DNA of 64,000 nt from contig JAJTEN010000005.1 of NCBI GenBank assembly GCA_021298155.1, positions 9,899-73,898 on the forward strand, in the 5' to 3' direction. Of the stretch, positions 1 to 64,000 are shown piece by piece; position 1 is the first letter of the stretch; the number at the start of each line of letters is the position of its first letter. The translations under genes and the position numbers were made by a program. The DNA comes from Sphingobacteriales bacterium (lineage in GTDB: Bacteria > Bacteroidota > Bacteroidia > UKL13-3). The notes under the pieces are model-generated. The model was given only the letters and a program-made list of their open reading frames with translations. It had not been told where the DNA came from and did no database searches.

Positions 1-319
<319 letters not shown>

Positions 320-344
320 TTACAAGATTACGGTATTATTAGGC

Positions 345-382
345 ACAAAAAAAAGGCTATCTCCAAGGAGATAGCCTTTTTC
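345..382 (-). terminator. Rho-independent terminator after tsf
   Basis: Hairpin ggctatctc-caag-gagatagcc flanked by an A-run and a T-run. On the minus strand it is followed by a T9 tract, 10 nt after the tsf stop. Confidence 0.7.
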
Positions 383-391
383 AATAAAAAT

Positions 392-1219
392 TTATAATGA
401 AATTCGCTTAAATGAAGTTACAGTTAAACCTTTTTCAACTTCATCTAACATTTGAGCGATGGTTTTGCTGCTATCTTTTACAAACTCTTGGTTTAATAAA
501 GTATTTTCTTTGTAGAACTTACCTAATTTACCTTGCGCAATTTTTTCTAACATTGCTTCAGGTTTTCCTTCAGCGCGCGCTTGGTCCATACCAATAGCAA
601 TTTCACGTTCAATGATTGATTGATCTACGCCATCTTTATCAACAGCTACTGGATTAAGGGCAGCAATCTGCATGGCCACATCTTTACCTGCAATAAAATT
701 TCCTTCGCTAGGTGCAAGATTTAATGAAACCAACACACTCAGCTTATTACCTGCATGGATATATGGAACAATATTTTCACCAGTTACAATTTCGTATTTA
801 ACTACGTCAATTTTTTCGCCAATTTTACCAACTTGCTCGGTAATTTTATCTGCAACAGTTAATCCGTCCATTGGCAAAGCTTTTAACGCATCAATAGAAG
901 CTGCTTTGTTTGCAATTGCAATTTCGGCTAATTTGTGCGTGAAGGCCACAAAATCCTCATTTTTTGCAACGAAGTCGGTTTCACAACTTAATTGTACGAT
1001 TACGCCTAATTTTCCATCTGTAGAAATTTTGGCAATGATTGCACCTTCTTTCGCATCGCGATCAGCACGGTTTGCAGAAATTTTAGCGCCTTTTTTACGT
1101 AAGAAATCTACAGCAGCATCAAAATCACCATTGGTTTCTTGTAATGCTTTTTTGCAGTCCATCATCCCAGCGCCAGTCATTTGGCGTAGTTTGTTTACAT
1201 CAGCTGCACTTATACTCAT
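392..1219 (-). CDS. tsf: Translation elongation factor Ts
   Basis: 275 aa. The N-terminal UBA-like MSISAADVNKLRQMTGAGMMDCKKAL is diagnostic of EF-Ts. Sits downstream of rpsB. Confidence 0.97.
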   Translation of the reverse strand: MSISAADVNKLRQMTGAGMMDCKKALQETNGDFDAAVDFLRKKGAKISANRADRDAKEGAIIAKISTDGKLGVIVQLSCETDFVAKNEDFVAFTHKLAEIAIANKAASIDALKALPMDGLTVADKITEQVGKIGEKIDVVKYEIVTGENIVPYIHAGNKLSVLVSLNLAPSEGNFIAGKDVAMQIAALNPVAVDKDGVDQSIIEREIAIGMDQARAEGKPEAMLEKIAQGKLGKFYKENTLLNQEFVKDSSKTIAQMLDEVEKGLTVTSFKRISL

Positions 1220-1266
1220 AATTTTTAATTTTGAATGTTAAAATAATTTGTTTGACTAAATATATT

Positions 1267-1301
1267 TAAAAAAGCCCCCGCCTTGTGGCGGAGGCTTTTT
1301 T
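1267..1301 (-). terminator. Hairpin plus T-tract between rpsB and tsf (terminator or attenuator)
   Basis: gcccccgcc-ttgt-ggcggaggc (one mismatch) flanked by A6 and T6, immediately after the rpsB stop on the minus strand. Confidence 0.6.
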
Positions 1302-1303
1302 GA

Positions 1304-2047
1304 TTAAGCTTGCTCTTTTTCAGCAACAACTTCTTTATCGGCTGTTTCTTCTTTTTCGCGCTTGCGCTCAGATAAACCTTCAACAATCGCATCTGTAATG
1401 TAGCGCGTAATCAATGCAATTGATTTTGCTGCATCATCATTAGCTGGAATTGGGAAGTCTACTAAAGTTGGATCTGAGTTCGTATCTACGATTCCAAAAG
1501 TAGGAATGTTTAACTTAGTGGCTTCAGCAACAGCAATGTGCTCACGTTTGATGTCTACAATAAGTAAAGCAGCTGGTAAACGATTTAAGTCTGCAATACC
1601 ACCTAATACTTTTTTCAACTTAATTTTTTCGCGGTCTATCATTAGACGCTCTTTTTTGTTGATGTTCGTATAAGTACCATCTTGCGCTAATTTTTCAAGC
1701 GTTTGCAGTTTCTTAATACTTTTTCTAACTGTACCAAAGTTTGTAAGCATACCACCTAACCAGCGGTCGCAAACGTATGGCATGTTAACACGTTTAGCTT
1801 CAGTTTCCATAATTTCTTTCGCTTGCTTTTTGGTAGCAACGTAAAGAACTTTTCTTCCTGACTTTACAATGTTCTTAATGGCTTGAGCGGCCTCATCCAG
1901 CTTAACGGCTGTTTTGTGTAAATCGATGAGGTGGATTCCGTTTTTCTCCATAAAAATATATGGTGCCATTTTCGGATTCCATTTACGGGTTAAGTGACCA
2001 AAGTGCACTCCCGCTTCCAGCAACTCTTCGTGCGTGATTTTTGACAT
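1304..2047 (-). CDS. rpsB: 30S ribosomal protein S2
   Basis: 247 aa. LLEAGVHFGH...RKWNPKM motif of S2, with an acidic C-terminal tail. Confidence 0.97.
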   Translation of the reverse strand: MSKITHEELLEAGVHFGHLTRKWNPKMAPYIFMEKNGIHLIDLHKTAVKLDEAAQAIKNIVKSGRKVLYVATKKQAKEIMETEAKRVNMPYVCDRWLGGMLTNFGTVRKSIKKLQTLEKLAQDGTYTNINKKERLMIDREKIKLKKVLGGIADLNRLPAALLIVDIKREHIAVAEATKLNIPTFGIVDTNSDPTLVDFPIPANDDAAKSIALITRYITDAIVEGLSERKREKEETADKEVVAEKEQA

Positions 2048-2066
2048 ATTAATTGATAAATTCTGA

Positions 2067-2453
2067 TTAACGTTTTACGAATTGGAAACGCTTACGAGCC
2101 TTCTTCTGTCCTGGCTTTTTACGTTCAACCATTCTTGGGTCGCGAGTTAATAAACCTGCAACTTTCAATGCTGGTTTTAATTCAGCGTTGTGTTTAACCA
2201 ATGCACGAGAGATGGCTAGTTTAATAGCATCTGCCTGACCAGTATGTCCGCCACCATCAACATGTATGGTTGCATCAAACTGACCCATTGTATTGGTCAC
2301 TTCAAACGCTTTTGCTGCAGAAATTTGCAAGCTTAGCGTAGGAAAGTATGTTTTGTAATCTTTCTTGTTTACAGTTAAATTGCCAGTACCTGCTGTAAGG
2401 TATACACGTGCAACAGCTGTTTTTCTTCTTCCTAATGCGTTATTAATTTCCAT
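2067..2453 (-). CDS. rpsI: 30S ribosomal protein S9
   Basis: 128 aa. GRRKTAVARV... and the C-terminal ...KKARKRFQFVKR are typical of S9. Confidence 0.97.
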   Translation of the reverse strand: MEINNALGRRKTAVARVYLTAGTGNLTVNKKDYKTYFPTLSLQISAAKAFEVTNTMGQFDATIHVDGGGHTGQADAIKLAISRALVKHNAELKPALKVAGLLTRDPRMVERKKPGQKKARKRFQFVKR

Positions 2454-2456
2454 CTC

Positions 2457-2900
2457 TTAGAATTTTAATTCTTTTGGTTGTTGAGCTGCATGTGGATGTT
2501 CTGCGCCAGCATATACATGCAAGTTGCGGAATAATTCTGCACCCAATTTTGTTTTTGGCAACATGCCTTTGATACCATGCTCTACGATGTAGGTTGGGCG
2601 ACGAACCAAAATATCTTTGGCTATTTCACGTCTTAATCCACCTGGATATCCTGAAAAGAATTTGTATTCTTTTTCATTCATCTTGTTGCCAGTGAAACGA
2701 ATTTTATCAGCATTGATAATAATCACGTAATCACCACAATCAGCATGTGGTGTAAATGATGGCTTGTGTTTGCCACGTAAAATGTTTGCCACTTTTGAGG
2801 CAAATCTTCCTAAGGTTTGTCCTTCAGCATCAATCACATGCCAGTTTTTGGTAGTGCTTGCCTTATTGGCTGAAATTGTTTTGTAACTTAATGCGTCCAC
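2457..2900 (-). CDS. rplM: 50S ribosomal protein L13
   Basis: 147 aa. WHVIDAEGQTLGRFASKVANILRGKHKP matches L13. A 3-nt gap to rpsI is the classic rplM-rpsI pair. Confidence 0.97.
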   Translation of the reverse strand: MDALSYKTISANKASTTKNWHVIDAEGQTLGRFASKVANILRGKHKPSFTPHADCGDYVIIINADKIRFTGNKMNEKEYKFFSGYPGGLRREIAKDILVRRPTYIVEHGIKGMLPKTKLGAELFRNLHVYAGAEHPHAAQQPKELKF

Positions 2901-2927
2901 GCTTATACAGTTTTATTAAAGGGGTTG

Positions 2928-2935
2928 CAAAAATA
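2928..2935 (-). promoter_or_regulatory. Putative Bacteroidota -7 box (TAnnTTTG) for the rplM operon
   Basis: The minus strand reads TATTTTTG 27 nt upstream of the rplM ATG. A TTTG lies about 23 nt further upstream (2959-2962). Motif match only. Confidence 0.3.
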
Positions 2936-3067
2936 GGCCAAGTTTTTTTAATTCACAACAAAATGTTTAAAAAATTTTAGTCCTATATTTTGGGGAAGCG
3001 AAAATAAGCATATAAAATTGAATTACAACCCATTATTCATTTTACTAGGCAAAAACAGTTGGGTGTA

Positions 3068-3556
3068 TTAAATTTTAACAAACTTTTTAAACCTATATGC
3101 TCCAGCAGCATTGAATACAATTACGATGTATGGACCTGGTCTATAGCTATTTACTTCTGGCATGTCAAAAATAAATGGGGCAGCAAAATTATCACTAGAT
3201 GGTAAAGTGCGCTGAATCATTACTTTTCCAAAATAATCTAATACATACATGGTTGCTGGTCGCCCAGTGTTTTGTACAAATGTAAATCGCATAACATCTG
3301 TTTCTCCAACAAAATTCGGTATCATATCAAACTCAAACCCCGAACAAGGTCCGTCTGTATATGTTAAAACCCCATTTCGATAGCGGGCTTCACAATCATT
3401 TCTGTAAGTAATTTGGTCGCAGCCGCAAACAGGTCTGTAACTCGGGTCTGGACAAGCAAATCCGGGAGAAATAGCCAATGGATCTATACATTGACTATGT
3501 GCAGCATGTAAAATGAATCCGAAAAAAAATAGTATCAAGGAATATTTTTTTACCAT
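3068..3556 (-). CDS. Secreted Kazal-like domain protein with T9SS C-terminal sorting-like domain
   Basis: 162 aa. Signal peptide, then six Cys around PVCGCDQITYRNDCEA (Kazal core PVCG-x-D-x-x-TY-x-N-x-C). The C-terminal ~85 aa beta-rich tail ends ...YRFKKFVKI, like T9SS type-A CTDs. Confidence 0.7.
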   Translation of the reverse strand: MVKKYSLILFFFGFILHAAHSQCIDPLAISPGFACPDPSYRPVCGCDQITYRNDCEARYRNGVLTYTDGPCSGFEFDMIPNFVGETDVMRFTFVQNTGRPATMYVLDYFGKVMIQRTLPSSDNFAAPFIFDMPEVNSYRPGPYIVIVFNAAGAYRFKKFVKI

Positions 3557-3682
3557 AACAACTTTGTTTTCGGGTTTTTGCCCTCATTTGCAAATATAAA
3601 AATAGTTTAGCGATTGTGAATGAGCTAATGCGATTTATTTCAATAGTAAAAATTGCCTATTTTATGATTTATTTTGCCCATT

Positions 3683-4297
3683 ATGTTTAATAAATTAATA
3701 TACCTCATTAGGCACGGGGAAACAGATTTTAACAAATTAGGAATTGTTCAAGGTTCTGGAATCAATAGTGAATTAAATGAAAAGGGAAAACAACAGGCTC
3801 AATCTTTTTATCAGTATTACAAAGACATTCAATTTCAAAAAATTTACACTTCGGCTTTAATTCGAACCCAACAATCGGTTTTGCCATTTATTGAGGCTGG
3901 AAGGCCTTATCAAATATTTCCTGAGTTGAATGAAATTTCTTGGGGAGTTTTTGAAGGTAAACCTCAGAATGAGGCTGAAAGAAAAGCCTATTGGGATGTT
4001 GTTAATGCTTGGAAATTTGGAGATTTTTCGGCAAAAATTGAAGCAGGTGAAAGCGCTGCAGAACTGCATTTGCGTCAGCAATCTTTCATACAATTTTTGC
4101 GGTTGCAAAAAGAAAGTTGTGTTTTAGTGGCTACCCATGGCAGAGCTATGAAGAGTTTATTATGTGCTATGCTTCAGCTGCCACTTACACAAATGGAAAC
4201 CTTTGAACACAGCAACCTGTGTTTGTATATATTAGAATTTAATGGGAGTACGTTTGAGCTAATAAGTAGAAACAATACCCAACATTTGAGGGCTTAA
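3683..4297 (+). CDS. Histidine phosphatase family protein (phosphoglycerate mutase-like)
   Basis: LIRHGETDFN (RHG catalytic motif) near the N-terminus and a later ATHG. I prefer the ATG at 3683 over the TTG at 3674 used by the ORF track. Confidence 0.85.
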   Translation: MFNKLIYLIRHGETDFNKLGIVQGSGINSELNEKGKQQAQSFYQYYKDIQFQKIYTSALIRTQQSVLPFIEAGRPYQIFPELNEISWGVFEGKPQNEAERKAYWDVVNAWKFGDFSAKIEAGESAAELHLRQQSFIQFLRLQKESCVLVATHGRAMKSLLCAMLQLPLTQMETFEHSNLCLYILEFNGSTFELISRNNTQHLRA

Positions 4298-4313
4298 TTA
4301 GCCTGTCTCCAAA

Positions 4314-4353
4314 TAAAAAAGTCTAGAAACAACAGGTGTTTCTAGACTTTTTA
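4314..4353. terminator. Bidirectional terminator between convergent genes
   Basis: agtctagaaac-aacaggt-gtttctagact (11-bp perfect stem) flanked by A6 and T5. Confidence 0.7.
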
Positions 4354-4371
4354 AATTATACATTCTTGTTA

Positions 4372-5511
4372 TTATCTTAAGATTTCTCTTGAAATAACAA
4401 TGCGATTTACTTCGCTCGTTCCTTCATAAATTTGAGTGATTTTTGCATCACGCATTAATCGCTCTACATGATATTCTTTTACATATCCATATCCACCATG
4501 CACCTGAACAGCTTCTGTGGTTACCCACATGGCCGTTTCTGAGGCAAATACTTTTGCCATAGAACTCATTAGGGCATAATCTTTACCAGCATCTTTTAAT
4601 GCGGCTGCTTTAATCACCATTAAACGCGCGGCCTCAATTTGAGTAGCCATATCGGCTAATTTAAATTGGATCGCTTGGTGATGCATGATTTCTTTACCAA
4701 AAGCCTTGCGCTCTTTAGAATATTTAAGGGCTAATTCATATGCTCCACTTGCAATACCTAAAGCTTGTGCAGCAATTCCAATTCTACCTCCTGCTAATAC
4801 TTTCATGGCAAATTTAAATCCAAACCCGTCTTCGCCAATTCTATTTTCTTTTGGCACCTTTACATCTTGGAACATAATAGAATGTGTATCGCTTCCACGA
4901 ATACCCATTTTATCTTCTTTCTTACCAACGGTAACACCTGCCCAACTTTTTTCTACAATAAACGCATTGATACCTTTATGGCCTTTTTCTACATCTGTTT
5001 GGGCAATTACCAAATAATAAGTAGCCGAATTACCATTGGTAATCCAATTTTTGGTACCGTTTAACAAATAGTGATCGCCTTCATCTGTTGCCGTAGTTCT
5101 TTGAGAAGTGGCATCGCTTCCCGCTTCTGGTTCAGAAAGTAAAAAGGCGCCGTGAACCTGACCACTCGCCATCGGAACCAAGTATTTTTGCTTTTGTTCT
5201 TCTGAACCGTATGTTTCTAAGCCCCAACAAACCAATGAATTGTTTACAGAAACAACCACAGAAGCCGATGCATCTACCTTAGAAATCTCTTCCATAGCCA
5301 ACACGTATGATATGGTATCCATTCCAGAACCTCCGTACTTTGGATCAACCATAATGCCCATAAAACCTAACTCGCCCAATTTTTTAATTTGTTCGGCCGG
5401 AAATTTTTGTTCATTATCTCTTTCAATAACGCCGGGTAGCAATTCTGTTTGTGCAAAATCTCTAGCGGCTTGTTGAACATTTAAATGTTCTTCTGTAAAT
5501 TCAAAATTCAT
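4372..5511 (-). CDS. Acyl-CoA dehydrogenase (short-chain/butyryl-CoA type)
   Basis: 379 aa, full-length ACAD pattern: ...LSEPEAGSDA..., ...YEGTSEVNRIVISREIL at the C-terminus. Confidence 0.93.
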   Translation of the reverse strand: MNFEFTEEHLNVQQAARDFAQTELLPGVIERDNEQKFPAEQIKKLGELGFMGIMVDPKYGGSGMDTISYVLAMEEISKVDASASVVVSVNNSLVCWGLETYGSEEQKQKYLVPMASGQVHGAFLLSEPEAGSDATSQRTTATDEGDHYLLNGTKNWITNGNSATYYLVIAQTDVEKGHKGINAFIVEKSWAGVTVGKKEDKMGIRGSDTHSIMFQDVKVPKENRIGEDGFGFKFAMKVLAGGRIGIAAQALGIASGAYELALKYSKERKAFGKEIMHHQAIQFKLADMATQIEAARLMVIKAAALKDAGKDYALMSSMAKVFASETAMWVTTEAVQVHGGYGYVKEYHVERLMRDAKITQIYEGTSEVNRIVISREILR

Positions 5512-5581
5512 ATTCTGTGATTTAGTGCGGCGAATATATTACTTGCTTGCACATTTTCCAATCTGCTGGAAATGATTTTAC

Positions 5582-6076
5582 TTAGTTGGCTTTAATTTTT
5601 GACTCAATGGCGCTGGTAGAGTATCCTGGGATAAAATCTATTGTCTTGATTTCTCCACCTTTAGCTTGCACAATGTCGTAACCAACTATGTTTTCTACTT
5701 GGTAATCGCTTCCTTTTACCAAAATATCTGGCTGAACCAATTTTATTAATTCGTAGGGAGTAGGCTCATCAAATAAAATAACGGCATCTACAAAAGTTAA
5801 GGAGGCCAAAATAAGCATACGCGATTCTTGATCTTGAATAGGTCTGTGTGGCCCTTTTAATTTACTTACCGAAGCATCGGTGTTTACTCCAATAATTAAT
5901 TTATTCCCCAAATCTGCGGCTTTCGCAAGATAGTCTACATGCCCACGGTGTAAAATATCGAAGCAACCGTTGGTAAAAACAATCCTTTGCTTTTCCCTTC
6001 GCCATAAGTCTAATTGAGACTGCAATGCTTGCTGGGTCTCCATTATTTTGGTTCGAACCGAACTATGCTTGCTCAT
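5582..6076 (-). CDS. Stand-alone cytidylyl/adenylyltransferase of the RfaE/HldE domain II type
   Basis: 164 aa. VFTNGCFDILHRGHVDYL (HxGH nucleotidyltransferase motif), ...KGPHRP..., ...VKGSDY..., STSAIESKI. No kinase domain. Confidence 0.85.
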   Translation of the reverse strand: MSKHSSVRTKIMETQQALQSQLDLWRREKQRIVFTNGCFDILHRGHVDYLAKAADLGNKLIIGVNTDASVSKLKGPHRPIQDQESRMLILASLTFVDAVILFDEPTPYELIKLVQPDILVKGSDYQVENIVGYDIVQAKGGEIKTIDFIPGYSTSAIESKIKAN

Positions 6077-7058
6077 TTGATTTTTGTTTTTGCTGGGCCA
6101 TTACCAAAAGTGAGGCAATAGCGCCAATTATTAATAAAACAATCATTTGTAAACCATGCACTAGGGTGGCATATGCTATGCCATCTTCTTTTGCCACGCC
6201 GAAAAGCAGCAGTGATTGCATAACAAAAAAGTGGTAGGTTCCTGCTCCTGCGCCGGGTGCAGGTAATACAACACCAATTGTACCAATGGCAAAAACAACT
6301 AAACAATCAATAAAACCCAGAGAAGCGGTTGATTCTAAAGCAAATAAGCAAAAGTACATCATCAATATATACCCCAACCAAATGAGTATAGATAGTAGTA
6401 CAAATAACAATGGATTTTTTACATGTCTGATGCTTAATAATCCATCTCTGAAACCTTGGATCAGACCCAACAATTTTAGGTAGATTTTGCTATTAGTTAG
6501 TTTTTTTCTGAAGATAAAAAGGATTACAGAACCGATACCAATACAAATTAGTACCAAATATTTCCAATTCAAAGTTTGCGTAGCGGATGCATTCGCATTA
6601 TTTGCTAGTGTATCATTAATAAAGCTAGAAAGCAAATCAAATTTAAGTAAGAAAATAGAACCTAAGATAAGGAGCAGTAATGCCATGTCTACAATGCGCT
6701 CTGTAACTACTGAACCTAGCGATTTTTCTACTGGCATGCTGTCTGTTTTACTTAGTGCAGCGCAACGAGAAACTTCACCCGCACGCGGAATGATATAATT
6801 CATCATATAACCAATAAGTACGGCGTAAAAACTATTGGTAGTGTTTATTTTATAGTGCATGGCTTCATAAAGAAGCGTGGCCCGGTATGCCCTGATCCAA
6901 TGACTCAACAAAGAAATAAATACACCAATTGCCAACCAATTAAAATTGGCTCCGCTCATTTTTTCGAATAATTCATTCCAATGGGTATCTCTAAAAACAA
7001 AATAGAGAAAGAAACCACCTACCAAAAGGATGAGCCCATATTGGCTAAATTTTTTCAC
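6063..7058 (-). CDS. Polytopic membrane protein, flippase-like (UPF0104 / lysyl-PG synthase TM-region type)
   Basis: 331 aa, about 8 TM helices. The layout resembles the LPG_synthase_TM family (assignment from memory). Overlaps the downstream gene by 14 nt. Confidence 0.65.
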   Translation of the reverse strand: MKKFSQYGLILLVGGFFLYFVFRDTHWNELFEKMSGANFNWLAIGVFISLLSHWIRAYRATLLYEAMHYKINTTNSFYAVLIGYMMNYIIPRAGEVSRCAALSKTDSMPVEKSLGSVVTERIVDMALLLLILGSIFLLKFDLLSSFINDTLANNANASATQTLNWKYLVLICIGIGSVILFIFRKKLTNSKIYLKLLGLIQGFRDGLLSIRHVKNPLLFVLLSILIWLGYILMMYFCLFALESTASLGFIDCLVVFAIGTIGVVLPAPGAGAGTYHFFVMQSLLLFGVAKEDGIAYATLVHGLQMIVLLIIGAIASLLVMAQQKQKSNEQA

Positions 7059-7063
7059 AATTA

Positions 7064-7414
7064 TTAGTGGATTAACTTGTTATTATGGTCTGGATAAACC
7101 GCAATAGGTGTGTACTTTTTAGCTTCTTCAAAATCCATTAAACAATATGAAATGATAATGACAGAATCTCCAGTAGCAGCCTTTCTCGCAGCCGGACCAT
7201 TTAAACAAATCATGCCGCTGCCACGTTCACCTTTTATTACATAAGTTTCGAGGCGCTCACCATTATTAATGTTTACCACCTGAACTTTTTCATTCTCAAT
7301 CATATTGGCGGCATCCATTAAATCTTCGTCAATGGTGATACTGCCTACATAGTGTAATTCAGTCTGACTAACTTTAACACGGTGTATTTTCGATTTTAAC
7401 AGTTGTATTTGCAT
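7064..7414 (-). CDS. panD: Aspartate 1-decarboxylase
   Basis: [33 protein letters not shown] contains the self-processing G-S site. The ORF-track N-terminal extension (to 7525) is not PanD-like, so the start is set at the ATG at 7412-7414. Confidence 0.93.
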
Positions 7415-7576
7415 AGTTATTTTTGCACGGCAAAAGTAAGCAAATTGCATTAAGGTACAAATTTTTGTGTTTGGGTCTTTGCTTGTCAAAAATTGGTCAC
7501 AATGCCGTAAATTGATTTTTAGCATGATCAGGAACTTGGCTTTTCTATTTTATTTGCAGGCTATTTTAGCGTTAAA

Positions 7577-9607
7577 GTGATAAAGAAGTTTGCCACATAT
7601 TTGATTGGAAAATGCCTTATTTGGACTGTTCTGTGCACCTTTGTAATTGGGTGGATTGACAGCCAAGCTCAAAAATTAGATTCCCTTCAAAGTCTTGAAG
7701 AAATGGTAGTAACTGGGCAATATGAGGCCAATAGCCTGAATAAATCTGTGTTAAAAGTGAAGGTAATTGATGCCAAACGAATTGAAGCACAAGGCGCTTT
7801 TACTTTGCAACAGGTTTTGGCAAATGAACTCAATGTTCGGATTATTCAAGATCCAATTTTAGGAAGCAGTATGCAATTGCAGGGCGTGGGTGGTAACAAC
7901 ATTAAAATTTTAATAGATGGTGTACCCGTGGTAGGAAGAGAAAATGGCAATATAGATTTATCGCAAATAAACCTGCAAAATGTGGCACGCATAGAATTAG
8001 TAGAAGGCCCTATGAGTGTTAATTTTGGCACCGATGCCTTGGGTGGAGTAATAAATATCATTACCAAAAAACAGGCGGCCAAAAGTAAAACAGCAAGAAT
8101 AGGAGCCTATGCCGAATCTATTGGGCAGTACAATGCAGATTTAGCTTTGGGTTCGGCCAATGAGAAAAATAGTCTACTATTTGCCGCCAATCGTAACTTT
8201 TTTGGTGGATTTAGTGAAGACCCAAATAGTCGCGCTAAACTCTGGAAGCCACGCACCCAATACAATGCCGAATTAAGTTACTCTCGTTTTTTAAACAAAG
8301 GGCTGTTTCGATGGACAAACCAATTTTTTAGCGAAAAAATTATTGATAGGGGCGTGCCAAGTATAGATTGGACACAAGCCATTGCCCTAGATAGGCACTA
8401 CCAAACTAGCAGGTATAGCAGTAGTTTTTTCTATGATAAAAAGCATAATGGTAAGCGCAATATAAATGTAGTGGGTTCATATAATGTATACATGCGCAGG
8501 TTTAATACCTTGGTTAAAGATTTGGTTTCCCTCAATGAGCAAATGGTGGCCGTACCCTACGAGCATGATACCAATTGGTTTCATCAGGTGATGAGTAGGG
8601 GTACTTATGCCAATGTGGCTTTTTCTGAAAAACTAAGTTATCAAATGGGTTATGAGTTTAATCACGAGTTTTCATTTGGTTCGCGAATGGTAAATCAATC
8701 TGCAAATATGGGTGATTATAACCTTTTTGCCAGTACAGAATGGAAGCCATTTAAGCACTTTTTACTCAGACCTGCCATGCGTATTATTTATCATACGCAA
8801 TATAATGCCCCAATTGTGCCTAGCATAAATTTTAAGTACGACATCCGCGAATCTATTGCTGTAAGGGGCTCTTATGCTCGTGGGTTCAGGGCGCCAAGTT
8901 TAAAAGAGCTTTATTTACAATTTGTAGATGCCGCTCACAACATTAGAGGCAATGAACAATTGAGTGCTGAAACCTCAGATAATATGCAACTCGGACTCTC
9001 ATACGCGTATAAATGGGAGAGTAGAATAGTTCGGTTCGAACCGATTCTATTTTATAACCGCATACAAAACATGATAGATTTGGCCCGGGTAGGCAGTGGC
9101 AACGATGCGATGTTTCAATATGTAAATATCAATAATTTTACGAGCTATGGTTCTTCGTGTAATCTAGAATACAGAACAGAGCCCTACCAAGTTTCTTTGG
9201 GATATTCTGTTACTGGTAGGAAAAATGAATTACCCAATTATATGCCATCTAACCAGTTCTTTTATGCCCATGAATGGCGATTCAATGCGGCTTACCTTAT
9301 AAAAAAATATAATTTGAGTTTGAATTATTTTTGTAAGCTAAATGGTCGCATTCAAATTTATGAGTATAATGCGATACAAAATGATGTTACGCTTGATTTT
9401 ATAGATCCTTTTGCTTTGATGGATTTTACCATAAATAAATCATTCTTTAAACAACGCTTATCTCTCACAGGCGGCGTTAAAAATATTTTGGATGTAATTA
9501 ATGTAAATGCCAATTTGAGCAGTGGTCCGCATGCTTCTGGAAGCAGCATTGCAGCGGCGGGTATGGGTAGAAGTGGATTTATTGGGATTAAATATAGTTT
9601 TTTATAA
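7577..9607 (+). CDS. TonB-dependent outer-membrane receptor
   Basis: 676 aa. Signal peptide, plug domain (VVTGQ..., IEVVEGPMSVNFGTDALGGVINIITK), long beta-barrel ending in aromatic ...IKYSFL. GTG start. Confidence 0.9.
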   Translation: MIKKFATYLIGKCLIWTVLCTFVIGWIDSQAQKLDSLQSLEEMVVTGQYEANSLNKSVLKVKVIDAKRIEAQGAFTLQQVLANELNVRIIQDPILGSSMQLQGVGGNNIKILIDGVPVVGRENGNIDLSQINLQNVARIELVEGPMSVNFGTDALGGVINIITKKQAAKSKTARIGAYAESIGQYNADLALGSANEKNSLLFAANRNFFGGFSEDPNSRAKLWKPRTQYNAELSYSRFLNKGLFRWTNQFFSEKIIDRGVPSIDWTQAIALDRHYQTSRYSSSFFYDKKHNGKRNINVVGSYNVYMRRFNTLVKDLVSLNEQMVAVPYEHDTNWFHQVMSRGTYANVAFSEKLSYQMGYEFNHEFSFGSRMVNQSANMGDYNLFASTEWKPFKHFLLRPAMRIIYHTQYNAPIVPSINFKYDIRESIAVRGSYARGFRAPSLKELYLQFVDAAHNIRGNEQLSAETSDNMQLGLSYAYKWESRIVRFEPILFYNRIQNMIDLARVGSGNDAMFQYVNINNFTSYGSSCNLEYRTEPYQVSLGYSVTGRKNELPNYMPSNQFFYAHEWRFNAAYLIKKYNLSLNYFCKLNGRIQIYEYNAIQNDVTLDFIDPFALMDFTINKSFFKQRLSLTGGVKNILDVINVNANLSSGPHASGSSIAAAGMGRSGFIGIKYSFL

Positions 9608-9628
9608 ATGAGATACCGTATTATAGAT

Positions 9629-10615
9629 ATGAGAAAAATTGGGCTTGCTAGTTTGTTGCTTTTAGTGCTTTCTGCTTGTGAAAAGCCAGAAAAACCTTAT
9701 GGTTTGCCACCAAAACCCATAAATGCACCACGAATGATGCAGGTAGATTTGGGCGATAATTATGAGCAACAAACCTTTATAAACTTCACCGATAGTCAAT
9801 TTGTAAAAAACACCATCAACATCAATAGTTGGGATATTGCATTTGATTGCAATCTTGATGTTCATAAGGTTTTAATGAATGGAGGTAAGGGGATTCTCAT
9901 TGGAAAAATTGAATCTTCAGATTTTGTTAAAGATTTAAAACCACGAGATGTTAAATTTAGGTGGGATGCGGCTTCAGGAGGAGATTCTATTGTTATTAAT
10001 AACTGGCATCAAGCCATTAATACCATTTATGTGGTAGATCGAGGTATAGCTGCTGCTGGTGCCGGACAAAGGTATTTTCAATTTAAATTGGTTTTGGGTC
10101 AGGTTCCCGATTTTTGGATAGAGGTAGCCGATATGGCTGGGAAAGTGCTAAAAACAGTGCCAATTAATCGCGTGCCAAATAAAAACTACGTATATTATAA
10201 TTTTGAAGATAATGAGCCCCTAAATTTTGAACCCAATAACGATACCTGGCACTTTTGTTTTTTACCCACCAGATGGATTTACTATGAGTATAATCCGCCG
10301 CTATTATATATTGTTACAGGAATACATATAAACCCAAAAATGCTTTCTGTTGCTACTGATAGTTCTCTGGTTTATGAGAATATAACAGCAAAAGATGTGC
10401 TGAACCTAACATTCGAAAACAGAAGAGATGCCATGGGTTTTGAGTGGAAAATTTATGATTTTGGACAAGGGCGTTATCTAACCCGTAAGTATGTAAACTA
10501 TATTTTTAAAACCAATGAAACTTTGCCTAAGTATTATAAGTTAAGATTTATAGATTTTTATAGCAAACAAGGAATTAAAGGTTCTCCCCGCTTTGAGGTC
10601 TTAGAAATTAAATAG
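9629..10615 (+). CDS. HmuY-like lipoprotein, partner of the TonB-dependent receptor
   Basis: Lipobox LLVLSAC. FINFTD...NSWDIAFDCN...LMNGGKG and the C-terminal YKLRFIDFYS...PRFEV parallel P. gingivalis HmuY (YFSFS...NWDMALHRYD...; ...VQFTDYQ...ITFTY). An alternative ATG at 9608 abuts the receptor stop. Confidence 0.6.
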   Translation: MRKIGLASLLLLVLSACEKPEKPYGLPPKPINAPRMMQVDLGDNYEQQTFINFTDSQFVKNTININSWDIAFDCNLDVHKVLMNGGKGILIGKIESSDFVKDLKPRDVKFRWDAASGGDSIVINNWHQAINTIYVVDRGIAAAGAGQRYFQFKLVLGQVPDFWIEVADMAGKVLKTVPINRVPNKNYVYYNFEDNEPLNFEPNNDTWHFCFLPTRWIYYEYNPPLLYIVTGIHINPKMLSVATDSSLVYENITAKDVLNLTFENRRDAMGFEWKIYDFGQGRYLTRKYVNYIFKTNETLPKYYKLRFIDFYSKQGIKGSPRFEVLEIK

Positions 10616-10633
10616 AGGCTTTGTGTGTTTTGA

Positions 10634-11068
10634 CTAAGCTTTATTAATGATATCCCAACTATGATCTCCTAGTAACTTTACTGAAGCTACATAGTTTCCA
10701 ACTGTTCTGCTTCGCCCCCATTCGGTTGGACCAATAATGGATAGTTTAAAGTGGTCATCTTTTTCATACAGGTGGTATACTTGGCCAATTACTGGCTGAA
10801 AACGCATATCTGAGGTGTAAATATTTTCCGAAACTTTCAGGCGGTTTTCAATTTCCCTTACCTGTTCCATAATTAAATCTGCTTGTTTTTTAAGCAAAGC
10901 CATTTCTTGATTGGCATAATGATGCATAGCTTCAACAGCATTGGCTCTTAGCTTTCCTTTGTCTTCTGCTTTGATGATAGGCGAACCAACACTTAATGGG
11001 ATAGGTGAGAGGTTGGCTGGACCAATGTAGCTTCCGTCTTCGTTTACAAAATTATTTTCCTCAATCAT
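10634..11068 (-). CDS. Conserved hypothetical protein (small, central coiled coil)
   Basis: 144-aa ORF with normal composition and no recognisable catalytic motif. Possibly a Bacteroidota DUF family (not verifiable here). Confidence 0.55.
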   Translation of the reverse strand: MIEENNFVNEDGSYIGPANLSPIPLSVGSPIIKAEDKGKLRANAVEAMHHYANQEMALLKKQADLIMEQVREIENRLKVSENIYTSDMRFQPVIGQVYHLYEKDDHFKLSIIGPTEWGRSRTVGNYVASVKLLGDHSWDIINKA

Positions 11069-11232
11069 GTATTACTAAACCTTTTAATGGGCTCATTGTT
11101 TTTTTAGGGATTCAAAAATATAGGAAAACAGTTTAATTTTTCATGCAAACCGATGCTTGGTAAGCGATGAACGCTTCTTTAAACCCAACGTATTCCTTTA
11201 TTTTTAAACCTTTCTGCATTTCTGAGGTTTAA

Positions 11233-11240
11233 TATGTTTG
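11233..11240 (+). promoter_or_regulatory. Putative -7 box (TAtgTTTG) upstream of ispH
   Basis: TAnnTTTG match 31 nt upstream of the ispH ATG. A second match, TAtcTTTG at 11259-11266, is too close to the ATG unless the mRNA is leaderless. Confidence 0.3.
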
Positions 11241-11270
11241 CTTGATGCAATTAAAATTTATCTTTGAAAC

Positions 11271-12113
11271 ATGAATGTAAGTGTAGAAATCGACAATAAT
11301 TCGGGATTTTGTTTTGGAGTGGTGTTTGCCATTCAAATGGCAGAAGACATATTAAATGAAGAAGGTCATTTATATTGTTTGGGAGATATTGTGCACAACG
11401 ACGAGGAAGTGGCCAGGCTTAAACAGAAAGGCTTGGAGATTATAGACCATGAAACATTTAATACACTAACTCATGCAAAGGTGCTTATTCGTGCGCATGG
11501 TGAACCACCAGAAACATACAAAAAAGCCCTCGACAACCATATAGAGCTAGTTGATGCAAGTTGCCCAGTGGTGTTAAAATTACAACATAGGGTAAGGGAA
11601 GCACATAACAAAGACGAGAAAATACTGATATATGGCAAGCATGGTCATGCCGAGGTTAAAGGATTAGTGGGTCAAACAAACGGAGAGGCCATTGTGGTAG
11701 AAACTTTTGAGGAGTTGGAACAGCATGAATTACCAAAGAAAATTCAATTGTATAGTCAAACCACCAAGCGCACTAAAAATTTATATGCATTAAAAGATAA
11801 ACTAGAGGCGCAAGGCATAGAAGTTAATTTTAACGACACCCTATGCAGACAGGTAAGTAACCGCGATATTCAATTGAGAGATTTTGCCACACGTTTTGAT
11901 AAAATTGTATTTGTTGCTGGCTTAAAATCATCAAATGGCAAAGTGCTTTATGATGTGTGTAAGGACAATAATCCAAATACATTTTTTGTAAGCAATAAAA
12001 ATGAAGTAAAGCCAGAATGGTTTGTAGAAAATGACCGTATTGGAATTTGTGGAGCTACTTCAACACCTCAGTGGCAAATGGAAGAGGTTCGTAATCACAT
12101 ATTGACATTATAA
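11271..12113 (+). CDS. ispH: 4-hydroxy-3-methylbut-2-enyl diphosphate reductase
   Basis: 280 aa. GFCFGV, ...RAHGEPP..., DASCPVV, ...GHAEV.G..., ...CGATSTP motifs of IspH/LytB, with three conserved Cys. Confidence 0.95.
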   Translation: MNVSVEIDNNSGFCFGVVFAIQMAEDILNEEGHLYCLGDIVHNDEEVARLKQKGLEIIDHETFNTLTHAKVLIRAHGEPPETYKKALDNHIELVDASCPVVLKLQHRVREAHNKDEKILIYGKHGHAEVKGLVGQTNGEAIVVETFEELEQHELPKKIQLYSQTTKRTKNLYALKDKLEAQGIEVNFNDTLCRQVSNRDIQLRDFATRFDKIVFVAGLKSSNGKVLYDVCKDNNPNTFFVSNKNEVKPEWFVENDRIGICGATSTPQWQMEEVRNHILTL

Positions 12114-12179
12114 GCGCTAATTCTGCTTGGTTCTTTGCGCGATATTTATTTTATTTCCACCGCATTTTTAAAAATAAAC

Positions 12180-12764
12180 ATGAAAAAATACTTTTATACA
12201 ATACTCGGATTGGTTTTTGCAGGTATATTGATATATAGCTTTTCTGAGACTAAATTTAAAGTTTCAAGATTTAAAGAAATGGCCCCCGCAACTTCATTTC
12301 ATCAATTAAGTATAGTAGGAATTGATGGAAAAACTACTTTAAACATGAAGGACTACAAGGGTAAATTTATTTTATGTGTAAATGTGGCTAGTGAATGTGG
12401 CTATACAAAGCAATATGCTGCTTTACAACAGTTATCAGATACCTATAAAGAAAAATTAGTTATAATTGGTTTTCCATGTAACCAGTTTATGGGGCAAGAG
12501 CCGGGCACAGCAGAAGAAATTCAGCAGTTTTGCAAAAAGAATTATGGTGTAAAATTCCCGCTTACTCAAAAAATTGATGTTAAAGGATCGGCTCAACATC
12601 CCGTCTATGCGTGGCTAACACAAAAGAGCTTGAATGGCAAAGAGGATGTTAATATTAAATGGAATTTCAACAAAATATTAATAGATCCAAATGGCAATTG
12701 GGTGAAATATTATGGCTCAGGCGTTGATCCATTGAGTAAAGAAATTACAGATTATTTAAAGTAA
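12180..12764 (+). CDS. Glutathione peroxidase family protein
   Basis: VNVASECGYTKQY, GFPCNQF and WNFNKILID are the three GPx signature blocks. Start set at the MKKYFY signal-anchor ATG rather than the ORF-track 12135. Confidence 0.93.
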   Translation: MKKYFYTILGLVFAGILIYSFSETKFKVSRFKEMAPATSFHQLSIVGIDGKTTLNMKDYKGKFILCVNVASECGYTKQYAALQQLSDTYKEKLVIIGFPCNQFMGQEPGTAEEIQQFCKKNYGVKFPLTQKIDVKGSAQHPVYAWLTQKSLNGKEDVNIKWNFNKILIDPNGNWVKYYGSGVDPLSKEITDYLK

Positions 12765-12784
12765 TTGTAGGCTGTTTAGCACAT

Positions 12785-12827
12785 AAAAAAAGGGTGAAAA
12801 TAAACGTTTATTTTCACCCTTTTTTTA
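12785..12827. terminator. Bidirectional terminator
   Basis: Near-perfect palindrome agggtgaaaataaa-cg-tttattttcaccct flanked by A7 and T7, between convergent genes. Confidence 0.75.
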
Positions 12828-12840
12828 TGGCATCAAATGC

Positions 12841-14310
12841 TTAGACACCCCTGAAATTAGAAAAATTAAATTTGAGTCCGAAGAAAATATCTCCACCACG
12901 TATATTTCTCAATCCCACCATTTCTAGCAGGTGGTTGGTGCCAATGTAAAAAGGACCATACCTGTAATAGAAGCCCATAACTGGATATTGATATTCAATT
13001 AAACTAACAGGTACTCCCCATTCATATTTAAGTTTTTCATAGCGGGTAGTTAAACTTAATATATTTGGAGATAGCAAACTAACAGCTCCTGGAATGGGTA
13101 TTCTTTGTGATCCTGAGAAGTTGAAAAACAAGTTCTTTTTGTAATTATAATCGAATTGAAATTGGAAGCGCGTAGCTGTATAATGGGTATATGCATCGCC
13201 TAAATCGAAGTTTACCCCTGGATTGCCAGAAAAATCAAACTGCAATCTTCTATCCAAAGCAAATAGTCCTTTATAGAACTCTAAATCCAAATTTTTGGTT
13301 GGACCATTTGCATTAGCATAACTTGTGGTAACAGTTTGATTATTGAAATCAATTTTACCAATATCCATGATGGCCAATCCTAATTTCCACTTGTACTCTT
13401 GAAATTCTCTGACTCTACCACCATATCTAATATTCGGACAAACAGTCATAACGGTTGGTCTAGATTTTCTTTTTCGCATGTAGGTATACCCAATATCAAA
13501 TGCAAATCCTTTGCCCCTAGACTCCATTAATTCGGCTACTTTACCAGATTTGGTAGCAGCATAATTAAATCTCAAATTTCCATCAGTCATTAATAAGGAT
13601 GAGTCGCCAAAGAACGACCAAGTAGTTCCCCCCATATCTGTGATGTTGATGGAGTTGATGCCATTCAAGTAATGGGCGCTAATTCCAATTCTTTGATTAG
13701 ATTTATAGGTGTTTACTATTTCATAAGAGTAATTAAAAGCAATGTCAGTGTATACCAATGTGCTTGAGGTTGCCTTGTTCCAATCAAAGGTTTTGCCAAC
13801 TAAGTCTAGTGTTGAACCACCTTTTAGCAAAAATATGGATAATTCTGGGGTGAGGTTAACTGTTCCCAAGCCGGTTTTGAAGGCAGTGGTTACCCCATAA
13901 GAATGTTTTTTATAATTGATTAATACAGATGGTCCGTAAATAGTGGCATCTGCAAAAATATAGTTTCTATCTTTTAAGCTACGTTGAATGTTAAAAACCC
14001 TATCGAAAGTTTCATTCATACTTTCTTTTTCGCCAGTTGAAGACTTTCCGGTAAACGATTTAAAGATTTCTGGCGAAAATAAAGTTGGAATGGGTTTTGG
14101 ATTAAGGTAAAAACCATTGTTAAGTAAACCAGCTGAAACAGAGAACAGCATAAAATCGGTTCCATTGTTTAAATAGTTTGTATTGGCTGGATTTACAGTT
14201 ATTCCCATAACACCTGCTAAATTGCTGGTTGGCATTCCGGTTTGGAATTGCCCGTAACTTTGGTTTAACCCCAAGCCTAAAAGTGTAAGTACAAATATTA
14301 GTTTCTTCAT
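12841..14310 (-). CDS. Predicted outer-membrane beta-barrel protein (function unknown)
   Basis: Signal peptide MKKLIFVLTLLGLGLNQSYGQ, alternating beta-strand pattern throughout, aromatic-rich C-terminus ...FFGLKFNFSNFRGV. Start moved to the ATG at 14310. Confidence 0.65.
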   Translation of the reverse strand: MKKLIFVLTLLGLGLNQSYGQFQTGMPTSNLAGVMGITVNPANTNYLNNGTDFMLFSVSAGLLNNGFYLNPKPIPTLFSPEIFKSFTGKSSTGEKESMNETFDRVFNIQRSLKDRNYIFADATIYGPSVLINYKKHSYGVTTAFKTGLGTVNLTPELSIFLLKGGSTLDLVGKTFDWNKATSSTLVYTDIAFNYSYEIVNTYKSNQRIGISAHYLNGINSINITDMGGTTWSFFGDSSLLMTDGNLRFNYAATKSGKVAELMESRGKGFAFDIGYTYMRKRKSRPTVMTVCPNIRYGGRVREFQEYKWKLGLAIMDIGKIDFNNQTVTTSYANANGPTKNLDLEFYKGLFALDRRLQFDFSGNPGVNFDLGDAYTHYTATRFQFQFDYNYKKNLFFNFSGSQRIPIPGAVSLLSPNILSLTTRYEKLKYEWGVPVSLIEYQYPVMGFYYRYGPFYIGTNHLLEMVGLRNIRGGDIFFGLKFNFSNFRGV

Positions 14311-14356
14311 TATTACTAGGTGGGTATAGGTTCCATAGTTTTTGATTGGTGCAAAG

Positions 14357-15037
14357 TTACGCAGCAAAAGCTATACTCGCAATACTTAGCCTACAATCAG
14401 CCTTTTTTATTATCTCTAGTCCGCAACTTTCTATGGTTGCGCCAGTAGTTATTACATCATCAACCAAGAGAATATGTTTTTTGTTTAATGCATCAACATT
14501 TTTAACGTAAAAAATAGATGAAACATTTTTCCAACGTTCGCTTCTCGATTTTTTTGTTTGAGTATCAGTGGCTTTAGTTCTCTCCACAACAGAACTCAAA
14601 TTTTCAATTCCCAATCCAATTGCGATTCCCTCTGCAAAGGCGAAACTTTGGTTATATCCTCTTTTTTTTAATTTACTTGGATGCAAAGGTATAGCAATTA
14701 TTGCATCAATTCCATGATTTTGAGCAGTTTGTTTTATTCTTTGGGCATATAATTCACCCAAATACCGCGCTAATTCTTCATTTCCTTTATATTTTAATTC
14801 ATGTAATAAGCGTTGTGTTACGCCTTTTTGATTAAAATAAAGGAAAGAAAAGGCCCGTTGGAATGGAATTCTGCCCCACATGGTTTTTTCAACGCTATTT
14901 TCAAGAATCAAATGGTCGTTTGTTTCTGGCAGGGTTAATTGGCAGCCTAAACACAAATATCGCTCGGTTTGAACCAAAGATTTATTGCAGTTAATGCACA
15001 AATTGGGGTAGAGTAAATGAAGTAAATGTTTCAGCAT
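14357..15037 (-). CDS. ComF family protein (phosphoribosyltransferase domain)
   Basis: N-terminal CxxC...CxxC zinc-finger-like pattern (CINCNKS...CLGC) and the PRTase motif ILLVDDVITTGAT. Confidence 0.85.
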   Translation of the reverse strand: MLKHLLHLLYPNLCINCNKSLVQTERYLCLGCQLTLPETNDHLILENSVEKTMWGRIPFQRAFSFLYFNQKGVTQRLLHELKYKGNEELARYLGELYAQRIKQTAQNHGIDAIIAIPLHPSKLKKRGYNQSFAFAEGIAIGLGIENLSSVVERTKATDTQTKKSRSERWKNVSSIFYVKNVDALNKKHILLVDDVITTGATIESCGLEIIKKADCRLSIASIAFAA

Positions 15038-15217
15038 TTCAAACGTATCAGGGTTTACCTAACAACAAGTATACTAAAAAAGCTTGATTTTTAATATAGT
15101 ACAACGACTATTTTTTCATACAATCAACAAACCTAGAAGTAAAACTGGCGTTTTTATCTATCTGTGTGATTTTTTTTAAGTTAACTTTGATAAGGCAAAT
15201 TTAAAAGTTTACAGGCA

Positions 15218-15727
15218 TTGAATTCACCGGCTAAAATAGTCTATTTTATCTTTTGCATGTTCCTATTTTTAGGGGCTAGAGAAAAGGGTTACGACCGAAT
15301 TGATGGGTATAAAAATGGACTTGCAAAAGTATATAAAGGCAAATGTGTAGGCTATATAAATACACAAGGTGAAGAAGTCATTCGATGTAGGTATCATTTC
15401 ATATCCGATTTTATTGCGGGTTTGGCTAAGGTCATGATTGACAAAAAGTATGGATATATTTCTGTACAAGATGAAGTTATTGTGCCAATTAAATACGACT
15501 ATATTGGTCCGTTTAAGAAGGGTTTAGCCCAAGTGATGATAAAGGGGCAATTTGGAATTATTAATACAATTGGGGAAGAAATTATCCCTGTAAAATATGA
15601 TGAAATAGGTGAGTTTAATGCGCAAGGCGAAGCGAAGGTGCGCATAAAAAAGTTGGAAGGAAAAATTAATTGCGAAGGCACGGAGGTTGTCCCTGTTTAT
15701 AAAAACTACGCCATAGAGGAAGAATAG
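15218..15727 (+). CDS. WG/KWG-repeat protein
   Basis: Four to five ~35-aa repeats of the form G(L/E)AKV...(K)YGYI...GEE(V/I)IP.KYD.I..F. TTG start in the ORF track; an ATG alternative lies at 15257. Confidence 0.72.
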   Translation: MNSPAKIVYFIFCMFLFLGAREKGYDRIDGYKNGLAKVYKGKCVGYINTQGEEVIRCRYHFISDFIAGLAKVMIDKKYGYISVQDEVIVPIKYDYIGPFKKGLAQVMIKGQFGIINTIGEEIIPVKYDEIGEFNAQGEAKVRIKKLEGKINCEGTEVVPVYKNYAIEEE

Positions 15728-15756
15728 TAAATTTTTTGCTATTTTCGCATCTAGTC

Positions 15757-17235
15757 ATGTTAAAGCAAGGTTTACAACAAAGTCAGTTACAGAAGCTCTC
15801 CCCGCAACAAATTCAGTTTATTAAGTTGTTGCAGCTCAACTCTGTTGATATTCTTCAACGCATCGATCAGGAATTAATAGAGAACCCTGCACTTTTAAAT
15901 GCTACAGATCCTGATGCTGCACCTGATGAAACTGCACCTATTTCTGAAAGTGAGTTGGCAACACAAGATGAAGAGCCCAAAGACCTTACTGTAGATGATT
16001 TCTTGGCAGATGAATCTTTTGATGTAAAAGACTATGTGAATGATGAATATGATCCAGAGGGTTTTCACTTAAGCGATGAGGGAGATGAAGGTAAAAAAGA
16101 AAGGCCTTTAACTGAATCACATTCTTTTCATGAAGAGTTAATGGAGCAATTTTCCGCCATTGCTGATAGTGATAGGGAGCTTACTATTGGGAATCAAATT
16201 ATTGGTTCAATTGATGATGATGGATATTTGCGTAGGCCATTGGAAGCCATTGCAAATGACCTAGCTTTTTCAATGAATGTGGACGCGAATTTAGATGAGT
16301 TAAAAAAAGTTCTGCAAAAAGTTCAAACACTTGAGCCTGCTGGTATTGGCGCTATAAGTTTGCAAGAGTGTTTGTTGTTACAACTAAGGCGAAAAGATCA
16401 ACGCAATAGGCATATTCAACTAGCCATACAAATTTTAACACAGTATTTCGATGATTTTACAAAGAAGCATTACGAAAAATTGACGCGCTCTCTTAAAATA
16501 GATGAGTCTGAATTAAAATCTATTATACAGGTAATTACAAAATTAAATCCGAAGCCGGGCGAGTCTATAGACAATTCTGCCATACAATATATTACGCCAG
16601 ATTTTATTTTAATTGAAGAGTTAGGTAGATTGGTTGTTCATTTAAATTCTCGCAATGCTCCAGACCTCCGTATTAGCAGGGGTTATCTTGAAACCCTCAA
16701 AGGTTTTGATGGTGCAAAGGCGCCTACCCGTGAACAAAAAGAAACGGTTCAGTTTATTAAACAAAAGTTAGATGGCGCGCGTTGGTTTATTGAAAGTATT
16801 AAGCAAAGACATAATACCTTGCTCAATACTATGAATGCAATTCTTCATTTTCAATATAAGTTTTTTGTAGAAGGTGACGAGTCGTTTCTAAGGCCAATGA
16901 TTTTAAAAGATATTGCGGAAATTACTCAGCTAGATATTTCTACTATTAGTCGCGTTGCCAATAGCAAATACGTGCAAACGGAATGGGGTACATTCCCGCT
17001 TAAATATTTCTTTAGTGAAGGAATTCAAACAGATGATGGGGAAGAGGTAAGTAGCAGAGAGGTGAAGAAGATATTAAAAGAAGCCATTGAAGGAGAAGAA
17101 AAATCTAAACCATTACCAGACGAACGTTTGATGGAAATATTGAAAGAGAAAGGATATAATATTGCCCGCAGAACTGTAGCGAAGTACAGAGAACAAATGA
17201 ATATTCCTGTGGCAAGATTGCGCAAGGAAATCTAA
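15757..17235 (+). CDS. rpoN: RNA polymerase sigma-54 factor
   Basis: MLKQGLQQSQLQKLSPQQIQFIKLLQL (region I), acidic region II, and a C-terminal RpoN box ...ARRTVAKYRE. Start set at the ATG at 15757. Confidence 0.95.
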   Translation: MLKQGLQQSQLQKLSPQQIQFIKLLQLNSVDILQRIDQELIENPALLNATDPDAAPDETAPISESELATQDEEPKDLTVDDFLADESFDVKDYVNDEYDPEGFHLSDEGDEGKKERPLTESHSFHEELMEQFSAIADSDRELTIGNQIIGSIDDDGYLRRPLEAIANDLAFSMNVDANLDELKKVLQKVQTLEPAGIGAISLQECLLLQLRRKDQRNRHIQLAIQILTQYFDDFTKKHYEKLTRSLKIDESELKSIIQVITKLNPKPGESIDNSAIQYITPDFILIEELGRLVVHLNSRNAPDLRISRGYLETLKGFDGAKAPTREQKETVQFIKQKLDGARWFIESIKQRHNTLLNTMNAILHFQYKFFVEGDESFLRPMILKDIAEITQLDISTISRVANSKYVQTEWGTFPLKYFFSEGIQTDDGEEVSSREVKKILKEAIEGEEKSKPLPDERLMEILKEKGYNIARRTVAKYREQMNIPVARLRKEI

Positions 17236-17547
17236 CTAAATATTTACTTCTTCTAGTAAAGTTCTGAACGCAATGAATTTTCCTCCAAATTTTTGCATGC
17301 CATCTGCTTGCAAACTTGGGGCAAATTCAGATTGATAGCGCTCATAATCTGCCATAGTTTTGCATGTATATTGTATTGCGTAGGTAGTGCCTGTTTCATC
17401 CTCTTGTCTGCTCAAAAGTTTCAGCATTCTATAGCTAGTAAATAATCCACAATTCATTACATCACTTAAGTGTTTTTGTTGCATCCAATTTAACCAATCT
17501 TGGTGAATGCTATCCTCAACATTCACAGTAACATTATATACAATCAT
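17236..17547 (-). CDS. Small conserved protein (DUF4286-like)
   Basis: 103 aa. MIVYNVTVNVEDSIHQDWLNWM...H matches my recollection of the DUF4286 family. The stop abuts the rpoN stop directly. Confidence 0.65.
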   Translation of the reverse strand: MIVYNVTVNVEDSIHQDWLNWMQQKHLSDVMNCGLFTSYRMLKLLSRQEDETGTTYAIQYTCKTMADYERYQSEFAPSLQADGMQKFGGKFIAFRTLLEEVNI

Positions 17548-17553
17548 TCAATT

Positions 17554-19380
17554 TTAATTTATTTGATCTCCGCGTAAAATTCTATATTGTTTTCTTACAT
17601 CCGTTAAGAAGAAACTTCCCGCATAATTTTCAATAAAGAGCTCATAATATTTAAGTGCCTCCTTAGGATTATTGAGTTGTTTTTGATGCAATTTTGCCAG
17701 TTCATATAAAGCATTATCGCCCATTATGTCTGAACCAAAATCTTTGTATACTTTTTCATAATAGCTTGCTGCTTTTTCATAATTTTTAGTGCTCGTAAAA
17801 ATCTGTGCTTTTTTAAATAAAATGTCATCAGTAAGCGCATGCTGAGGAAATAAAATAATGAGGCTATCTAAAATTTCAAGGGCACGGATATAGTTTTTTT
17901 GTACAAAATTTAAGTCGGCATGTGCAAACAATTGCAGCGGTTCTAAAATACTATCTATGGTATTGTCTTGAATAAGTAAAGAGAGCTCTAAGGCATTATT
18001 TGCTATGAGTTGGGTGGTGGCCGTTTTAAGCACATCTAATTGGGCTTTAGCCCAATCAAATTCACCTAAATAGTAGCTTAATTTTGCATTTCTTAATTTG
18101 GCTTCCTGACCCAAAGGTTCTTGTAAAAAGTCTTTATCCACTTGGCCATACAATAAAAGTGCCTCCCAAACCTCACCCTTCATTACATAAAAATCGGCCA
18201 GTTCTAATTTTATGGTGGCCTGTAAAATTCTATCAATACGCGGCATATTGATAAGTTCTTCGTAAAGTTGAATGGCAGTTTGATAGTGATTTAGGTAATA
18301 AGCTTCTAAATTAGCTAAACTTTTTATGGTGACTGCTGTATTGGGGTTTCTGCCTAATTCTTTTAATACCAAATTGTATTCGTTTGCCAATGTTTGTAAT
18401 TCAATTTGGGTATAGTTCCCAGCTAATATTTTTTTACTTCTTGCCTCTAATTCAGAACTTTTGGCATAAGTATAAAAAGGTTTATCTGCGCCTAAATCAG
18501 TTACTGTTTTAAAAATTTGTATGGCAGCGTCAAATTGTTCATTTGCCATGGCTAAAAACCCCAATTCAATTATTCGTCGGCCTTCTTCTCTGTATTTTTT
18601 ATCTAAGTTTTTGGTATAAAAGAGCGCCATGGCATATTCATTCTTTTGCACAAACATCCATATCAGCATTTCATTAAAAATGGTTCTATCTGGAAATTGT
18701 TTATTTCGCTTGAGTAAACTTTGTTTTAAAAGGTCAAAATCGGCACTATTATCTAAACTATTTTGCAATAAGCCCTGAATTTCATTAACGGTTGATTCAT
18801 CTAGCACAAGCACATTTAAAAACTCTTCAATCATCATTTTCTTATCGCCCAATTCTAAATATATGCCACCCAACTCATTGGCAAAAATGAGTTCATTGCG
18901 CAACAAAGATCTACCCTTTAAATAAGCTTGTACGGCAAATCCTTTCTCATTTCGTTTTTCTAGGGCTTTGGCCAGTTCAAAGACAGAAGATTCATTAGGA
19001 TTTAATTTTTGGATCAGCCCATTTATTTGGGATATGGCTTGTTGGTCTTCTTGTTGTAACCTATGGAGATAGGCAATATCTACTAAAAATAATGCTTGAT
19101 TTTCGAATCTTTTACTTTGTTTTTTGCTTAGCTTTTCTGCCTGATTAAATTCTTTTAATTGGATGTAACAATTCAACAGGTTCTCATAAAAATAGACAGA
19201 TTTCTGATTTTTACTTAGTAGTTTTTCATACATATCAGCAGCTTTTGAAAATTCTTTATTGGCATAAAACTGAGCGGCTAATTCTTCATCGGCTAGTTGG
19301 CATGTTCCTTGATTTGCACTCAAAATGAGCATCAAAAAACAAATACAAATTACAACCAAATTCTTTGTGTTACTCCACAT
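17554..19380 (-). CDS. Tetratricopeptide-repeat protein with N-terminal signal/anchor
   Basis: Repeated A..Y......Y..A TPR pattern along about 600 aa. Start moved to MWSNTKNLVVICICFLMLILSA (ATG at 19380), because the longer ORF would overlap the divergent flippase gene. Confidence 0.8.
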   Translation of the reverse strand: MWSNTKNLVVICICFLMLILSANQGTCQLADEELAAQFYANKEFSKAADMYEKLLSKNQKSVYFYENLLNCYIQLKEFNQAEKLSKKQSKRFENQALFLVDIAYLHRLQQEDQQAISQINGLIQKLNPNESSVFELAKALEKRNEKGFAVQAYLKGRSLLRNELIFANELGGIYLELGDKKMMIEEFLNVLVLDESTVNEIQGLLQNSLDNSADFDLLKQSLLKRNKQFPDRTIFNEMLIWMFVQKNEYAMALFYTKNLDKKYREEGRRIIELGFLAMANEQFDAAIQIFKTVTDLGADKPFYTYAKSSELEARSKKILAGNYTQIELQTLANEYNLVLKELGRNPNTAVTIKSLANLEAYYLNHYQTAIQLYEELINMPRIDRILQATIKLELADFYVMKGEVWEALLLYGQVDKDFLQEPLGQEAKLRNAKLSYYLGEFDWAKAQLDVLKTATTQLIANNALELSLLIQDNTIDSILEPLQLFAHADLNFVQKNYIRALEILDSLIILFPQHALTDDILFKKAQIFTSTKNYEKAASYYEKVYKDFGSDIMGDNALYELAKLHQKQLNNPKEALKYYELFIENYAGSFFLTDVRKQYRILRGDQIN

Positions 19381-19480
19381 ACTGATAGAAAGTAACGAAA
19401 ATAACTTTTTGTTTCTTATTTTTGAGTAGAAAGTTAATTTAACTATTTCAAAAATGATTATTTGAGTAATATTGTAAACT

Positions 19481-20953
19481 TTGAGTACTCTAAAGAAATT
19501 AGCCAGCCAAACTGCTGTATATGGTTTAAGCACCATTCTAGGAAGGTTTTTTAATTACCTTTTAGTCCCACTCTATACCCGTGTTTTTACCGATATAGAA
19601 TATGGTATAAATAGCGAATTTTATGCCTATATGGCCTTTTTCAATATTATACTTACGCATGGCATGGAAACCGCTTTCTTTAGGTTTGCCGAGAAAGATA
19701 ACTCGAAACAAATTTTTGCCAATGCATTCTTGTCTATTTTAGGTGTAGCAGGTTCTTTTTCGCTTTTCATTGGTTTATTTGGTTCGCATGTTTCTGAAGC
19801 GATTGGTTACGGATTACATCCAGAATTCATTTATTACTGTGGCGCTATTTTGTTTCTTGATAGTTTGTCTGCTATCCCATTTGCCTTATTGAGGTTTCAG
19901 AACAAAGCCTTGCGCTTTGCCATCATAAAAAACTGTAACATTTTTTCGCTGATCCTATTTAACCTATATTTTTTACTTGTGGGTCCGTTTTGGGAGGCTA
20001 AATTCGGCAGTATATTGCCATTTTATGAGCCAGGTATGGGAATTAAATCTGTTTTTATTTCCAATGTATTGGCTAGCCTCATTACATTTTTATTATTAAG
20101 CAGAGAAATCTTATCTGTTGGTTTCAGTTTTAATTATACACAATGGCGTTTAATGATAGCTTATGCTATTCCAATGATTTGGGTTGGTTTAGCAGGTATG
20201 GTAAATGAAACCTTAGATAGAGTGCTCATTAGAATGTTAACGCCAAATGTTGCAGAAGGTCAATCATTAAATGGAATCTATAGTGCTAATTACAAATTCT
20301 CGATTATCATTACCTTATTTATTCAAGCATTTAAGTTTGCTGCAGAGCCATTCTTTTTTGCCCATGCAAAAACCACAGAAAAACGAGATTTATATGCCAA
20401 GGTAATGAATTACTTTATTTGGATTTGTCTCTTTGTATTCTTATTGGTTATGTTCTTTTTGCACTACTTTAAAATATTTATTGGTACTGGCTTTCATGAA
20501 GGACTTCAGGTGGTTCCAATCTTATTATTTGCAAATATATTTTTGGGCGTTTACTACAATGTCTCTATATGGTATAAACTATCAGACAATACAAAGAAAG
20601 GTGCCCAAATTTCCTTAATTGGCGCAGTTATTACGATACTTTTAAACTTTATTTTTATACCAGAGTTTGGTTATTTAGCCTGTGCATGGACTACTTTTAT
20701 TTGTTATTTTGTAATGATGGTATTAGGTTATTTGTGGGGACAAAAATACTATCCAATTCCGTATAACTTGCCACGTGCATTATTTTATGTGAGCACCGCT
20801 TTGGCTTTATTTGTATTGGTTCAGTATTCTTCTATTTGGATCAACCCAAATTCCTTCTCAGGTAATTTTATTCGAATCATTTCTTTATTTATTTTTGTTT
20901 ACTTGGTTTTTTACAAAGAAAAGATAGTAGGCAAAAAATTAGTTACAACATGA
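19481..20953 (+). CDS. Oligosaccharide/polysaccharide flippase (MOP/Wzx-MurJ superfamily)
   Basis: 490 aa, about 14 TM. The N-terminus [33 protein letters not shown] is typical of Wzx-like flippases. TTG start. Confidence 0.85.
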
Positions 20954-21384
20954 TACACGTTTCCATAATTAATCAATCGAATAATCCATTGCCAGCCTAC
21001 CAAACTAAGCATGCTGCGGGTATGGATTTGTGTGCTCATTTAACTGAACCTATTGTTCTGAAACCTATGGAGCGAGGCTTAATAGCTACCGGTTTATTTA
21101 TTGAGATTCCGGAAGGCTATGAAGCTCAAATTAGGCCGCGAAGTGGACTAGCATTAAAGCATGGAATAAGTGTATTGAATAGTCCGGGCACCATAGATGC
21201 AGATTACAGAGGTGAAATTAAAGTGTTGTTAATCAATCTTGGTTCAGATACATTTACGATACAAAATGGGGATCGCATTGCACAAATGGTATTTGCAAGT
21301 TGTGCTCAGATCAATTGGAATGAAAGTACTCAACTTTCTATCACAGAGCGCGGTGCAGGTGGTTATGGCAGTACAGGCAAGTAA
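20950..21384 (+). CDS. dut: dUTP diphosphatase
   Basis: 144 aa. [30 protein letters not shown] and the C-terminal RG.GG.GSTG are the five Dut motifs. 4-nt overlap with the flippase. Confidence 0.95.
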
Positions 21385-21506
21385 TTAGCTGTTCTTAGTT
21401 ACAGAACCTAGGCACAAGATTGATTCTATTTTGAAAATTTCTCTCATTGTATTAGGTTGCGTTAGATTTCATAACAAGCTATTATGGCTTTTAAACTTTT
21501 AAATTA

Positions 21507-22517
21507 ATGAAAATTATTGTTCCTATGGCAGGTATGGGAAAGCGCATGCGTCCGCATACCCTCACGGTTCCTAAACCCCTAATTCCGGTAGCAGGCAAAC
21601 CTATTGTACAAAAAATTATTGAAGATTTGGCAAAGGTGTGTGGAACTGGAATTGAAGAAGTTGCTTTTATTATTGGTCCGAGTTTTGGAGAAGCTGTTGA
21701 GAAAGAATTGGTTTCAGTTGCGCAAAAATTGGGCGCGCGCGGAAGTATTTATTATCAGGAGGAGCCACTTGGAACCGCGCATGCCATTATGTGTGCTAAA
21801 GAAAGTTTGGATGGAAATGTGTTGGTTGTATTTGCAGACACCTTATTTAAAGCTGATTTTACGCTGGATAGAGAAAAAGATGGAATTATTTGGGTTCAAA
21901 AAGTGGAAGACCCTAGTCCGTTTGGTGTAGTAAAAGTAGACGCCAATAACATTATTACAGATTTTATAGAAAAGCCTGAAATATTTGTATCAGATTTGGC
22001 CATTATTGGTATTTACTACTTTAAAGATGGCGCCTATTTGCGCAGCGAATTACAGTATTTATTGGATAATGATGTAAGAGAAAAAGGAGAATACCAGCTT
22101 ACAAATGCTCTGGAAAATATGAAACAAAAAGGCACAAAATTTGAGCCAGGGCAGGTAAGTGAATGGTTAGATTGTGGTAACAAAAATTCTACTGTTCATA
22201 CCAATTCACGGATGCTTCATTTTATGCATGCGGCGAATGAAAAAATGGTAGATGATACCGTTAAGGTTGAAGATTCATTGATTATTCAGCCATCTCTTAT
22301 TGGTAAAAATGTGCACATTAAACACAGTATTGTGGGTCCAAATGCCTTTATTGCCGATGGTTGTCATATAACCAATGCTGTTGTTAGCAATTGTATGATT
22401 CAAAGTAATACCACCATTAAGAATGCGGTGGTAGACAATGCAATGATTGGCAGCCATGTAAAATATGAAGGGGAAGCCAAAGATTTAAGTGTAGGCGATT
22501 ACACTACAGTTTTATAA
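21507..22517 (+). CDS. Sugar-phosphate nucleotidyltransferase with C-terminal left-handed beta-helix
   Basis: MKIIVPMAGMGKRMRP (GxGxR NTP-transferase loop), then hexapeptide-like repeats in the last ~90 aa. Confidence 0.85.
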   Translation: MKIIVPMAGMGKRMRPHTLTVPKPLIPVAGKPIVQKIIEDLAKVCGTGIEEVAFIIGPSFGEAVEKELVSVAQKLGARGSIYYQEEPLGTAHAIMCAKESLDGNVLVVFADTLFKADFTLDREKDGIIWVQKVEDPSPFGVVKVDANNIITDFIEKPEIFVSDLAIIGIYYFKDGAYLRSELQYLLDNDVREKGEYQLTNALENMKQKGTKFEPGQVSEWLDCGNKNSTVHTNSRMLHFMHAANEKMVDDTVKVEDSLIIQPSLIGKNVHIKHSIVGPNAFIADGCHITNAVVSNCMIQSNTTIKNAVVDNAMIGSHVKYEGEAKDLSVGDYTTVL

Positions 22518-22535
22518 TACTTTAAAGTAAAAATA

Positions 22536-22566
22536 AACGAAGCAATCTTTTTAGATTGCTTTCGTT
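22536..22566 (+). terminator. Possible hairpin terminator after the nucleotidyltransferase gene
   Basis: aacgaagcaatc-ttttta-gattgctttcgtt (12-bp stem with one bulge), but no clear downstream T-tract. Confidence 0.35.
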
Positions 22567-22576
22567 CATCTCTTAA

Positions 22577-24283
22577 ATGAATTCAATTAATCGCATTTTA
22601 TTATTTTTTGGCTTACTTGTTTTAAGTCAACTGTCTTTGGCTCAGCCCGAAAAGAATTTGCAAGACGAAAAAAAGCGTTTAGAATTTGACAAGCATTTTT
22701 TTGAGGGGATGAAAGAGAAAATGATTCAAAATTATGAAGCGGCGGAAAGCAATTTCAAAGCAGCCATTTTGATTGAATCTAAAAACGCAAATGTGCATTA
22801 CCAGCTGGCTAATATTTTAGTCGTACAAAAGAGGTATTCGGAGGCCATAATGCATGCTGAGCGAGCTTTTCATTTAGAGTCTAATAATAGTTGGTATAGC
22901 AAGTTTTTAATAGAATTATATAAAAGAGACGGACAGCTAAGCGAGGCCATTAAGGTTTGCGAATTGGCTTATGCGCAAACAAATGATCTTCATTTTTTGT
23001 ATGAATTAGCCTCATTTTATGATGCTAAAAATGAAGCCAAAAAGGCGATAAAGGTTCTGAATACAATAGAGAAAGAAAAAGGAATTCAGGAAGATATTAT
23101 TCGTAAGAAAGAAGATATTTTTCTGAAGCAAAAGAATGTTAAGGCAGCCATAAAAGAGATTGAAAAGTTGTGCAATGCTTTCCCAGATCGGATGAATTAT
23201 ATGGGTATGCTTGCAGATTTATATATGAATGCCAATAGGCAAAAAGATGCCTTGAGTATCTATGATAAGATTCAAAAAACAGATCCTCGCAATGGATATG
23301 CAGCCTTGTCTTTGGCAGATTATTATCAAAGTAAAAAGGATATAGAAGCGTATTACAGTCAGTTAATGCTGGCTATGAAATCTTCATTAGAAACGAATGT
23401 GAAGATGCAAGTAATGGCTATGTTAATACCAGGAGATGTATTAGGTATTGATCATCGTGCAAGGTGTAAAGCCCTTATTGATACTTTTATTGTGTATCAT
23501 CCAACTGCTGCAGAACCTTATCTGCTAAAGGGAGATATGGCCATGCAGGCAAGAAATTTGGAAGAAGCTAGGTTGCAATATTTAAAATCAATTGATTTAA
23601 ACAATAGCAGTATTTTACCTTGGGAGCAGGTGTTGTTTTGCGATCAACAGCTACCCAATTATCAATATTTATTGCAAGATTGTGAAAAAATGATGGTGGT
23701 GTTTCCACAAAATGGAAATGTGTTTTTACTCCATAGTATTGCAGCTAGGCAGTTAAAAATGTTTGATACCGCATTTGAATCGGCGCGTAAAGCGGTTTGG
23801 TTGGCCAATGATGAAGATAATTTGTTGCAGAGTTTAGGGAATTTAGGAGATATGGCCCACTATGCTAAAAAGTATGAAGTTAGTGATTCTGCTTTTGAAG
23901 CAATATTGGCAATTGAACCCAATAGCGCGCTTTCATTAAATAATTACGCTTATTTTTTATCTCTACGAAATACGCAGTTAGATAAGGCGATGAATATGAG
24001 TAAAAGGTCTTTAGCATTGGATCCTAATAACCCCTCAAATTTAGACACTTATGCTTGGATCTTATATCAGTTAAATAACCTAGAAGAAGCTAGAAAGTAT
24101 GCAGAAAAATCTTTGGAAATTTCTCCTGATAATGCGGAAGTTTTAGATCATTTGGGCGATATTTTATTTGGTTTGGGGGAGAAAGAATCTGCGCTGAAAA
24201 ATTGGCAAAAAGCGCAAGCGCTTGGTATGGACAGTTCAGTACTATTGGAAAAAATTAAAACAAAATCACTCATTAAGCAGTAG
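22577..24283 (+). CDS. Secreted tetratricopeptide-repeat protein
   Basis: 568 aa. Signal peptide, then many TPR units (e.g. NNYAYFLSLRN..LDKAM..SKRSLALDPNNPS.LDTYAWILYQL). Confidence 0.85.
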   Translation: MNSINRILLFFGLLVLSQLSLAQPEKNLQDEKKRLEFDKHFFEGMKEKMIQNYEAAESNFKAAILIESKNANVHYQLANILVVQKRYSEAIMHAERAFHLESNNSWYSKFLIELYKRDGQLSEAIKVCELAYAQTNDLHFLYELASFYDAKNEAKKAIKVLNTIEKEKGIQEDIIRKKEDIFLKQKNVKAAIKEIEKLCNAFPDRMNYMGMLADLYMNANRQKDALSIYDKIQKTDPRNGYAALSLADYYQSKKDIEAYYSQLMLAMKSSLETNVKMQVMAMLIPGDVLGIDHRARCKALIDTFIVYHPTAAEPYLLKGDMAMQARNLEEARLQYLKSIDLNNSSILPWEQVLFCDQQLPNYQYLLQDCEKMMVVFPQNGNVFLLHSIAARQLKMFDTAFESARKAVWLANDEDNLLQSLGNLGDMAHYAKKYEVSDSAFEAILAIEPNSALSLNNYAYFLSLRNTQLDKAMNMSKRSLALDPNNPSNLDTYAWILYQLNNLEEARKYAEKSLEISPDNAEVLDHLGDILFGLGEKESALKNWQKAQALGMDSSVLLEKIKTKSLIKQ

Positions 24284-24294
24284 CTCATTTTTAT

Positions 24295-25101
24295 ATGAAT
24301 AAAAACCTAATTATTTTAATCATTAGCCTGGGTATTTTTTTATTTGCTTGTAAAACTAAAAAGGTAGTTAACCTGTCTGATCCGAAACCCAAGGATAAGG
24401 GAAGTGTTGATGTAAAAAGTAGCAATGTAGATTCTCGCAGAACTGAAGTTTATAAAGGTATTATGGGTGCAAAAAATGTGACACCTGAATTTTCGTTTTT
24501 AGCTGAAGCAGATTATTTTGATGGAAAACAATCAGTGGGACTTAATTTAGAAATAAGCGCTAAAAAAGACCAATACATTTATTTAAATGCCAAGGCACTT
24601 GGTTTTGTCAATGTAGCTAGGCTTATGATTCAGCCAGATTCTATCAGAATATTAGACCTAATAAACCGCAAATATATTTCGGCCTCATACCAGTTTATGC
24701 AAAACTTTGCCCAAGTTAAAATTGGTTTTAATGAGCTTCAAAACATGATTTGGGCCAATGCTTTTTACGATCCTAATATACAACAGAGCAGTTTAGATTC
24801 ACTGGGTCAGCAATTGATTTTATTGTTGAATCTGGGATCGGTACAACAAAAAGCAATGTATAACAAGAGTTATGTTTTGCAAAGTGTATCATTATTTGAA
24901 CAGGCAAAATCACAGGAAATGCAGGTTGATTTTACAAATTTTAAATATGTGGATGGAATTAGCTATCCGCATGCTATAGTAATTAACATTTCGGGAGAAA
25001 AAAAAATAGCCTGTAAATTTGAAATTAGCAACTTCGCAGGCAGTATTAAAAAGGAGCCACAGTTTGTTATACCAAAATCATATAAAGTACAAGTATACTA
25101 G
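24295..25101 (+). CDS. Lipoprotein of unknown function (DUF4292 / LolB-like fold suspected)
   Basis: Lipobox FLFAC, 268 aa, beta-rich. Its position between the TPR protein and the M23-like protein is a conserved Bacteroidota trio as far as I recall. Confidence 0.65.
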   Translation: MNKNLIILIISLGIFLFACKTKKVVNLSDPKPKDKGSVDVKSSNVDSRRTEVYKGIMGAKNVTPEFSFLAEADYFDGKQSVGLNLEISAKKDQYIYLNAKALGFVNVARLMIQPDSIRILDLINRKYISASYQFMQNFAQVKIGFNELQNMIWANAFYDPNIQQSSLDSLGQQLILLLNLGSVQQKAMYNKSYVLQSVSLFEQAKSQEMQVDFTNFKYVDGISYPHAIVINISGEKKIACKFEISNFAGSIKKEPQFVIPKSYKVQVY

Positions 25102-26341
25102 TCTTATCTTGTTAGTTATGTTTACTTGCTTTTTGGCAAGTGGGCAAAATCTTGCGCTAAAAAGAAAAGAATTAGAGGCGAAGCGTAAAGCCCTTCAAGA
25201 GCAAATTCAACGAAATAAAAAAGCGTTGCAGCAAGCAAAAGTAGCAGAGCAATCTTCTGTAAAACAATTAGAAGTAATTGGCGGTCAAATTTTGGTTCGA
25301 GAGCAGTTAATTGACCATGTATCACAAGAGGCATTTCAATTAAGTATCGATATAGCGAATCAACAAAAAATTGTAGCCTTACTGAAGGAGGATATTGAAA
25401 AGTTAAAACAAGACTATGCCGCGTATTTAAGGGCAGCCTATATCAAGAGAAGTGTGAATGCCGCCTTCTTATATATTTTTGATTCTAGAAGCATTGATCA
25501 GGCTATTAAGCGCTTAAAATACCTTAATACCTATGGTAATTACAGGCAGCAACAAGCGCGTATCATTTTAAAAACCCAACAACAAATGGTTTATGCTTTG
25601 CAAGAGTTAATCGAAATAAAGCAGCAAAAGTTGGGTTTGGTTAAAATCAAAGAAACTGAAAAGAAGGAATTGGTAGCCGACAAAGAGGTACAAACAGTAT
25701 TGTTGGGTCAAGTTCAAAAGAAGGTTAAAAGTTTGGCTCAAATTATTGCACAACAAGAGCAGGCAGCAAGGGCTTTAAACCAATCTTTGAGTAAGTTAAT
25801 TGCCGATGAAATTGCTTTAGCAAAGCGCGCTGAAGAGCGCAAAAGAGCAAAAGATGGATCAGCGAATAAGAAAACAGCTGCACCCGTTACGAGTAATAGT
25901 TATTTAAGTGATGCCGATTTAAAATTGAGCGGTAATTTTGCTGCAAACAAGGGTAAATTGCCTTGGCCTGCTGCCGGTGTATTGGTTCAGGGCTTTGGGA
26001 AACGTGATCACCCAACCTTAAAAGGTGTGGTATTGTCTAATAATGGAATTGATATTGCTACCCCGCATGGGTCTGCTGTTCGGCCAGTTTTTAAAGGAAC
26101 TGTTAAAGGAATTTTTCCTATACCAGGCCTAGATAAAGTGGTATTGGTAAACCATGGTGAGTATTTCACCGTTTATGCCCGGTTAGCCACTGTAAATGTA
26201 AAAATTGGTGAATCTGTTGAACCCAAAGATATACTGGGTGAAGTAGCATTTAATGAAGAAGAAAATACAAGCAAATTACATTTTGAAGTATGGAAACAGC
26301 AGGTATTTCAGAATCCATTACCGTGGTTAAAATCAAAATAA
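25019..26341 (+). CDS. EnvC-like coiled-coil protein with degenerate M23/LytM domain
   Basis: Long Q/K/E-rich coiled coil, then a LytM domain. The metal ligands appear substituted: NNGIDI instead of H.G.D, and KLHFEV instead of HLHFE. Start uncertain (83-nt overlap with the upstream gene if the ATG at 25019 is used). Confidence 0.8.
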   Translation: MKLATSQAVLKRSHSLLYQNHIKYKYTSLILLVMFTCFLASGQNLALKRKELEAKRKALQEQIQRNKKALQQAKVAEQSSVKQLEVIGGQILVREQLIDHVSQEAFQLSIDIANQQKIVALLKEDIEKLKQDYAAYLRAAYIKRSVNAAFLYIFDSRSIDQAIKRLKYLNTYGNYRQQQARIILKTQQQMVYALQELIEIKQQKLGLVKIKETEKKELVADKEVQTVLLGQVQKKVKSLAQIIAQQEQAARALNQSLSKLIADEIALAKRAEERKRAKDGSANKKTAAPVTSNSYLSDADLKLSGNFAANKGKLPWPAAGVLVQGFGKRDHPTLKGVVLSNNGIDIATPHGSAVRPVFKGTVKGIFPIPGLDKVVLVNHGEYFTVYARLATVNVKIGESVEPKDILGEVAFNEEENTSKLHFEVWKQQVFQNPLPWLKSK

Positions 26342-26401
26342 ATTGAGTGCAATTGCAACCTTTTTACATTTTATCTGTCTATACAATTAAATTAGTTTGA
26401 T

Positions 26402-27205
26402 ATGCAAAGAAAAAATTTACTTATTTTATTATCTATACTTACTTTAGGCTTAAGTGTGGGTTCTTTACATTCGTTTCCAACAGGTGCTCCATCAGATGGT
26501 AGAACAGGTTCACCTGGTGATGGGGGTAAAACATGTTCCTCTTCTGGGTGTCATTTTGGCTCTGTATCATCAATAAACAATGTTATTAGCAGTAATATTC
26601 CAGCAGAAGGATATACACCTGGAGAAACATATACCATAACTGTGAATGTGGGTGGAAGTGGACGAAAAGGATTGTGTGTAAGTCCGCAAAAAGCAGATGG
26701 AACCTTAATGGGAACGCTTACAGCAGGCGCAGGAAATACTATTGTTGGAGGAAAATATATCACGCATTCTAATTATATTTCTGCCACACCAGCAGTTTGG
26801 ACCTTCACCTGGGTAGCGCCAGCCGCAGGTTCTGGTAGGGTAATTTTTTATGGCGCTTTTGCTAATGATAGAACTATGGTTCGTAAATCTGAATATTCTG
26901 TAGAAGAAAAGATTGCTTCTGGAGTTAATGAAAACAAAGGCTTCTCGCAATTCTCAGTATTTCCTAATCCATCTGTGAGTAATGGAAGTATTCACATTGG
27001 TTTCAAATCTAAAGTGTCTGATAACTTAAAAATTACATTGGTAGATATTACCGGTAAAGAGCTTGCTGAATTTATGAATGATATGGTAGAACCTATGTAT
27101 CAAGAGCATACATTTGAATTACCTAGTTTATCTAAAGGCGTATATTTTATTCGTTTGAACGGGAATAAAGAAAGTATTACTCGAAAATTGTTGATTCAAA
27201 ATTAA
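26402..27205 (+). CDS. Secreted Reeler-like domain protein with T9SS C-terminal sorting domain
   Basis: FPTGAPSDG...CSSSGCH, YTPGETYTITVNV, ITHSN and WTFTWVAPAAGSGRVIFYGAF follow the Reeler-domain pattern. The C-terminus FSVFPNPS...GVYFIRLNGNKESITRKLLIQN is a classic T9SS type-A CTD. Confidence 0.7.
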   Translation: MQRKNLLILLSILTLGLSVGSLHSFPTGAPSDGRTGSPGDGGKTCSSSGCHFGSVSSINNVISSNIPAEGYTPGETYTITVNVGGSGRKGLCVSPQKADGTLMGTLTAGAGNTIVGGKYITHSNYISATPAVWTFTWVAPAAGSGRVIFYGAFANDRTMVRKSEYSVEEKIASGVNENKGFSQFSVFPNPSVSNGSIHIGFKSKVSDNLKITLVDITGKELAEFMNDMVEPMYQEHTFELPSLSKGVYFIRLNGNKESITRKLLIQN

Positions 27206-27220
27206 TAAAGGTAAAATAAG

Positions 27221-27250
27221 CGCCACGCAAATAGCGTGGCGTTTTTTTTT
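27221..27250 (+). terminator. Rho-independent terminator
   Basis: cgccacgc-aaata-gcgtggcg followed by T9, 15 nt after the stop at 27205. Confidence 0.8.
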
Positions 27251-27257
27251 ATAATCC

Positions 27258-28322
27258 ATGGCTTTTTCAATTGTAGTAAATGGGCAAGAATTTAGCCTAG
27301 AAGATTTTTTAACTGGTAGCTTTGAGGCCTCATATATATTGCGGGCCCAAGTTTTTCTGCGCAATTGGAAATACAATGAAAACTTTTGTTTTAGCAGCAG
27401 CGGAACGACAGGCCTACCCAAGCAAATTTATTTTACTAAACAACAACTTATAAAAAGTGCGCAAAGCACTATTGATGCCTTGCAACTAAATCCCCATAAC
27501 GAGCATATTTTAGCATGCTTAGATGTTAAATTTGTAGGAGGTGCAATGATGTTGGCCCGAGCCTTGGTTTTAGAATGTAAGATTTCTTTATTTGAACCAA
27601 GTTCAGAAATTTTGAGTTTCTTACCTGAGAATCATGGTTACACTTTTGCCTCTTTTGTGCCCATTCAATTGCAAAATCTAAATACATTTCGTTTGGTTTT
27701 TGAGCAGATAGATAAGGTATTATTGGGTGGAGCAAATGTTTCGGTATTACTTAAACAAGCAATATATAAACTGCATAATAAGGTCTATCATACCTATGGG
27801 ATGACAGAAACTTTATCTCATGTTGCTTTGATGCAATTGGGAGTAGATAAAGGTTATTTGGCTATTGCACCTAATACGATTAGATTAAATGAAAACAATC
27901 AAATTTGTATTAAAACAGCTTTGTACGAGCAGGAAATAATTAGCAACGATGTGGGAAGGTGGTTAGATGATACCCATTTCGAATGGTTGGGTAGAACCGA
28001 TTTTATGATCAATTCTGGTGGAGTAAAAATACATCCTGAAGCCATTGAAAGTTTACTATTAAATGAAAGACTACTGCCTGCAGATATTACTTTTTATATT
28101 GCTAAAGCTCCTCACCCAATTTGGCAAGAGCAGGTGGTAATGGTAAGCACAGATGCTAATGCAGCACAGTATTTGCAACAGATAAATAATTTTCTGCAAA
28201 CAATTGGACAAGCCTATGCTAAGCCACGACGTTTTGTTCATGTTAAAACAATTCCTACTAACGAAAATGGCAAAATTATGCGCTTAACTTTAAATGAAAT
28301 AATTGAAAATGAGCGACTTTAA
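27258..28322 (+). CDS. menE: Short AMP-binding enzyme, probable O-succinylbenzoate-CoA ligase
   Basis: SSGTTGLPKQIYF (AMP-binding P-loop), YGMTE, GRTDFMINSGGVKIHPEAIE, ...NENGKIMR. The ~350-aa short form is what Bacteroidota MenE usually looks like. Substrate not provable from sequence. Confidence 0.7.
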   Translation: MAFSIVVNGQEFSLEDFLTGSFEASYILRAQVFLRNWKYNENFCFSSSGTTGLPKQIYFTKQQLIKSAQSTIDALQLNPHNEHILACLDVKFVGGAMMLARALVLECKISLFEPSSEILSFLPENHGYTFASFVPIQLQNLNTFRLVFEQIDKVLLGGANVSVLLKQAIYKLHNKVYHTYGMTETLSHVALMQLGVDKGYLAIAPNTIRLNENNQICIKTALYEQEIISNDVGRWLDDTHFEWLGRTDFMINSGGVKIHPEAIESLLLNERLLPADITFYIAKAPHPIWQEQVVMVSTDANAAQYLQQINNFLQTIGQAYAKPRRFVHVKTIPTNENGKIMRLTLNEIIENERL

Positions 28323-28404
28323 TAATTAATCCAAACTTTATTAAAAACATAGTTGAGAAGTCAGTAGAATTTATAATTTCGCGTAAATATTAAACATTAA
28401 CCTT

Positions 28405-28626
28405 ATGTACTGGACACTAGAACTAGCCTCTTACTTGGATGATGCCCCATGGCCTGCTACCAAAGATGAATTAATTGATTATGCCATTCGTTCTGGAGCA
28501 CCACTGGAGGTAATTGAGAATTTACAAGAATTGGAAGATGATGGCGAGCCATTTGAAACCATTGAAGAAATTTGGCCAGATTATCCTACCAACGAAGATT
28601 ACTTTTATAACGAAGACGAATTATAA
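28405..28626 (+). CDS. Small acidic protein (DUF2795-like)
   Basis: 73 aa. WPATKDELIDYAIRSGAPLEVIENL resembles the DUF2795 core. The C-terminus NEDEL is encoded by the palindrome. Confidence 0.65.
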   Translation: MYWTLELASYLDDAPWPATKDELIDYAIRSGAPLEVIENLQELEDDGEPFETIEEIWPDYPTNEDYFYNEDEL

Positions 28627-28638
28627 TTCGTCTTCGTT
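28609..28638. repeat. Perfect 30-bp palindrome spanning two convergent stop codons
   Basis: aacgaagacgaatta|taattcgtcttcgtt. Both arms read AAC GAA GAC GAA TTA TAA in frame on their own strand. Confidence 0.95.
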
Positions 28639-29790
28639 TAGTTGCGTTAAGTTTGCATTCTGTTGCACAAAACTGGCTTGATATTGCTCAAGAGCTGGGT
28701 TTCCCTTTTCTTGCAGATTAATACAATAACGGAGTCCAGCACCAGCACCTATCGACTTTACCAAACCTAAATCGAGTAATAATTGAAAGTCGCGTTGGAT
28801 TGTTTTTCTATTGCAATCAAACTCATTTACTAATTCCTTGGTAGAAATAAACCCACGGTGTTGTACAATGTACATAATGAGCTTTTGTCTTTTATTTAAA
28901 ACGCTATCATCTATTTCTTTCAATTTATAGCCGCGTTCAAAAACATAATTCATGATGTTTTTTTGACGTGGATTTAGCTTTTCAAAATCAACTTGTTTTC
29001 TGAAATAGCTTTTAAATAATTCTTTTAGTCTACCTAATTGTGCTTGTTGTAGCTGTAAACCAAAACCAATTTGCTCATTTAAGCTATTTTCATCGCCTTG
29101 AATGGCATTAATTACGATTTGGTCGTAGGCTTGTTTATTAATATAAATTTCGTGCGGCAAACACAATAATCCAAACATATCCATTTGGTGTTTTTTGAGC
29201 CAAAAGTTTTGCAATAAAATGGCAAATTTTGATTTAGCTTCACTAAACAATGGCAGCGACATTATTCTAAAATGTAAAATCCAGCTTTGTACAATCGGAT
29301 GAAATTCTTGATCGTTATTTAAAAAATCGAAGACATTCTCTAATTCAATCTCTGCTTCTAACCCTAATTTCTCCCGTAATTTTATTGTATTGGCTGAGAA
29401 TAAATTTACTTCATTTTTATTTTGGTGTAAATCATCAATCAAAATTCTTTGTAACTGGTATAAAAAAGAAATACTTAAATTCTCGTGTAGTTGCTCATCA
29501 ATAAAGGTTTCGGCTTTTTGGAATTGTTCTACAGCGCGTTCAGCCATATTGGAAGCGCGTAGGTTTTTATTAACTAAGTATTTTACAGTTTTAACATCAA
29601 GTAGATTTTGGTCTAGGGCATTGGCATAGTAGTTTCTTAAAATTTTACTATTCATTTTCTCAATGCTACGAATAGAATCAGGCAAGTCAATGAATTCAAA
29701 TATCTTGGCAAGTTCTATTTGTTCATTTACACACTGCAAGAATGCATCATCTACAGATAAAATCGGTTCGTATTTATTGATTAGTATCAT
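28621..29790 (-). CDS. Fic-fold protein with degenerate active site and C-terminal winged-helix HTH
   Basis: 389 aa. EFHPIVQSWILHFRIMSLPLFSEAKSKFAILLQNFWL aligns to the Fic core hP....H..f..IHPFxDGNGRxxRll, but the HPFxDGNGR is replaced by LPLFSEAKS. The C-terminus LNKRQKLIMYIVQHRGFISTKELVNEFDCNRKTIQRDFQLLLDLGLV is a DeoR-like HTH. Confidence 0.6.
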   Translation of the reverse strand: MILINKYEPILSVDDAFLQCVNEQIELAKIFEFIDLPDSIRSIEKMNSKILRNYYANALDQNLLDVKTVKYLVNKNLRASNMAERAVEQFQKAETFIDEQLHENLSISFLYQLQRILIDDLHQNKNEVNLFSANTIKLREKLGLEAEIELENVFDFLNNDQEFHPIVQSWILHFRIMSLPLFSEAKSKFAILLQNFWLKKHQMDMFGLLCLPHEIYINKQAYDQIVINAIQGDENSLNEQIGFGLQLQQAQLGRLKELFKSYFRKQVDFEKLNPRQKNIMNYVFERGYKLKEIDDSVLNKRQKLIMYIVQHRGFISTKELVNEFDCNRKTIQRDFQLLLDLGLVKSIGAGAGLRYCINLQEKGNPALEQYQASFVQQNANLTQLNEDEL

Positions 29791-29808
29791 TAAGTACGAA
29801 TCTAAGTT

Positions 29809-29842
29809 GAAAAAGGCAGGCCTGTTAAGCCTGCCTTTTATT
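29809..29842 (-). terminator. Rho-independent terminator downstream of the glycosyltransferase operon
   Basis: aaaaggcaggc-ctgttaa-gcctgcctttt. On the minus strand it is followed by a T5 tract. It lies ~135 nt after the stop at 29979. Confidence 0.6.
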
Positions 29843-29978
29843 TAAAATGGTGGATTACCTATTTCAGTAAGCTATTGATTTATATTTATGGCCTTTAACC
29901 TTAGATAATTGGGCATTTTCGCTTTTTAATAAAAGTAGACAAAGTTTAAAAACCTTGTTAATAAATGATTAACTAAGC

Positions 29979-32903
29979 TTAGTTTCCGCCAAGTGCTCTG
30001 TACTTATCCATGCATTGTTTAGCATATTCAGGTTGGTTCAATTTGCTAAATACTTCTGCTAATTCTCCCCATGCTTCTCTCATATTTTGATTCATACCCA
30101 AGGCAATTTGATAGTTGTCTGAAGCTTTTTGCAGGTTACCAGTTAGGTTGTATGCTTTGGCCAAATAATAGTATACCTCTGGAATACTTGCATTATGTTT
30201 TTTAGCCATTTCTAACTGTTTAATGGCATTGCCATAGTCGTTTAAGTTTAGATAAGCCAATGCACTGTAATACCAACTCTCTGTTACATTTTCCTTGTAT
30301 TTTGTGCTTTTGCCAAATGCTTCTGTGGCTTTGGCAAATTCTTTTTGGTTAAAATATACCAAACCTAAATTGCTGTAGGCAGTGAAATTTTCAGGATAGA
30401 TCTCTATTGCCTTCTTTAAGGTAATTTCTGCGCTATCCATCTTGGCCAAATTGAGCAATGAAAATCCTAACATGCGCCATGCTTCCTCATCTTTTGGGGC
30501 GTATTTCACGGCTTCTCTAAAATAAAATACAGATGAATCAAACTGGGATTTGTCTAAAGAGTTATAGCCCAATGGCATATAGTAATTTTCTCGTTTTATT
30601 ACCGCTGCTAATGGAATTCCATCTGCAGTTACCGTATACACTGTGCCTTTAGGTGGGAAAGAGCCATTCTGCAATTCATTTTTAGAATAGGTTCGTGTTG
30701 TTAAGATTAAATAATCCCATTTTTGTTTTTGTTCCTCAGTTTCTCTCGTCCAAACAAATTGCAAACGTGGGTTAATTTGATGTGCCCAATAAGCTGCGGT
30801 AGTTGTTTCATTGTTAATACCTACAAGCAAAGTATCGTTAGGGTGTTGTTTGGCAATCCACTCTGCTGCCTCCCGGCAAGAATTACTATAATAATCAGTT
30901 TCATAATTGCCATAGGCCCCTGCTAATCCACCTACTAATTCATTAAAATAAACATATTGATTTGGGTGATTTTGTACAATCCAAATAGCGGGTTTCACAA
31001 AAAGTACTGATAAAAATAGCGCTATACCTAAAGCAATTATTTTTTTCTGACCCAATAAATAATCAAAAGTAAGTGCCGCTAATACTACCGCAAATGGTAA
31101 AATAAATAAGTAATGTCTCCAGCCATTATAGTAATTAATATTGCTGTATTCTGCATATAATATTGGGAAGAATAACATAAATGTGAGCATTGCCCAATTG
31201 CCCAATCCTATTTTTTTACTTAAACCTAAAACCAAAACAATAGAGGCAATTACACCTATAATCAAATATAACGGATTGCCAATACCTAAAAACTTAAATA
31301 CATAATACCAAGGGGCATCGGTAATCATATACATGCGTTGTCCCTCAAAAAGTTCAACATTATTGGTGTAAAATGCATTTTCTGCAGCTTTAATATAGGC
31401 CTGAAAAGGGTGTTTTAATGGATTATTTAATGCATATGGCCATAAACTTATGCCAAGTAAATAACCCATTGTGGCTACCATTAAAAATATTTTTAAAAAT
31501 GGGAAGAACATATCGCCAAATTTTGCCTCTTTTCTGCGCAATTTATCAAGTGCATATACTGCCAAGAATAATCCAAAATAAGCGACCAATAAAAATGCAC
31601 CAACGCGCGAGGCTATGCCTATTCCAATACCAAATGCTAACCAAAATAAATCTCTAAACTTGGGTTTAGGTAAGCTGCGCATTACTTTTACTATAAAATA
31701 GCCAGCAAATGCAAAGCCTGTTGCAAATGGAATATCTGTTGGATTATTCATGCTATGTCCCAACCAACCTGGGTTGAATTGCATAAATAGTATTCCTAGC
31801 AAGGCAGCTCGCCAGCCTGCCAACTCAAAAGCCAATAGTGCTGTAAAAATTAAACCTATTAAGCCGTAAATTGAGTTAATAAAATGCCTTGTTTCATAAA
31901 TACCAGTACCAAACCAATTGTAGGTAATGGCAGCTATGGTATTCATTTGCTCGCCATAAAACCGATATGCCTGTCTAATATAATCTGCGCTGCTTGTACT
32001 TTCTGCCAAGGCGGCTGTGTCTGATCCAAAACTTGATAGGTAATTATAGGCCAGTTGTGAGTATTCGTTATGTGCTTTCTCATCCCAAGTGCTACCGTAG
32101 TCTTGACTCAATATGGGCATTGCGAAAAAGCTAACTAAAAACACCGCAAAAAAGGCAAATCTATACATTGGATGATTGCCATCTTGCCAATTATTTTCTT
32201 TGTTTTTAAAGTGCCACCAAGCATCTTTAATAAAGAAGTGAAAGCGCAGACTAAAAATATTTTTTAGTACACTTACTATGCTTAATTTTTTTATTTCTTC
32301 AGCTGCTACAGCAAACTCTGAGGTTTTTAATTTGTAACCTCTAGCCAAATTTAAACTTTGATGATAGGTATCGGCAGTAACTAATTCATGATTTAACCAT
32401 GCGGAAATGTCGTTGGTTTTCCCCAGTAAAATTTGCGCATTATTGTCGCTATACTGCACCGGAGTAAATACCCTCATTAAGCTATTGCTTATTCTGTTCA
32501 AGAAAGGTGAGTTTGATTTTCCTTTCTGCATAGCGCTTGCTACATATAAGGTTTCTTTATGTATATTTTTTTTATACGTCTGAACCAACTGAACCAAACT
32601 CCCAAAGTTTTTAGGTGTTTCGTAAAGTACCAAAGTAATTCCACCCGAAGCCAGACTGGCCATTGATGCAAAGTTCTGATTTAGTGTTTGTGTGGGTTCA
32701 AATACTTGTATTTTTACTTTTTGTTTCTGTTCAAACTCTTCAATACCTTTATTTGTGAAAGCTGCTGATACCAAGAAAAGTAGCTCAATGTCTAATTTGG
32801 TTTTAGAAACGAAATGTTGAATATTTGCCCAATAGGCAGCATCTACCCCACGCGCATCTGCTAAAATAGATATTTTATTTTCTGAGAGTAATGGTTTTTC
32901 CAT
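29979..32903 (-). CDS. Three-part membrane glycosyltransferase: N-terminal GT2-like domain, GT-C (PMT/ArnT-like) polytopic core, C-terminal TPR array
   Basis: 974 aa. Residues 1-240 are soluble with a GT-A-like pattern (ISILADARG..., ...GGITLVLYETP..., FLNRISNSLMRVF...YSDNNAQ). The first TM is followed by a loop with STWDEKAHNEY (the D-E motif of PMT/ArnT-type GT-C). There are 12 or more TM. The last ~200 aa are 5-6 TPRs. Confidence 0.8.
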   Translation of the reverse strand: MEKPLLSENKISILADARGVDAAYWANIQHFVSKTKLDIELLFLVSAAFTNKGIEEFEQKQKVKIQVFEPTQTLNQNFASMASLASGGITLVLYETPKNFGSLVQLVQTYKKNIHKETLYVASAMQKGKSNSPFLNRISNSLMRVFTPVQYSDNNAQILLGKTNDISAWLNHELVTADTYHQSLNLARGYKLKTSEFAVAAEEIKKLSIVSVLKNIFSLRFHFFIKDAWWHFKNKENNWQDGNHPMYRFAFFAVFLVSFFAMPILSQDYGSTWDEKAHNEYSQLAYNYLSSFGSDTAALAESTSSADYIRQAYRFYGEQMNTIAAITYNWFGTGIYETRHFINSIYGLIGLIFTALLAFELAGWRAALLGILFMQFNPGWLGHSMNNPTDIPFATGFAFAGYFIVKVMRSLPKPKFRDLFWLAFGIGIGIASRVGAFLLVAYFGLFLAVYALDKLRRKEAKFGDMFFPFLKIFLMVATMGYLLGISLWPYALNNPLKHPFQAYIKAAENAFYTNNVELFEGQRMYMITDAPWYYVFKFLGIGNPLYLIIGVIASIVLVLGLSKKIGLGNWAMLTFMLFFPILYAEYSNINYYNGWRHYLFILPFAVVLAALTFDYLLGQKKIIALGIALFLSVLFVKPAIWIVQNHPNQYVYFNELVGGLAGAYGNYETDYYSNSCREAAEWIAKQHPNDTLLVGINNETTTAAYWAHQINPRLQFVWTRETEEQKQKWDYLILTTRTYSKNELQNGSFPPKGTVYTVTADGIPLAAVIKRENYYMPLGYNSLDKSQFDSSVFYFREAVKYAPKDEEAWRMLGFSLLNLAKMDSAEITLKKAIEIYPENFTAYSNLGLVYFNQKEFAKATEAFGKSTKYKENVTESWYYSALAYLNLNDYGNAIKQLEMAKKHNASIPEVYYYLAKAYNLTGNLQKASDNYQIALGMNQNMREAWGELAEVFSKLNQPEYAKQCMDKYRALGGN

Positions 32904-32929
32904 AAGGTATAAAAATTCTAGTGGTGGTT

Positions 32930-33478
32930 TTATAGTTTTTCGAAAACAAACAGATTGTTTAGTCCCAATTGAAACCTTTCTTTATGCAATAGTTTAAAAT
33001 AGGGTGCTTTAAAAATAACTTCGGTATCTTCTGGTTTATACCCATAATGTTCCTCTAAACTCATTCCTTCAATAAGTTTAAGCTTCAGCAATACCTCCAA
33101 AATTTGGTCTACTTGTGGCGATGGAACGGTTATAATTAATCGTCCTTTTGGAAGCAGGTAGTTGTAGCAATCTATTGCAAGTTGAGTTTGTTGCGCAGTA
33201 GGAATATGCTCCAAAACAGCCAATAGGGTAATGGCATTGAATAATTCTCCTTTCGGACAAGCATCAGGGAAATAGCCGGGGTATAGTTCATAAAATTCAG
33301 TGCTAATTTTTGCCTCAAGTGTAGGGTCAACACCAATGCCTTTTGAAATATACCCGCGCCATTGTTCAAACATTACCCCATCCACACTCCCAATATCCAA
33401 CACACTATCATTTTTTCTTACAAAGCGTTTTGCTTGCTTAATTCTAACGTTTTGTAAATACCTGTCTAGCAATTTCAT
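32930..33478 (-). CDS. Class I SAM-dependent methyltransferase (small)
   Basis: 182 aa. SVLDIGSVDGVMF (motif I, partly degenerate), GIGVD, ITLLAVLEHI, LLPKGRLIITVP. Confidence 0.72.
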   Translation of the reverse strand: MKLLDRYLQNVRIKQAKRFVRKNDSVLDIGSVDGVMFEQWRGYISKGIGVDPTLEAKISTEFYELYPGYFPDACPKGELFNAITLLAVLEHIPTAQQTQLAIDCYNYLLPKGRLIITVPSPQVDQILEVLLKLKLIEGMSLEEHYGYKPEDTEVIFKAPYFKLLHKERFQLGLNNLFVFEKL

Positions 33479-33488
33479 ACAATTCGAA

Positions 33489-34655
33489 TTATTTTTTATT
33501 TACCTGTAATACACTCAAGAAAAAGCTAGAGAGTATGGTTTGTAAACCAACAATTATGGCAATTACACTAGGAATAACTTTCCTTAATATCTCAGAGTAC
33601 TCTAATGGTCCGAAGTTTTTTGCCTCCCACAATGACAAAGAATATAAGGTGCCACCAACTCCTGCAAACAATATGAGTAAACCTATTACTAAACCAAGTT
33701 CCATGGAAATTATATCGGATACTTTAGCCAATGAATTGTTTTGTGGTAGGAATCCCGCTTGAACTGCGTATGTTCTCGTAAAAATTCCAAAGCTTACTGC
33801 TTGGTATCCAACAATAATAAAAGCTCCAGCATACAGCAGGGTATTGGTGTCAAAAACCACGTGAGGGAGCATTTCTATTGGGCCACGCACAATAAAAATA
33901 CTCATAACTAAACCTAACAACATTAAGAAAATGCCGGGGTATAAGAAAAGCCATCTCGGACTATAAATCAATAAGAACCTTAAGTGTCTCCAGCCATCCC
34001 GCCAAGTGCGTAAATGTGGTGGTCTGCTTCTACCATCTTTGCTTAAAGTAGTTGGCACTTCAGCTATATTTAATTTAAAAATAGTAGCTTTTACCACCAT
34101 TTCACTGGCAAACTCCATTCCAGTAGTTTTCAAATCTAGCAAGCTTACAATGTCTTGTCTAAACCCGCGTAAACCGCAGTGAAAATCGCTAACAGGACAA
34201 TTAAAAAATAATCTTCCAATAAAAGATAAAACGGGATTGCCAAGGTATCTGTGCAAAAAGGGCATAGCTCCTGGTGCAATTCCACCCTTAAATCGGTTTC
34301 CCATTACTAAATCTTTACCAGTTCTAAGTTCGGTTAAAAAAGGAGTTAGGTTCGAAAAATCGTAGCTATCATCACTATCGCCCATTACCACATATTTGCC
34401 TCTAGCCGATTCAATGGCTCCCATGAGCGCGCTACCATAACCTTTTCTTGGAATGTCTATTACCCTTGCCCCTAGGTCGATAGCCATTTTTTGTGAACCA
34501 TCTGTGCTGCCATTGTCGCCAATAACAACTTCTCCATTTACCTGGTTGGCATGCATCCAAGCAAAAGCTTTTCGAATGCATACTTCAATCGTTTCTGCCT
34601 CATTTAAACAAGGCATTACAACGCTTAATTCAATATTATTATTTGGTTGATTCAT
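33489..34655 (-). CDS. Membrane-anchored family-2 glycosyltransferase (polyprenyl-phosphate sugar synthase type)
   Basis: 388 aa. LSVVMPCLNEAETI, VVIGDNGSTDGS, VVMGDSDDSYDF (DxD), then four C-terminal TM helices. This is the architecture of GtrB/ArnC/DPM1-like enzymes. Confidence 0.88.
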   Translation of the reverse strand: MNQPNNNIELSVVMPCLNEAETIEVCIRKAFAWMHANQVNGEVVIGDNGSTDGSQKMAIDLGARVIDIPRKGYGSALMGAIESARGKYVVMGDSDDSYDFSNLTPFLTELRTGKDLVMGNRFKGGIAPGAMPFLHRYLGNPVLSFIGRLFFNCPVSDFHCGLRGFRQDIVSLLDLKTTGMEFASEMVVKATIFKLNIAEVPTTLSKDGRSRPPHLRTWRDGWRHLRFLLIYSPRWLFLYPGIFLMLLGLVMSIFIVRGPIEMLPHVVFDTNTLLYAGAFIIVGYQAVSFGIFTRTYAVQAGFLPQNNSLAKVSDIISMELGLVIGLLILFAGVGGTLYSLSLWEAKNFGPLEYSEILRKVIPSVIAIIVGLQTILSSFFLSVLQVNKK

Positions 34656-34714
34656 ATAACCTGAATTGCGAAAATAAATATTTATGCCACTTCACCCAAT
34701 TTGCAGGCATATTT

Positions 34715-35899
34715 TTATGTTTTTGATTCTTTGATTTTTAGCTTTACATCCTCAACGGCATCAATAATAGCGGCCTTAAGTTCGTCTGTGTTAATTTTTT
34801 TAGCAGCAGAAATAAAAATTGCGGGATAATTTTCTTTGGCCATCCATGATTTTTTTAACTGTAAAATATACTCTTGCTTATTCTCTATGGTTTCATCACC
34901 TAAAACAAAGGGTTCTTTTAATTGATCTATTTTGTTAAAAACCAGAATAACTTCTTTATTCAGAGCGCCTATTTCTTTTAGGGTTTCATTCACTACATGG
35001 ATGTGGTTTTCGAAGCTGGGGTGACTAATATCTACCACATGTAATAAAATGTCTGCCTCCCTAATTTCATCGAGGGTCGACTTAAAACATTCTACTAATT
35101 GATGCGGTAATTTACGAATAAAACCAACGGTATCGCTTAAAAGAAACGAAGCTTCTGGCCAGCTTACTTTGCGCACTGTACTATCTAATGTTGCAAATAA
35201 TTTATCTTCAGCAAATACCTCACTTTTTGCGAGAACATTCATGAGGGTAGATTTGCCCACATTTGTATAGCCAACCAAAGAAACGCGTGTTTTTAAATCT
35301 CTATTTCTGCGCTGTGTTGCGGCCTGCTTATCTATAACGTCTAATCTTTCTTTGAGTTTTGTGATGGTATTACGTAAAATTCGCCGGTCTGTTTCAATTT
35401 CAGATTCTCCGGGTCCTTTCATACCAATGCCTCCTTTGTGTTTGCTTAAATGTGTCCACATGCGGGTAAGACGGGGCAATAAATATTGTGTTTGTGCTAA
35501 TTCTACCTGAAATTTTGCTTGTGCACTTTGCGCACGTGATGCGAAAATATCTAAGATTAAATTACTTCTGTCGAGGATTTTGCATTTGAGTGTATGTTCT
35601 AAATTGCGAATTTGAGATGGACTTAATTCATCGTCGAATAGTACGATATCTATTTCGTTACTGGTAACATAATCAGCAATTTCTTGAAGTTTTCCCTCGC
35701 CAATAAAGGTTCTTGGGTTAGGGTAACTTAGTTTTTGAAGGAATCTTTTTTTTACCAATGCTCCTGCCGTATGTGCTAAAAATGCCAATTCATCCAAGTA
35801 TTCTTCAGCTTGTTCTAATCTTTGGTGTTGGGTAACTACACCAACTATCACAGCCTCTTCTTGCTTTTTTGCGGTACTAAATGATTTTGTTCGAGCCAT
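34715..35899 (-). CDS. hflX: GTPase HflX
   Basis: 394 aa. HflX N-domain, then GYTNVGKSTLMN (G1), DTVGFI (G3), NKID (G4). Confidence 0.95.
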   Translation of the reverse strand: MARTKSFSTAKKQEEAVIVGVVTQHQRLEQAEEYLDELAFLAHTAGALVKKRFLQKLSYPNPRTFIGEGKLQEIADYVTSNEIDIVLFDDELSPSQIRNLEHTLKCKILDRSNLILDIFASRAQSAQAKFQVELAQTQYLLPRLTRMWTHLSKHKGGIGMKGPGESEIETDRRILRNTITKLKERLDVIDKQAATQRRNRDLKTRVSLVGYTNVGKSTLMNVLAKSEVFAEDKLFATLDSTVRKVSWPEASFLLSDTVGFIRKLPHQLVECFKSTLDEIREADILLHVVDISHPSFENHIHVVNETLKEIGALNKEVILVFNKIDQLKEPFVLGDETIENKQEYILQLKKSWMAKENYPAIFISAAKKINTDELKAAIIDAVEDVKLKIKESKT

Positions 35900-35968
35900 G
35901 TCTTAATTTTGTATCCGAAAATACGCCAGAATGGGTATCTTCGTTTTTTTCAAATATTTTACAAATAA

Positions 35969-37438
35969 ATGGCATTTAAACGGCTTTTCTTTTTATTCCT
36001 TTCCTCTATGAATATATTTTGTTTTGGGCAAAATGTAGAATGGGGAAATCCACAAAAAATAAAGCAGAAAAACCTATACTCTCAAATTATTGGAGAGGCA
36101 ACGCATGGCATTTATGTTTTACGCTGTAAAAATCAAGATTTTTCTCGTGAAGTTTACATAGAAAAATACAAAACAAATTTAAGCTTAGAAAACAGTGTGC
36201 CTATGCCCATTAGTATTAATGGGAATATAGAAAGGGTTTTGTTGATTAATAATGAATTGTTTGCTTTTGTTAGTGCCAAAAACACCATTACCAATAACAT
36301 AGATATTCTGGTTCAAAAAATAGAATCAACGCTAAAGCCTACAGGTATACCTTTTGTAGTTGCAAGCCTTCCCAGTAATCAATTCATTGATAAAAGAAAA
36401 ATTCAAATAAAAACTTCGGCTGATAAAAAAACAGTACTTATTTTGTTTTTGAGTAGGGGAGAAAACGCAGGAGAATCTAAATTAAATCTGTATGCCTATG
36501 ATGATGGTCTCCAACAAATTTTCGGCAAGCAGTTTACATTAAATGATAGTCCAGACGATATATTCATTACAAATTTTGAATCTGATAACTTTGGAAATGC
36601 ATTTGTATTATTAGATTTTCCAACTAAAAATGCCAAAACTAAGGTAGATAACAGAGATTTTTTTCTATATGCCTATTACCCGAGGGAAGATAAAATGCTT
36701 GCCTATCAATTGGCCAACGATCAAATATTTATAGAAGAATTAGCTTTAAGCGTCAATAACTTTAATCAAACAGTTTCTGTTGCAGGTTTTTATTCTAGCG
36801 AAAATGGCGCCTTGGTTAATGGTTATTTTTTTGAACGGTTTAGCATCAATAAAAAAACCACTGAAGAGAAGTATGCTGCATTGTTAGATCCTACACTTTT
36901 ATCTCAAATTTTGGGCGGAAAGATGGATAAAAGATCACCAGAACTTAAAAATTATTACATCAGAAAATTGATTGCTAGAAGTGATGGAGGAATTTTAGTA
37001 GTTGCAGAAAAATATACTAGAACTGAACAACGCTACAGTTATTATATGAATAATATGCCACAAGAAGGCATAAGGATTGCCTACAATTATGACGACGTTG
37101 CCATTATTTCAATCAACAAAGATGGGAGTATTCAATTCGGAGATTTAATTAGAAAGCGACAAAGCTCAGTTGGGGATGGAGGTTTTGTTTCTGGCATAGC
37201 TTGTTTTCCAACCCAAGATCAGCTGTATGTTTTGTATAATTCAGAATTAGATAAAGATGGAAATATTATGCTACATCAGGTTAATTATTTAGGTAAGGCT
37301 GATGAACGTATTGTAGTAAAATCTAGTAGTTTTAGTGTGGCCTTAATTCCGGGGGATTGCAAACAAACAGGACCCAATTCTTTTATTGGTTCAACCATAA
37401 GAGATAAACAGTATACACTTATTCGTTTAACATTTTAA
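35969..37438 (+). CDS. Secreted hypothetical protein, all-beta repeat-like
   Basis: 489 aa. Signal peptide MAFKRLFFLFLSSMNIFCFGQN. No motif I can name. Confidence 0.6.
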   Translation: MAFKRLFFLFLSSMNIFCFGQNVEWGNPQKIKQKNLYSQIIGEATHGIYVLRCKNQDFSREVYIEKYKTNLSLENSVPMPISINGNIERVLLINNELFAFVSAKNTITNNIDILVQKIESTLKPTGIPFVVASLPSNQFIDKRKIQIKTSADKKTVLILFLSRGENAGESKLNLYAYDDGLQQIFGKQFTLNDSPDDIFITNFESDNFGNAFVLLDFPTKNAKTKVDNRDFFLYAYYPREDKMLAYQLANDQIFIEELALSVNNFNQTVSVAGFYSSENGALVNGYFFERFSINKKTTEEKYAALLDPTLLSQILGGKMDKRSPELKNYYIRKLIARSDGGILVVAEKYTRTEQRYSYYMNNMPQEGIRIAYNYDDVAIISINKDGSIQFGDLIRKRQSSVGDGGFVSGIACFPTQDQLYVLYNSELDKDGNIMLHQVNYLGKADERIVVKSSSFSVALIPGDCKQTGPNSFIGSTIRDKQYTLIRLTF

Positions 37439-37448
37439 TTGTACTATT

Positions 37449-38435
37449 TTGTTAGAAATATTTAGGTCAAATTCGCTTTTTTCTATAATCGGTTTATTCA
37501 TTTTTACGATTGTTATTAGGCTCAGCCTATTTTTTATACCAATGCCTGCAGAGCCGGTGTTGCATACGCCCTTTGCAGAGTTGTTGTTTAATTGGTTAAA
37601 ATCTCATCAATTATTTACTTTTCAGTTGCCTGTAATGGCTACTGTACTTTTGTTTTTGCAAGCATTGCTTATAAATTATATTACCGGCTCGCATGATATT
37701 TTATATAAGGGGAGCGTGATGCCTGGTTTATTTTTTGTGCTTTTAAATAGTATTTATCCAGAGCAACTGTTGTTATCCCCTCAATTGTTGGCTAACACAT
37801 TTATCATTTTATTGCTGCATCGATTATGTTATTTATATGAATCTGATCGCCCATTATTTTTGGTGTTTGATGCAGCAATATTGTTGGGAATAGGGCTATT
37901 ATTAGATTATGATCTAATAATCTATTTGTTTTTTATTTTATTGAGTGTTTTATTTATGACGGCCTTTAATCTGAGATATTGGTTGGCTGCCATTTTTGGA
38001 ATAATTATTCCTTCTTATTTCTTAGGTGTTTATTTTTTCTTGACCGATCAATTGGGTGATTTCCTGATATCATTTCAATATTCAATAAGTAAAAGTTACT
38101 TAAATCCCATTGGTATAACATGGATCGAAAGTTTAATTTGGTTTATCATAATACCAATATTTGTTTTTTCAACACTATCCTTACAGCTTAATTTCTTAAG
38201 GAACAAAGTAAAAACAAGGCGCATTCAAGTAATCATTTTATTGTTACAGGTGTTTGGCGTAATTTCTGTTTTAGCCCAAAACCAAATGTATGTGTTTGGT
38301 TTGGCCTTTTTGAGTGTTTCTTTATCTGTTATCATGGCGAATTATTTTATTCGGTCTAAGCGTAAACTTTTAAAAGATATTTTATTTCTACTTTTGCTTA
38401 TTTGTATGATGTATTACCATTTTATACGTGCTTAA
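37449..38435 (+). CDS. Polytopic membrane protein of unknown function
   Basis: 328 aa, about 9 hydrophobic helices. TTG start, 10 nt after the upstream stop. Confidence 0.6.
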   Translation: MLEIFRSNSLFSIIGLFIFTIVIRLSLFFIPMPAEPVLHTPFAELLFNWLKSHQLFTFQLPVMATVLLFLQALLINYITGSHDILYKGSVMPGLFFVLLNSIYPEQLLLSPQLLANTFIILLLHRLCYLYESDRPLFLVFDAAILLGIGLLLDYDLIIYLFFILLSVLFMTAFNLRYWLAAIFGIIIPSYFLGVYFFLTDQLGDFLISFQYSISKSYLNPIGITWIESLIWFIIIPIFVFSTLSLQLNFLRNKVKTRRIQVIILLLQVFGVISVLAQNQMYVFGLAFLSVSLSVIMANYFIRSKRKLLKDILFLLLLICMMYYHFIRA

Positions 38436-39201
38436 TATGTTCTATATTTTATCTAAAATTATTTATGCATTGGTGGCTCCCGTTAGTATTGTAATCATAT
38501 TATTTTTACTCTTTTTGCTAACTAAAATAAAGCGTTACCTTTATTTGGCATTTTTTTTTCTGTTATTTTTTACCAATCCCTGGATAGCACAACATGTTAT
38601 GGCCTGGTATGAAGTAGAGCCAATTGCTCTTGAAGAAAAGAATCAATATGATGCGATAATTATTCCCTCTGGATTTGTAATTAATTTTGCTGTTGGCCAG
38701 CAGCAAAGAACAAACTTTAGTGATGGAAATGATAGAATGTTACAGGCCATCGATTTATTTAAAAGAGGTATTTCATCCAAAATTATTTATACCGGTGGTT
38801 CAGATACGGTTTTTGGTGCTTATGAAGCGGAAGCTAAATTAGGGAAAGAATTTTTAATTAAATGTGGTATTCCTGATACCTGTATTTGGATTGAAACCAA
38901 ATCTATGAATACCTACGAAAATGCTGCATTTACTGCGCAAATGCTGGAAGCTAAAGACAAAAATTGGAAGCAAAAAAAGTATCTACTTTCTACTGCTGGC
39001 TTTCATATGCGTAGAGCAATAGCATGTTTTAAAAAACAAAATTTCAATATAGATGCTTATAGTACAGATATTAGAAGTAGTAGATCTAAAAATACCATAT
39101 TAAATACAATAATGCCTAATTACGGTGGTTTTCAGGCATGGACATTCTTATGGAAGGAATGGATTGGTTTAGTGGTATATAAAATTAAGGGATATATTTA
39201 A
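38428..39201 (+). CDS. YdcF/DUF218 (ElyC/SanA-like) family protein
   Basis: N-terminal TM helices, then IIIPSG..., ...IIYTGG..., KSMNTYENAAFTAQML, typical of the DUF218 Rossmann-like domain. 8-nt overlap upstream, 1-nt overlap with uvrA. Confidence 0.78.
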   Translation: MLNMFYILSKIIYALVAPVSIVIILFLLFLLTKIKRYLYLAFFFLLFFTNPWIAQHVMAWYEVEPIALEEKNQYDAIIIPSGFVINFAVGQQQRTNFSDGNDRMLQAIDLFKRGISSKIIYTGGSDTVFGAYEAEAKLGKEFLIKCGIPDTCIWIETKSMNTYENAAFTAQMLEAKDKNWKQKKYLLSTAGFHMRRAIACFKKQNFNIDAYSTDIRSSRSKNTILNTIMPNYGGFQAWTFLWKEWIGLVVYKIKGYI

Positions 39202-42053
39202 TGGCAAAAAAAGTGGGGTTGAACCAATTGGATCAAGCTGAAGTGATTGAAATACTTGGGGCTAGGGAGCATAATTTAAAAAATATTGATGTGGTAATAC
39301 CAAGACATAAATTGGTTACCATAACAGGCTTAAGTGGTAGCGGAAAATCGTCACTTGCCTTCGACACCATTTTTGCGGAGGGGCAGAGGCGATACATGGA
39401 AAGTTTTTCTGCCTATGCAAGGCAGTTTATTGGGAACATGGATAGACCCGATGTAGATAAAATTAACGGCCTATCTCCTGTTATTGCTATTGAGCAAAAA
39501 ACAGTAAATAAAAATCCCAGATCTACTGTAGGTACTATTACAGAAATTTATGATTTTTTACGATTATTATATGCTCGTGCCTCAGATGCGTATAGCTATG
39601 TAAGCGGTGAAAAAATGGTTAAATTTACCGAAGAGCAAATTGTAAATTCCATTATTCAACGTTTTGAAGCGAATAAAATTTCAATTTTAGCGCCATTAGT
39701 TAAAGGTAGAAAGGGGCATTATAGAGAGTTATTTGAGCAAGTGCGTAAGCAAGGGTATACCAAAGTTAGGTTAGATGGAATTGTAATGGAAATTACCCCC
39801 AAAATGCAGGCAGATAGGTATAAAATTCATGATATTGAATTGATTATTGATAGGGTTGATGCCAGTTCGTCTGCTAGGTTTAGAATTGCAGAAAGTGTGA
39901 AAAGTGCCTTAAAAATGGGTAAGGGAACTTTGGTAGTTTTAAACCATTTGGATGAGCAGGCGTATCATTACAGCAAATTTTTAATGGATCCGAAAAGTGG
40001 TATTTCTTATGATGAGCCACAGCCTAATACTTTCTCATTTAATTCACCTTATGGGGCTTGTTCTACTTGTGATGGTTTAGGTGTTAAGAGCATCATCGAT
40101 GAGAAATCAATTATTCCCGATCCAAAACTTTCCATTAATAAAGGTGCATTATCACCCTTGGGTGAGGCAAGAGAAAACTGGACATTTCAACAGTTGCGTG
40201 AATTGGGTAAGCGACATAAATTTACTTTTGCCGATCCAATAGAAAAAATCAGTAAAGAATCTGTACAGGTAATTTTATATGGCGATGATGAGCCGCTTGT
40301 TATTCCATTTCAATACAGTAGCGGATATACTCAAAATTATAGCAGCAAATGGGAAGGTTTGGTTCATATAATTACCCGTCATTACCATGAAAAAAGTTAT
40401 GATGCCATTTACAAATGGGCTGAAGAATTCATGGAGATTCAAACTTGTCCGGATTGTAAAGGTGCGCGATTAAAAAAAGAATCTTTGCACTTTAAAATTG
40501 GCGATAAAAATATCGCTGATCTTGCTGTTATGGAGATTGGTGCCTTAGGAGATTGGTTCAGCCAGATTGAAGAAAAGTTAGATGCCAAGCAGCAATTAAT
40601 TGGTGTAGAAATTTTAAAAGAAATTAGAAGTAGGATATCTTTTTTACGTGGAGTTGGAATTGATTACTTGAGCTTAAATTCTCCGGCAAAAACGCTGAGT
40701 GGTGGAGAGGCGCAACGCATCAGATTAGCTACCCAAATTGGCTCACAATTAGTGGGGGTTTTATATATTTTGGATGAACCTAGTATTGGTCTGCATCAAA
40801 GAGATAACCAACGTTTAATAGATTCTTTAAAAGCGCTTAGGGATATTGGTAATAGTGTAATAGTTGTAGAACACGATAAAGACATGATGGAGGAGAGTGA
40901 TTTTATTTTAGATATTGGATATGGCGCGGGAATTCATGGTGGACATATTGCTGGAAAGGGAACATACGCTGATATTCTCAAAGGAGATTCTATAACAGCT
41001 CAATATTTAAATGGTAAAAAGAAAATTGAAGTGCCATCTGTAAGAAGGGTAGGAAATGGTAATTTACTTGAACTTAATGGTGCAACAGGGAATAATTTAA
41101 AAAATGTTTCCATTCAAATTCCATTAGGTACATTGGTTTGCGTAACGGGTGTAAGTGGGAGCGGGAAGTCATCCTTAATCAATGAAACACTTTATCCAAT
41201 ATTAAGACAGCACTTCTATAATTCTCATCAAAAACCCTTAGCATATAAGTCTATAAAGGGCTTAAACTTTATAGATAAGGTAATAGAAATTGATCAGTCG
41301 CCCATAGGTAGAACACCCAGAAGTAATCCTGCTACTTATGTTGAGGTGTTTGCAGATATTCGCGCTTTGTTTGCCAATCTCCCAGAGGCTAAAATAAGAG
41401 GGTATAAGCCAGGAAGATTTTCTTTTAATGTAAAAGGTGGACGCTGTGAAACCTGTCAGGGAGCAGGAATGCGTAGCATTGAAATGAATTTTTTACCTGA
41501 TGTGTATGTAAAGTGTGAATCTTGTAATGGAAAACGATACAATCGTGAAACCTTAGAAGTTAGATTTAAAGGTAAAAGCATTAATGATGTATTAAATATG
41601 TCTATTGAAGATGCAGTGGTTTTCTTTGAAAACACACCGCATATTCTTAGAAAAATAGCTGCTTTACATGATGTAGGATTAGGTTATATTACCTTGGGTC
41701 AGCAAAGTACCACCCTCAGTGGAGGCGAAGCACAAAGGGTTAAACTAGCTACAGAGTTGAGTAAAAAAGACACAGGCAATACGTTTTATATTTTAGATGA
41801 ACCAACTACTGGATTGCACTTTGAAGATGTAAATGTTTTGCTTGGGGTACTACAAAAATTAGTGGATAAAGGAAATACAGTATTGGTGATAGAGCACAAT
41901 ATGGATATGATAAAGGTGTCTGATTATATCATAGATATTGGTCCGGAAGGCGGTAAATACGGCGGTCAATTAATTGGAGCTGGTAGTCCGGAGCAAATTA
42001 GCAAATTAAAAAATAGTTATACCGCTCACTATTTAAAGAAGGAATTACAATAA
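39201..42053 (+). CDS. uvrA: Excinuclease ABC subunit A
   Basis: 950 aa. Two ABC modules (GLSGSGKSSLAFDT; GVSGSGKSSLINET), zinc modules (CSTCDGLG; CPDCKGARL; CETCQGAG...CESCNGKRY), LSGGEAQR twice. Confidence 0.98.
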   Translation: MAKKVGLNQLDQAEVIEILGAREHNLKNIDVVIPRHKLVTITGLSGSGKSSLAFDTIFAEGQRRYMESFSAYARQFIGNMDRPDVDKINGLSPVIAIEQKTVNKNPRSTVGTITEIYDFLRLLYARASDAYSYVSGEKMVKFTEEQIVNSIIQRFEANKISILAPLVKGRKGHYRELFEQVRKQGYTKVRLDGIVMEITPKMQADRYKIHDIELIIDRVDASSSARFRIAESVKSALKMGKGTLVVLNHLDEQAYHYSKFLMDPKSGISYDEPQPNTFSFNSPYGACSTCDGLGVKSIIDEKSIIPDPKLSINKGALSPLGEARENWTFQQLRELGKRHKFTFADPIEKISKESVQVILYGDDEPLVIPFQYSSGYTQNYSSKWEGLVHIITRHYHEKSYDAIYKWAEEFMEIQTCPDCKGARLKKESLHFKIGDKNIADLAVMEIGALGDWFSQIEEKLDAKQQLIGVEILKEIRSRISFLRGVGIDYLSLNSPAKTLSGGEAQRIRLATQIGSQLVGVLYILDEPSIGLHQRDNQRLIDSLKALRDIGNSVIVVEHDKDMMEESDFILDIGYGAGIHGGHIAGKGTYADILKGDSITAQYLNGKKKIEVPSVRRVGNGNLLELNGATGNNLKNVSIQIPLGTLVCVTGVSGSGKSSLINETLYPILRQHFYNSHQKPLAYKSIKGLNFIDKVIEIDQSPIGRTPRSNPATYVEVFADIRALFANLPEAKIRGYKPGRFSFNVKGGRCETCQGAGMRSIEMNFLPDVYVKCESCNGKRYNRETLEVRFKGKSINDVLNMSIEDAVVFFENTPHILRKIAALHDVGLGYITLGQQSTTLSGGEAQRVKLATELSKKDTGNTFYILDEPTTGLHFEDVNVLLGVLQKLVDKGNTVLVIEHNMDMIKVSDYIIDIGPEGGKYGGQLIGAGSPEQISKLKNSYTAHYLKKELQ

Positions 42054-42109
42054 TTGCATGAAAGCATCACAAGTGTTTATCGGCACAAATGGTTCTTAAT
42101 GGAATCTAC

Positions 42110-42811
42110 CTATGGTAAGGTAAATCTATATCCAATACCCCTTGCAGATTGAATGTATACGGGTAGTTTTGGATCTTCTTCAAAGTATTTTCGCAATGCC
42201 AAAATAAAATTATCAATGGTTCTTGTGTTTGGAATTACGGTATAATCCCAAACAACCTTTAAAATATGTTCTCTACTTACTACTTGCTCTTTGTTCTCTA
42301 TAAGCAAACGCATTAGCATACTTTCTTTTTTGGTTAGCTCAAACTTTCCATTGATGCCATTTGCTGTATTGTTTTCAAAATTGATCCAATTGTTTCCAAA
42401 GTGAAATAATTTGGGCACTTTACCTTCGTTGCTATTTTTTATTTGCCGACTGCGTTCAATTAATTTATTTATACGTAAAATAAGTTCTTCTAATTCAAAA
42501 GGCTTTGTTAAATAATCATCTGCTCCTTTTTTTAACCCACTAATGCGATCTGCGGGGGTGTTTTTGGCCGATAGAAATAGCACAGGTATATGTTGATCAT
42601 ACAAGCGAATATTCTCACAAACCATTAAGCCATCCATTTCTGGAAGCATGATATCTAGTATAACTAAGTCAAATTTTTGCTCTCTAAAAACTTTTATTGC
42701 ATCTGAACCATTAGCAGAAACATGAACCTGGTGGCCTTCTAATTCTAGATTTAATTTAATGGCGTGTTGTAAATGAATTTCATCTTCTACTAATAATATT
42801 CTAGTTTGCAT
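42110..42811 (-). CDS. OmpR/PhoB-family response regulator
   Basis: 233 aa. REC domain (ILLVEDE..., DLVILDIMLPEMDG, ...KPF) plus a winged-helix output (...RTIDNFILALRKYFE..., GIGYRF). Confidence 0.93.
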   Translation of the reverse strand: MQTRILLVEDEIHLQHAIKLNLELEGHQVHVSANGSDAIKVFREQKFDLVILDIMLPEMDGLMVCENIRLYDQHIPVLFLSAKNTPADRISGLKKGADDYLTKPFELEELILRINKLIERSRQIKNSNEGKVPKLFHFGNNWINFENNTANGINGKFELTKKESMLMRLLIENKEQVVSREHILKVVWDYTVIPNTRTIDNFILALRKYFEEDPKLPVYIQSARGIGYRFTLP

Positions 42812-43910
42812 TTGATTCTAATTTTATTTCGAATACTGTTCCTTTGGGCTGATTGTCTGAAACGCTTATTTTGCCTTTGTGCAAATGAACTAAGTGTTTT
42901 GCAATGAATAACCCTAAGCCTGTCCCTTTTGTTTTTCTGGTTTGTTCATCGCCTACCCTATAAAATTTATTGAACAACATTCGCTTATCAGTATCAGAAA
43001 TGCCTGAACCTTCGTCTATTACCTGCAGAATTATTTGATTTTGATTTGATTTTAAAACAACTTTTATTTTACCATGTTCGCCACCATATTTCTCCGCATT
43101 ACTTAGTAAGTTGTTCAAAATCATTTCAATGGCGCTAGCATCGGCCTTTACTATTAACTGTTCTTCTATCTCTGTAAAAATTCTGTCTTTTTCTTCTCGA
43201 GGTAAATTATAGTGTGAAATATGTTCTGTTACTAGTTCACTTACATTCACATCTTGTATATCTAGTTCGTACTTTTTGCTATCTAATTGGGCAGATAACA
43301 ATAGTTTTTCTACTTGCTCTTGTAGGCGTTTTGTTTCATTTAAAGAATTCTCAGCGATGGTTTGAATTTGTTCTGGATGAATGGTTCTTTTGAGCAGGGT
43401 TTCCATATACAATTTCATAGCAGTGAGTGGAGTTTTAAGCTCGTGTGTAACAGATAATAAGAAATTGTTTTGTAGTTTCTTTAAAAATAATTCTTTCTTA
43501 AAACTTTTGTAAATGTATACCATTCCCCAAAATAGCAACAGCATCATTACCAGTCCTTCTGTAATATACATGGTCAGCTTCCTGTTCAGGTCAGCTTCTA
43601 TCTTTTTGTAACTTTCAATACTTGGTCTAACCATAAAGTTATCTAAAGGCATGAAGTTATCTAAAAATAGCAAATCTAATTCTGGATAGTTGGCTGCAAA
43701 AAACTTTTGCATATCTATGCTATCATTAAACATTTCTTGTGATACAGCACCCTGTAAATCAAATGTTGCTTTATAGCAACTCATTTCCAGCAAATCTTTC
43801 TTTTGCGTAAATATTTTTTGGGTATTGCTGTAATGGGCATAGGTCCACCAAGCAAATGCAGCAAAAATGTATACACTGAGTAAAATAAAAATAATGCGCG
43901 CTCTATCCAT
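42801..43910 (-). CDS. Sensor histidine kinase (2 TM, ~90-aa periplasmic loop)
   Basis: 369 aa. H-box LLSVTHELKTPLTAM, N-box LLSNAEKYG, G-boxes VIDEGSGI / GTGLGL. 11-nt overlap with the regulator gene. Confidence 0.9.
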   Translation of the reverse strand: MDRARIIFILLSVYIFAAFAWWTYAHYSNTQKIFTQKKDLLEMSCYKATFDLQGAVSQEMFNDSIDMQKFFAANYPELDLLFLDNFMPLDNFMVRPSIESYKKIEADLNRKLTMYITEGLVMMLLLFWGMVYIYKSFKKELFLKKLQNNFLLSVTHELKTPLTAMKLYMETLLKRTIHPEQIQTIAENSLNETKRLQEQVEKLLLSAQLDSKKYELDIQDVNVSELVTEHISHYNLPREEKDRIFTEIEEQLIVKADASAIEMILNNLLSNAEKYGGEHGKIKVVLKSNQNQIILQVIDEGSGISDTDKRMLFNKFYRVGDEQTRKTKGTGLGLFIAKHLVHLHKGKISVSDNQPKGTVFEIKLESNAN

Positions 43911-43922
43911 ATGATATACAAC

Positions 43923-44141
43923 TTAAATTTCCCATAAGGTGTTTTTATTTGGTCGCATATATTTTTTTATATTGATCCAAAAGGCAATAATTAAATAAAT
44001 GATAACGGGTGAACCCATGGTAATAAAAGAGGTATAGATAAAATACAAACGAATCTTGCTAGAAGATATGCCAAGCTTAGCGCCAATATAGCTGCAAACG
44101 CCAAAGACATGTTTTTCAATAAAAAATTTTATTCTATCCAT
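43923..44141 (-). CDS. PspC-domain small membrane protein
   Basis: 72 aa. ...VFGVCSYIGAKLGISSSKIRLYFI... followed by one TM is the PspC domain signature. Confidence 0.8.
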   Translation of the reverse strand: MDRIKFFIEKHVFGVCSYIGAKLGISSSKIRLYFIYTSFITMGSPVIIYLIIAFWINIKKYMRPNKNTLWEI

Positions 44142-44168
44142 TTGTATCTTTTACGAATATAGATAATA

Positions 44169-44723
44169 TTATTTGATTATCGGATAAACTTTCCAGCCCT
44201 CTTTTACCTGATATTTGGGTTTATCAGGGAAAATACTATTTATAATTAAATTCATTCCTACTCCTAATCCAACAGAAATTCCAATTCTTCCCGCCAAATT
44301 AAAATCATTATTTTTATAGGTTCTATCCAATAAAAAAATTGCACCCACAGCTGAGCCTAAACTAAGTGTTGTTTTAAGAATAACCGAACCTAATCCAATT
44401 CGTCTGAACGCTAGAATATCTGAGTATTTTATTTCTTTATATAGCAGTATGTCTGGTCCCAACAAGGAATACCCGAGTACAAAACTACTGTCTTTTATTT
44501 CTGTTAAAGTTTGTTTGAAATTCTCTGTTTGACCCAAATACCCTCGGTATTTTATGCTTAATTGATCACCTAATTTTGCCTGAATAATCTTTCCCTTTTG
44601 TTCATGAAAAAATACAATTTGCTCCTGCGCAAGTAGACTTTTAGGTTCACTCAGGAGGAGAACAAATAGTATAAATATTATTCTGTTTTTAAAATATAAT
44701 CTCCAATGGCACATGTTAAACAT
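44169..44723 (-). CDS. Hypothetical secreted/membrane protein with glycine-zipper helices
   Basis: 184 aa. Signal-like N-terminus, a small beta domain, then GLGSVILKTTLSLGSAVGAIFLL and GRIGISVGLGVGMNLII. Start uncertain (overlaps the upstream gene end). Confidence 0.5.
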   Translation of the reverse strand: MFNMCHWRLYFKNRIIFILFVLLLSEPKSLLAQEQIVFFHEQKGKIIQAKLGDQLSIKYRGYLGQTENFKQTLTEIKDSSFVLGYSLLGPDILLYKEIKYSDILAFRRIGLGSVILKTTLSLGSAVGAIFLLDRTYKNNDFNLAGRIGISVGLGVGMNLIINSIFPDKPKYQVKEGWKVYPIIK

Positions 44724-45958
44724 TTTTTTGTGTTACAATAATAGTTTTTTAATTGAATCAACGCTTGAGTTTCTGTTGCTTTTTGGAGCCTTATTCCTGA
44801 TTTTTTCCATTGTTTAATAATATAGTTGTTTTCGGCTGGAATTTCTTGCAGCCATAGATATACCTTTTCGCACAATTGTTCTTGTTGATTGTATTTGCCG
44901 TAATAGAATAATATTGGAATCAGGGTATTGATAAATATACTATTTATCAAATCTTTACTCAATTGAATTGTTTCTATGTAAGCTTCTTTGGTATTAGGAT
45001 GTAAATCTCCAATATCAATTTTTTGCTTTCCGTTAATTTGGATTATTTTTTTTGCATGAGTAAAATCAGTGATGTGCAATAATTCTTCGAACAAATTTGG
45101 ATGTTGGTGCATGCATTCTACCCACTGGAATAACCTAATTGTTGGGAAGTTGGCCGGCCTAATTCCGCCAAATTTCCAAATAGACACATCTAGTGGTTTA
45201 ATTCCATGCTTGCCGGCTAAGAATTTAAATTCTTGTTGTAAACTTAAATTATATGGATCCTTGAGATTCCCCTTTAAAAAACCTGCTGCACCCAATACCA
45301 ATGCCTGCCTAGCTAATAAATTGCTTTGGTAGCTTAGTTGAAGCTTATAAGAAATTACTTTACTTACTACTTCAAATGAGCTAGCATTAGATTTTTGGCC
45401 AAATACAATGGCCATTTGTTCATACAATAAGGCCTCCCAGTTGCCATTTAACTTTTCGTGTGCTTGCTGTATGGCAGCTACTTTAACTTCAAGGCGCTCT
45501 ACACTTAATCTGCTTAACCAATTATTCCATACTATACTGGGTAGCGGTTTAAAAATACTACTGCATGGAATTTCTTGTTTGGCTTCCATCATTTTTTTGT
45601 AGTTATTTAATATTTTTTCTGAGATAAGTTGCGCAATTTCAAGCGTTGGATAAGGATTGTTAAACGGGTCTAATATTTCTGTATTGTGTTGCCATACTAC
45701 ATGTAAAATGACGTTATGATAGGCAGAATCAAACTGGTGTCCATGCTTCATCCAATCGCTACTTTTTACATGTATTTCAACATTTCCTATCCAAAGTTTA
45801 TCGCCAATTCTAATTTGTGCATTAAAAAAATCGGGACCAGAATGGCGGTTTAATAGGCCCGTTTTAATAATTTGAATGGGTTCTCCTGACGTGGTAAAAA
45901 GTTCTTTTTGAAGCAAATATTTGTGCTGCCAAAGAAATTGGAGTAGATCTTCTTTCAT
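44678..45958 (-). CDS. DUF2851-like conserved protein
   Basis: 426 aa. MKEDLLQFLWQHKYL...GPDFFNAQIRIGDKLWIGNVEIHVKSSDWMKHGH...YHNVILHVVW matches my memory of DUF2851. C-terminal CxxC. Confidence 0.72.
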   Translation of the reverse strand: MKEDLLQFLWQHKYLLQKELFTTSGEPIQIIKTGLLNRHSGPDFFNAQIRIGDKLWIGNVEIHVKSSDWMKHGHQFDSAYHNVILHVVWQHNTEILDPFNNPYPTLEIAQLISEKILNNYKKMMEAKQEIPCSSIFKPLPSIVWNNWLSRLSVERLEVKVAAIQQAHEKLNGNWEALLYEQMAIVFGQKSNASSFEVVSKVISYKLQLSYQSNLLARQALVLGAAGFLKGNLKDPYNLSLQQEFKFLAGKHGIKPLDVSIWKFGGIRPANFPTIRLFQWVECMHQHPNLFEELLHITDFTHAKKIIQINGKQKIDIGDLHPNTKEAYIETIQLSKDLINSIFINTLIPILFYYGKYNQQEQLCEKVYLWLQEIPAENNYIIKQWKKSGIRLQKATETQALIQLKNYYCNTKKCLTCAIGDYILKTE

Positions 45959-46109
45959 AGGAATTTGGGGTAATGGCGCACATAATACGATTCATTTTCT
46001 TAATAGAATACTGCCTTGGTTTATTCATTGGCTCTCCTTGCTACATTTTTAACTCAATAATTATTCTTAGTAAAGGCCTATCTTGCGTTTTCAAAAAAAT
46101 CGTGTTTAT

Positions 46110-48641
46110 ATGAAAAAGCTTTCATTTTTGATCCTATTTTTGGTTGGACAGTTCGTTTTACTTGCTCAAACCAATTTGCCAACCAGTTGGAATTTTTCTA
46201 ATCCGGGCATTGCAAATCCACCTGCGGGTTGGACAATGAACTTGGGGTCAAATGGAAATCTTACCTATGCCTTTGGTATTGGTGATGCACTCTCTTGTAG
46301 GTTAGATGCCACAGGTGAAAATTTTGTTATTCACTACAGCGGTAAGTCGGGCCCTTTAAGCTATTATTTGAGTCCACAAAATGCGGGTGCAGCTTGGGGT
46401 GGGCAATTTGATGTTCAGCAAAGTGCAGATGGGGTAAGTTGGACCAATTTACGTTCCATAACAACCAAGGCAACTACAGTTACTAATTATACAAATGGGA
46501 GATATGTAGATTTTCCGGCTGAATCATCAAGATTTATTCGATTTGTTTTTACTCAGAAATTACCCGGCGGTGTGGCAGGTACTCCAGGCGGAAATATGGG
46601 TGTAGATAGTGTTTGGTTGCAAGCACCTCCTGCCTCTCCAGCTGCTAATTTAGCTGTGTTGAGAGGTGCTACCAATTTTGTTAGTGGTGCACAAACAGTA
46701 ATTGGAAACAGCACTGCTACCAGCTTCACTTTTCAGAATAAAGGGTCGGTTCAAACCTTAACCATTGATAGCATAGTGTTTACCGGAGCAGCTGCTACAG
46801 ATTTTTCTGTGAGTGGTGTGCCTGTTTCTATTAATGCAAGTGCTAGTGCCAATTTAAATGTACAGTTTACGCCAGCAGTCAATGGCACCAGAAGGGCTTT
46901 GATGTTCATTTATTCTAACGACTCATTAAAAAATCCATTTATACTCGACTTATATGGTGTTGGGGGAGCATTTGCAACCGAGCCATTGGCACGTATTGAT
47001 ACCATTAACTTCACAGAAATTAAATCTTTTTCCTATCGGGTAAATACTTCGTATGTTGGACAAAAACCAGAGCGCTTCTTGTTACTTAAAAAACTCGGCT
47101 CAACAGTAACTGAAATCCCTGTGGATGGCATCAGCTATAAAAAGGGTGATTATATTGGTTCGGCCCAAGTTGAATATGTTTCTGATACCTTATTAAGCTA
47201 TCAACCTACTTATGTTTTGGCAAATAAAACCTATCATTATGCTGGATTTACTTTTAATGGTCCAACTGGTTTTGAAAATTATAATACCAGCAGCAAGGCA
47301 ACTGCCAGTGTAAGCACAACGGGCAGAACACCTGGTTCTTATTACGCAGGGATTAATCCGAGCAATCCCAATTTTGTTACCAGTTTAACGGCAAAAATTA
47401 ATCCGCACGATACCATTTATTATAGTAATTATATTTCTAGAATGGTTAATCCTTGGTTAACGCGCGATACTTCAAATGGTAAAAAGGTAGTTACATGCGT
47501 ATATACTAAGCATCAGTTTTTGTATGATGAGCCTTTTTTGTGGGCAGCTGGAAATAATGGTGCAGTTTTAACACGTGAACATACATGGCCTCAAAGCTGG
47601 ATGCCAAGTAATATGGGTAATCCAAATTGGCCAAATGCACCGGGAACAAGTAAAGAGTTGCCAGAATACAATGATTTACATAATTTATTTCCTGCACATC
47701 AAGCAAATGCCAATGGAAGAAGAAGTAATAACCCGTTTGATGAAGTAGTTACTCCAACTTACACTGCGCCAACCGGACTTGGTATAGTGGGTAGAGACAG
47801 CGCAAGCAGAGTAGCTTATGAGCCAAGACCAGAGCAAAAAGGAGATGTTGCACGTGCTTTGTTTTATATGGCTGCCTGTTACCACGGTATTGGCGGTTTA
47901 AATTGGTCTATTCCCTCGCAGCAAAATGTCGACTTATTAAAACAGTGGCATCAAATGGATCCACCAGATGATTTTGAAATTGCGCGCAATGAATTTATTG
48001 CCCAAACCCAAGGAAATAGAAATCCATTTATAGACTTTCCGCAATGGGTAAATAGGATTAATTTTAGAAACATGAGCTATATTGCCGATACCACGCCAGC
48101 TCAACCAAAAATTACTATTACTAGTCCTTTAGCATCTGATACATGGGGCGTTGGAAAAAGATTATTAATTAGCTGGCTGAGCCAAGATATAGACTCTGTA
48201 GATGTTTTTTTAAGTTTAGACTCTATGCAAACCTGGTTTAGTGGTGGAACGCATTTGGCTACTATAGATTCCTTTTCCATCTTGGCTGCTAGTCCGTTTA
48301 CCAATCCTTATGGAGTGGTAAGGATTAAAGATAAAAACTCAAGTACAGCAGATACGTCAGCCTATTTTGCTTTAGACATGACCAATACTTTGCATGAAAG
48401 CCAATTATTAAATAAGCTGCAAGTTTATCCTAATCCGTTTAGTAGCAGTTTTTATATCCATTGGTCTGAACCAAATACAAAAGCAGAAATTACCTTACTG
48501 AATGTAATGGGTTCAGAAATGAAACATTTGGAAATAACAGAAAGTACAGAAGTAAATGTGAGTGATTTGCCCGTTGGTATATACTTTTTACAGGTAAAAA
48601 CAGGTGGTAAGCAAGTAACGCAAAAACTAGTTAAGTACTAG
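46110..48641 (+). CDS. Large extracellular endonuclease I family protein with T9SS C-terminal sorting domain
   Basis: Signal peptide MKKLSFLILFLVGQFVLLAQ. An Ig-like/choice-of-anchor-D-like segment (TFQNKGSVQTLTIDSIVFTGAAATDFSV). Endonuclease I motifs: REHTWPQSW, NDLHNLFPAHQANANGRRSNNPF, GDVARALFYM, GNRNPFID. CTD: VYPNPFSSSFYIHW...GIYFLQVKTGGKQVTQKLVKY. Confidence 0.85.
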   Translation: MKKLSFLILFLVGQFVLLAQTNLPTSWNFSNPGIANPPAGWTMNLGSNGNLTYAFGIGDALSCRLDATGENFVIHYSGKSGPLSYYLSPQNAGAAWGGQFDVQQSADGVSWTNLRSITTKATTVTNYTNGRYVDFPAESSRFIRFVFTQKLPGGVAGTPGGNMGVDSVWLQAPPASPAANLAVLRGATNFVSGAQTVIGNSTATSFTFQNKGSVQTLTIDSIVFTGAAATDFSVSGVPVSINASASANLNVQFTPAVNGTRRALMFIYSNDSLKNPFILDLYGVGGAFATEPLARIDTINFTEIKSFSYRVNTSYVGQKPERFLLLKKLGSTVTEIPVDGISYKKGDYIGSAQVEYVSDTLLSYQPTYVLANKTYHYAGFTFNGPTGFENYNTSSKATASVSTTGRTPGSYYAGINPSNPNFVTSLTAKINPHDTIYYSNYISRMVNPWLTRDTSNGKKVVTCVYTKHQFLYDEPFLWAAGNNGAVLTREHTWPQSWMPSNMGNPNWPNAPGTSKELPEYNDLHNLFPAHQANANGRRSNNPFDEVVTPTYTAPTGLGIVGRDSASRVAYEPRPEQKGDVARALFYMAACYHGIGGLNWSIPSQQNVDLLKQWHQMDPPDDFEIARNEFIAQTQGNRNPFIDFPQWVNRINFRNMSYIADTTPAQPKITITSPLASDTWGVGKRLLISWLSQDIDSVDVFLSLDSMQTWFSGGTHLATIDSFSILAASPFTNPYGVVRIKDKNSSTADTSAYFALDMTNTLHESQLLNKLQVYPNPFSSSFYIHWSEPNTKAEITLLNVMGSEMKHLEITESTEVNVSDLPVGIYFLQVKTGGKQVTQKLVKY

Positions 48642-49414
48642 TTTTTACGACCTATTAATACGATGTCCCAAGTATTATCTAAATGGTCTTGGGTTAAGAA
48701 AAAATCGCTGGTCTCTATTTTAAGGGTATCAGCGTTTTTTTCTTTCAGGTCTTTACGCATCATGCTGGTTAAGAAATTATAGGGAACAACTAACCAAGAC
48801 GCAGGTATTAATTTATGCAAGCCCAATGGGTCTAAACGTAATATTTTCCTCGCCCAACGTGCATTTTCTTCATAGTATAGATTCACCTTCTCATTTCCTT
48901 GCACACCCCAAAGTTCTATGCTATCAAAAACTTCTGAAGCTTCTCTCCGCATTTCATCAAATGTATATTCATGCACATGAAAAGGATTTCGGGCAATACT
49001 CATTTTGGCATTGGGTGTGGTGCATAAAAATACACCACCTGGTTGCAAAACGCGTTTTACATCTTGCATAAAAGCTTTGCGTTCTGCAATGTGTTCTATA
49101 AACTGAAAGGCAGTTACTACTTCTTTGCTATTAGATTCTAGAGGAATAGGAGGAACCTTGCCCGAAACAAAACTGAGGTTAGCTTTGGCGCTGTGTTTTT
49201 TTCTAGCTTCAGCAATTGTGGCTTCGCTATAATCTACACCCACAGTACTTTTGGTATAATCTGCCAAATATTGCGTTCCATACCCATCAGCACAACCTAT
49301 ATCTGCTGTTTCTTTTCCAGTTAAAAATGATTTTGCCCACTCATAGGCGAAGAAGCATCTTTTAACGGTTACATTATTGCTATCTTCAAAACTTGGTCTC
49401 TCTCTATCAAACAT
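48638..49414 (-). CDS. Class I SAM-dependent methyltransferase
   Basis: 258 aa. ADIGCADGYGTQYLA (motif I), VGVDYS, VVTAFQFIEHI, LQPGGVFLCTTPN. Not obviously UbiE/MenG-like. Confidence 0.8.
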   Translation of the reverse strand: MFDRERPSFEDSNNVTVKRCFFAYEWAKSFLTGKETADIGCADGYGTQYLADYTKSTVGVDYSEATIAEARKKHSAKANLSFVSGKVPPIPLESNSKEVVTAFQFIEHIAERKAFMQDVKRVLQPGGVFLCTTPNAKMSIARNPFHVHEYTFDEMRREASEVFDSIELWGVQGNEKVNLYYEENARWARKILRLDPLGLHKLIPASWLVVPYNFLTSMMRKDLKEKNADTLKIETSDFFLTQDHLDNTWDIVLIGRKN

Positions 49415-50489
49415 GTGTATGGATTAATAATGGCTTAATAAACAAAAAGCCGATTGCGAAAATAATAAAAAGAAACTTTTCAAGGGTATTCATTTTATGT
49501 TGGGTTTCATCCCATTCACTTTGCGGCTCAGAATCTGCGGTTATACCTGCACCAGCAAATAAGGAAATTTGCTGATTATGCCACTGTAAACATCTCAAAT
49601 TCACAAATAACTGCAAGTTTTTATCTTGCTTAATGCCAATGAATCCGGCATAAAAAGCCCTCGAAATGCCTTCATTTTCTCTGATAAAATCTATCGCCGT
49701 ATCTCTTGGTAAACCAGCTACTGCGGGTGTTGGATTTAATTTTTTAAGGAGTTCTAAAATTTGCTCTTGCTTTTGGTCTGAACCAAAAAAATAGCTGGTT
49801 TTTAGATGAGTTAAATGTCCAGTTTCAAAATGTGTTGGGCCCATTTTTTGAAATGGAAGATTGGCTGTTTGTAATTGTTGCTCAATAAATAACTCCACCC
49901 AATGTTGTTCATCTATTTCTTTTTGTGTAAAATTTCTTTCAGCATTTGGCGGCAAAGTACCAGCTAGTGCAATGCTGGTATAGTGGTGGTTGTAACTGTT
50001 AACAAGGGTTTCCGGACTTGCGCCAATCCACCACCCGCTTACTGGTGTAAAAACACAGTAAACAAAGGCTTTAGGGTAGGCTTGTGCCAATTTTTCGAAA
50101 AACGATATGGGTTCAAAGTCTTTCACTTCAATCTTTTTTGAATTGGCTAAAACAACTTTTTTAAACTTCTGATTGCTGTTTTTAATCGCATTAATGGCTT
50201 TAGAAACGAGGCTTACGTATGATTCCTTAGTACTTGTTTCAAAACTAGTTGTATGCTCAAGCTTTGGTATAAAGTCCAGTATTTTATGTTGATTTTGAAA
50301 ATCTTCTACCTTTTCAAATTGAAAAAAATAGGCTTGGTCGCCGCTATTAAATGGCGATAACACAAACGTGTTATCTGGGATTTCAGTTATTGGTTTTAAT
50401 TGGTTCGAACAATGCCCACTCACCCATTTCATTTGGCTAGTGCCGGGTAGTTTAAATAAGGCAAATGCGTTTATAGAATTATTTTCCAT
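49407..50489 (-). CDS. menF: Isochorismate synthase
   Basis: GASPETLV, IALAGTLP, NPTPAVAGLPRD, RAFYAGFIG, LRCLQ and FAGAGITADSEPQSEWDET are chorismate-binding enzyme blocks of MenF type. Start set at MENNS (ATG at 50489). Confidence 0.88.
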   Translation of the reverse strand: MENNSINAFALFKLPGTSQMKWVSGHCSNQLKPITEIPDNTFVLSPFNSGDQAYFFQFEKVEDFQNQHKILDFIPKLEHTTSFETSTKESYVSLVSKAINAIKNSNQKFKKVVLANSKKIEVKDFEPISFFEKLAQAYPKAFVYCVFTPVSGWWIGASPETLVNSYNHHYTSIALAGTLPPNAERNFTQKEIDEQHWVELFIEQQLQTANLPFQKMGPTHFETGHLTHLKTSYFFGSDQKQEQILELLKKLNPTPAVAGLPRDTAIDFIRENEGISRAFYAGFIGIKQDKNLQLFVNLRCLQWHNQQISLFAGAGITADSEPQSEWDETQHKMNTLEKFLFIIFAIGFLFIKPLLIHTHV

Positions 50490-50922
50490 TAGGCAACAAA
50501 GGTACAATTGCCATGGTTAATCTGCTTATACAACAAAGTTTTCCTTCAGAATCTGTTATTTTTATTTCCCATACCTGGGTGCTTTTCCCTAGGTGAAATG
50601 CTCTTGTTGTGCCGTAAACAAAGTCTTTGCTTGCACTTTTGAGGTGATTGGCATTAATATCTAAACCCAATGCTACAAGTTTGCTTCTATCTATGCATAA
50701 ATTGGCAGCCATACTCCCAACTGTTTCAGCCAGTGCGCAAAAGGCACCACCGTTTACTACACCCAAAGGTTGAACGGTTCTGTGATCTACAGGCATTTTG
50801 GCCACTAAAAAGTCGGAACCAATTTCGCAAAATTCTATACCTAACCACTCGGCCATGGTATTTTTGCCTCGGTTGTTTAAAGCAGCTAAATTAATTTCCT
50901 CTGGTTTAAAGAAAATACTCAT
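50479..50922 (-). CDS. menI: Hotdog-fold thioesterase, 1,4-dihydroxy-2-naphthoyl-CoA hydrolase-like (YdiI/MenI type)
   Basis: 147 aa. Collinear with E. coli YdiI: ...LAALN..G.N.M..WLGIEF.EIG.D.L.A.MPVD.RT.QP.G...GGA...LAE..GS.AA......K.V.L..INANH..S...........H.G....VWEI.I.D..GKLCC.SRLT.AI. Confidence 0.8.
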   Translation of the reverse strand: MSIFFKPEEINLAALNNRGKNTMAEWLGIEFCEIGSDFLVAKMPVDHRTVQPLGVVNGGAFCALAETVGSMAANLCIDRSKLVALGLDINANHLKSASKDFVYGTTRAFHLGKSTQVWEIKITDSEGKLCCISRLTMAIVPLLPNGK

Positions 50923-50923
50923 T

Positions 50924-52927
50924 TTAATGGGCTAATTTTTTTTGTGTGTATTTAAGAACCTTATTAAACAACTCTTCTGATTTAAAAGGCTTGGTAACGT
51001 AATCATTCATGCCAGCTTCAATTACTTTTCTGCGTGTTTCTATAAATGCATCTGCAGACAAGGCTATAATAGGTAAAGAAGGGTTTTTAACTTCAGAATC
51101 AAATGCTCTAATTGCCGATGCTACCTCAAATCCACTCATTTCTGGCATTTGTAAATCTAATAATACTAAATCTATGTCATTCCGTTCTTTAAGAATGGTT
51201 AATGCATCTTTTCCATGGCTAGCAATAATGAGTTCATTTTCCCATTTTTTAAAGAATTGTTTAGCAACAAATTGGTTCATCAAATTGTCTTCTACTAAAA
51301 GAATATTTAGGTTTGATAGATCTACTGATTCTGTGTTTTTTTTGTTCTTGTCTGCTATTTTTCTAAGCTCACCAATAGTAAACGGAATAGTAACTGTAAA
51401 GGTGGCGCCTTCACCTTCTTTACTTGTCATACTGATGTTTCCATGCTGCAGTTGAACCAAATTTTTGGTAATGGCTAATCCTAAACCACTTCCGCCATAA
51501 ATTCTTGTTATATCAGTATTGGCCTGTGTAAAGCTTTCAAATATTCTGGATTGTTGGTTTGCTGGAATACCTATTCCACTATCAATAATATCAAATTTCA
51601 CCAAAATCATGTTTTCTGTTTTTTGACTTATGGAAGTATGCACAGCTATTTTCCCTTCAGAAGTAAATTTGATGGCATTGCCTACTAAGTTAAATAAGAT
51701 TTGGTTTAGTCTAAATGGATCACCTTTAATTATTTTTGGCACATCGGCATCAGTAGTTACCTCGAAAATCAATCCTTTTTCATTAGTTCTGGGTTCAAAC
51801 GTTTTCCTTAACTCTTCAAGCCTATTCCTTATATCAAAATCAATCTGTTCAAAAGTAACTTTGCCCGCTTCAATTTTAGAGAAGTCGAGTATATCATTAA
51901 TAATTACCAAAAGGTTATCCGCTGAATACTTTATCGACCGAATATTTTCTAATATGGGTAATTGTAATTCTTCCTCAAGAAGTAATTCTGTTAAACCAAT
52001 TATGGCATTCATGGGGGTTCTAATTTCATGACTCATATTGGAAAGAAATTCAGATTTTGCTTTAGCTGCAGCAATTGCCTCATTTTTTGCCTTCAATAAA
52101 TCTTGTTCAATTTTCTTTTTATCTGTTATATCTTGAGAGAAAATTGACACCCCATTTATTTCCCCTAAACTATTTATAATTGGGTTAAAAGTTGTCTCGT
52201 ACCAAGGAGTTTGATTATCTGTAACTGTTCTAAAACTCATTTGTTGCAGAATCGTAAACTGTTCGCCCTGCAAGCATCTTTGAATATTTCTGACTAATTC
52301 GTCTTTAAGTTCTGTATTCAGAGGTATGTCTGCTAAATTGATATCTGTTTTTACAAATCCATTCAGTTTTAATAGGTGTTCAACATTTTCTTTGAATGAG
52401 CTATTAAATGATATTAAGTTGAAATTTTTATCGAAAGCATAAATGAGGTTTCTGGTACTTTCTAAAATGGCATTTAATCTGTTATTATTTTCTATAATTT
52501 GTTTTTCTGCTACCTCACTTTGTCTCTCTGCATCCCAGAGTCTAACAGCAGCTAATACTACCTTAGATAACTTGTCGGGGTTTATTTCATTTTTGGTAAA
52601 ATAATCATAAGCGCCATTCTTAATCATTTCTACGGCTATTTTTTCATCACCCTGCGAAGTCATAACAGACACTGGGGTGTTTATAGCCATATCTCTTAAT
52701 TTTCTCAATAGTTGCAATCCATCAATGTCTGGTAGCAGATAATCAAGAAAAATACAATCGTAACTATTGTTAGCTAATTTATTGAGTGCCTCAGTTGCAT
52801 TGTAACATATATCAATCTTTGTGCGTAGGTCTGTTTTTTTTATATTTCTTTGAAAGTTTAAAACGTCTAGCTCATTATCGTCTACCAATAGAAGTTTGAA
52901 TACTTGAGATGCAGATTTAGTGGTCAT
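50924..52927 (-). CDS. Hybrid sensor histidine kinase/response regulator (REC-PAS-HisKA-HATPase-REC)
   Basis: 667 aa. N-terminal REC (LLVDDNELD..., [14 protein letters not shown]), a PAS-like segment, H-box [17 protein letters not shown]-boxes, and a C-terminal REC (ILLVEDN..., [14 protein letters not shown], ...KPF). Confidence 0.93.
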
Positions 52928-52930
52928 AGC

Positions 52931-53362
52931 TTACCTTTCCGGATATTCACAGAGTTTCCAATAATTATTGAGCGTAGAAACTGCTTCAATAAATCTTTCC
53001 ATGCTTAAGGGTTTAAGAATGTACCCCGCTACATTTAAATCATAGGCATCTAATTTATCTTTATCTTCATTGGAGGTGGTCATAATAAAAACACTGATTT
53101 TCTTAAGTTTTTCATCTTTTCTAATCTCCCGTAAAAATTCTATGCCCCCCATTTTTGGCATATTTAAATCGAGTAAAATAATTTGTGGATTCTCTGTAAT
53201 GGATGGATCTCTTTCTCCCCTTAAAAATTGGAGTGCTTCTAGGCCGTTATTGCAAACATAAAGTGGATTTGTAACATTATTCTTTTTGAATGCTCTTTTA
53301 ACATTCATAACATCAATTTCATCGTCTTCTACTAGTAATATATTCACCATTTTATCTCCCAT
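52931..53362 (-). CDS. Single-domain response regulator (CheY-like)
   Basis: 143 aa, REC only. ILLVEDDEIDV, IILLDLNMPKMGG, ILKP. Resembles the stand-alone regulators that follow phytochrome-type kinases. Confidence 0.93.
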   Translation of the reverse strand: MGDKMVNILLVEDDEIDVMNVKRAFKKNNVTNPLYVCNNGLEALQFLRGERDPSITENPQIILLDLNMPKMGGIEFLREIRKDEKLKKISVFIMTTSNEDKDKLDAYDLNVAGYILKPLSMERFIEAVSTLNNYWKLCEYPER

Positions 53363-53475
53363 AAATTATTTGTTTTACTATCAACAAGTTTACCAAATTT
53401 AGGGTGAACCATCAATTAATTGTTACGAATTAACATATGTTCAATCTAATTGGCTTTATTTTTAACCTTGATTGT

Positions 53476-55140
53476 TTAAGCCGGCCATTCAAAATAAAAC
53501 TTAGCACCATTCCCTTTTTCAGATTTCACCCAAACTTTTCCCCCGTAGCCCTCAATTATTTTCTTTCCAATGGCCAGTCCTGCTCCTATATTTTCTACCT
53601 CATCTCGTCTTTCTAAGGTTTGAAAAATGGTAAAAATCTTTTCATGAAATTCTTCTGGTATGCCTGGCCCATTGTCTGCAATACAAAAAGTAACCATTCT
53701 GCCAATTTGTTGCGCACTTATATTAAGAATTGGTTCAATAGATTTATTGTGATGAATGGCATTACTTATGAATACTTTAAACACTTCAGTAAGGTCTTTT
53801 TTATTTGCTGTTACATTTGGCAGTGCATCATCAATTAAAATACTAATATTTTCAGGCAAATCTAATGACTCTAAAACTTCATAGACAACAGATTTGCTCG
53901 CAATTGTTTCTTGATTTTCTTTTGTTTTTTCTGCTCTTGAATACTGAAGAATTGAATTGATTAATGCTTCCATTCTGTGGGCTCTTCCGCGCAGCATATT
54001 AAAATATGCATTCGATTCCTCACTCAATTTTTCACCCATATCTTCTTGTATCCATTCAGTTAAATTATTTATTCCTCTGAGTGGACTTTTTAAGTCGTGT
54101 GAAGTAATATAAGCAAATTCTTCTAATTGCTTGTTTTTCTTCATTAGACTTACATTATAGGCTTCTAATGATTTAATGTTTTCTGCTTCTTTTTCTTTAG
54201 AAAGTTTTAGATTGTCACGCATCTCTGATAAGGCCTTCCCAAGTCTATCTCTTCTGCTTAGCATTGGAACTTTAATATCGTAATCTCCTTTCCCAATTGC
54301 ATTGGCTACTTGTTCTTTATTTTTAAAGCCCTGAACCAATTTCTGAGCAGAACTAATCATATCACCAATTTCATCCTCTCTAGGGGCATCAGATTGGAAT
54401 TGAATAATTTTGCCTTCTCCAACCTCATCTAAAATAGCATTCAGTTCTTTGATTGGTTTTATAATGGTGAAATTGGTGATTAATATTGAAATAGCTGCTA
54501 ATATGGCTATTACAATGATCATTATTAAAAGTAAATAGGAGAGTGTTCTATAACTAGCAAATTTTTGAGCATCTAGTTTATTGAAAACACTAATGGCCTG
54601 CAAAGTTGTTTCGCTGAGTACTAATTTTAACTTATTTATTTCGCTGTCGATTCTATCTTTGATTGTTTTTGCTTCCAGCATTTTCATCGGATTTCTGTAT
54701 GCACTGTCTGCATTCATTAATTCAATAAGCTGTTTCTGTAGTTTTAATGTGTTTTCGAATCGTTTATCTACACTAATTATCCTTTTTTTAATATCGCTGA
54801 GTCCGGGTTCTTGACAAAGCCCAATCAGGGTAGATTTTTGGCGAGTATATAGGCGTTGATGAATTTTAATTAATCTTTTTGTTTTTGCCTCATTGGCCTG
54901 GATAGAAATTTCTGCACTAAGGCGCCCAGATTCTTCAATTAATAATTGATAATCCTTAATTGCACTAATAACTGGACTGAAATTACTGGCAATTTTAATG
55001 TCTATATTCTTGGCATATTGTAATAATAAAATGGATGCTGTGGTAAAGGTTAAAACAACCATTATTACCGCAAAATAGGATATCGCGGTGCGCGTACCTA
55101 TCTTCATTCTATATATCCTATTTATGATGCTTTCCCACAT
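53476..55140 (-). CDS. Sensor histidine kinase with helical periplasmic sensor, HAMP and phytochrome-type H-box
   Basis: 554 aa. TM, ~170-aa helical loop, TM, HAMP, coiled coil, H-box FAYITSHDLKSPLRGI, HATPase (NAIHHN..., DNGPGI, GAGLAIGKKI). Confidence 0.9.
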   Translation of the reverse strand: MWESIINRIYRMKIGTRTAISYFAVIMVVLTFTTASILLLQYAKNIDIKIASNFSPVISAIKDYQLLIEESGRLSAEISIQANEAKTKRLIKIHQRLYTRQKSTLIGLCQEPGLSDIKKRIISVDKRFENTLKLQKQLIELMNADSAYRNPMKMLEAKTIKDRIDSEINKLKLVLSETTLQAISVFNKLDAQKFASYRTLSYLLLIMIIVIAILAAISILITNFTIIKPIKELNAILDEVGEGKIIQFQSDAPREDEIGDMISSAQKLVQGFKNKEQVANAIGKGDYDIKVPMLSRRDRLGKALSEMRDNLKLSKEKEAENIKSLEAYNVSLMKKNKQLEEFAYITSHDLKSPLRGINNLTEWIQEDMGEKLSEESNAYFNMLRGRAHRMEALINSILQYSRAEKTKENQETIASKSVVYEVLESLDLPENISILIDDALPNVTANKKDLTEVFKVFISNAIHHNKSIEPILNISAQQIGRMVTFCIADNGPGIPEEFHEKIFTIFQTLERRDEVENIGAGLAIGKKIIEGYGGKVWVKSEKGNGAKFYFEWPA

Positions 55141-55356
55141 TTTTTTAAGTCCATAAACCTATGACTTTTCATAGTATTCACCAAATTTTTTATGCCACAA
55201 AGTTCGTACTTTTATAATGTATAGTCTTGTTTTTTAGTCGGACCAATTTGGGAATTACATCCATCTTAATTAGATTTAGGCCAAATAAAATTTTCCAACT
55301 GTGCAGTTAATTGAATCAATTCTTTTTTTTTCAAACCAATGCATTAATTTTACAGC

Positions 55357-55683
55357 ATGAAAACGAGTAGTACATATACCTTAGCAAATTTTAGAAGTTT
55401 ACCTGCAATTTCTAAGGAGGAATTAGCAACCATTCAATTTGAAAATACAGATGTTTTGAGTAGACCTGAGGATATTCGGGTAAGGAGAACTAATTTAGAT
55501 AAAGCTATTTCATTGGGTAGAAGTGAGAAAGTTAAAACTTCTATTATCTTAAAATCTGGCGAGCATTTATACAGACTAGAGACCAATATTTTGAGTATAC
55601 AATCAGATTTTACATTAACCAGTAATGGTTTACAAATTCCATTACGTTGTATTTATAGTGTAGATTTTATTTTTACTTCATAA
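55357..55683 (+). CDS. Orphan hypothetical protein (coding status uncertain)
   Basis: 108-aa ORF on the opposite strand to all neighbours, with no recognisable motif. It is followed 18 nt later by the hairpin at 55702-55743. Confidence 0.4.
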   Translation: MKTSSTYTLANFRSLPAISKEELATIQFENTDVLSRPEDIRVRRTNLDKAISLGRSEKVKTSIILKSGEHLYRLETNILSIQSDFTLTSNGLQIPLRCIYSVDFIFTS

Positions 55684-55701
55684 TTACGAGGCCTGTTACA
55701 C

Positions 55702-55743
55702 AAAAAAAGGCTGCGTTAATTCATTTAGCGCAGCCTTTTTTTT
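55702..55743. terminator. Bidirectional hairpin terminator that also contains the glmS stop codon
   Basis: A7-ggctgcgtt(aa)...(tt)agcgcagcc-T8. The stem covers 55709-55735. The glmS reading frame ends at 55721-55723, inside it. Confidence 0.7.
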
Positions 55744-57463
55744 CCTCGCAATTTGGAATATAAATAACGTGGTCTGCCATATTTTTCAGGTGGGTATCCC
55801 CCTCAGTGGCAATTGCAATTACCCTGCCTTTTCTAGCTTTTACTTCCTGAATATTACTTACTACCTTTTCGTAATTACTATGTTGGGTAGCAATAACAAT
55901 AACGGGCATTTCTTCGTCAATTAAGGCAATCGGACCGTGTTTCATTTCTGCTGCAGGGTAACCTTCTGCATGTATGTAGGAAATTTCTTTAAGTTTTAAA
56001 GCGCCTTCTAATGCAACAGGAAATCCATAACCTCTACCCAAATACAACGCATTTCTAGAGTCTTTTAATTCTGCCGCTATTTCTTGAATTTGTGCATCAG
56101 TTTTTAATACTTGTTCAATTTTTGCTGGTATCGATTCAATTTCATTTAAAAATTCACGTAAGCGAGTGCTGGTAATTGTTCCTTTTTTCTGAGCCATTGA
56201 TAAGGCCATTAAAATGAGCGCTGTTACTTGTGCTGTAAAGGCTTTAGTTGAAGCAACTCCAATTTCTGGTCCTGCATGTGTATAGGCTCCAGCGTCTGTA
56301 TATCTTGGGATACTTGCGCCTACCACATTGCAAATACCAAATATCGTAGCGCCTTTTTTCTTTGCTAATTCTAGCGCTGCTAAAGTGTCGGCAGTTTCTC
56401 CCGATTGTGAAATAGCGATAACAAAATCACTTTCTTTTACTACGGGGTTTCTATATCTAAATTCTGAGGCATATTCTACTTCGCAAGGAATTCGCGCAAT
56501 GTCTTCAAATAAATATTCACCAACTAAACCAGCGTGCCATGAAGTACCACAACCAAGTATTACAATTCTGTCTAGATTTTTAATTTTATCCTCAAACATA
56601 TCTATACCTGCCATGGTTATCCTGGCATCTGGTAGGTGAATTCTTCCTCTGAAAGAATCCAAAATACTTTTAGGTTGTTCAAAAATTTCCTTTAACATGA
56701 AATGCTCATAACCTCCCTTTTCAATATTCTCAAGATTAAATTCAATTTCTTGTATGTAAGGTGTTTTGAGTGTATTGTCAATTGTTTTTATACTTAGGGT
56801 AGTTCCTTCAATAATGGCAATTTCACCATCTTGAATGTAAACCACATTTCGTGTATATTCTACAATTGGTGTAGCATCGCTGGCAATAAAGTGTTCATTT
56901 TCGCCAATTCCAATAACCATTGGACTTCCTTTTTTTGCTCCAATTAAGTAATCAGGATTATTTTTTGATAGAATGACAATAGCATATGCGCCCACTACTT
57001 GGGTTAATGCCATGCGCACAGCTTCTTCAAATTTTACAGGATTATTCTTATATACCTCTTCAATTAAGTGAATAAGTACTTCTGTATCTGTTTCACTCTT
57101 AAAAGTATGACCCCTGCCTTTTAGCATTTCTTTTAAGGAAGAATAATTTTCAATAATTCCATTATGAATCATAGCAAATTCTCCATCTCCAGATAAATGT
57201 GGGTGTGCGTTGGCATCATTGGGTTCTCCGTGTGTTGCCCAGCGCGTATGTCCCATACCAGTAAAACCTGATCTATCTCTATCGCCAATTTCTTTTTCTA
57301 GGTCAGAAACTTTTCCAGTCTTTTTATAGACCTTCATGTTTTTATTACTATCTATCAATGCAACGCCTGCACTATCATACCCACGATATTCTAAACGTTT
57401 TAAACCTTTTAAGATAATCGGACACGCATCTCTGTGGCCGATGTAAGCTACTATTCCACACAT
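55721..57463 (-). CDS. glmS: Glutamine--fructose-6-phosphate aminotransferase, 3-prime truncated (possible pseudogene or assembly artefact)
   Basis: MCGIVAYIG... N-terminal nucleophile Cys, a full glutaminase domain and two SIS domains up to ...ADHVIYIPNCEE. The universal last ~39 aa (...PLQLLAYH...[13 protein letters not shown]) are replaced by KKGCAK-stop. Confidence 0.85.
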   Translation of the reverse strand: MCGIVAYIGHRDACPIILKGLKRLEYRGYDSAGVALIDSNKNMKVYKKTGKVSDLEKEIGDRDRSGFTGMGHTRWATHGEPNDANAHPHLSGDGEFAMIHNGIIENYSSLKEMLKGRGHTFKSETDTEVLIHLIEEVYKNNPVKFEEAVRMALTQVVGAYAIVILSKNNPDYLIGAKKGSPMVIGIGENEHFIASDATPIVEYTRNVVYIQDGEIAIIEGTTLSIKTIDNTLKTPYIQEIEFNLENIEKGGYEHFMLKEIFEQPKSILDSFRGRIHLPDARITMAGIDMFEDKIKNLDRIVILGCGTSWHAGLVGEYLFEDIARIPCEVEYASEFRYRNPVVKESDFVIAISQSGETADTLAALELAKKKGATIFGICNVVGASIPRYTDAGAYTHAGPEIGVASTKAFTAQVTALILMALSMAQKKGTITSTRLREFLNEIESIPAKIEQVLKTDAQIQEIAAELKDSRNALYLGRGYGFPVALEGALKLKEISYIHAEGYPAAEMKHGPIALIDEEMPVIVIATQHSNYEKVVSNIQEVKARKGRVIAIATEGDTHLKNMADHVIYIPNCEEKKGCAK

Positions 57464-57494
57464 AATGAACGAAAATAAATATTTTTATTGAAAA

Positions 57495-58514
57495 TTACAC
57501 CACCAATGAGTAAGTGGCGTCTATTGGTTTTTGAATGGCGGGTTTGATTAATTCAAGTTCAGCCAATAATTGCTCGAAGGCATCAAAGCTGAGTGCTTGA
57601 TTTGCATCTGAAAGCGCGGCTTTTGGATTAGGATGAATTTCTACCATCAACCCATTTGCTCCTGCAACCATACTTGCTTTTGCTAATGCATTAACAAAAC
57701 GGGCATCTCCGGTACCATGACTTGGATCAGCAATGATTGGGAGGTGACTAAGAGATTGAATAAGCGGAATAACTCCAATATCCATTACATTCCGGCTTAA
57801 TGGGTCGAAACTTCTGATACCTCGCTCGCACAGGATAAGTTTTTCGTTTCCTCCACTTAAAATATAATCTGCTGCCAATAAAAATTCTGAAACAGTGGCT
57901 TGCATCCCTCGTTTTAACAATATTGGTGTATGTATTTTACCTAATTCGCCCAAGAGGTAAAAATTAGCCATGTTTCTACTGCCAATTTGTATAATATCTG
58001 AATAGGTGGCAACTTCATCTAATAAACTTAAGTCCATTAATTCTGTAACCACATTTAATTGATAGGTTTTGGCGGCCTCGTGAATTAATTTTAATCCTTC
58101 CTTCCCCAATCCCCTGAATGAATATGGCGATGTTCTGGGTTTATATGCACCTCCACGAATAAATTTGATATTATTTTTGGCTAAAAATGCAGCTGTTTCA
58201 AAAATTTGTTTTTCGTTTTCTACACTGCAAGGTCCAGCAATAATATTCGCAAAGTTTGTTCCTATTTGAACGCCATTTACTTGGAAATTTGTTTCTTGCT
58301 TGAATTCGCGTGAAGAAAGTTGGAAAGCGTGGGGGATAACTTGGGTATGTGAAATGAAAGAAAAATGTGATAATAATTCTTGATCAACAAGTTTAGGTAC
58401 AATACATATTCTTTGTCCCGGAACTAATTGCGAATCAAATCCAGATTGCTTCAGGTGCAATTGCATTTCTGCCATTTGCGCATGGGTAGCTGTATGTTTA
58501 AAAAATACAATCAC
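57495..58514 (-). CDS. 3-deoxy-7-phosphoheptulonate (DAHP) synthase, type I-beta with N-terminal regulatory domain
   Basis: 339 aa. A ~75-aa ferredoxin-like N-domain, then a KDO8P/DAHPS-Ibeta core (GPCSVE, RGGAYKPRTSPYSFRGLG, ...PIIADPSHG...). Confidence 0.9.
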   Translation of the reverse strand: MIVFFKHTATHAQMAEMQLHLKQSGFDSQLVPGQRICIVPKLVDQELLSHFSFISHTQVIPHAFQLSSREFKQETNFQVNGVQIGTNFANIIAGPCSVENEKQIFETAAFLAKNNIKFIRGGAYKPRTSPYSFRGLGKEGLKLIHEAAKTYQLNVVTELMDLSLLDEVATYSDIIQIGSRNMANFYLLGELGKIHTPILLKRGMQATVSEFLLAADYILSGGNEKLILCERGIRSFDPLSRNVMDIGVIPLIQSLSHLPIIADPSHGTGDARFVNALAKASMVAGANGLMVEIHPNPKAALSDANQALSFDAFEQLLAELELIKPAIQKPIDATYSLVV

Positions 58515-58519
58515 GCTTT

Positions 58520-59887
58520 TTAATTTATAACCGTGTAAGTTAATTTTAGTTTGAAAGTGCCGTTATTTCTGCGTGTGTCAAAAATAATTCTTTGCGCAGA
58601 AACAGGGTCATCTGCTCTTATGATTAGGTTCATGCCATAATCTTTAAAGCCATTTTGTGCTTTACTTTCATTGAGTATGTTTTGAAGGTGGCGTACAATA
58701 TTAAATTTATACCTATTGTTTACCAGCGTACCTCCATAATATAATCCTGATTCAGAAAATTGATCTTTTAAAAAGATATTTCTACCAGCAGAATCTGATC
58801 CAACCAAAGAAATACTTGAAGGCAAAGTATAGGTATCATTAAAGCTACCAGCAAGAGGCGTAAACAAAATTTCTGCCCCATTCAATGCAATTTTCGGATC
58901 ATTTAGCACATCGGCTAGATTGGGTATTTCAATTCTAAGTTTGGTGCTGTTGAGAGACTGAACATACCCTTTATCACGATGTGTACCACTAAATGGCATT
59001 TGAATCATTCCAATTGGTCTATCTGTTTGGTAATAGTAATTATATGCGGCATCACTTCCTCTTATGCCACCTATGATTGGAAATGCTGCGGCTAGCGAAT
59101 CTTTATAATAGGCATTAAGGGAAGTATAATCAGAAGTTAACCTCAGGTATACAATGGCGCCTTCTCCTGCTGCAGTTGCAGATTCATCAACAATTACCAA
59201 ACCTTTAAATGTTTCTTTAAATTTAGAATTAGTAGAAAAAAGCCCTTTACTTTCTCCTTCAAACAACAAATTTTTGAAGGTATTGTTCATCGGGATTCTG
59301 ATGTGTGGTGGAAATTTAATTTTTTGCGATCCCAAGCTTATCGGAACGGAATCCGTAAAATTTATTTTCCCATTAAATGAGCCCATTTCAATGCCATCTG
59401 TTTTGTATTTTCTGTTGGCATAATAAACAGAGTCTGTTCTAATATCTTCGGTCAATAGATACACTTTGAATAGATGAACTGCATCCTTATTTCCATAATA
59501 ATCTGGTAAGGTGGTTCCATCAATTTGCTTGGTATTTCTAAAACGTAGCTGCAATACAACAGAATCAAGTTTTGTGGCACCGCCCCAAGAAAATTCGTTT
59601 CCGGGTAATGAAAATTGAGTAATAACTGCGGCATTATTTACGCCAAATTCAGGATCATTTATTCTGCCAAGTGCCATAGCTGTGAGCTTTGAACTTGCTA
59701 AAGAATCCATCTTTACAGTATACGCACGCAATTCAATGCTGGTATCTAATAGTGTATTAAACTTATTACGAATACCCACAAAATCAGCGCCTACCGAGCC
59801 GGCATCTTTTTTACATGAACCCAATAAAAGGATGGCTCCAATAAAAAAAAGGAGGGGCTTAATTTTGACCTTGCAATAAAGTATCAT
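58520..59887 (-). CDS. Lipoprotein of unknown function (DUF4270-like)
   Basis: Lipobox ILLLGSC. About 455 aa, beta-rich. Its position after the glycogen-synthase-like gene is conserved in Bacteroidota as far as I recall. Start set at the ATG at 59887 (29-nt overlap). Confidence 0.65.
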   Translation of the reverse strand: MILYCKVKIKPLLFFIGAILLLGSCKKDAGSVGADFVGIRNKFNTLLDTSIELRAYTVKMDSLASSKLTAMALGRINDPEFGVNNAAVITQFSLPGNEFSWGGATKLDSVVLQLRFRNTKQIDGTTLPDYYGNKDAVHLFKVYLLTEDIRTDSVYYANRKYKTDGIEMGSFNGKINFTDSVPISLGSQKIKFPPHIRIPMNNTFKNLLFEGESKGLFSTNSKFKETFKGLVIVDESATAAGEGAIVYLRLTSDYTSLNAYYKDSLAAAFPIIGGIRGSDAAYNYYYQTDRPIGMIQMPFSGTHRDKGYVQSLNSTKLRIEIPNLADVLNDPKIALNGAEILFTPLAGSFNDTYTLPSSISLVGSDSAGRNIFLKDQFSESGLYYGGTLVNNRYKFNIVRHLQNILNESKAQNGFKDYGMNLIIRADDPVSAQRIIFDTRRNNGTFKLKLTYTVIN

Positions 59888-60683
59888 ACAAATCAATATA
59901 GGCGTCAACGTTATCTCCATTTTCTGAATGTTCAATCACTGGTTTGCCTTTTTGCTTTTTGATGAACTTAGTTACTTCTGGATGAATTTCACTGCTTGCT
60001 TTCACTAAGGCATCTGCATGGGTAATGCCCGACATATATAAATCAGAGCATGTGGCATTAGCTAGTGCTGAAATTTGCTTGTTATCAATGGCGTTTAGAC
60101 TGGCTTTTCTGCCAAATTCTTTACCCATGTTTTCCTCAAATTGATTTTCGAATACGGAATAAACCACCTTAGCTAATCTGAAAACTGGTTCGTCTTTATA
60201 AATGGTTTTGAGATAAAGTGGAATAAGGCTTGTCATCCAACCTTGGCAATGAATGATGTCTGGTTGCCATCCAAGTTTTTTTACCGTTTCAATTGCACCT
60301 TTACAGAAGAAAATGGTTCGCTCATCATTGTCGCCATAAAAAGCATTATTTTCATCTGTGTACACAAACTTTCTGTGGAAATAATCCTCATTATCAAGGA
60401 AGTATACTTGCATTTTAGCCTCAGGTAAGGACGCCACTTTGATAGTTAACGGATTGTCATTATCGTCTATGGTAATGTTGATACCACTTAACCTTACTAC
60501 TTCATGTAATCTGTTGCGTCGCTCATTAATACATCCAAATCTTGGCATTAACACCCTGATTTCATTGTCTTTTTCTTGGATAGCTTGGGGCAACATTCTT
60601 GCCAACTCACCTACACTACTTACTTTTAGGAAAGGAGTCATTTCTGATGAAATGAACAGAACTCTCTTTTTTGTCATACTCAC
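59859..60683 (-). CDS. Short glycogen/starch synthase-like protein (GT5 N-terminal half only)
   Basis: 274 aa. VLFISSEMTPFLKVSSVGELARMLPQAIQE and PDIIHCQGWMTSLIPLYLK match the N-terminal Rossmann half of GlgA. No C-terminal half is present. Confidence 0.78.
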   Translation of the reverse strand: MSMTKKRVLFISSEMTPFLKVSSVGELARMLPQAIQEKDNEIRVLMPRFGCINERRNRLHEVVRLSGINITIDDNDNPLTIKVASLPEAKMQVYFLDNEDYFHRKFVYTDENNAFYGDNDERTIFFCKGAIETVKKLGWQPDIIHCQGWMTSLIPLYLKTIYKDEPVFRLAKVVYSVFENQFEENMGKEFGRKASLNAIDNKQISALANATCSDLYMSGITHADALVKASSEIHPEVTKFIKKQKGKPVIEHSENGDNVDAYIDLYDTLLQGQN

Positions 60684-60791
60684 TTGGGTTAAAAAAAGTA
60701 TGCAAAGTTAGGGAAATTGTTAATATTTTTCTTAATATTCGCCCCAAATCCTGATGCATACTAGTTATAGCGTTGAAAACCAAACAATAAA

Positions 60792-61634
60792 GTGATTCTG
60801 ATAAAAAAATCTGGCGATTTATTATCGCATATTTCCAAATTGAGAGCAGCAAATCTTAGCATTGGTTTTGTTCCAACCATGGGTGCCTTGCATTATGGGC
60901 ACCTTTCTTTGATTGAGGCAGCAAAAAAAAAGTGTGATATTGTGGTGTGTAGTATTTTCGTAAATCCTACTCAATTCAATCAGGAAAGTGATTTAAATGC
61001 GTATCCGCGCACCTTGGAAAATGACATTCAATTATTGCTTTCTTGTTCTTGTGATATTTTGTTTCATCCAGAGGTGTCAGAGATGTATGGTGAATCAATG
61101 GAAAAGGAGTCTACTGAGGATTATGGAAATTTTATACATGTATTAGAGGGTGCTAGTAGGCCAGGGCATTTTGATGGAGTAGTTACTGTATTAAGGAAAT
61201 TATTTTTATTGGTCTTGCCTCATCAAGTTTTTTTCGGGCAAAAAGATTACCAGCAATGTTTAGTTGTTCAAACGCTCATTCATAGAAGTTTTCCAGAAAT
61301 TATTTTTCATCTTTGTCCGATTGCCCGGGAGATGGATGGATTAGCCATGAGCAGTAGAAACGTAAGATTAACTGAAGCTGAGCGGGCCCTTGCACCCAAA
61401 ATTTTTGAAAACTTAAGCTTGGTTGCAAATAACTGGAAAAAGGATTATTGGCAATCTGTATTGAGCCAAGCCAGTATAAATTTGCAGCAGGAACCATTTG
61501 TTTTTGAATACTTAAGTGCCTGCGATCCGAAGAGTCTGAGAGAACTAGATACCTTTCAAGAAAATGCCATTATTTTGGTAGCGGTTCGTTTAGGGTCAAC
61601 CCGTTTGATCGATAATTTAATCATACAAGCATAA
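60792..61634 (+). CDS. panC: Pantoate--beta-alanine ligase
   Basis: 280 aa. GFVPTMGALHYGHLSLI (HxGH), FVNPTQF, FGQKDYQQ, MSSRN. GTG start. Confidence 0.95.
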   Translation: MILIKKSGDLLSHISKLRAANLSIGFVPTMGALHYGHLSLIEAAKKKCDIVVCSIFVNPTQFNQESDLNAYPRTLENDIQLLLSCSCDILFHPEVSEMYGESMEKESTEDYGNFIHVLEGASRPGHFDGVVTVLRKLFLLVLPHQVFFGQKDYQQCLVVQTLIHRSFPEIIFHLCPIAREMDGLAMSSRNVRLTEAERALAPKIFENLSLVANNWKKDYWQSVLSQASINLQQEPFVFEYLSACDPKSLRELDTFQENAIILVAVRLGSTRLIDNLIIQA

Positions 61635-61712
61635 CAGGCAAGCTCTTGTGAATATAAATTTTATTACTATTTTTGACATATCTCCTAAACTAATTAAATA
61701 GCCAATAGGCAA

Positions 61713-63089
61713 ATGCACGCACAAGAGAGATTTACAAAGGCAACTAAAGACACAATAGCCGATAAGGAATATCGCCAAAAAATGGGCCTTGTGCTTGATA
61801 ATTTAGCGAGTAATCAGCAAAAAGGCACAATGGTGTTTTCTAATTTGGCGCTTGCTAAGCAGCGTGCTGCATATACCAAATGGAAGGTTGCAGAGAATTT
61901 AGACAAATATTTATTGGATTTTGAAGGTTCTGTAATAAGAAAGGGAGGAAAGGTTATTTGGGCAAATGATGCACAAAATGCCTTGACGGAAATTGACGCC
62001 ATTATCAAGAGAACACAAGCCACAAAAATTGTTAAAAGCAGGTCAGAGCTGAGTCATGAAATTGGTTTGGTTCAGCATTTGAGAAAAATGAGTGTAAAAG
62101 TGGCTGAAACAGGTTTTGGCGACTATTTAATTGATTTAATGGGTGAAAAGCCATTTCATAGTGTTCTTCCGGCTCTAAATCAAAGCGCAACTGCTGTTGG
62201 TGCTATTTTGAATAAAAAAATAAAATCTTCATTGGATGCCAATCAAGAGGAAATAGCTAGTGATATTCGTGCTGAAATTAGAAATAGCTTTTTTGAGGCT
62301 GACATTGGCATTACTGGAGCTAATTTTTTGATTGCGGATAGTGGCATGGTAGCAATAACCGAGAATGAGGGCAATGAACGTTTGAGTTTTGCCTTTGCCA
62401 AAACGCATATTATTCTTGCCTCAATTGATAAAGTATTGCCTTCTATTTCAGATTTGGAGTTATTTTTTAGTCTTTTTTCTACCCATGCTTTGGGTCAGCA
62501 ATTAGCTACCTATAATACAGTTACTGGTCCTAGTTTAAAAGATGAGAAGGAAGGGCCAAGTGAATTTATAGTAATATTAATTGATAATGGTAGGTCGAAC
62601 CTATTAGCCACCCAAGATCAACGACAGGCTTTAAGTTGCATTAAATGTGGTGCTTGTAGCAATGTTTGTCCGGTTTTTAAAATTGTTGGTGGCCATGCAA
62701 ATTATCAAAGCTATGGTTCTGGTCCGATTGGGCAAATTGTTGCTCCCTTGCAACAAGGGTTTCAAGAGTTTCAATATTTAGGAAACTTATCTACTATTTG
62801 TGGCAAATGCACTGATGTTTGTCCGGTTAATATTGATTTACACAACCATTTACTGCGCAATAGGCATGAAAATTTGGTTCAAGGATTTGAAAAGACAGGT
62901 GAGAAACTGGCTTGGTATACTTGGAAGAAATTTATGTTGAGTAGAAAAACAATGAATAGGCCTGCTTCGATCAAAAATTTCACATTCAGGCAGTTCTATA
63001 AAAACGATTGGGGTGAGTCTCGTGAGTTTCCTAAAATTGCTGAAAAATCTTTCAATCAACTTTGGAGAGAAAAAAACGGATTAAAATAA
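61713..63089 (+). CDS. LutB/LldF-like iron-sulfur protein (LUD domain plus two 4Fe-4S motifs)
   Basis: 458 aa. CIKCGACSNVCP and CGKCTDVCP ferredoxin-type clusters after a LUD-type domain (GITGANFLIADSGMVAITENEGN). Confidence 0.82.
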   Translation: MHAQERFTKATKDTIADKEYRQKMGLVLDNLASNQQKGTMVFSNLALAKQRAAYTKWKVAENLDKYLLDFEGSVIRKGGKVIWANDAQNALTEIDAIIKRTQATKIVKSRSELSHEIGLVQHLRKMSVKVAETGFGDYLIDLMGEKPFHSVLPALNQSATAVGAILNKKIKSSLDANQEEIASDIRAEIRNSFFEADIGITGANFLIADSGMVAITENEGNERLSFAFAKTHIILASIDKVLPSISDLELFFSLFSTHALGQQLATYNTVTGPSLKDEKEGPSEFIVILIDNGRSNLLATQDQRQALSCIKCGACSNVCPVFKIVGGHANYQSYGSGPIGQIVAPLQQGFQEFQYLGNLSTICGKCTDVCPVNIDLHNHLLRNRHENLVQGFEKTGEKLAWYTWKKFMLSRKTMNRPASIKNFTFRQFYKNDWGESREFPKIAEKSFNQLWREKNGLK

Positions 63090-63094
63090 GCTAT

Positions 63095-64000
63095 TTATAA
63101 AAAGCTCTCAATGATTTTTTCTGCACTGATCCCTTCAGCTTCAGCTTTAAAATTCTTAATTAATCTGTGGCGTAACACATTCATGGCAACTGCCTTTACA
63201 TCCTCAATATCTGGCGAAAATTTCCCTTTCACTAGCGCGTGACACTTAGCGCCGAGTAACAGAAACTGGCCCGCTCTTGGACCTGCACCAAATTCTAAAT
63301 ATTCATTTGCCATGGCACCAGCTAAAGGTGTATTTGGTCGCGTTTTGCACACTAATTGAACGGCATATGCTAATACATTTTCTGCCACGGGCACACGCCT
63401 TACTAATTGTTGAAAATATAGGATTTCTTGGGCGTGTAAAATTTTATTGAGTTGTGGGATAGTATTTCCGGTTGTACTTTTTACAATTTCTAGTTCTTCT
63501 TCAAAAGTTGGGTAGTCTAAATTAATGTTGAACATAAATCTATCCAATTGTGCTTCTGGCAAAGGATAAGTTCCTTCTTGTTCAATTGGATTTTGGGTTG
63601 CTAAAACAAAAAATGGCGCCTCCAACTGGTGTAATTTTCCGCCTGTTGTAATTGATTTTTCTTGCATGGCTTCCAACAAGGCTGCCTGTGTTTTTGGAGG
63701 TGTTCTATTTATCTCATCTGCTAAAATGATATTTGCAAATATTGGCCCTCTGATAAATTTAAAATTCCTTTGTTCATCTAAAATTTCAGAACCAGTAATA
63801 TCACTTGGCATTAAATCTGGAGTAAATTGAATTCTGCTAAAGTTTAAGTCAAGCACTTCAGATATTGATTTGATTAAGAGTGTTTTGGCAAGGCCTGGCA
63901 ATCCAATTAACAGGGAGTGTCCGTTCGAAAATATAGAAATAAGGACCGCCTCAACTACATCTTCTTGACCAACTATTGCTTTTCTAATTTCGTTTTTAAG
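63095..64000 (-). CDS. MoxR-family AAA+ ATPase (N-terminus beyond the right edge)
   Basis: The frame stays open to position 64000: ...IVGQEDVVEAVLISIFSNGHSLLIGLPGLAKT (Walker A), ILADEINR (Walker B), ATQNPIEQEGTYPLPEAQLDRF. The ORF-track M at 63901 is really an internal Leu (TTG). Confidence 0.9.
   Translation of the reverse strand, partial: LKNEIRKAIVGQEDVVEAVLISIFSNGHSLLIGLPGLAKTLLIKSISEVLDLNFSRIQFTPDLMPSDITGSEILDEQRNFKFIRGPIFANIILADEINRTPPKTQAALLEAMQEKSITTGGKLHQLEAPFFVLATQNPIEQEGTYPLPEAQLDRFMFNINLDYPTFEEELEIVKSTTGNTIPQLNKILHAQEILYFQQLVRRVPVAENVLAYAVQLVCKTRPNTPLAGAMANEYLEFGAGPRAGQFLLLGAKCHALVKGKFSPDIEDVKAVAMNVLRHRLIKNFKAEAEGISAEKIIESFL

Follow-up and report, generated by a model that had tools for sequence, protein, structure and literature searches.

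In the three-gene Bacteroidota locus described here, a membrane GT2, a methyltransferase and a GT-C/TPR fusion protein form a functional module and are not chance neighbours. The trio very probably loads a sugar onto a membrane lipid, methylates it and transfers it to a target outside the inner membrane. We tentatively read this, at somewhat under an even chance, as a lipid-carrier-dependent periplasmic glycosylation pathway, whose acceptor is most likely one protein or several in the periplasm or outer membrane. The three-component periplasmic scheme is a familiar type of pathway; its transferase here belongs to a large unstudied family, and gene 3 contains a decayed version of the enzyme that loads the sugar.

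The layout given by the initial annotation, three close-packed minus-strand genes between hflX and a hairpin, was reproduced in its open reading frames, gaps and neighbour. Gene 1 and gene 2 are separated by 10 nt (33479-33488), gene 2 and gene 3 by 26 nt (32904-32929), and the upstream neighbour at 34715-35899(-) is hflX (TIGR03156, E 1.3e-131). The hairpin beyond gene 3, which reads AAAAGGCAGGC-TTAACAG-GCCTGCCTTTT on the minus strand, is real and strong, with an RNA folding energy of -19.2 kcal/mol (z = -4.9) that was equalled by 0 of 200 shuffles; a simple terminator scan did not pick it up. The surroundings within the window (the whole stretch analysed, 64,000 nucleotides) are housekeeping genes, and no flippase gene was found at the locus or nearby.

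Table 1. Features of the locus, with positions in the window
Feature	Position	Strand	Size or residues	Description or basis
Gene 1	33489-34655	-	388 aa	Membrane GT2, predicted polyprenyl-phosphate sugar synthase
DxD region GDSDDSYDF, gene 1	34356-34382	-	92-100	9/9 residues invariant in 11 orthologues
Four C-terminal TM helices, gene 1	33531-33956	-	234-375	Hydropathy
Gene 2	32930-33478	-	182 aa	Predicted soluble class I SAM-dependent methyltransferase
Gene 3	29979-32903	-	974 aa	Pseudo-GT2 / GT-C / alpha-beta domain / TPR fusion
Cytoplasmic decayed GT2 (GT-A) domain and interface helix, gene 3	32199-32903	-	1-235	
GT-C transmembrane core, 11 TM helices, gene 3	30969-32171	-	245-645	
W273-D274-E275, first periplasmic loop, gene 3	32079-32087	-	273-275	Predicted catalytic Asp; conservation
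N386-N387-P-T-D390, periplasmic TM3/TM4 turn, gene 3	31734-31748	-	386-390	N386, N387, D390 invariant
N593-G-W-R596-H597, periplasmic end of TM10, gene 3	31113-31127	-	593-597	G594, R596, H597 invariant
Periplasmic alpha/beta domain, gene 3	30588-30968	-	646-772	Secondary structure from model
Six periplasmic TPRs, gene 3	29982-30587	-	773-974	TPR_1/2/8/17, E 1e-13 to 1e-18
Terminator-like hairpin	29811-29839	-		11-bp stem, 7-nt loop, T-run, read from sequence

Gene 1 had been described as a GT2 enzyme with a DxD motif followed by four TM helices, and this description held. It matched PF00535 (E 1.2e-24), its invariant GDSDDSYDF aligned to the part of DPMS that holds the DAD motif, and hydropathy gave four hydrophobic segments (234-264, 273-292, 309-342 and 356-375); mean column identity among the orthologues was 80%. 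The top NCBIfam matches, AglJ (7.8e-36), Dol-P hexose transferase, PpgS and ArnC, were all under equivalog cut-offs, the AglJ match scoring 124 bits against a cut-off of 325. The closest solved relatives were P. furiosus DPMS (5mlz, 1.2e-10) and ArnC, the latter along the full length, and GtrB (sll0501) was a weak match (E 3e-4). We predict gene 1 to be a polyprenyl-phosphate glycosyltransferase of the DPMS/ArnC/AglJ class, with an intact DxD and four TM helices. For gene 2, previously called a SAM-methyltransferase, the Methyltransf_23 match (E 3.5e-7) exceeded the gathering score, the motifs VLDIGS-DG, LLAVLEHIP and GR-IITVPS were conserved, and no TM segment appeared in the hydropathy profile; judged by sequence, it is a class I SAM methyltransferase, small and soluble.

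Gene 3 is part of an uncharacterised PMT_2/PMT-clan family, which is large (clustering at 50% identity gives about 1,000 clusters) and on no member of which was biochemical or genetic work found in the literature; about 90 full-length homologues occur in Bacteroidota metagenome-assembled genomes, annotated merely as 'TPR repeat protein'. AlphaFold2 modelled the whole protein with pLDDT 89.5 and pTM 0.84, and the core by itself with pLDDT 91.3 and pTM 0.92. When the core model was searched with Foldseek, ranks 1-35 were all GT-C enzymes, which places the TM core in the GT-C class as proposed. ArnT was at the top (E 8.4e-8, identity 16%) and was also the sole match when solved structures were searched by profile (E 0.027); STT3, AglB and PglB matched at E 1e-6 to 3e-4, and the highest target-normalised TM-scores among the 35 were those of Pmt4 and ALG12, both 0.55. 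Pmt4 is a protein O-mannosyltransferase, and ALG12 works on a lipid-linked glycan. Gene 3 itself scored 25.1 bits against PMT_2, with the cut-off at 26.1, and some relatives exceeded the Pfam thresholds of PMT_2 or PMT (PF02366).

The earlier count of 12 or more TM helices was corrected to 11 by the AlphaFold model and the positive-inside loop pattern. All invariant polar residues are in predicted periplasmic loops, and the Lys/Arg-rich loops are cytoplasmic. The Asp-Glu motif assigned to loop 1 lies in STWDEKAHNEY (residues 271-281) and is well conserved among the homologues (D274 in 51/51, E275 in 45/51 and W273 in 49/51), the Asp being invariant also in wider alignments of 43 and 59 sequences. 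ArnT and PMT bind phosphate through basic residues, and by analogy N593-G-W-R596-H597 is a candidate lipid-phosphate binding site.

Between the GT-C core and the TPRs lies an alpha/beta domain of about 125 residues, with a conserved block of near-invariant residues (NHP...YVYFNE...YETDYY..N..R). The TPRs, estimated before at five to six, number six and cover residues 773-970, given the TPR matches and the twelve modelled helices (775-970), and in Foldseek they matched a consensus TPR and the TPR domain of OGT.

The N-terminal part of gene 3 had been noted as GT-A-like, with YETP at the DxD position. Its GT2 origin was confirmed by hhalign against the gene 1 orthologues (probability 95.8%, E 7.3e-9, 191 columns), in which YETP occupies the DxD position of gene 1. 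PF00535 matched 6 of 35 homologous N-domains, the domain in the window giving no Pfam GT2 match, and the positions of DDGS, DxD and QxGF(K/R) varied across 51 homologues. The domain, being without catalytic motifs, would be the relic of a formerly fused sugar-lipid synthase, with sugar-lipid synthesis now provided by gene 1. It is very unlikely that the domain is still active with unusual motifs, gene 3 being self-sufficient and gene 1 serving another pathway. E95, an acidic residue at the DxD-equivalent position, fits such activity, as do three relatives with an intact fused GT2 (L076, L067 and L080); the missing Pfam match and the variable motif positions argue against it, as does the separate intact GT2 that adjoins in surveyed loci with a decayed fused domain.

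Across 73 related loci, which share phylogeny so that the counts are non-independent events, GT2 density was 2.26 per 10 kb at up to 1.5 kb from the GT-C gene and 0-0.22 farther away, and methyltransferase density was 2.11 and 0-0.17, respectively, a local enrichment of at least 10-fold for both. About ten related loci, for example that in the complete genome CP012155, had neither gene within 10 kb, which counts against the pathway reading. The linkage of the three gene types held up beyond local synteny. That the three genes are adjacent by descent only, without joint action, would agree with the closest relatives, in which the entire region is syntenic, including hflX and the downstream genes; we regard it as highly improbable, since the linkage outlasts the loss of synteny, non-orthologous partners have been swapped in, and both partner types are strongly enriched locally. 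The order GT2-methyltransferase-GT-C is kept without hflX synteny in L013, L014, L017, L019, L023 and L053. The partner genes come from several unrelated families: the GT2s are of a 4-TM type, or soluble with 225-257 aa, or 310-329 aa long, and the methyltransferases have 182, 190, 201-204 or 231-275 aa. In L076, L067 and L080, whose fused GT2 is intact, no separate GT2 lies within 10 kb, which also speaks for a functional module.

In the pathway that we propose, gene 1 would work at the cytoplasmic face, where it takes a single sugar from a nucleotide sugar and attaches it to polyprenyl (undecaprenyl) phosphate, as its family membership suggests. Gene 2, soluble and cytoplasmic, would methylate the sugar on the lipid carrier or as nucleotide sugar, a role assigned to it because the linkage recurs. 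The lipid-linked sugar would then be flipped by a route not encoded at the locus, and gene 3 would move it to a periplasmic acceptor; that no flippase gene lies nearby counts against the pathway. The active site is predicted to be that of a periplasm-facing GT-C enzyme, with the invariant residues D274, N386/N387/D390, R433 and R596/H597; the GT-C fold and the conservation are observed, and the transfer chemistry is what we infer. Choice of the acceptor may fall to the six TPRs together with the conserved alpha/beta domain.

The proposed GT-C/TPR transfer module stood as far as domains and linkage are concerned; a protein acceptor, suggested by the TPRs, is more tentative. We slightly favour a protein acceptor over a glycan or lipid, and modification of periplasmic or outer-membrane protein(s) on Ser/Thr is a tentative suggestion. 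TPRs are protein-binding modules with which OGT, SPY and TMTC choose their substrates, and to our knowledge TPR arrays joined directly to a glycosyltransferase have so far come only from these protein-modifying enzymes. The PMT matches of some relatives also favour a protein acceptor, as does the TM-score of Pmt4, which ALG12 equals. The position of ArnT, a lipid A transferase, as nearest solved structure and sole profile match counts against it. The same pathway may instead serve a glycolipid or polysaccharide (lipid A or LPS core, O-antigen, capsule, peptidoglycan), in which case the TPRs would not select a protein substrate but dock the enzyme to machinery for envelope assembly or export, a possibility we take seriously while leaning against it. 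Besides ArnT, it agrees with the ArnT-like layout of the C-terminal periplasmic alpha/beta domain and with the targets of characterised bacterial systems that combine GT2 and GT-C in three components (Gtr, Arn, CsbB/YfhO, GacI/GacL), which in most cases are glycans or lipids. Periplasmic TPRs also act as scaffolds in polysaccharide export (BcsC, PgaA, AlgK), which counts against a protein acceptor. Also on this side, a Taibaiella relative has an operon of a DegT/ArnB-type aminotransferase, GT2, methyltransferase and GT-C, which indicates arn-like handling of amino sugars in at least some members. Against a glycan or lipid acceptor, such an aminotransferase was present in just 1 of 73 loci, and neither the window nor the recurrent neighbours include genes for LPS, lipid A, O-antigen or capsule, which also separates the locus from arn-like or O-antigen contexts; the fused TPRs and the PMT matches weigh on the same side.

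Returning to the protein-acceptor reading, a link to the phylum-wide general O-glycosylation of Bacteroidota had been raised and is unlikely because that system moves a preassembled oligosaccharide and the module encodes a monophosphate-sugar synthase. We give very little credence to gene 3 as its oligosaccharyltransferase (OST), with undecaprenyl diphosphate as carrier of a preassembled glycan and D(S/T)(A/I/L/V/M/T) as the sites that receive it, even though the transferase of that system was not yet identified in the literature (July 2026) and gene 3 is a GT-C protein with the OST-like matches STT3, AglB and PglB. The conserved partner is not an oligosaccharide assembly locus, and none of the homologues among the matches listed came from Bacteroides, Porphyromonas, Tannerella or Flavobacterium johnsoniae. 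A 2026 preprint proposes YfhO, of a different GT-C family, as the transferase.

Strictly speaking, gene 3 falls outside TMTC, PMT and Arn. The label 'TMTC/PMT look-alike' was right in architecture only: like TMTC1-4, the eukaryotic protein O-mannosyltransferases, gene 3 has an 11-TM GT-C core followed by luminal/extracytoplasmic TPRs, but it gave no DUF1736, PMT, MIR or PMT_4TMC match in a Pfam-type search, carries the inserted alpha/beta domain and the N-terminal GT2-like domain, and showed no sequence similarity to TMTC past the level of the GT-C clan. ArnT is the nearest solved structure of gene 3, and it is the nearest solved homologue of TMTC as well (PMC7801869); prokaryotic GT-C + TPR proteins have already been noted (PMC7801869).

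With ArnC/ArnT (GT2 + GT83 GT-C) the module shares a membrane GT2 that puts a sugar on undecaprenyl phosphate, a cytoplasmic modification of the lipid-linked sugar before flipping (ArnD there, the methyltransferase here), and transfer by a GT-C enzyme bearing a C-terminal periplasmic alpha/beta domain. However, it has no ArnA, ArnB, ArnD or ArnE/F genes, and the gene 3 core has 11 TM helices instead of 13, with TPRs and a pseudo-GT2 added. The Gtr type (GtrA flippase, GtrB GT2, GtrX GT-C), CsbB/GtcA/YfhO and GacI/GacL follow the same logic of a polyprenyl-phosphate monosaccharide synthase and a polytopic GT-C transferase in adjacent genes, whereas the module has no small flippase gene, a methyltransferase as regular third component, and a transferase bearing TPRs and a decayed synthase domain. 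AglJ and AglP take part in N-glycan assembly in the archaeon Haloferax volcanii. AglJ gave gene 1 its top NCBIfam match, and AglP, a SAM methyltransferase acting on dolichol-phosphate-linked sugar, offers an earlier example of a sugar methylated on its lipid carrier; gene 2 has no similarity to AglP, and gene 3 is not an AglB-type OST. PMT/Ppm1 of fungi and Actinomycetota have the loop-1 Asp-Glu motif and rely on a GT2 to make their donor, a polyprenyl-phosphate sugar, as in the module, but PMT has MIR domains where gene 3 has TPRs. In Streptosporangiales, gene 1 orthologues adjoin the pmt region.

Open reading frame (ORF) calling recovered the three genes of the module at exactly the positions, and with the gaps of 10 and 26 nt, that the initial annotation had given them. 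The upstream gene, 59 nt from gene 1, is hflX (TIGR03156, E = 1.3e-131), and on the other side lies a hairpin with a folding energy of -19.2 kcal/mol (z = -4.9; 0 of 200 shuffles folded equally well), which was not among the results of a simple consensus terminator scan. When 78 related loci were fetched, the linkage to hflX was confined to close relatives, so it was taken as synteny rather than function. The G+C content of the window is about 35%, and its genes, encoding T9SS-type cargo proteins and housekeeping functions (uvrA, glmS, TonB-dependent receptor), indicate a region of a Bacteroidota chromosome, not an LPS or capsule locus. Two T9SS cargo-like proteins, an Endonuclease I protein with a Por_Secre_tail domain and a protein whose C-terminus resembles a T9SS sorting domain by eye, fit a Bacteroidota origin. 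Two more TPR-rich proteins are also encoded in the window.

Features of the module and of its surroundings in the window
Feature	Position	Strand	Size or remark	Basis
Gene 1	33489-34655	-		ORF
Gene 2	32930-33478	-		ORF
Gene 3	29979-32903	-		ORF
Hairpin, perfect 11-bp, with T-run	29811-29839		140 nt past the gene 3 stop	sequence reading
N-domain	residues 1-235 of gene 3		alpha/beta plus long helix	AlphaFold2 model
GT-C core	residues 245-645 of gene 3		eleven TM helices	AlphaFold2 model
Periplasmic alpha/beta domain	residues 646-772 of gene 3		strongly conserved YETDYY block	
Six TPRs	residues 773-970 of gene 3			
DeoR/HTH_11 protein	28621-29790	-	389 aa, just downstream of the hairpin	
TPR-rich protein	17554-19536	-	660 aa	
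TPR-rich protein	22577-24283	+	568 aa	
Endonuclease I protein	46083-48641	+		
T9SS cargo-like protein	26402-27205	+	267 aa	

Gene 1 carries a GT2 domain (PF00535, E = 1.2e-24), in which GDSDDSYDF at residues 92-100 is invariant among orthologues, and four hydrophobic segments between residues 234 and 375, giving the layout of polyprenyl-phosphate GT2 enzymes, in which a GT-A domain containing DxD precedes interface and TM helices. The best NCBIfam matches were AglJ, Dol-P hexose transferase, PpgS and ArnC, all of which load a sugar onto polyprenyl phosphate, and the relatives among solved structures were the Pyrococcus dolichol-phosphate mannose synthase (E = 1.2e-10) and ArnC, the latter with an end-to-end alignment. 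From these matches we infer that gene 1 makes a polyprenyl-phosphate monosaccharide. As no NCBIfam match was at equivalog level (AglJ, 124 against a cut-off of 325; ArnC, 32 against 529), the sugar cannot be named. The precomputed Pfam domain PF26629 is present on all gene 1 homologues examined (P0103-P0222), but the local Pfam search did not report it for gene 1 itself.

Gene 2 encodes a minimal class I SAM methyltransferase (Methyltransf_23, 30.6 bits against a threshold of 27) with a Rossmann-type domain and conserved motif I and post-I, II and III motifs, motif I being GS-DG, not GxGxG. It has no membrane segment, indicating that it acts in the cytoplasm, and its comparison with solved structures gave no useful match.

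The AlphaFold2 model of gene 3, built with 51 homologues (pLDDT 89.5, pTM 0.84), has four parts. Because full-length searches of solved structures, by sequence and by structure, returned almost only TPR proteins, the GT-C core was modelled separately (pLDDT 91.3). In the Foldseek search with this core model, ranks 1-35 were all GT-C enzymes with a probability of about 1.0, including ArnT (E = 8.4e-8), STT3/AglB/PglB, ALG9/ALG12, Pmt4, DPY19, AftA/B/D and EmbA/B, and unrelated membrane proteins appeared only at E > 0.1. ArnT was the sole match of the core sequence profile to solved structures. The PMT_2 score of gene 3 (PF13231, 25.1 bits) lay below the gathering threshold of 26.1, which was passed by three relatives with 27.8-34.8 bits (P0278, P0261 and the protein of Taibaiella locus L071). 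D274 in loop 1 was found in 51 of 51 homologues and E275 in 45, and the loop-1 D was also invariant in alignments of 43 and 59 sequences. The modelled core has a GT-C fold with an acidic loop-1 residue, D274 being the likely catalytic residue. All the invariant polar residues of the core (D274, D295, R339/H340, N386/N387/D390, R433, W488 and Y592/G594/R596/H597) lie in loops or at helix ends that are predicted to be periplasmic, and the Lys/Arg-rich loops are on the cytoplasmic side, indicating that the active site faces the periplasm. Given eleven TM helices and a cytoplasmic N-domain, the TPRs are placed in the periplasm as well. The adjacent GT2 of the DPMS/ArnC class indirectly supports a polyprenyl-phosphate-linked sugar as the probable donor of gene 3.

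The N-domain of gene 3 is related to gene 1. A profile of 35 such domains was collinear with the gene 1 GT2 profile (probability 95.8%, E = 7e-9), and six of the 35 matched Pfam GT2 directly; the N-domain of the window had no Pfam match. The positions equivalent to the DDGS, DxD and QxGF motifs showed no conservation among the 51 homologues, which, together with the profile match, identifies the N-domain as a decayed GT2 domain.

The linkage of the three genes was surveyed in 78 related loci, which all came from Bacteroidota genomes that represent their species. The order GT2-methyltransferase-GT-C was conserved in about 20 of them, six of which retained it although hflX and the other neighbors were lost. 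Elsewhere, unrelated proteins of equivalent type took the place of the partners: a methyltransferase of 201-204 aa adjoining GT2 and GT-C, a soluble GT2 of 225-257 aa with or without a methyltransferase of 190 or 231-258 aa, or a GT2 of 310-329 aa. In 52 loci the flanking DNA was long enough for a count: a GT2 signal, from either a gene of its own or a recognisable fused N-domain, was present in 43, a methyltransferase in 35 and both in 33. Within 1.5 kb of the GT-C gene, the densities of GT2 and methyltransferase matches were 2.26 and 2.11 per 10 kb, compared with 0-0.22 and 0-0.17 beyond, respectively. About 10 loci, including one in the complete genome CP012155, had neither partner within 10 kb.

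The strongest evidence for a module is the complementary distribution of fused and separate GT2. Where the fused GT2 is intact and carries DDGS/NDGS, DxD and DTQCGFKLY motifs (L076, L067 and L080), the 10-kb flanks contain no second GT2 gene. The GT-C proteins of Taibaiella and Draconibacterium lack the N-domain, and a gene for a soluble GT2 lies 20-740 nt upstream. This pattern indicates that the transferase depends on one functional GT2, whether part of the same protein or encoded by its own gene. The N-domain of the window is a fossil whose role has been taken over by gene 1, and the two arrangements provide a clear case of a catalytic domain decaying to a pseudoenzyme while a separate gene substitutes for it.

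Other genes recur near the GT-C gene. A 476-485-aa FAD amine-oxidase-like gene is a divergent upstream neighbor in 13 loci (among them L001/L055, L026, L032, L035-L038, L064 and L066), mostly those without adjacent GT2 and methyltransferase genes. At L019-L021, L040 and L041, a gene about 660 nt downstream encodes a protein of 651-652 aa that gave a weak GT2 signal. The 389-aa protein of the window, whose C-terminal part is a DeoR/HTH_11 winged helix, recurs on the downstream side of the GT-C gene in 19 of the 78 loci and persists in the distant L039, L043 and L058, where hflX and other neighbors are gone; it may regulate the module or act alongside it.

In the logic of its pathway, the trio works like the three-component Arn and Gtr systems. 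However, it belongs to none of the Arn, PMT and TMTC systems. The Arn partners ArnA, ArnB, ArnD and ArnE-F are absent from the window. Gtr-type systems include a small flippase (GtrA or ArnE/F type), whereas no small multi-TM ORF was seen near the module. The initial annotation had called gene 3 a TMTC/PMT look-alike, and this label could not be established. PF02366, MIR and PMT_4TMC, which mark PMT (GT39) proteins, are unmatched in gene 3, with PF02366 matched by some relatives and MIR by none. Gene 3 has an architecture reminiscent of TMTC1-4, with which it shares the C-terminal extracytoplasmic TPR array, but their DUF1736 domain has no match in gene 3, and their TPRs directly follow the core, whereas in gene 3 a 125-residue alpha/beta domain intervenes.

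The pathway logic of the initial annotation is nevertheless well supported. What the analysis shows for the trio are folds, topology, conservation and linkage; the enzymatic steps are inferred. Gene 1 would synthesize a polyprenyl-phosphate monosaccharide, and gene 2 would methylate this product at the cytoplasmic face, in analogy to the action of ArnD and AglP on lipid-linked sugars. The methylated lipid-linked sugar would then be flipped across the membrane, a step assigned to no gene because the locus has no small flippase gene, and gene 3 would transfer the sugar in the periplasm.

The protein acceptor proposed at the outset is likewise not established, and we put its chance slightly short of even. 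Protein-modifying enzymes provide the known examples of TPR arrays fused to a glycosyltransferase, and this architecture supports a protein acceptor, as do some relatives that match the PMT model and the target-normalised TM-score of Pmt4, which tied with ALG12 for the top value among GT-C matches (0.55). A lipid or glycan acceptor, for which we see a somewhat smaller chance, would agree with ArnT as the closest relative of gene 3 and with a tight operon of Taibaiella chishuiensis (L071, 7379-12058), which begins with a DegT/ArnB-type aminotransferase (366 aa) and continues with a soluble GT2, a Methyltransf_11 methyltransferase and the GT-C/TPR gene, followed by a TetR regulator; yet such an aminotransferase occurred in only one of 73 related loci, this one, and on that count an Arn-like reading of the family was rejected. 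The Taibaiella member probably handles a methylated amino sugar. More specifically, gene 3 could be a TMTC-like protein O-glycosyltransferase that places a single methylated sugar on periplasmic or outer-membrane proteins selected by the TPRs, with the decayed GT2 as a docking or hand-over site that links the transferase to gene 1 and the methyltransferase and aids the lipid-linked sugar in crossing the membrane. Such aid would account for the missing flippase gene. We consider this combination unlikely when taken as a whole; if true, Bacteroidota would have, in addition to general O-glycosylation, a second pathway of protein glycosylation that is specific for its substrates. Any protein acceptor would make the module a tractable bacterial model of TPR-guided GT-C glycosylation, as in human TMTCs.

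Gene 3 was also considered as the general O-oligosaccharyltransferase of Bacteroidota. This role was rejected as unlikely because the conserved partner is a monosaccharide synthase, whereas that enzyme would draw on an oligosaccharide carried by undecaprenyl diphosphate; a 2026 preprint predicts YfhO as that transferase. No model species was among the gene 3 matches listed, which were mostly metagenome-assembled genomes.

The GT-C family of gene 3 is a distinct family within the PMT/PMT_2 clan and is large, with 1,036 representatives of 50% identity clusters at E <= 1e-30. More than 550 stretches of GTDB species representatives matched it, the best 80 all from Bacteroidota. The N-domain is present in some members and absent from others, and the number of TPRs ranges from none to many more than the six in the window. 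GT-C plus TPR proteins in uncharacterised prokaryotes have been mentioned already (Eisenhaber et al., PMC7801869), but our literature search found no characterised member of the family, and homologues carry generic names at their source ("TPR repeat protein", "glycosyltransferase family 2 protein", once "dolichol-P-glucose synthetase"). Nor did we find two features described, the regular methyltransferase component and the decayed synthase domain fused to a transferase. The family very likely marks an envelope modification in Bacteroidota, a phylum that matters in gut, freshwater and soil habitats, and the recurrent methyltransferase as third component points to methylation as a routine step of a lipid-carrier pathway. 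The cultured carriers of related trios, Taibaiella chishuiensis CGMCC 1.12700 (L071) and Draconibacterium aestuarii Z1-6 (L077), make the system testable. Four contigs encoding the Bacteroidota family (L026, L035, L043 and L053) are titled "uncultured Bifidobacteriaceae" or "Bifidobacterium", and these labels are probably wrong.

Gene 1 is part of a strongly conserved group, whose members with 55-62% identity over their entire length occur in Cyanobacteria, Actinomycetota, Acidobacteriota, Chloroflexota and other phyla, where loci L087-L160 were collected. The large polytopic neighbors of these orthologues did not match the gene 3 GT-C in a profile comparison in which the canonical Pmt positive control was likewise unmatched; only a mixed set gave a weak signal (78.6%, E = 1.7e-5). 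In Streptosporangiales, the gene 1 orthologue lies between Pmt-RsmI-(8-TM, 521 aa) and MetG-TatD. Unlike the window, cyanobacterial loci contain an EamA/SMR-like 4-TM gene: in Microcoleus and Microcystis, a block encodes this protein (130 aa), the GT2 and a Methyltransf_11 protein (219-226 aa), near a 555-655-aa protein with about 12-14 TM helices, which suggests that the GT2-plus-methyltransferase logic exists outside Bacteroidota too.
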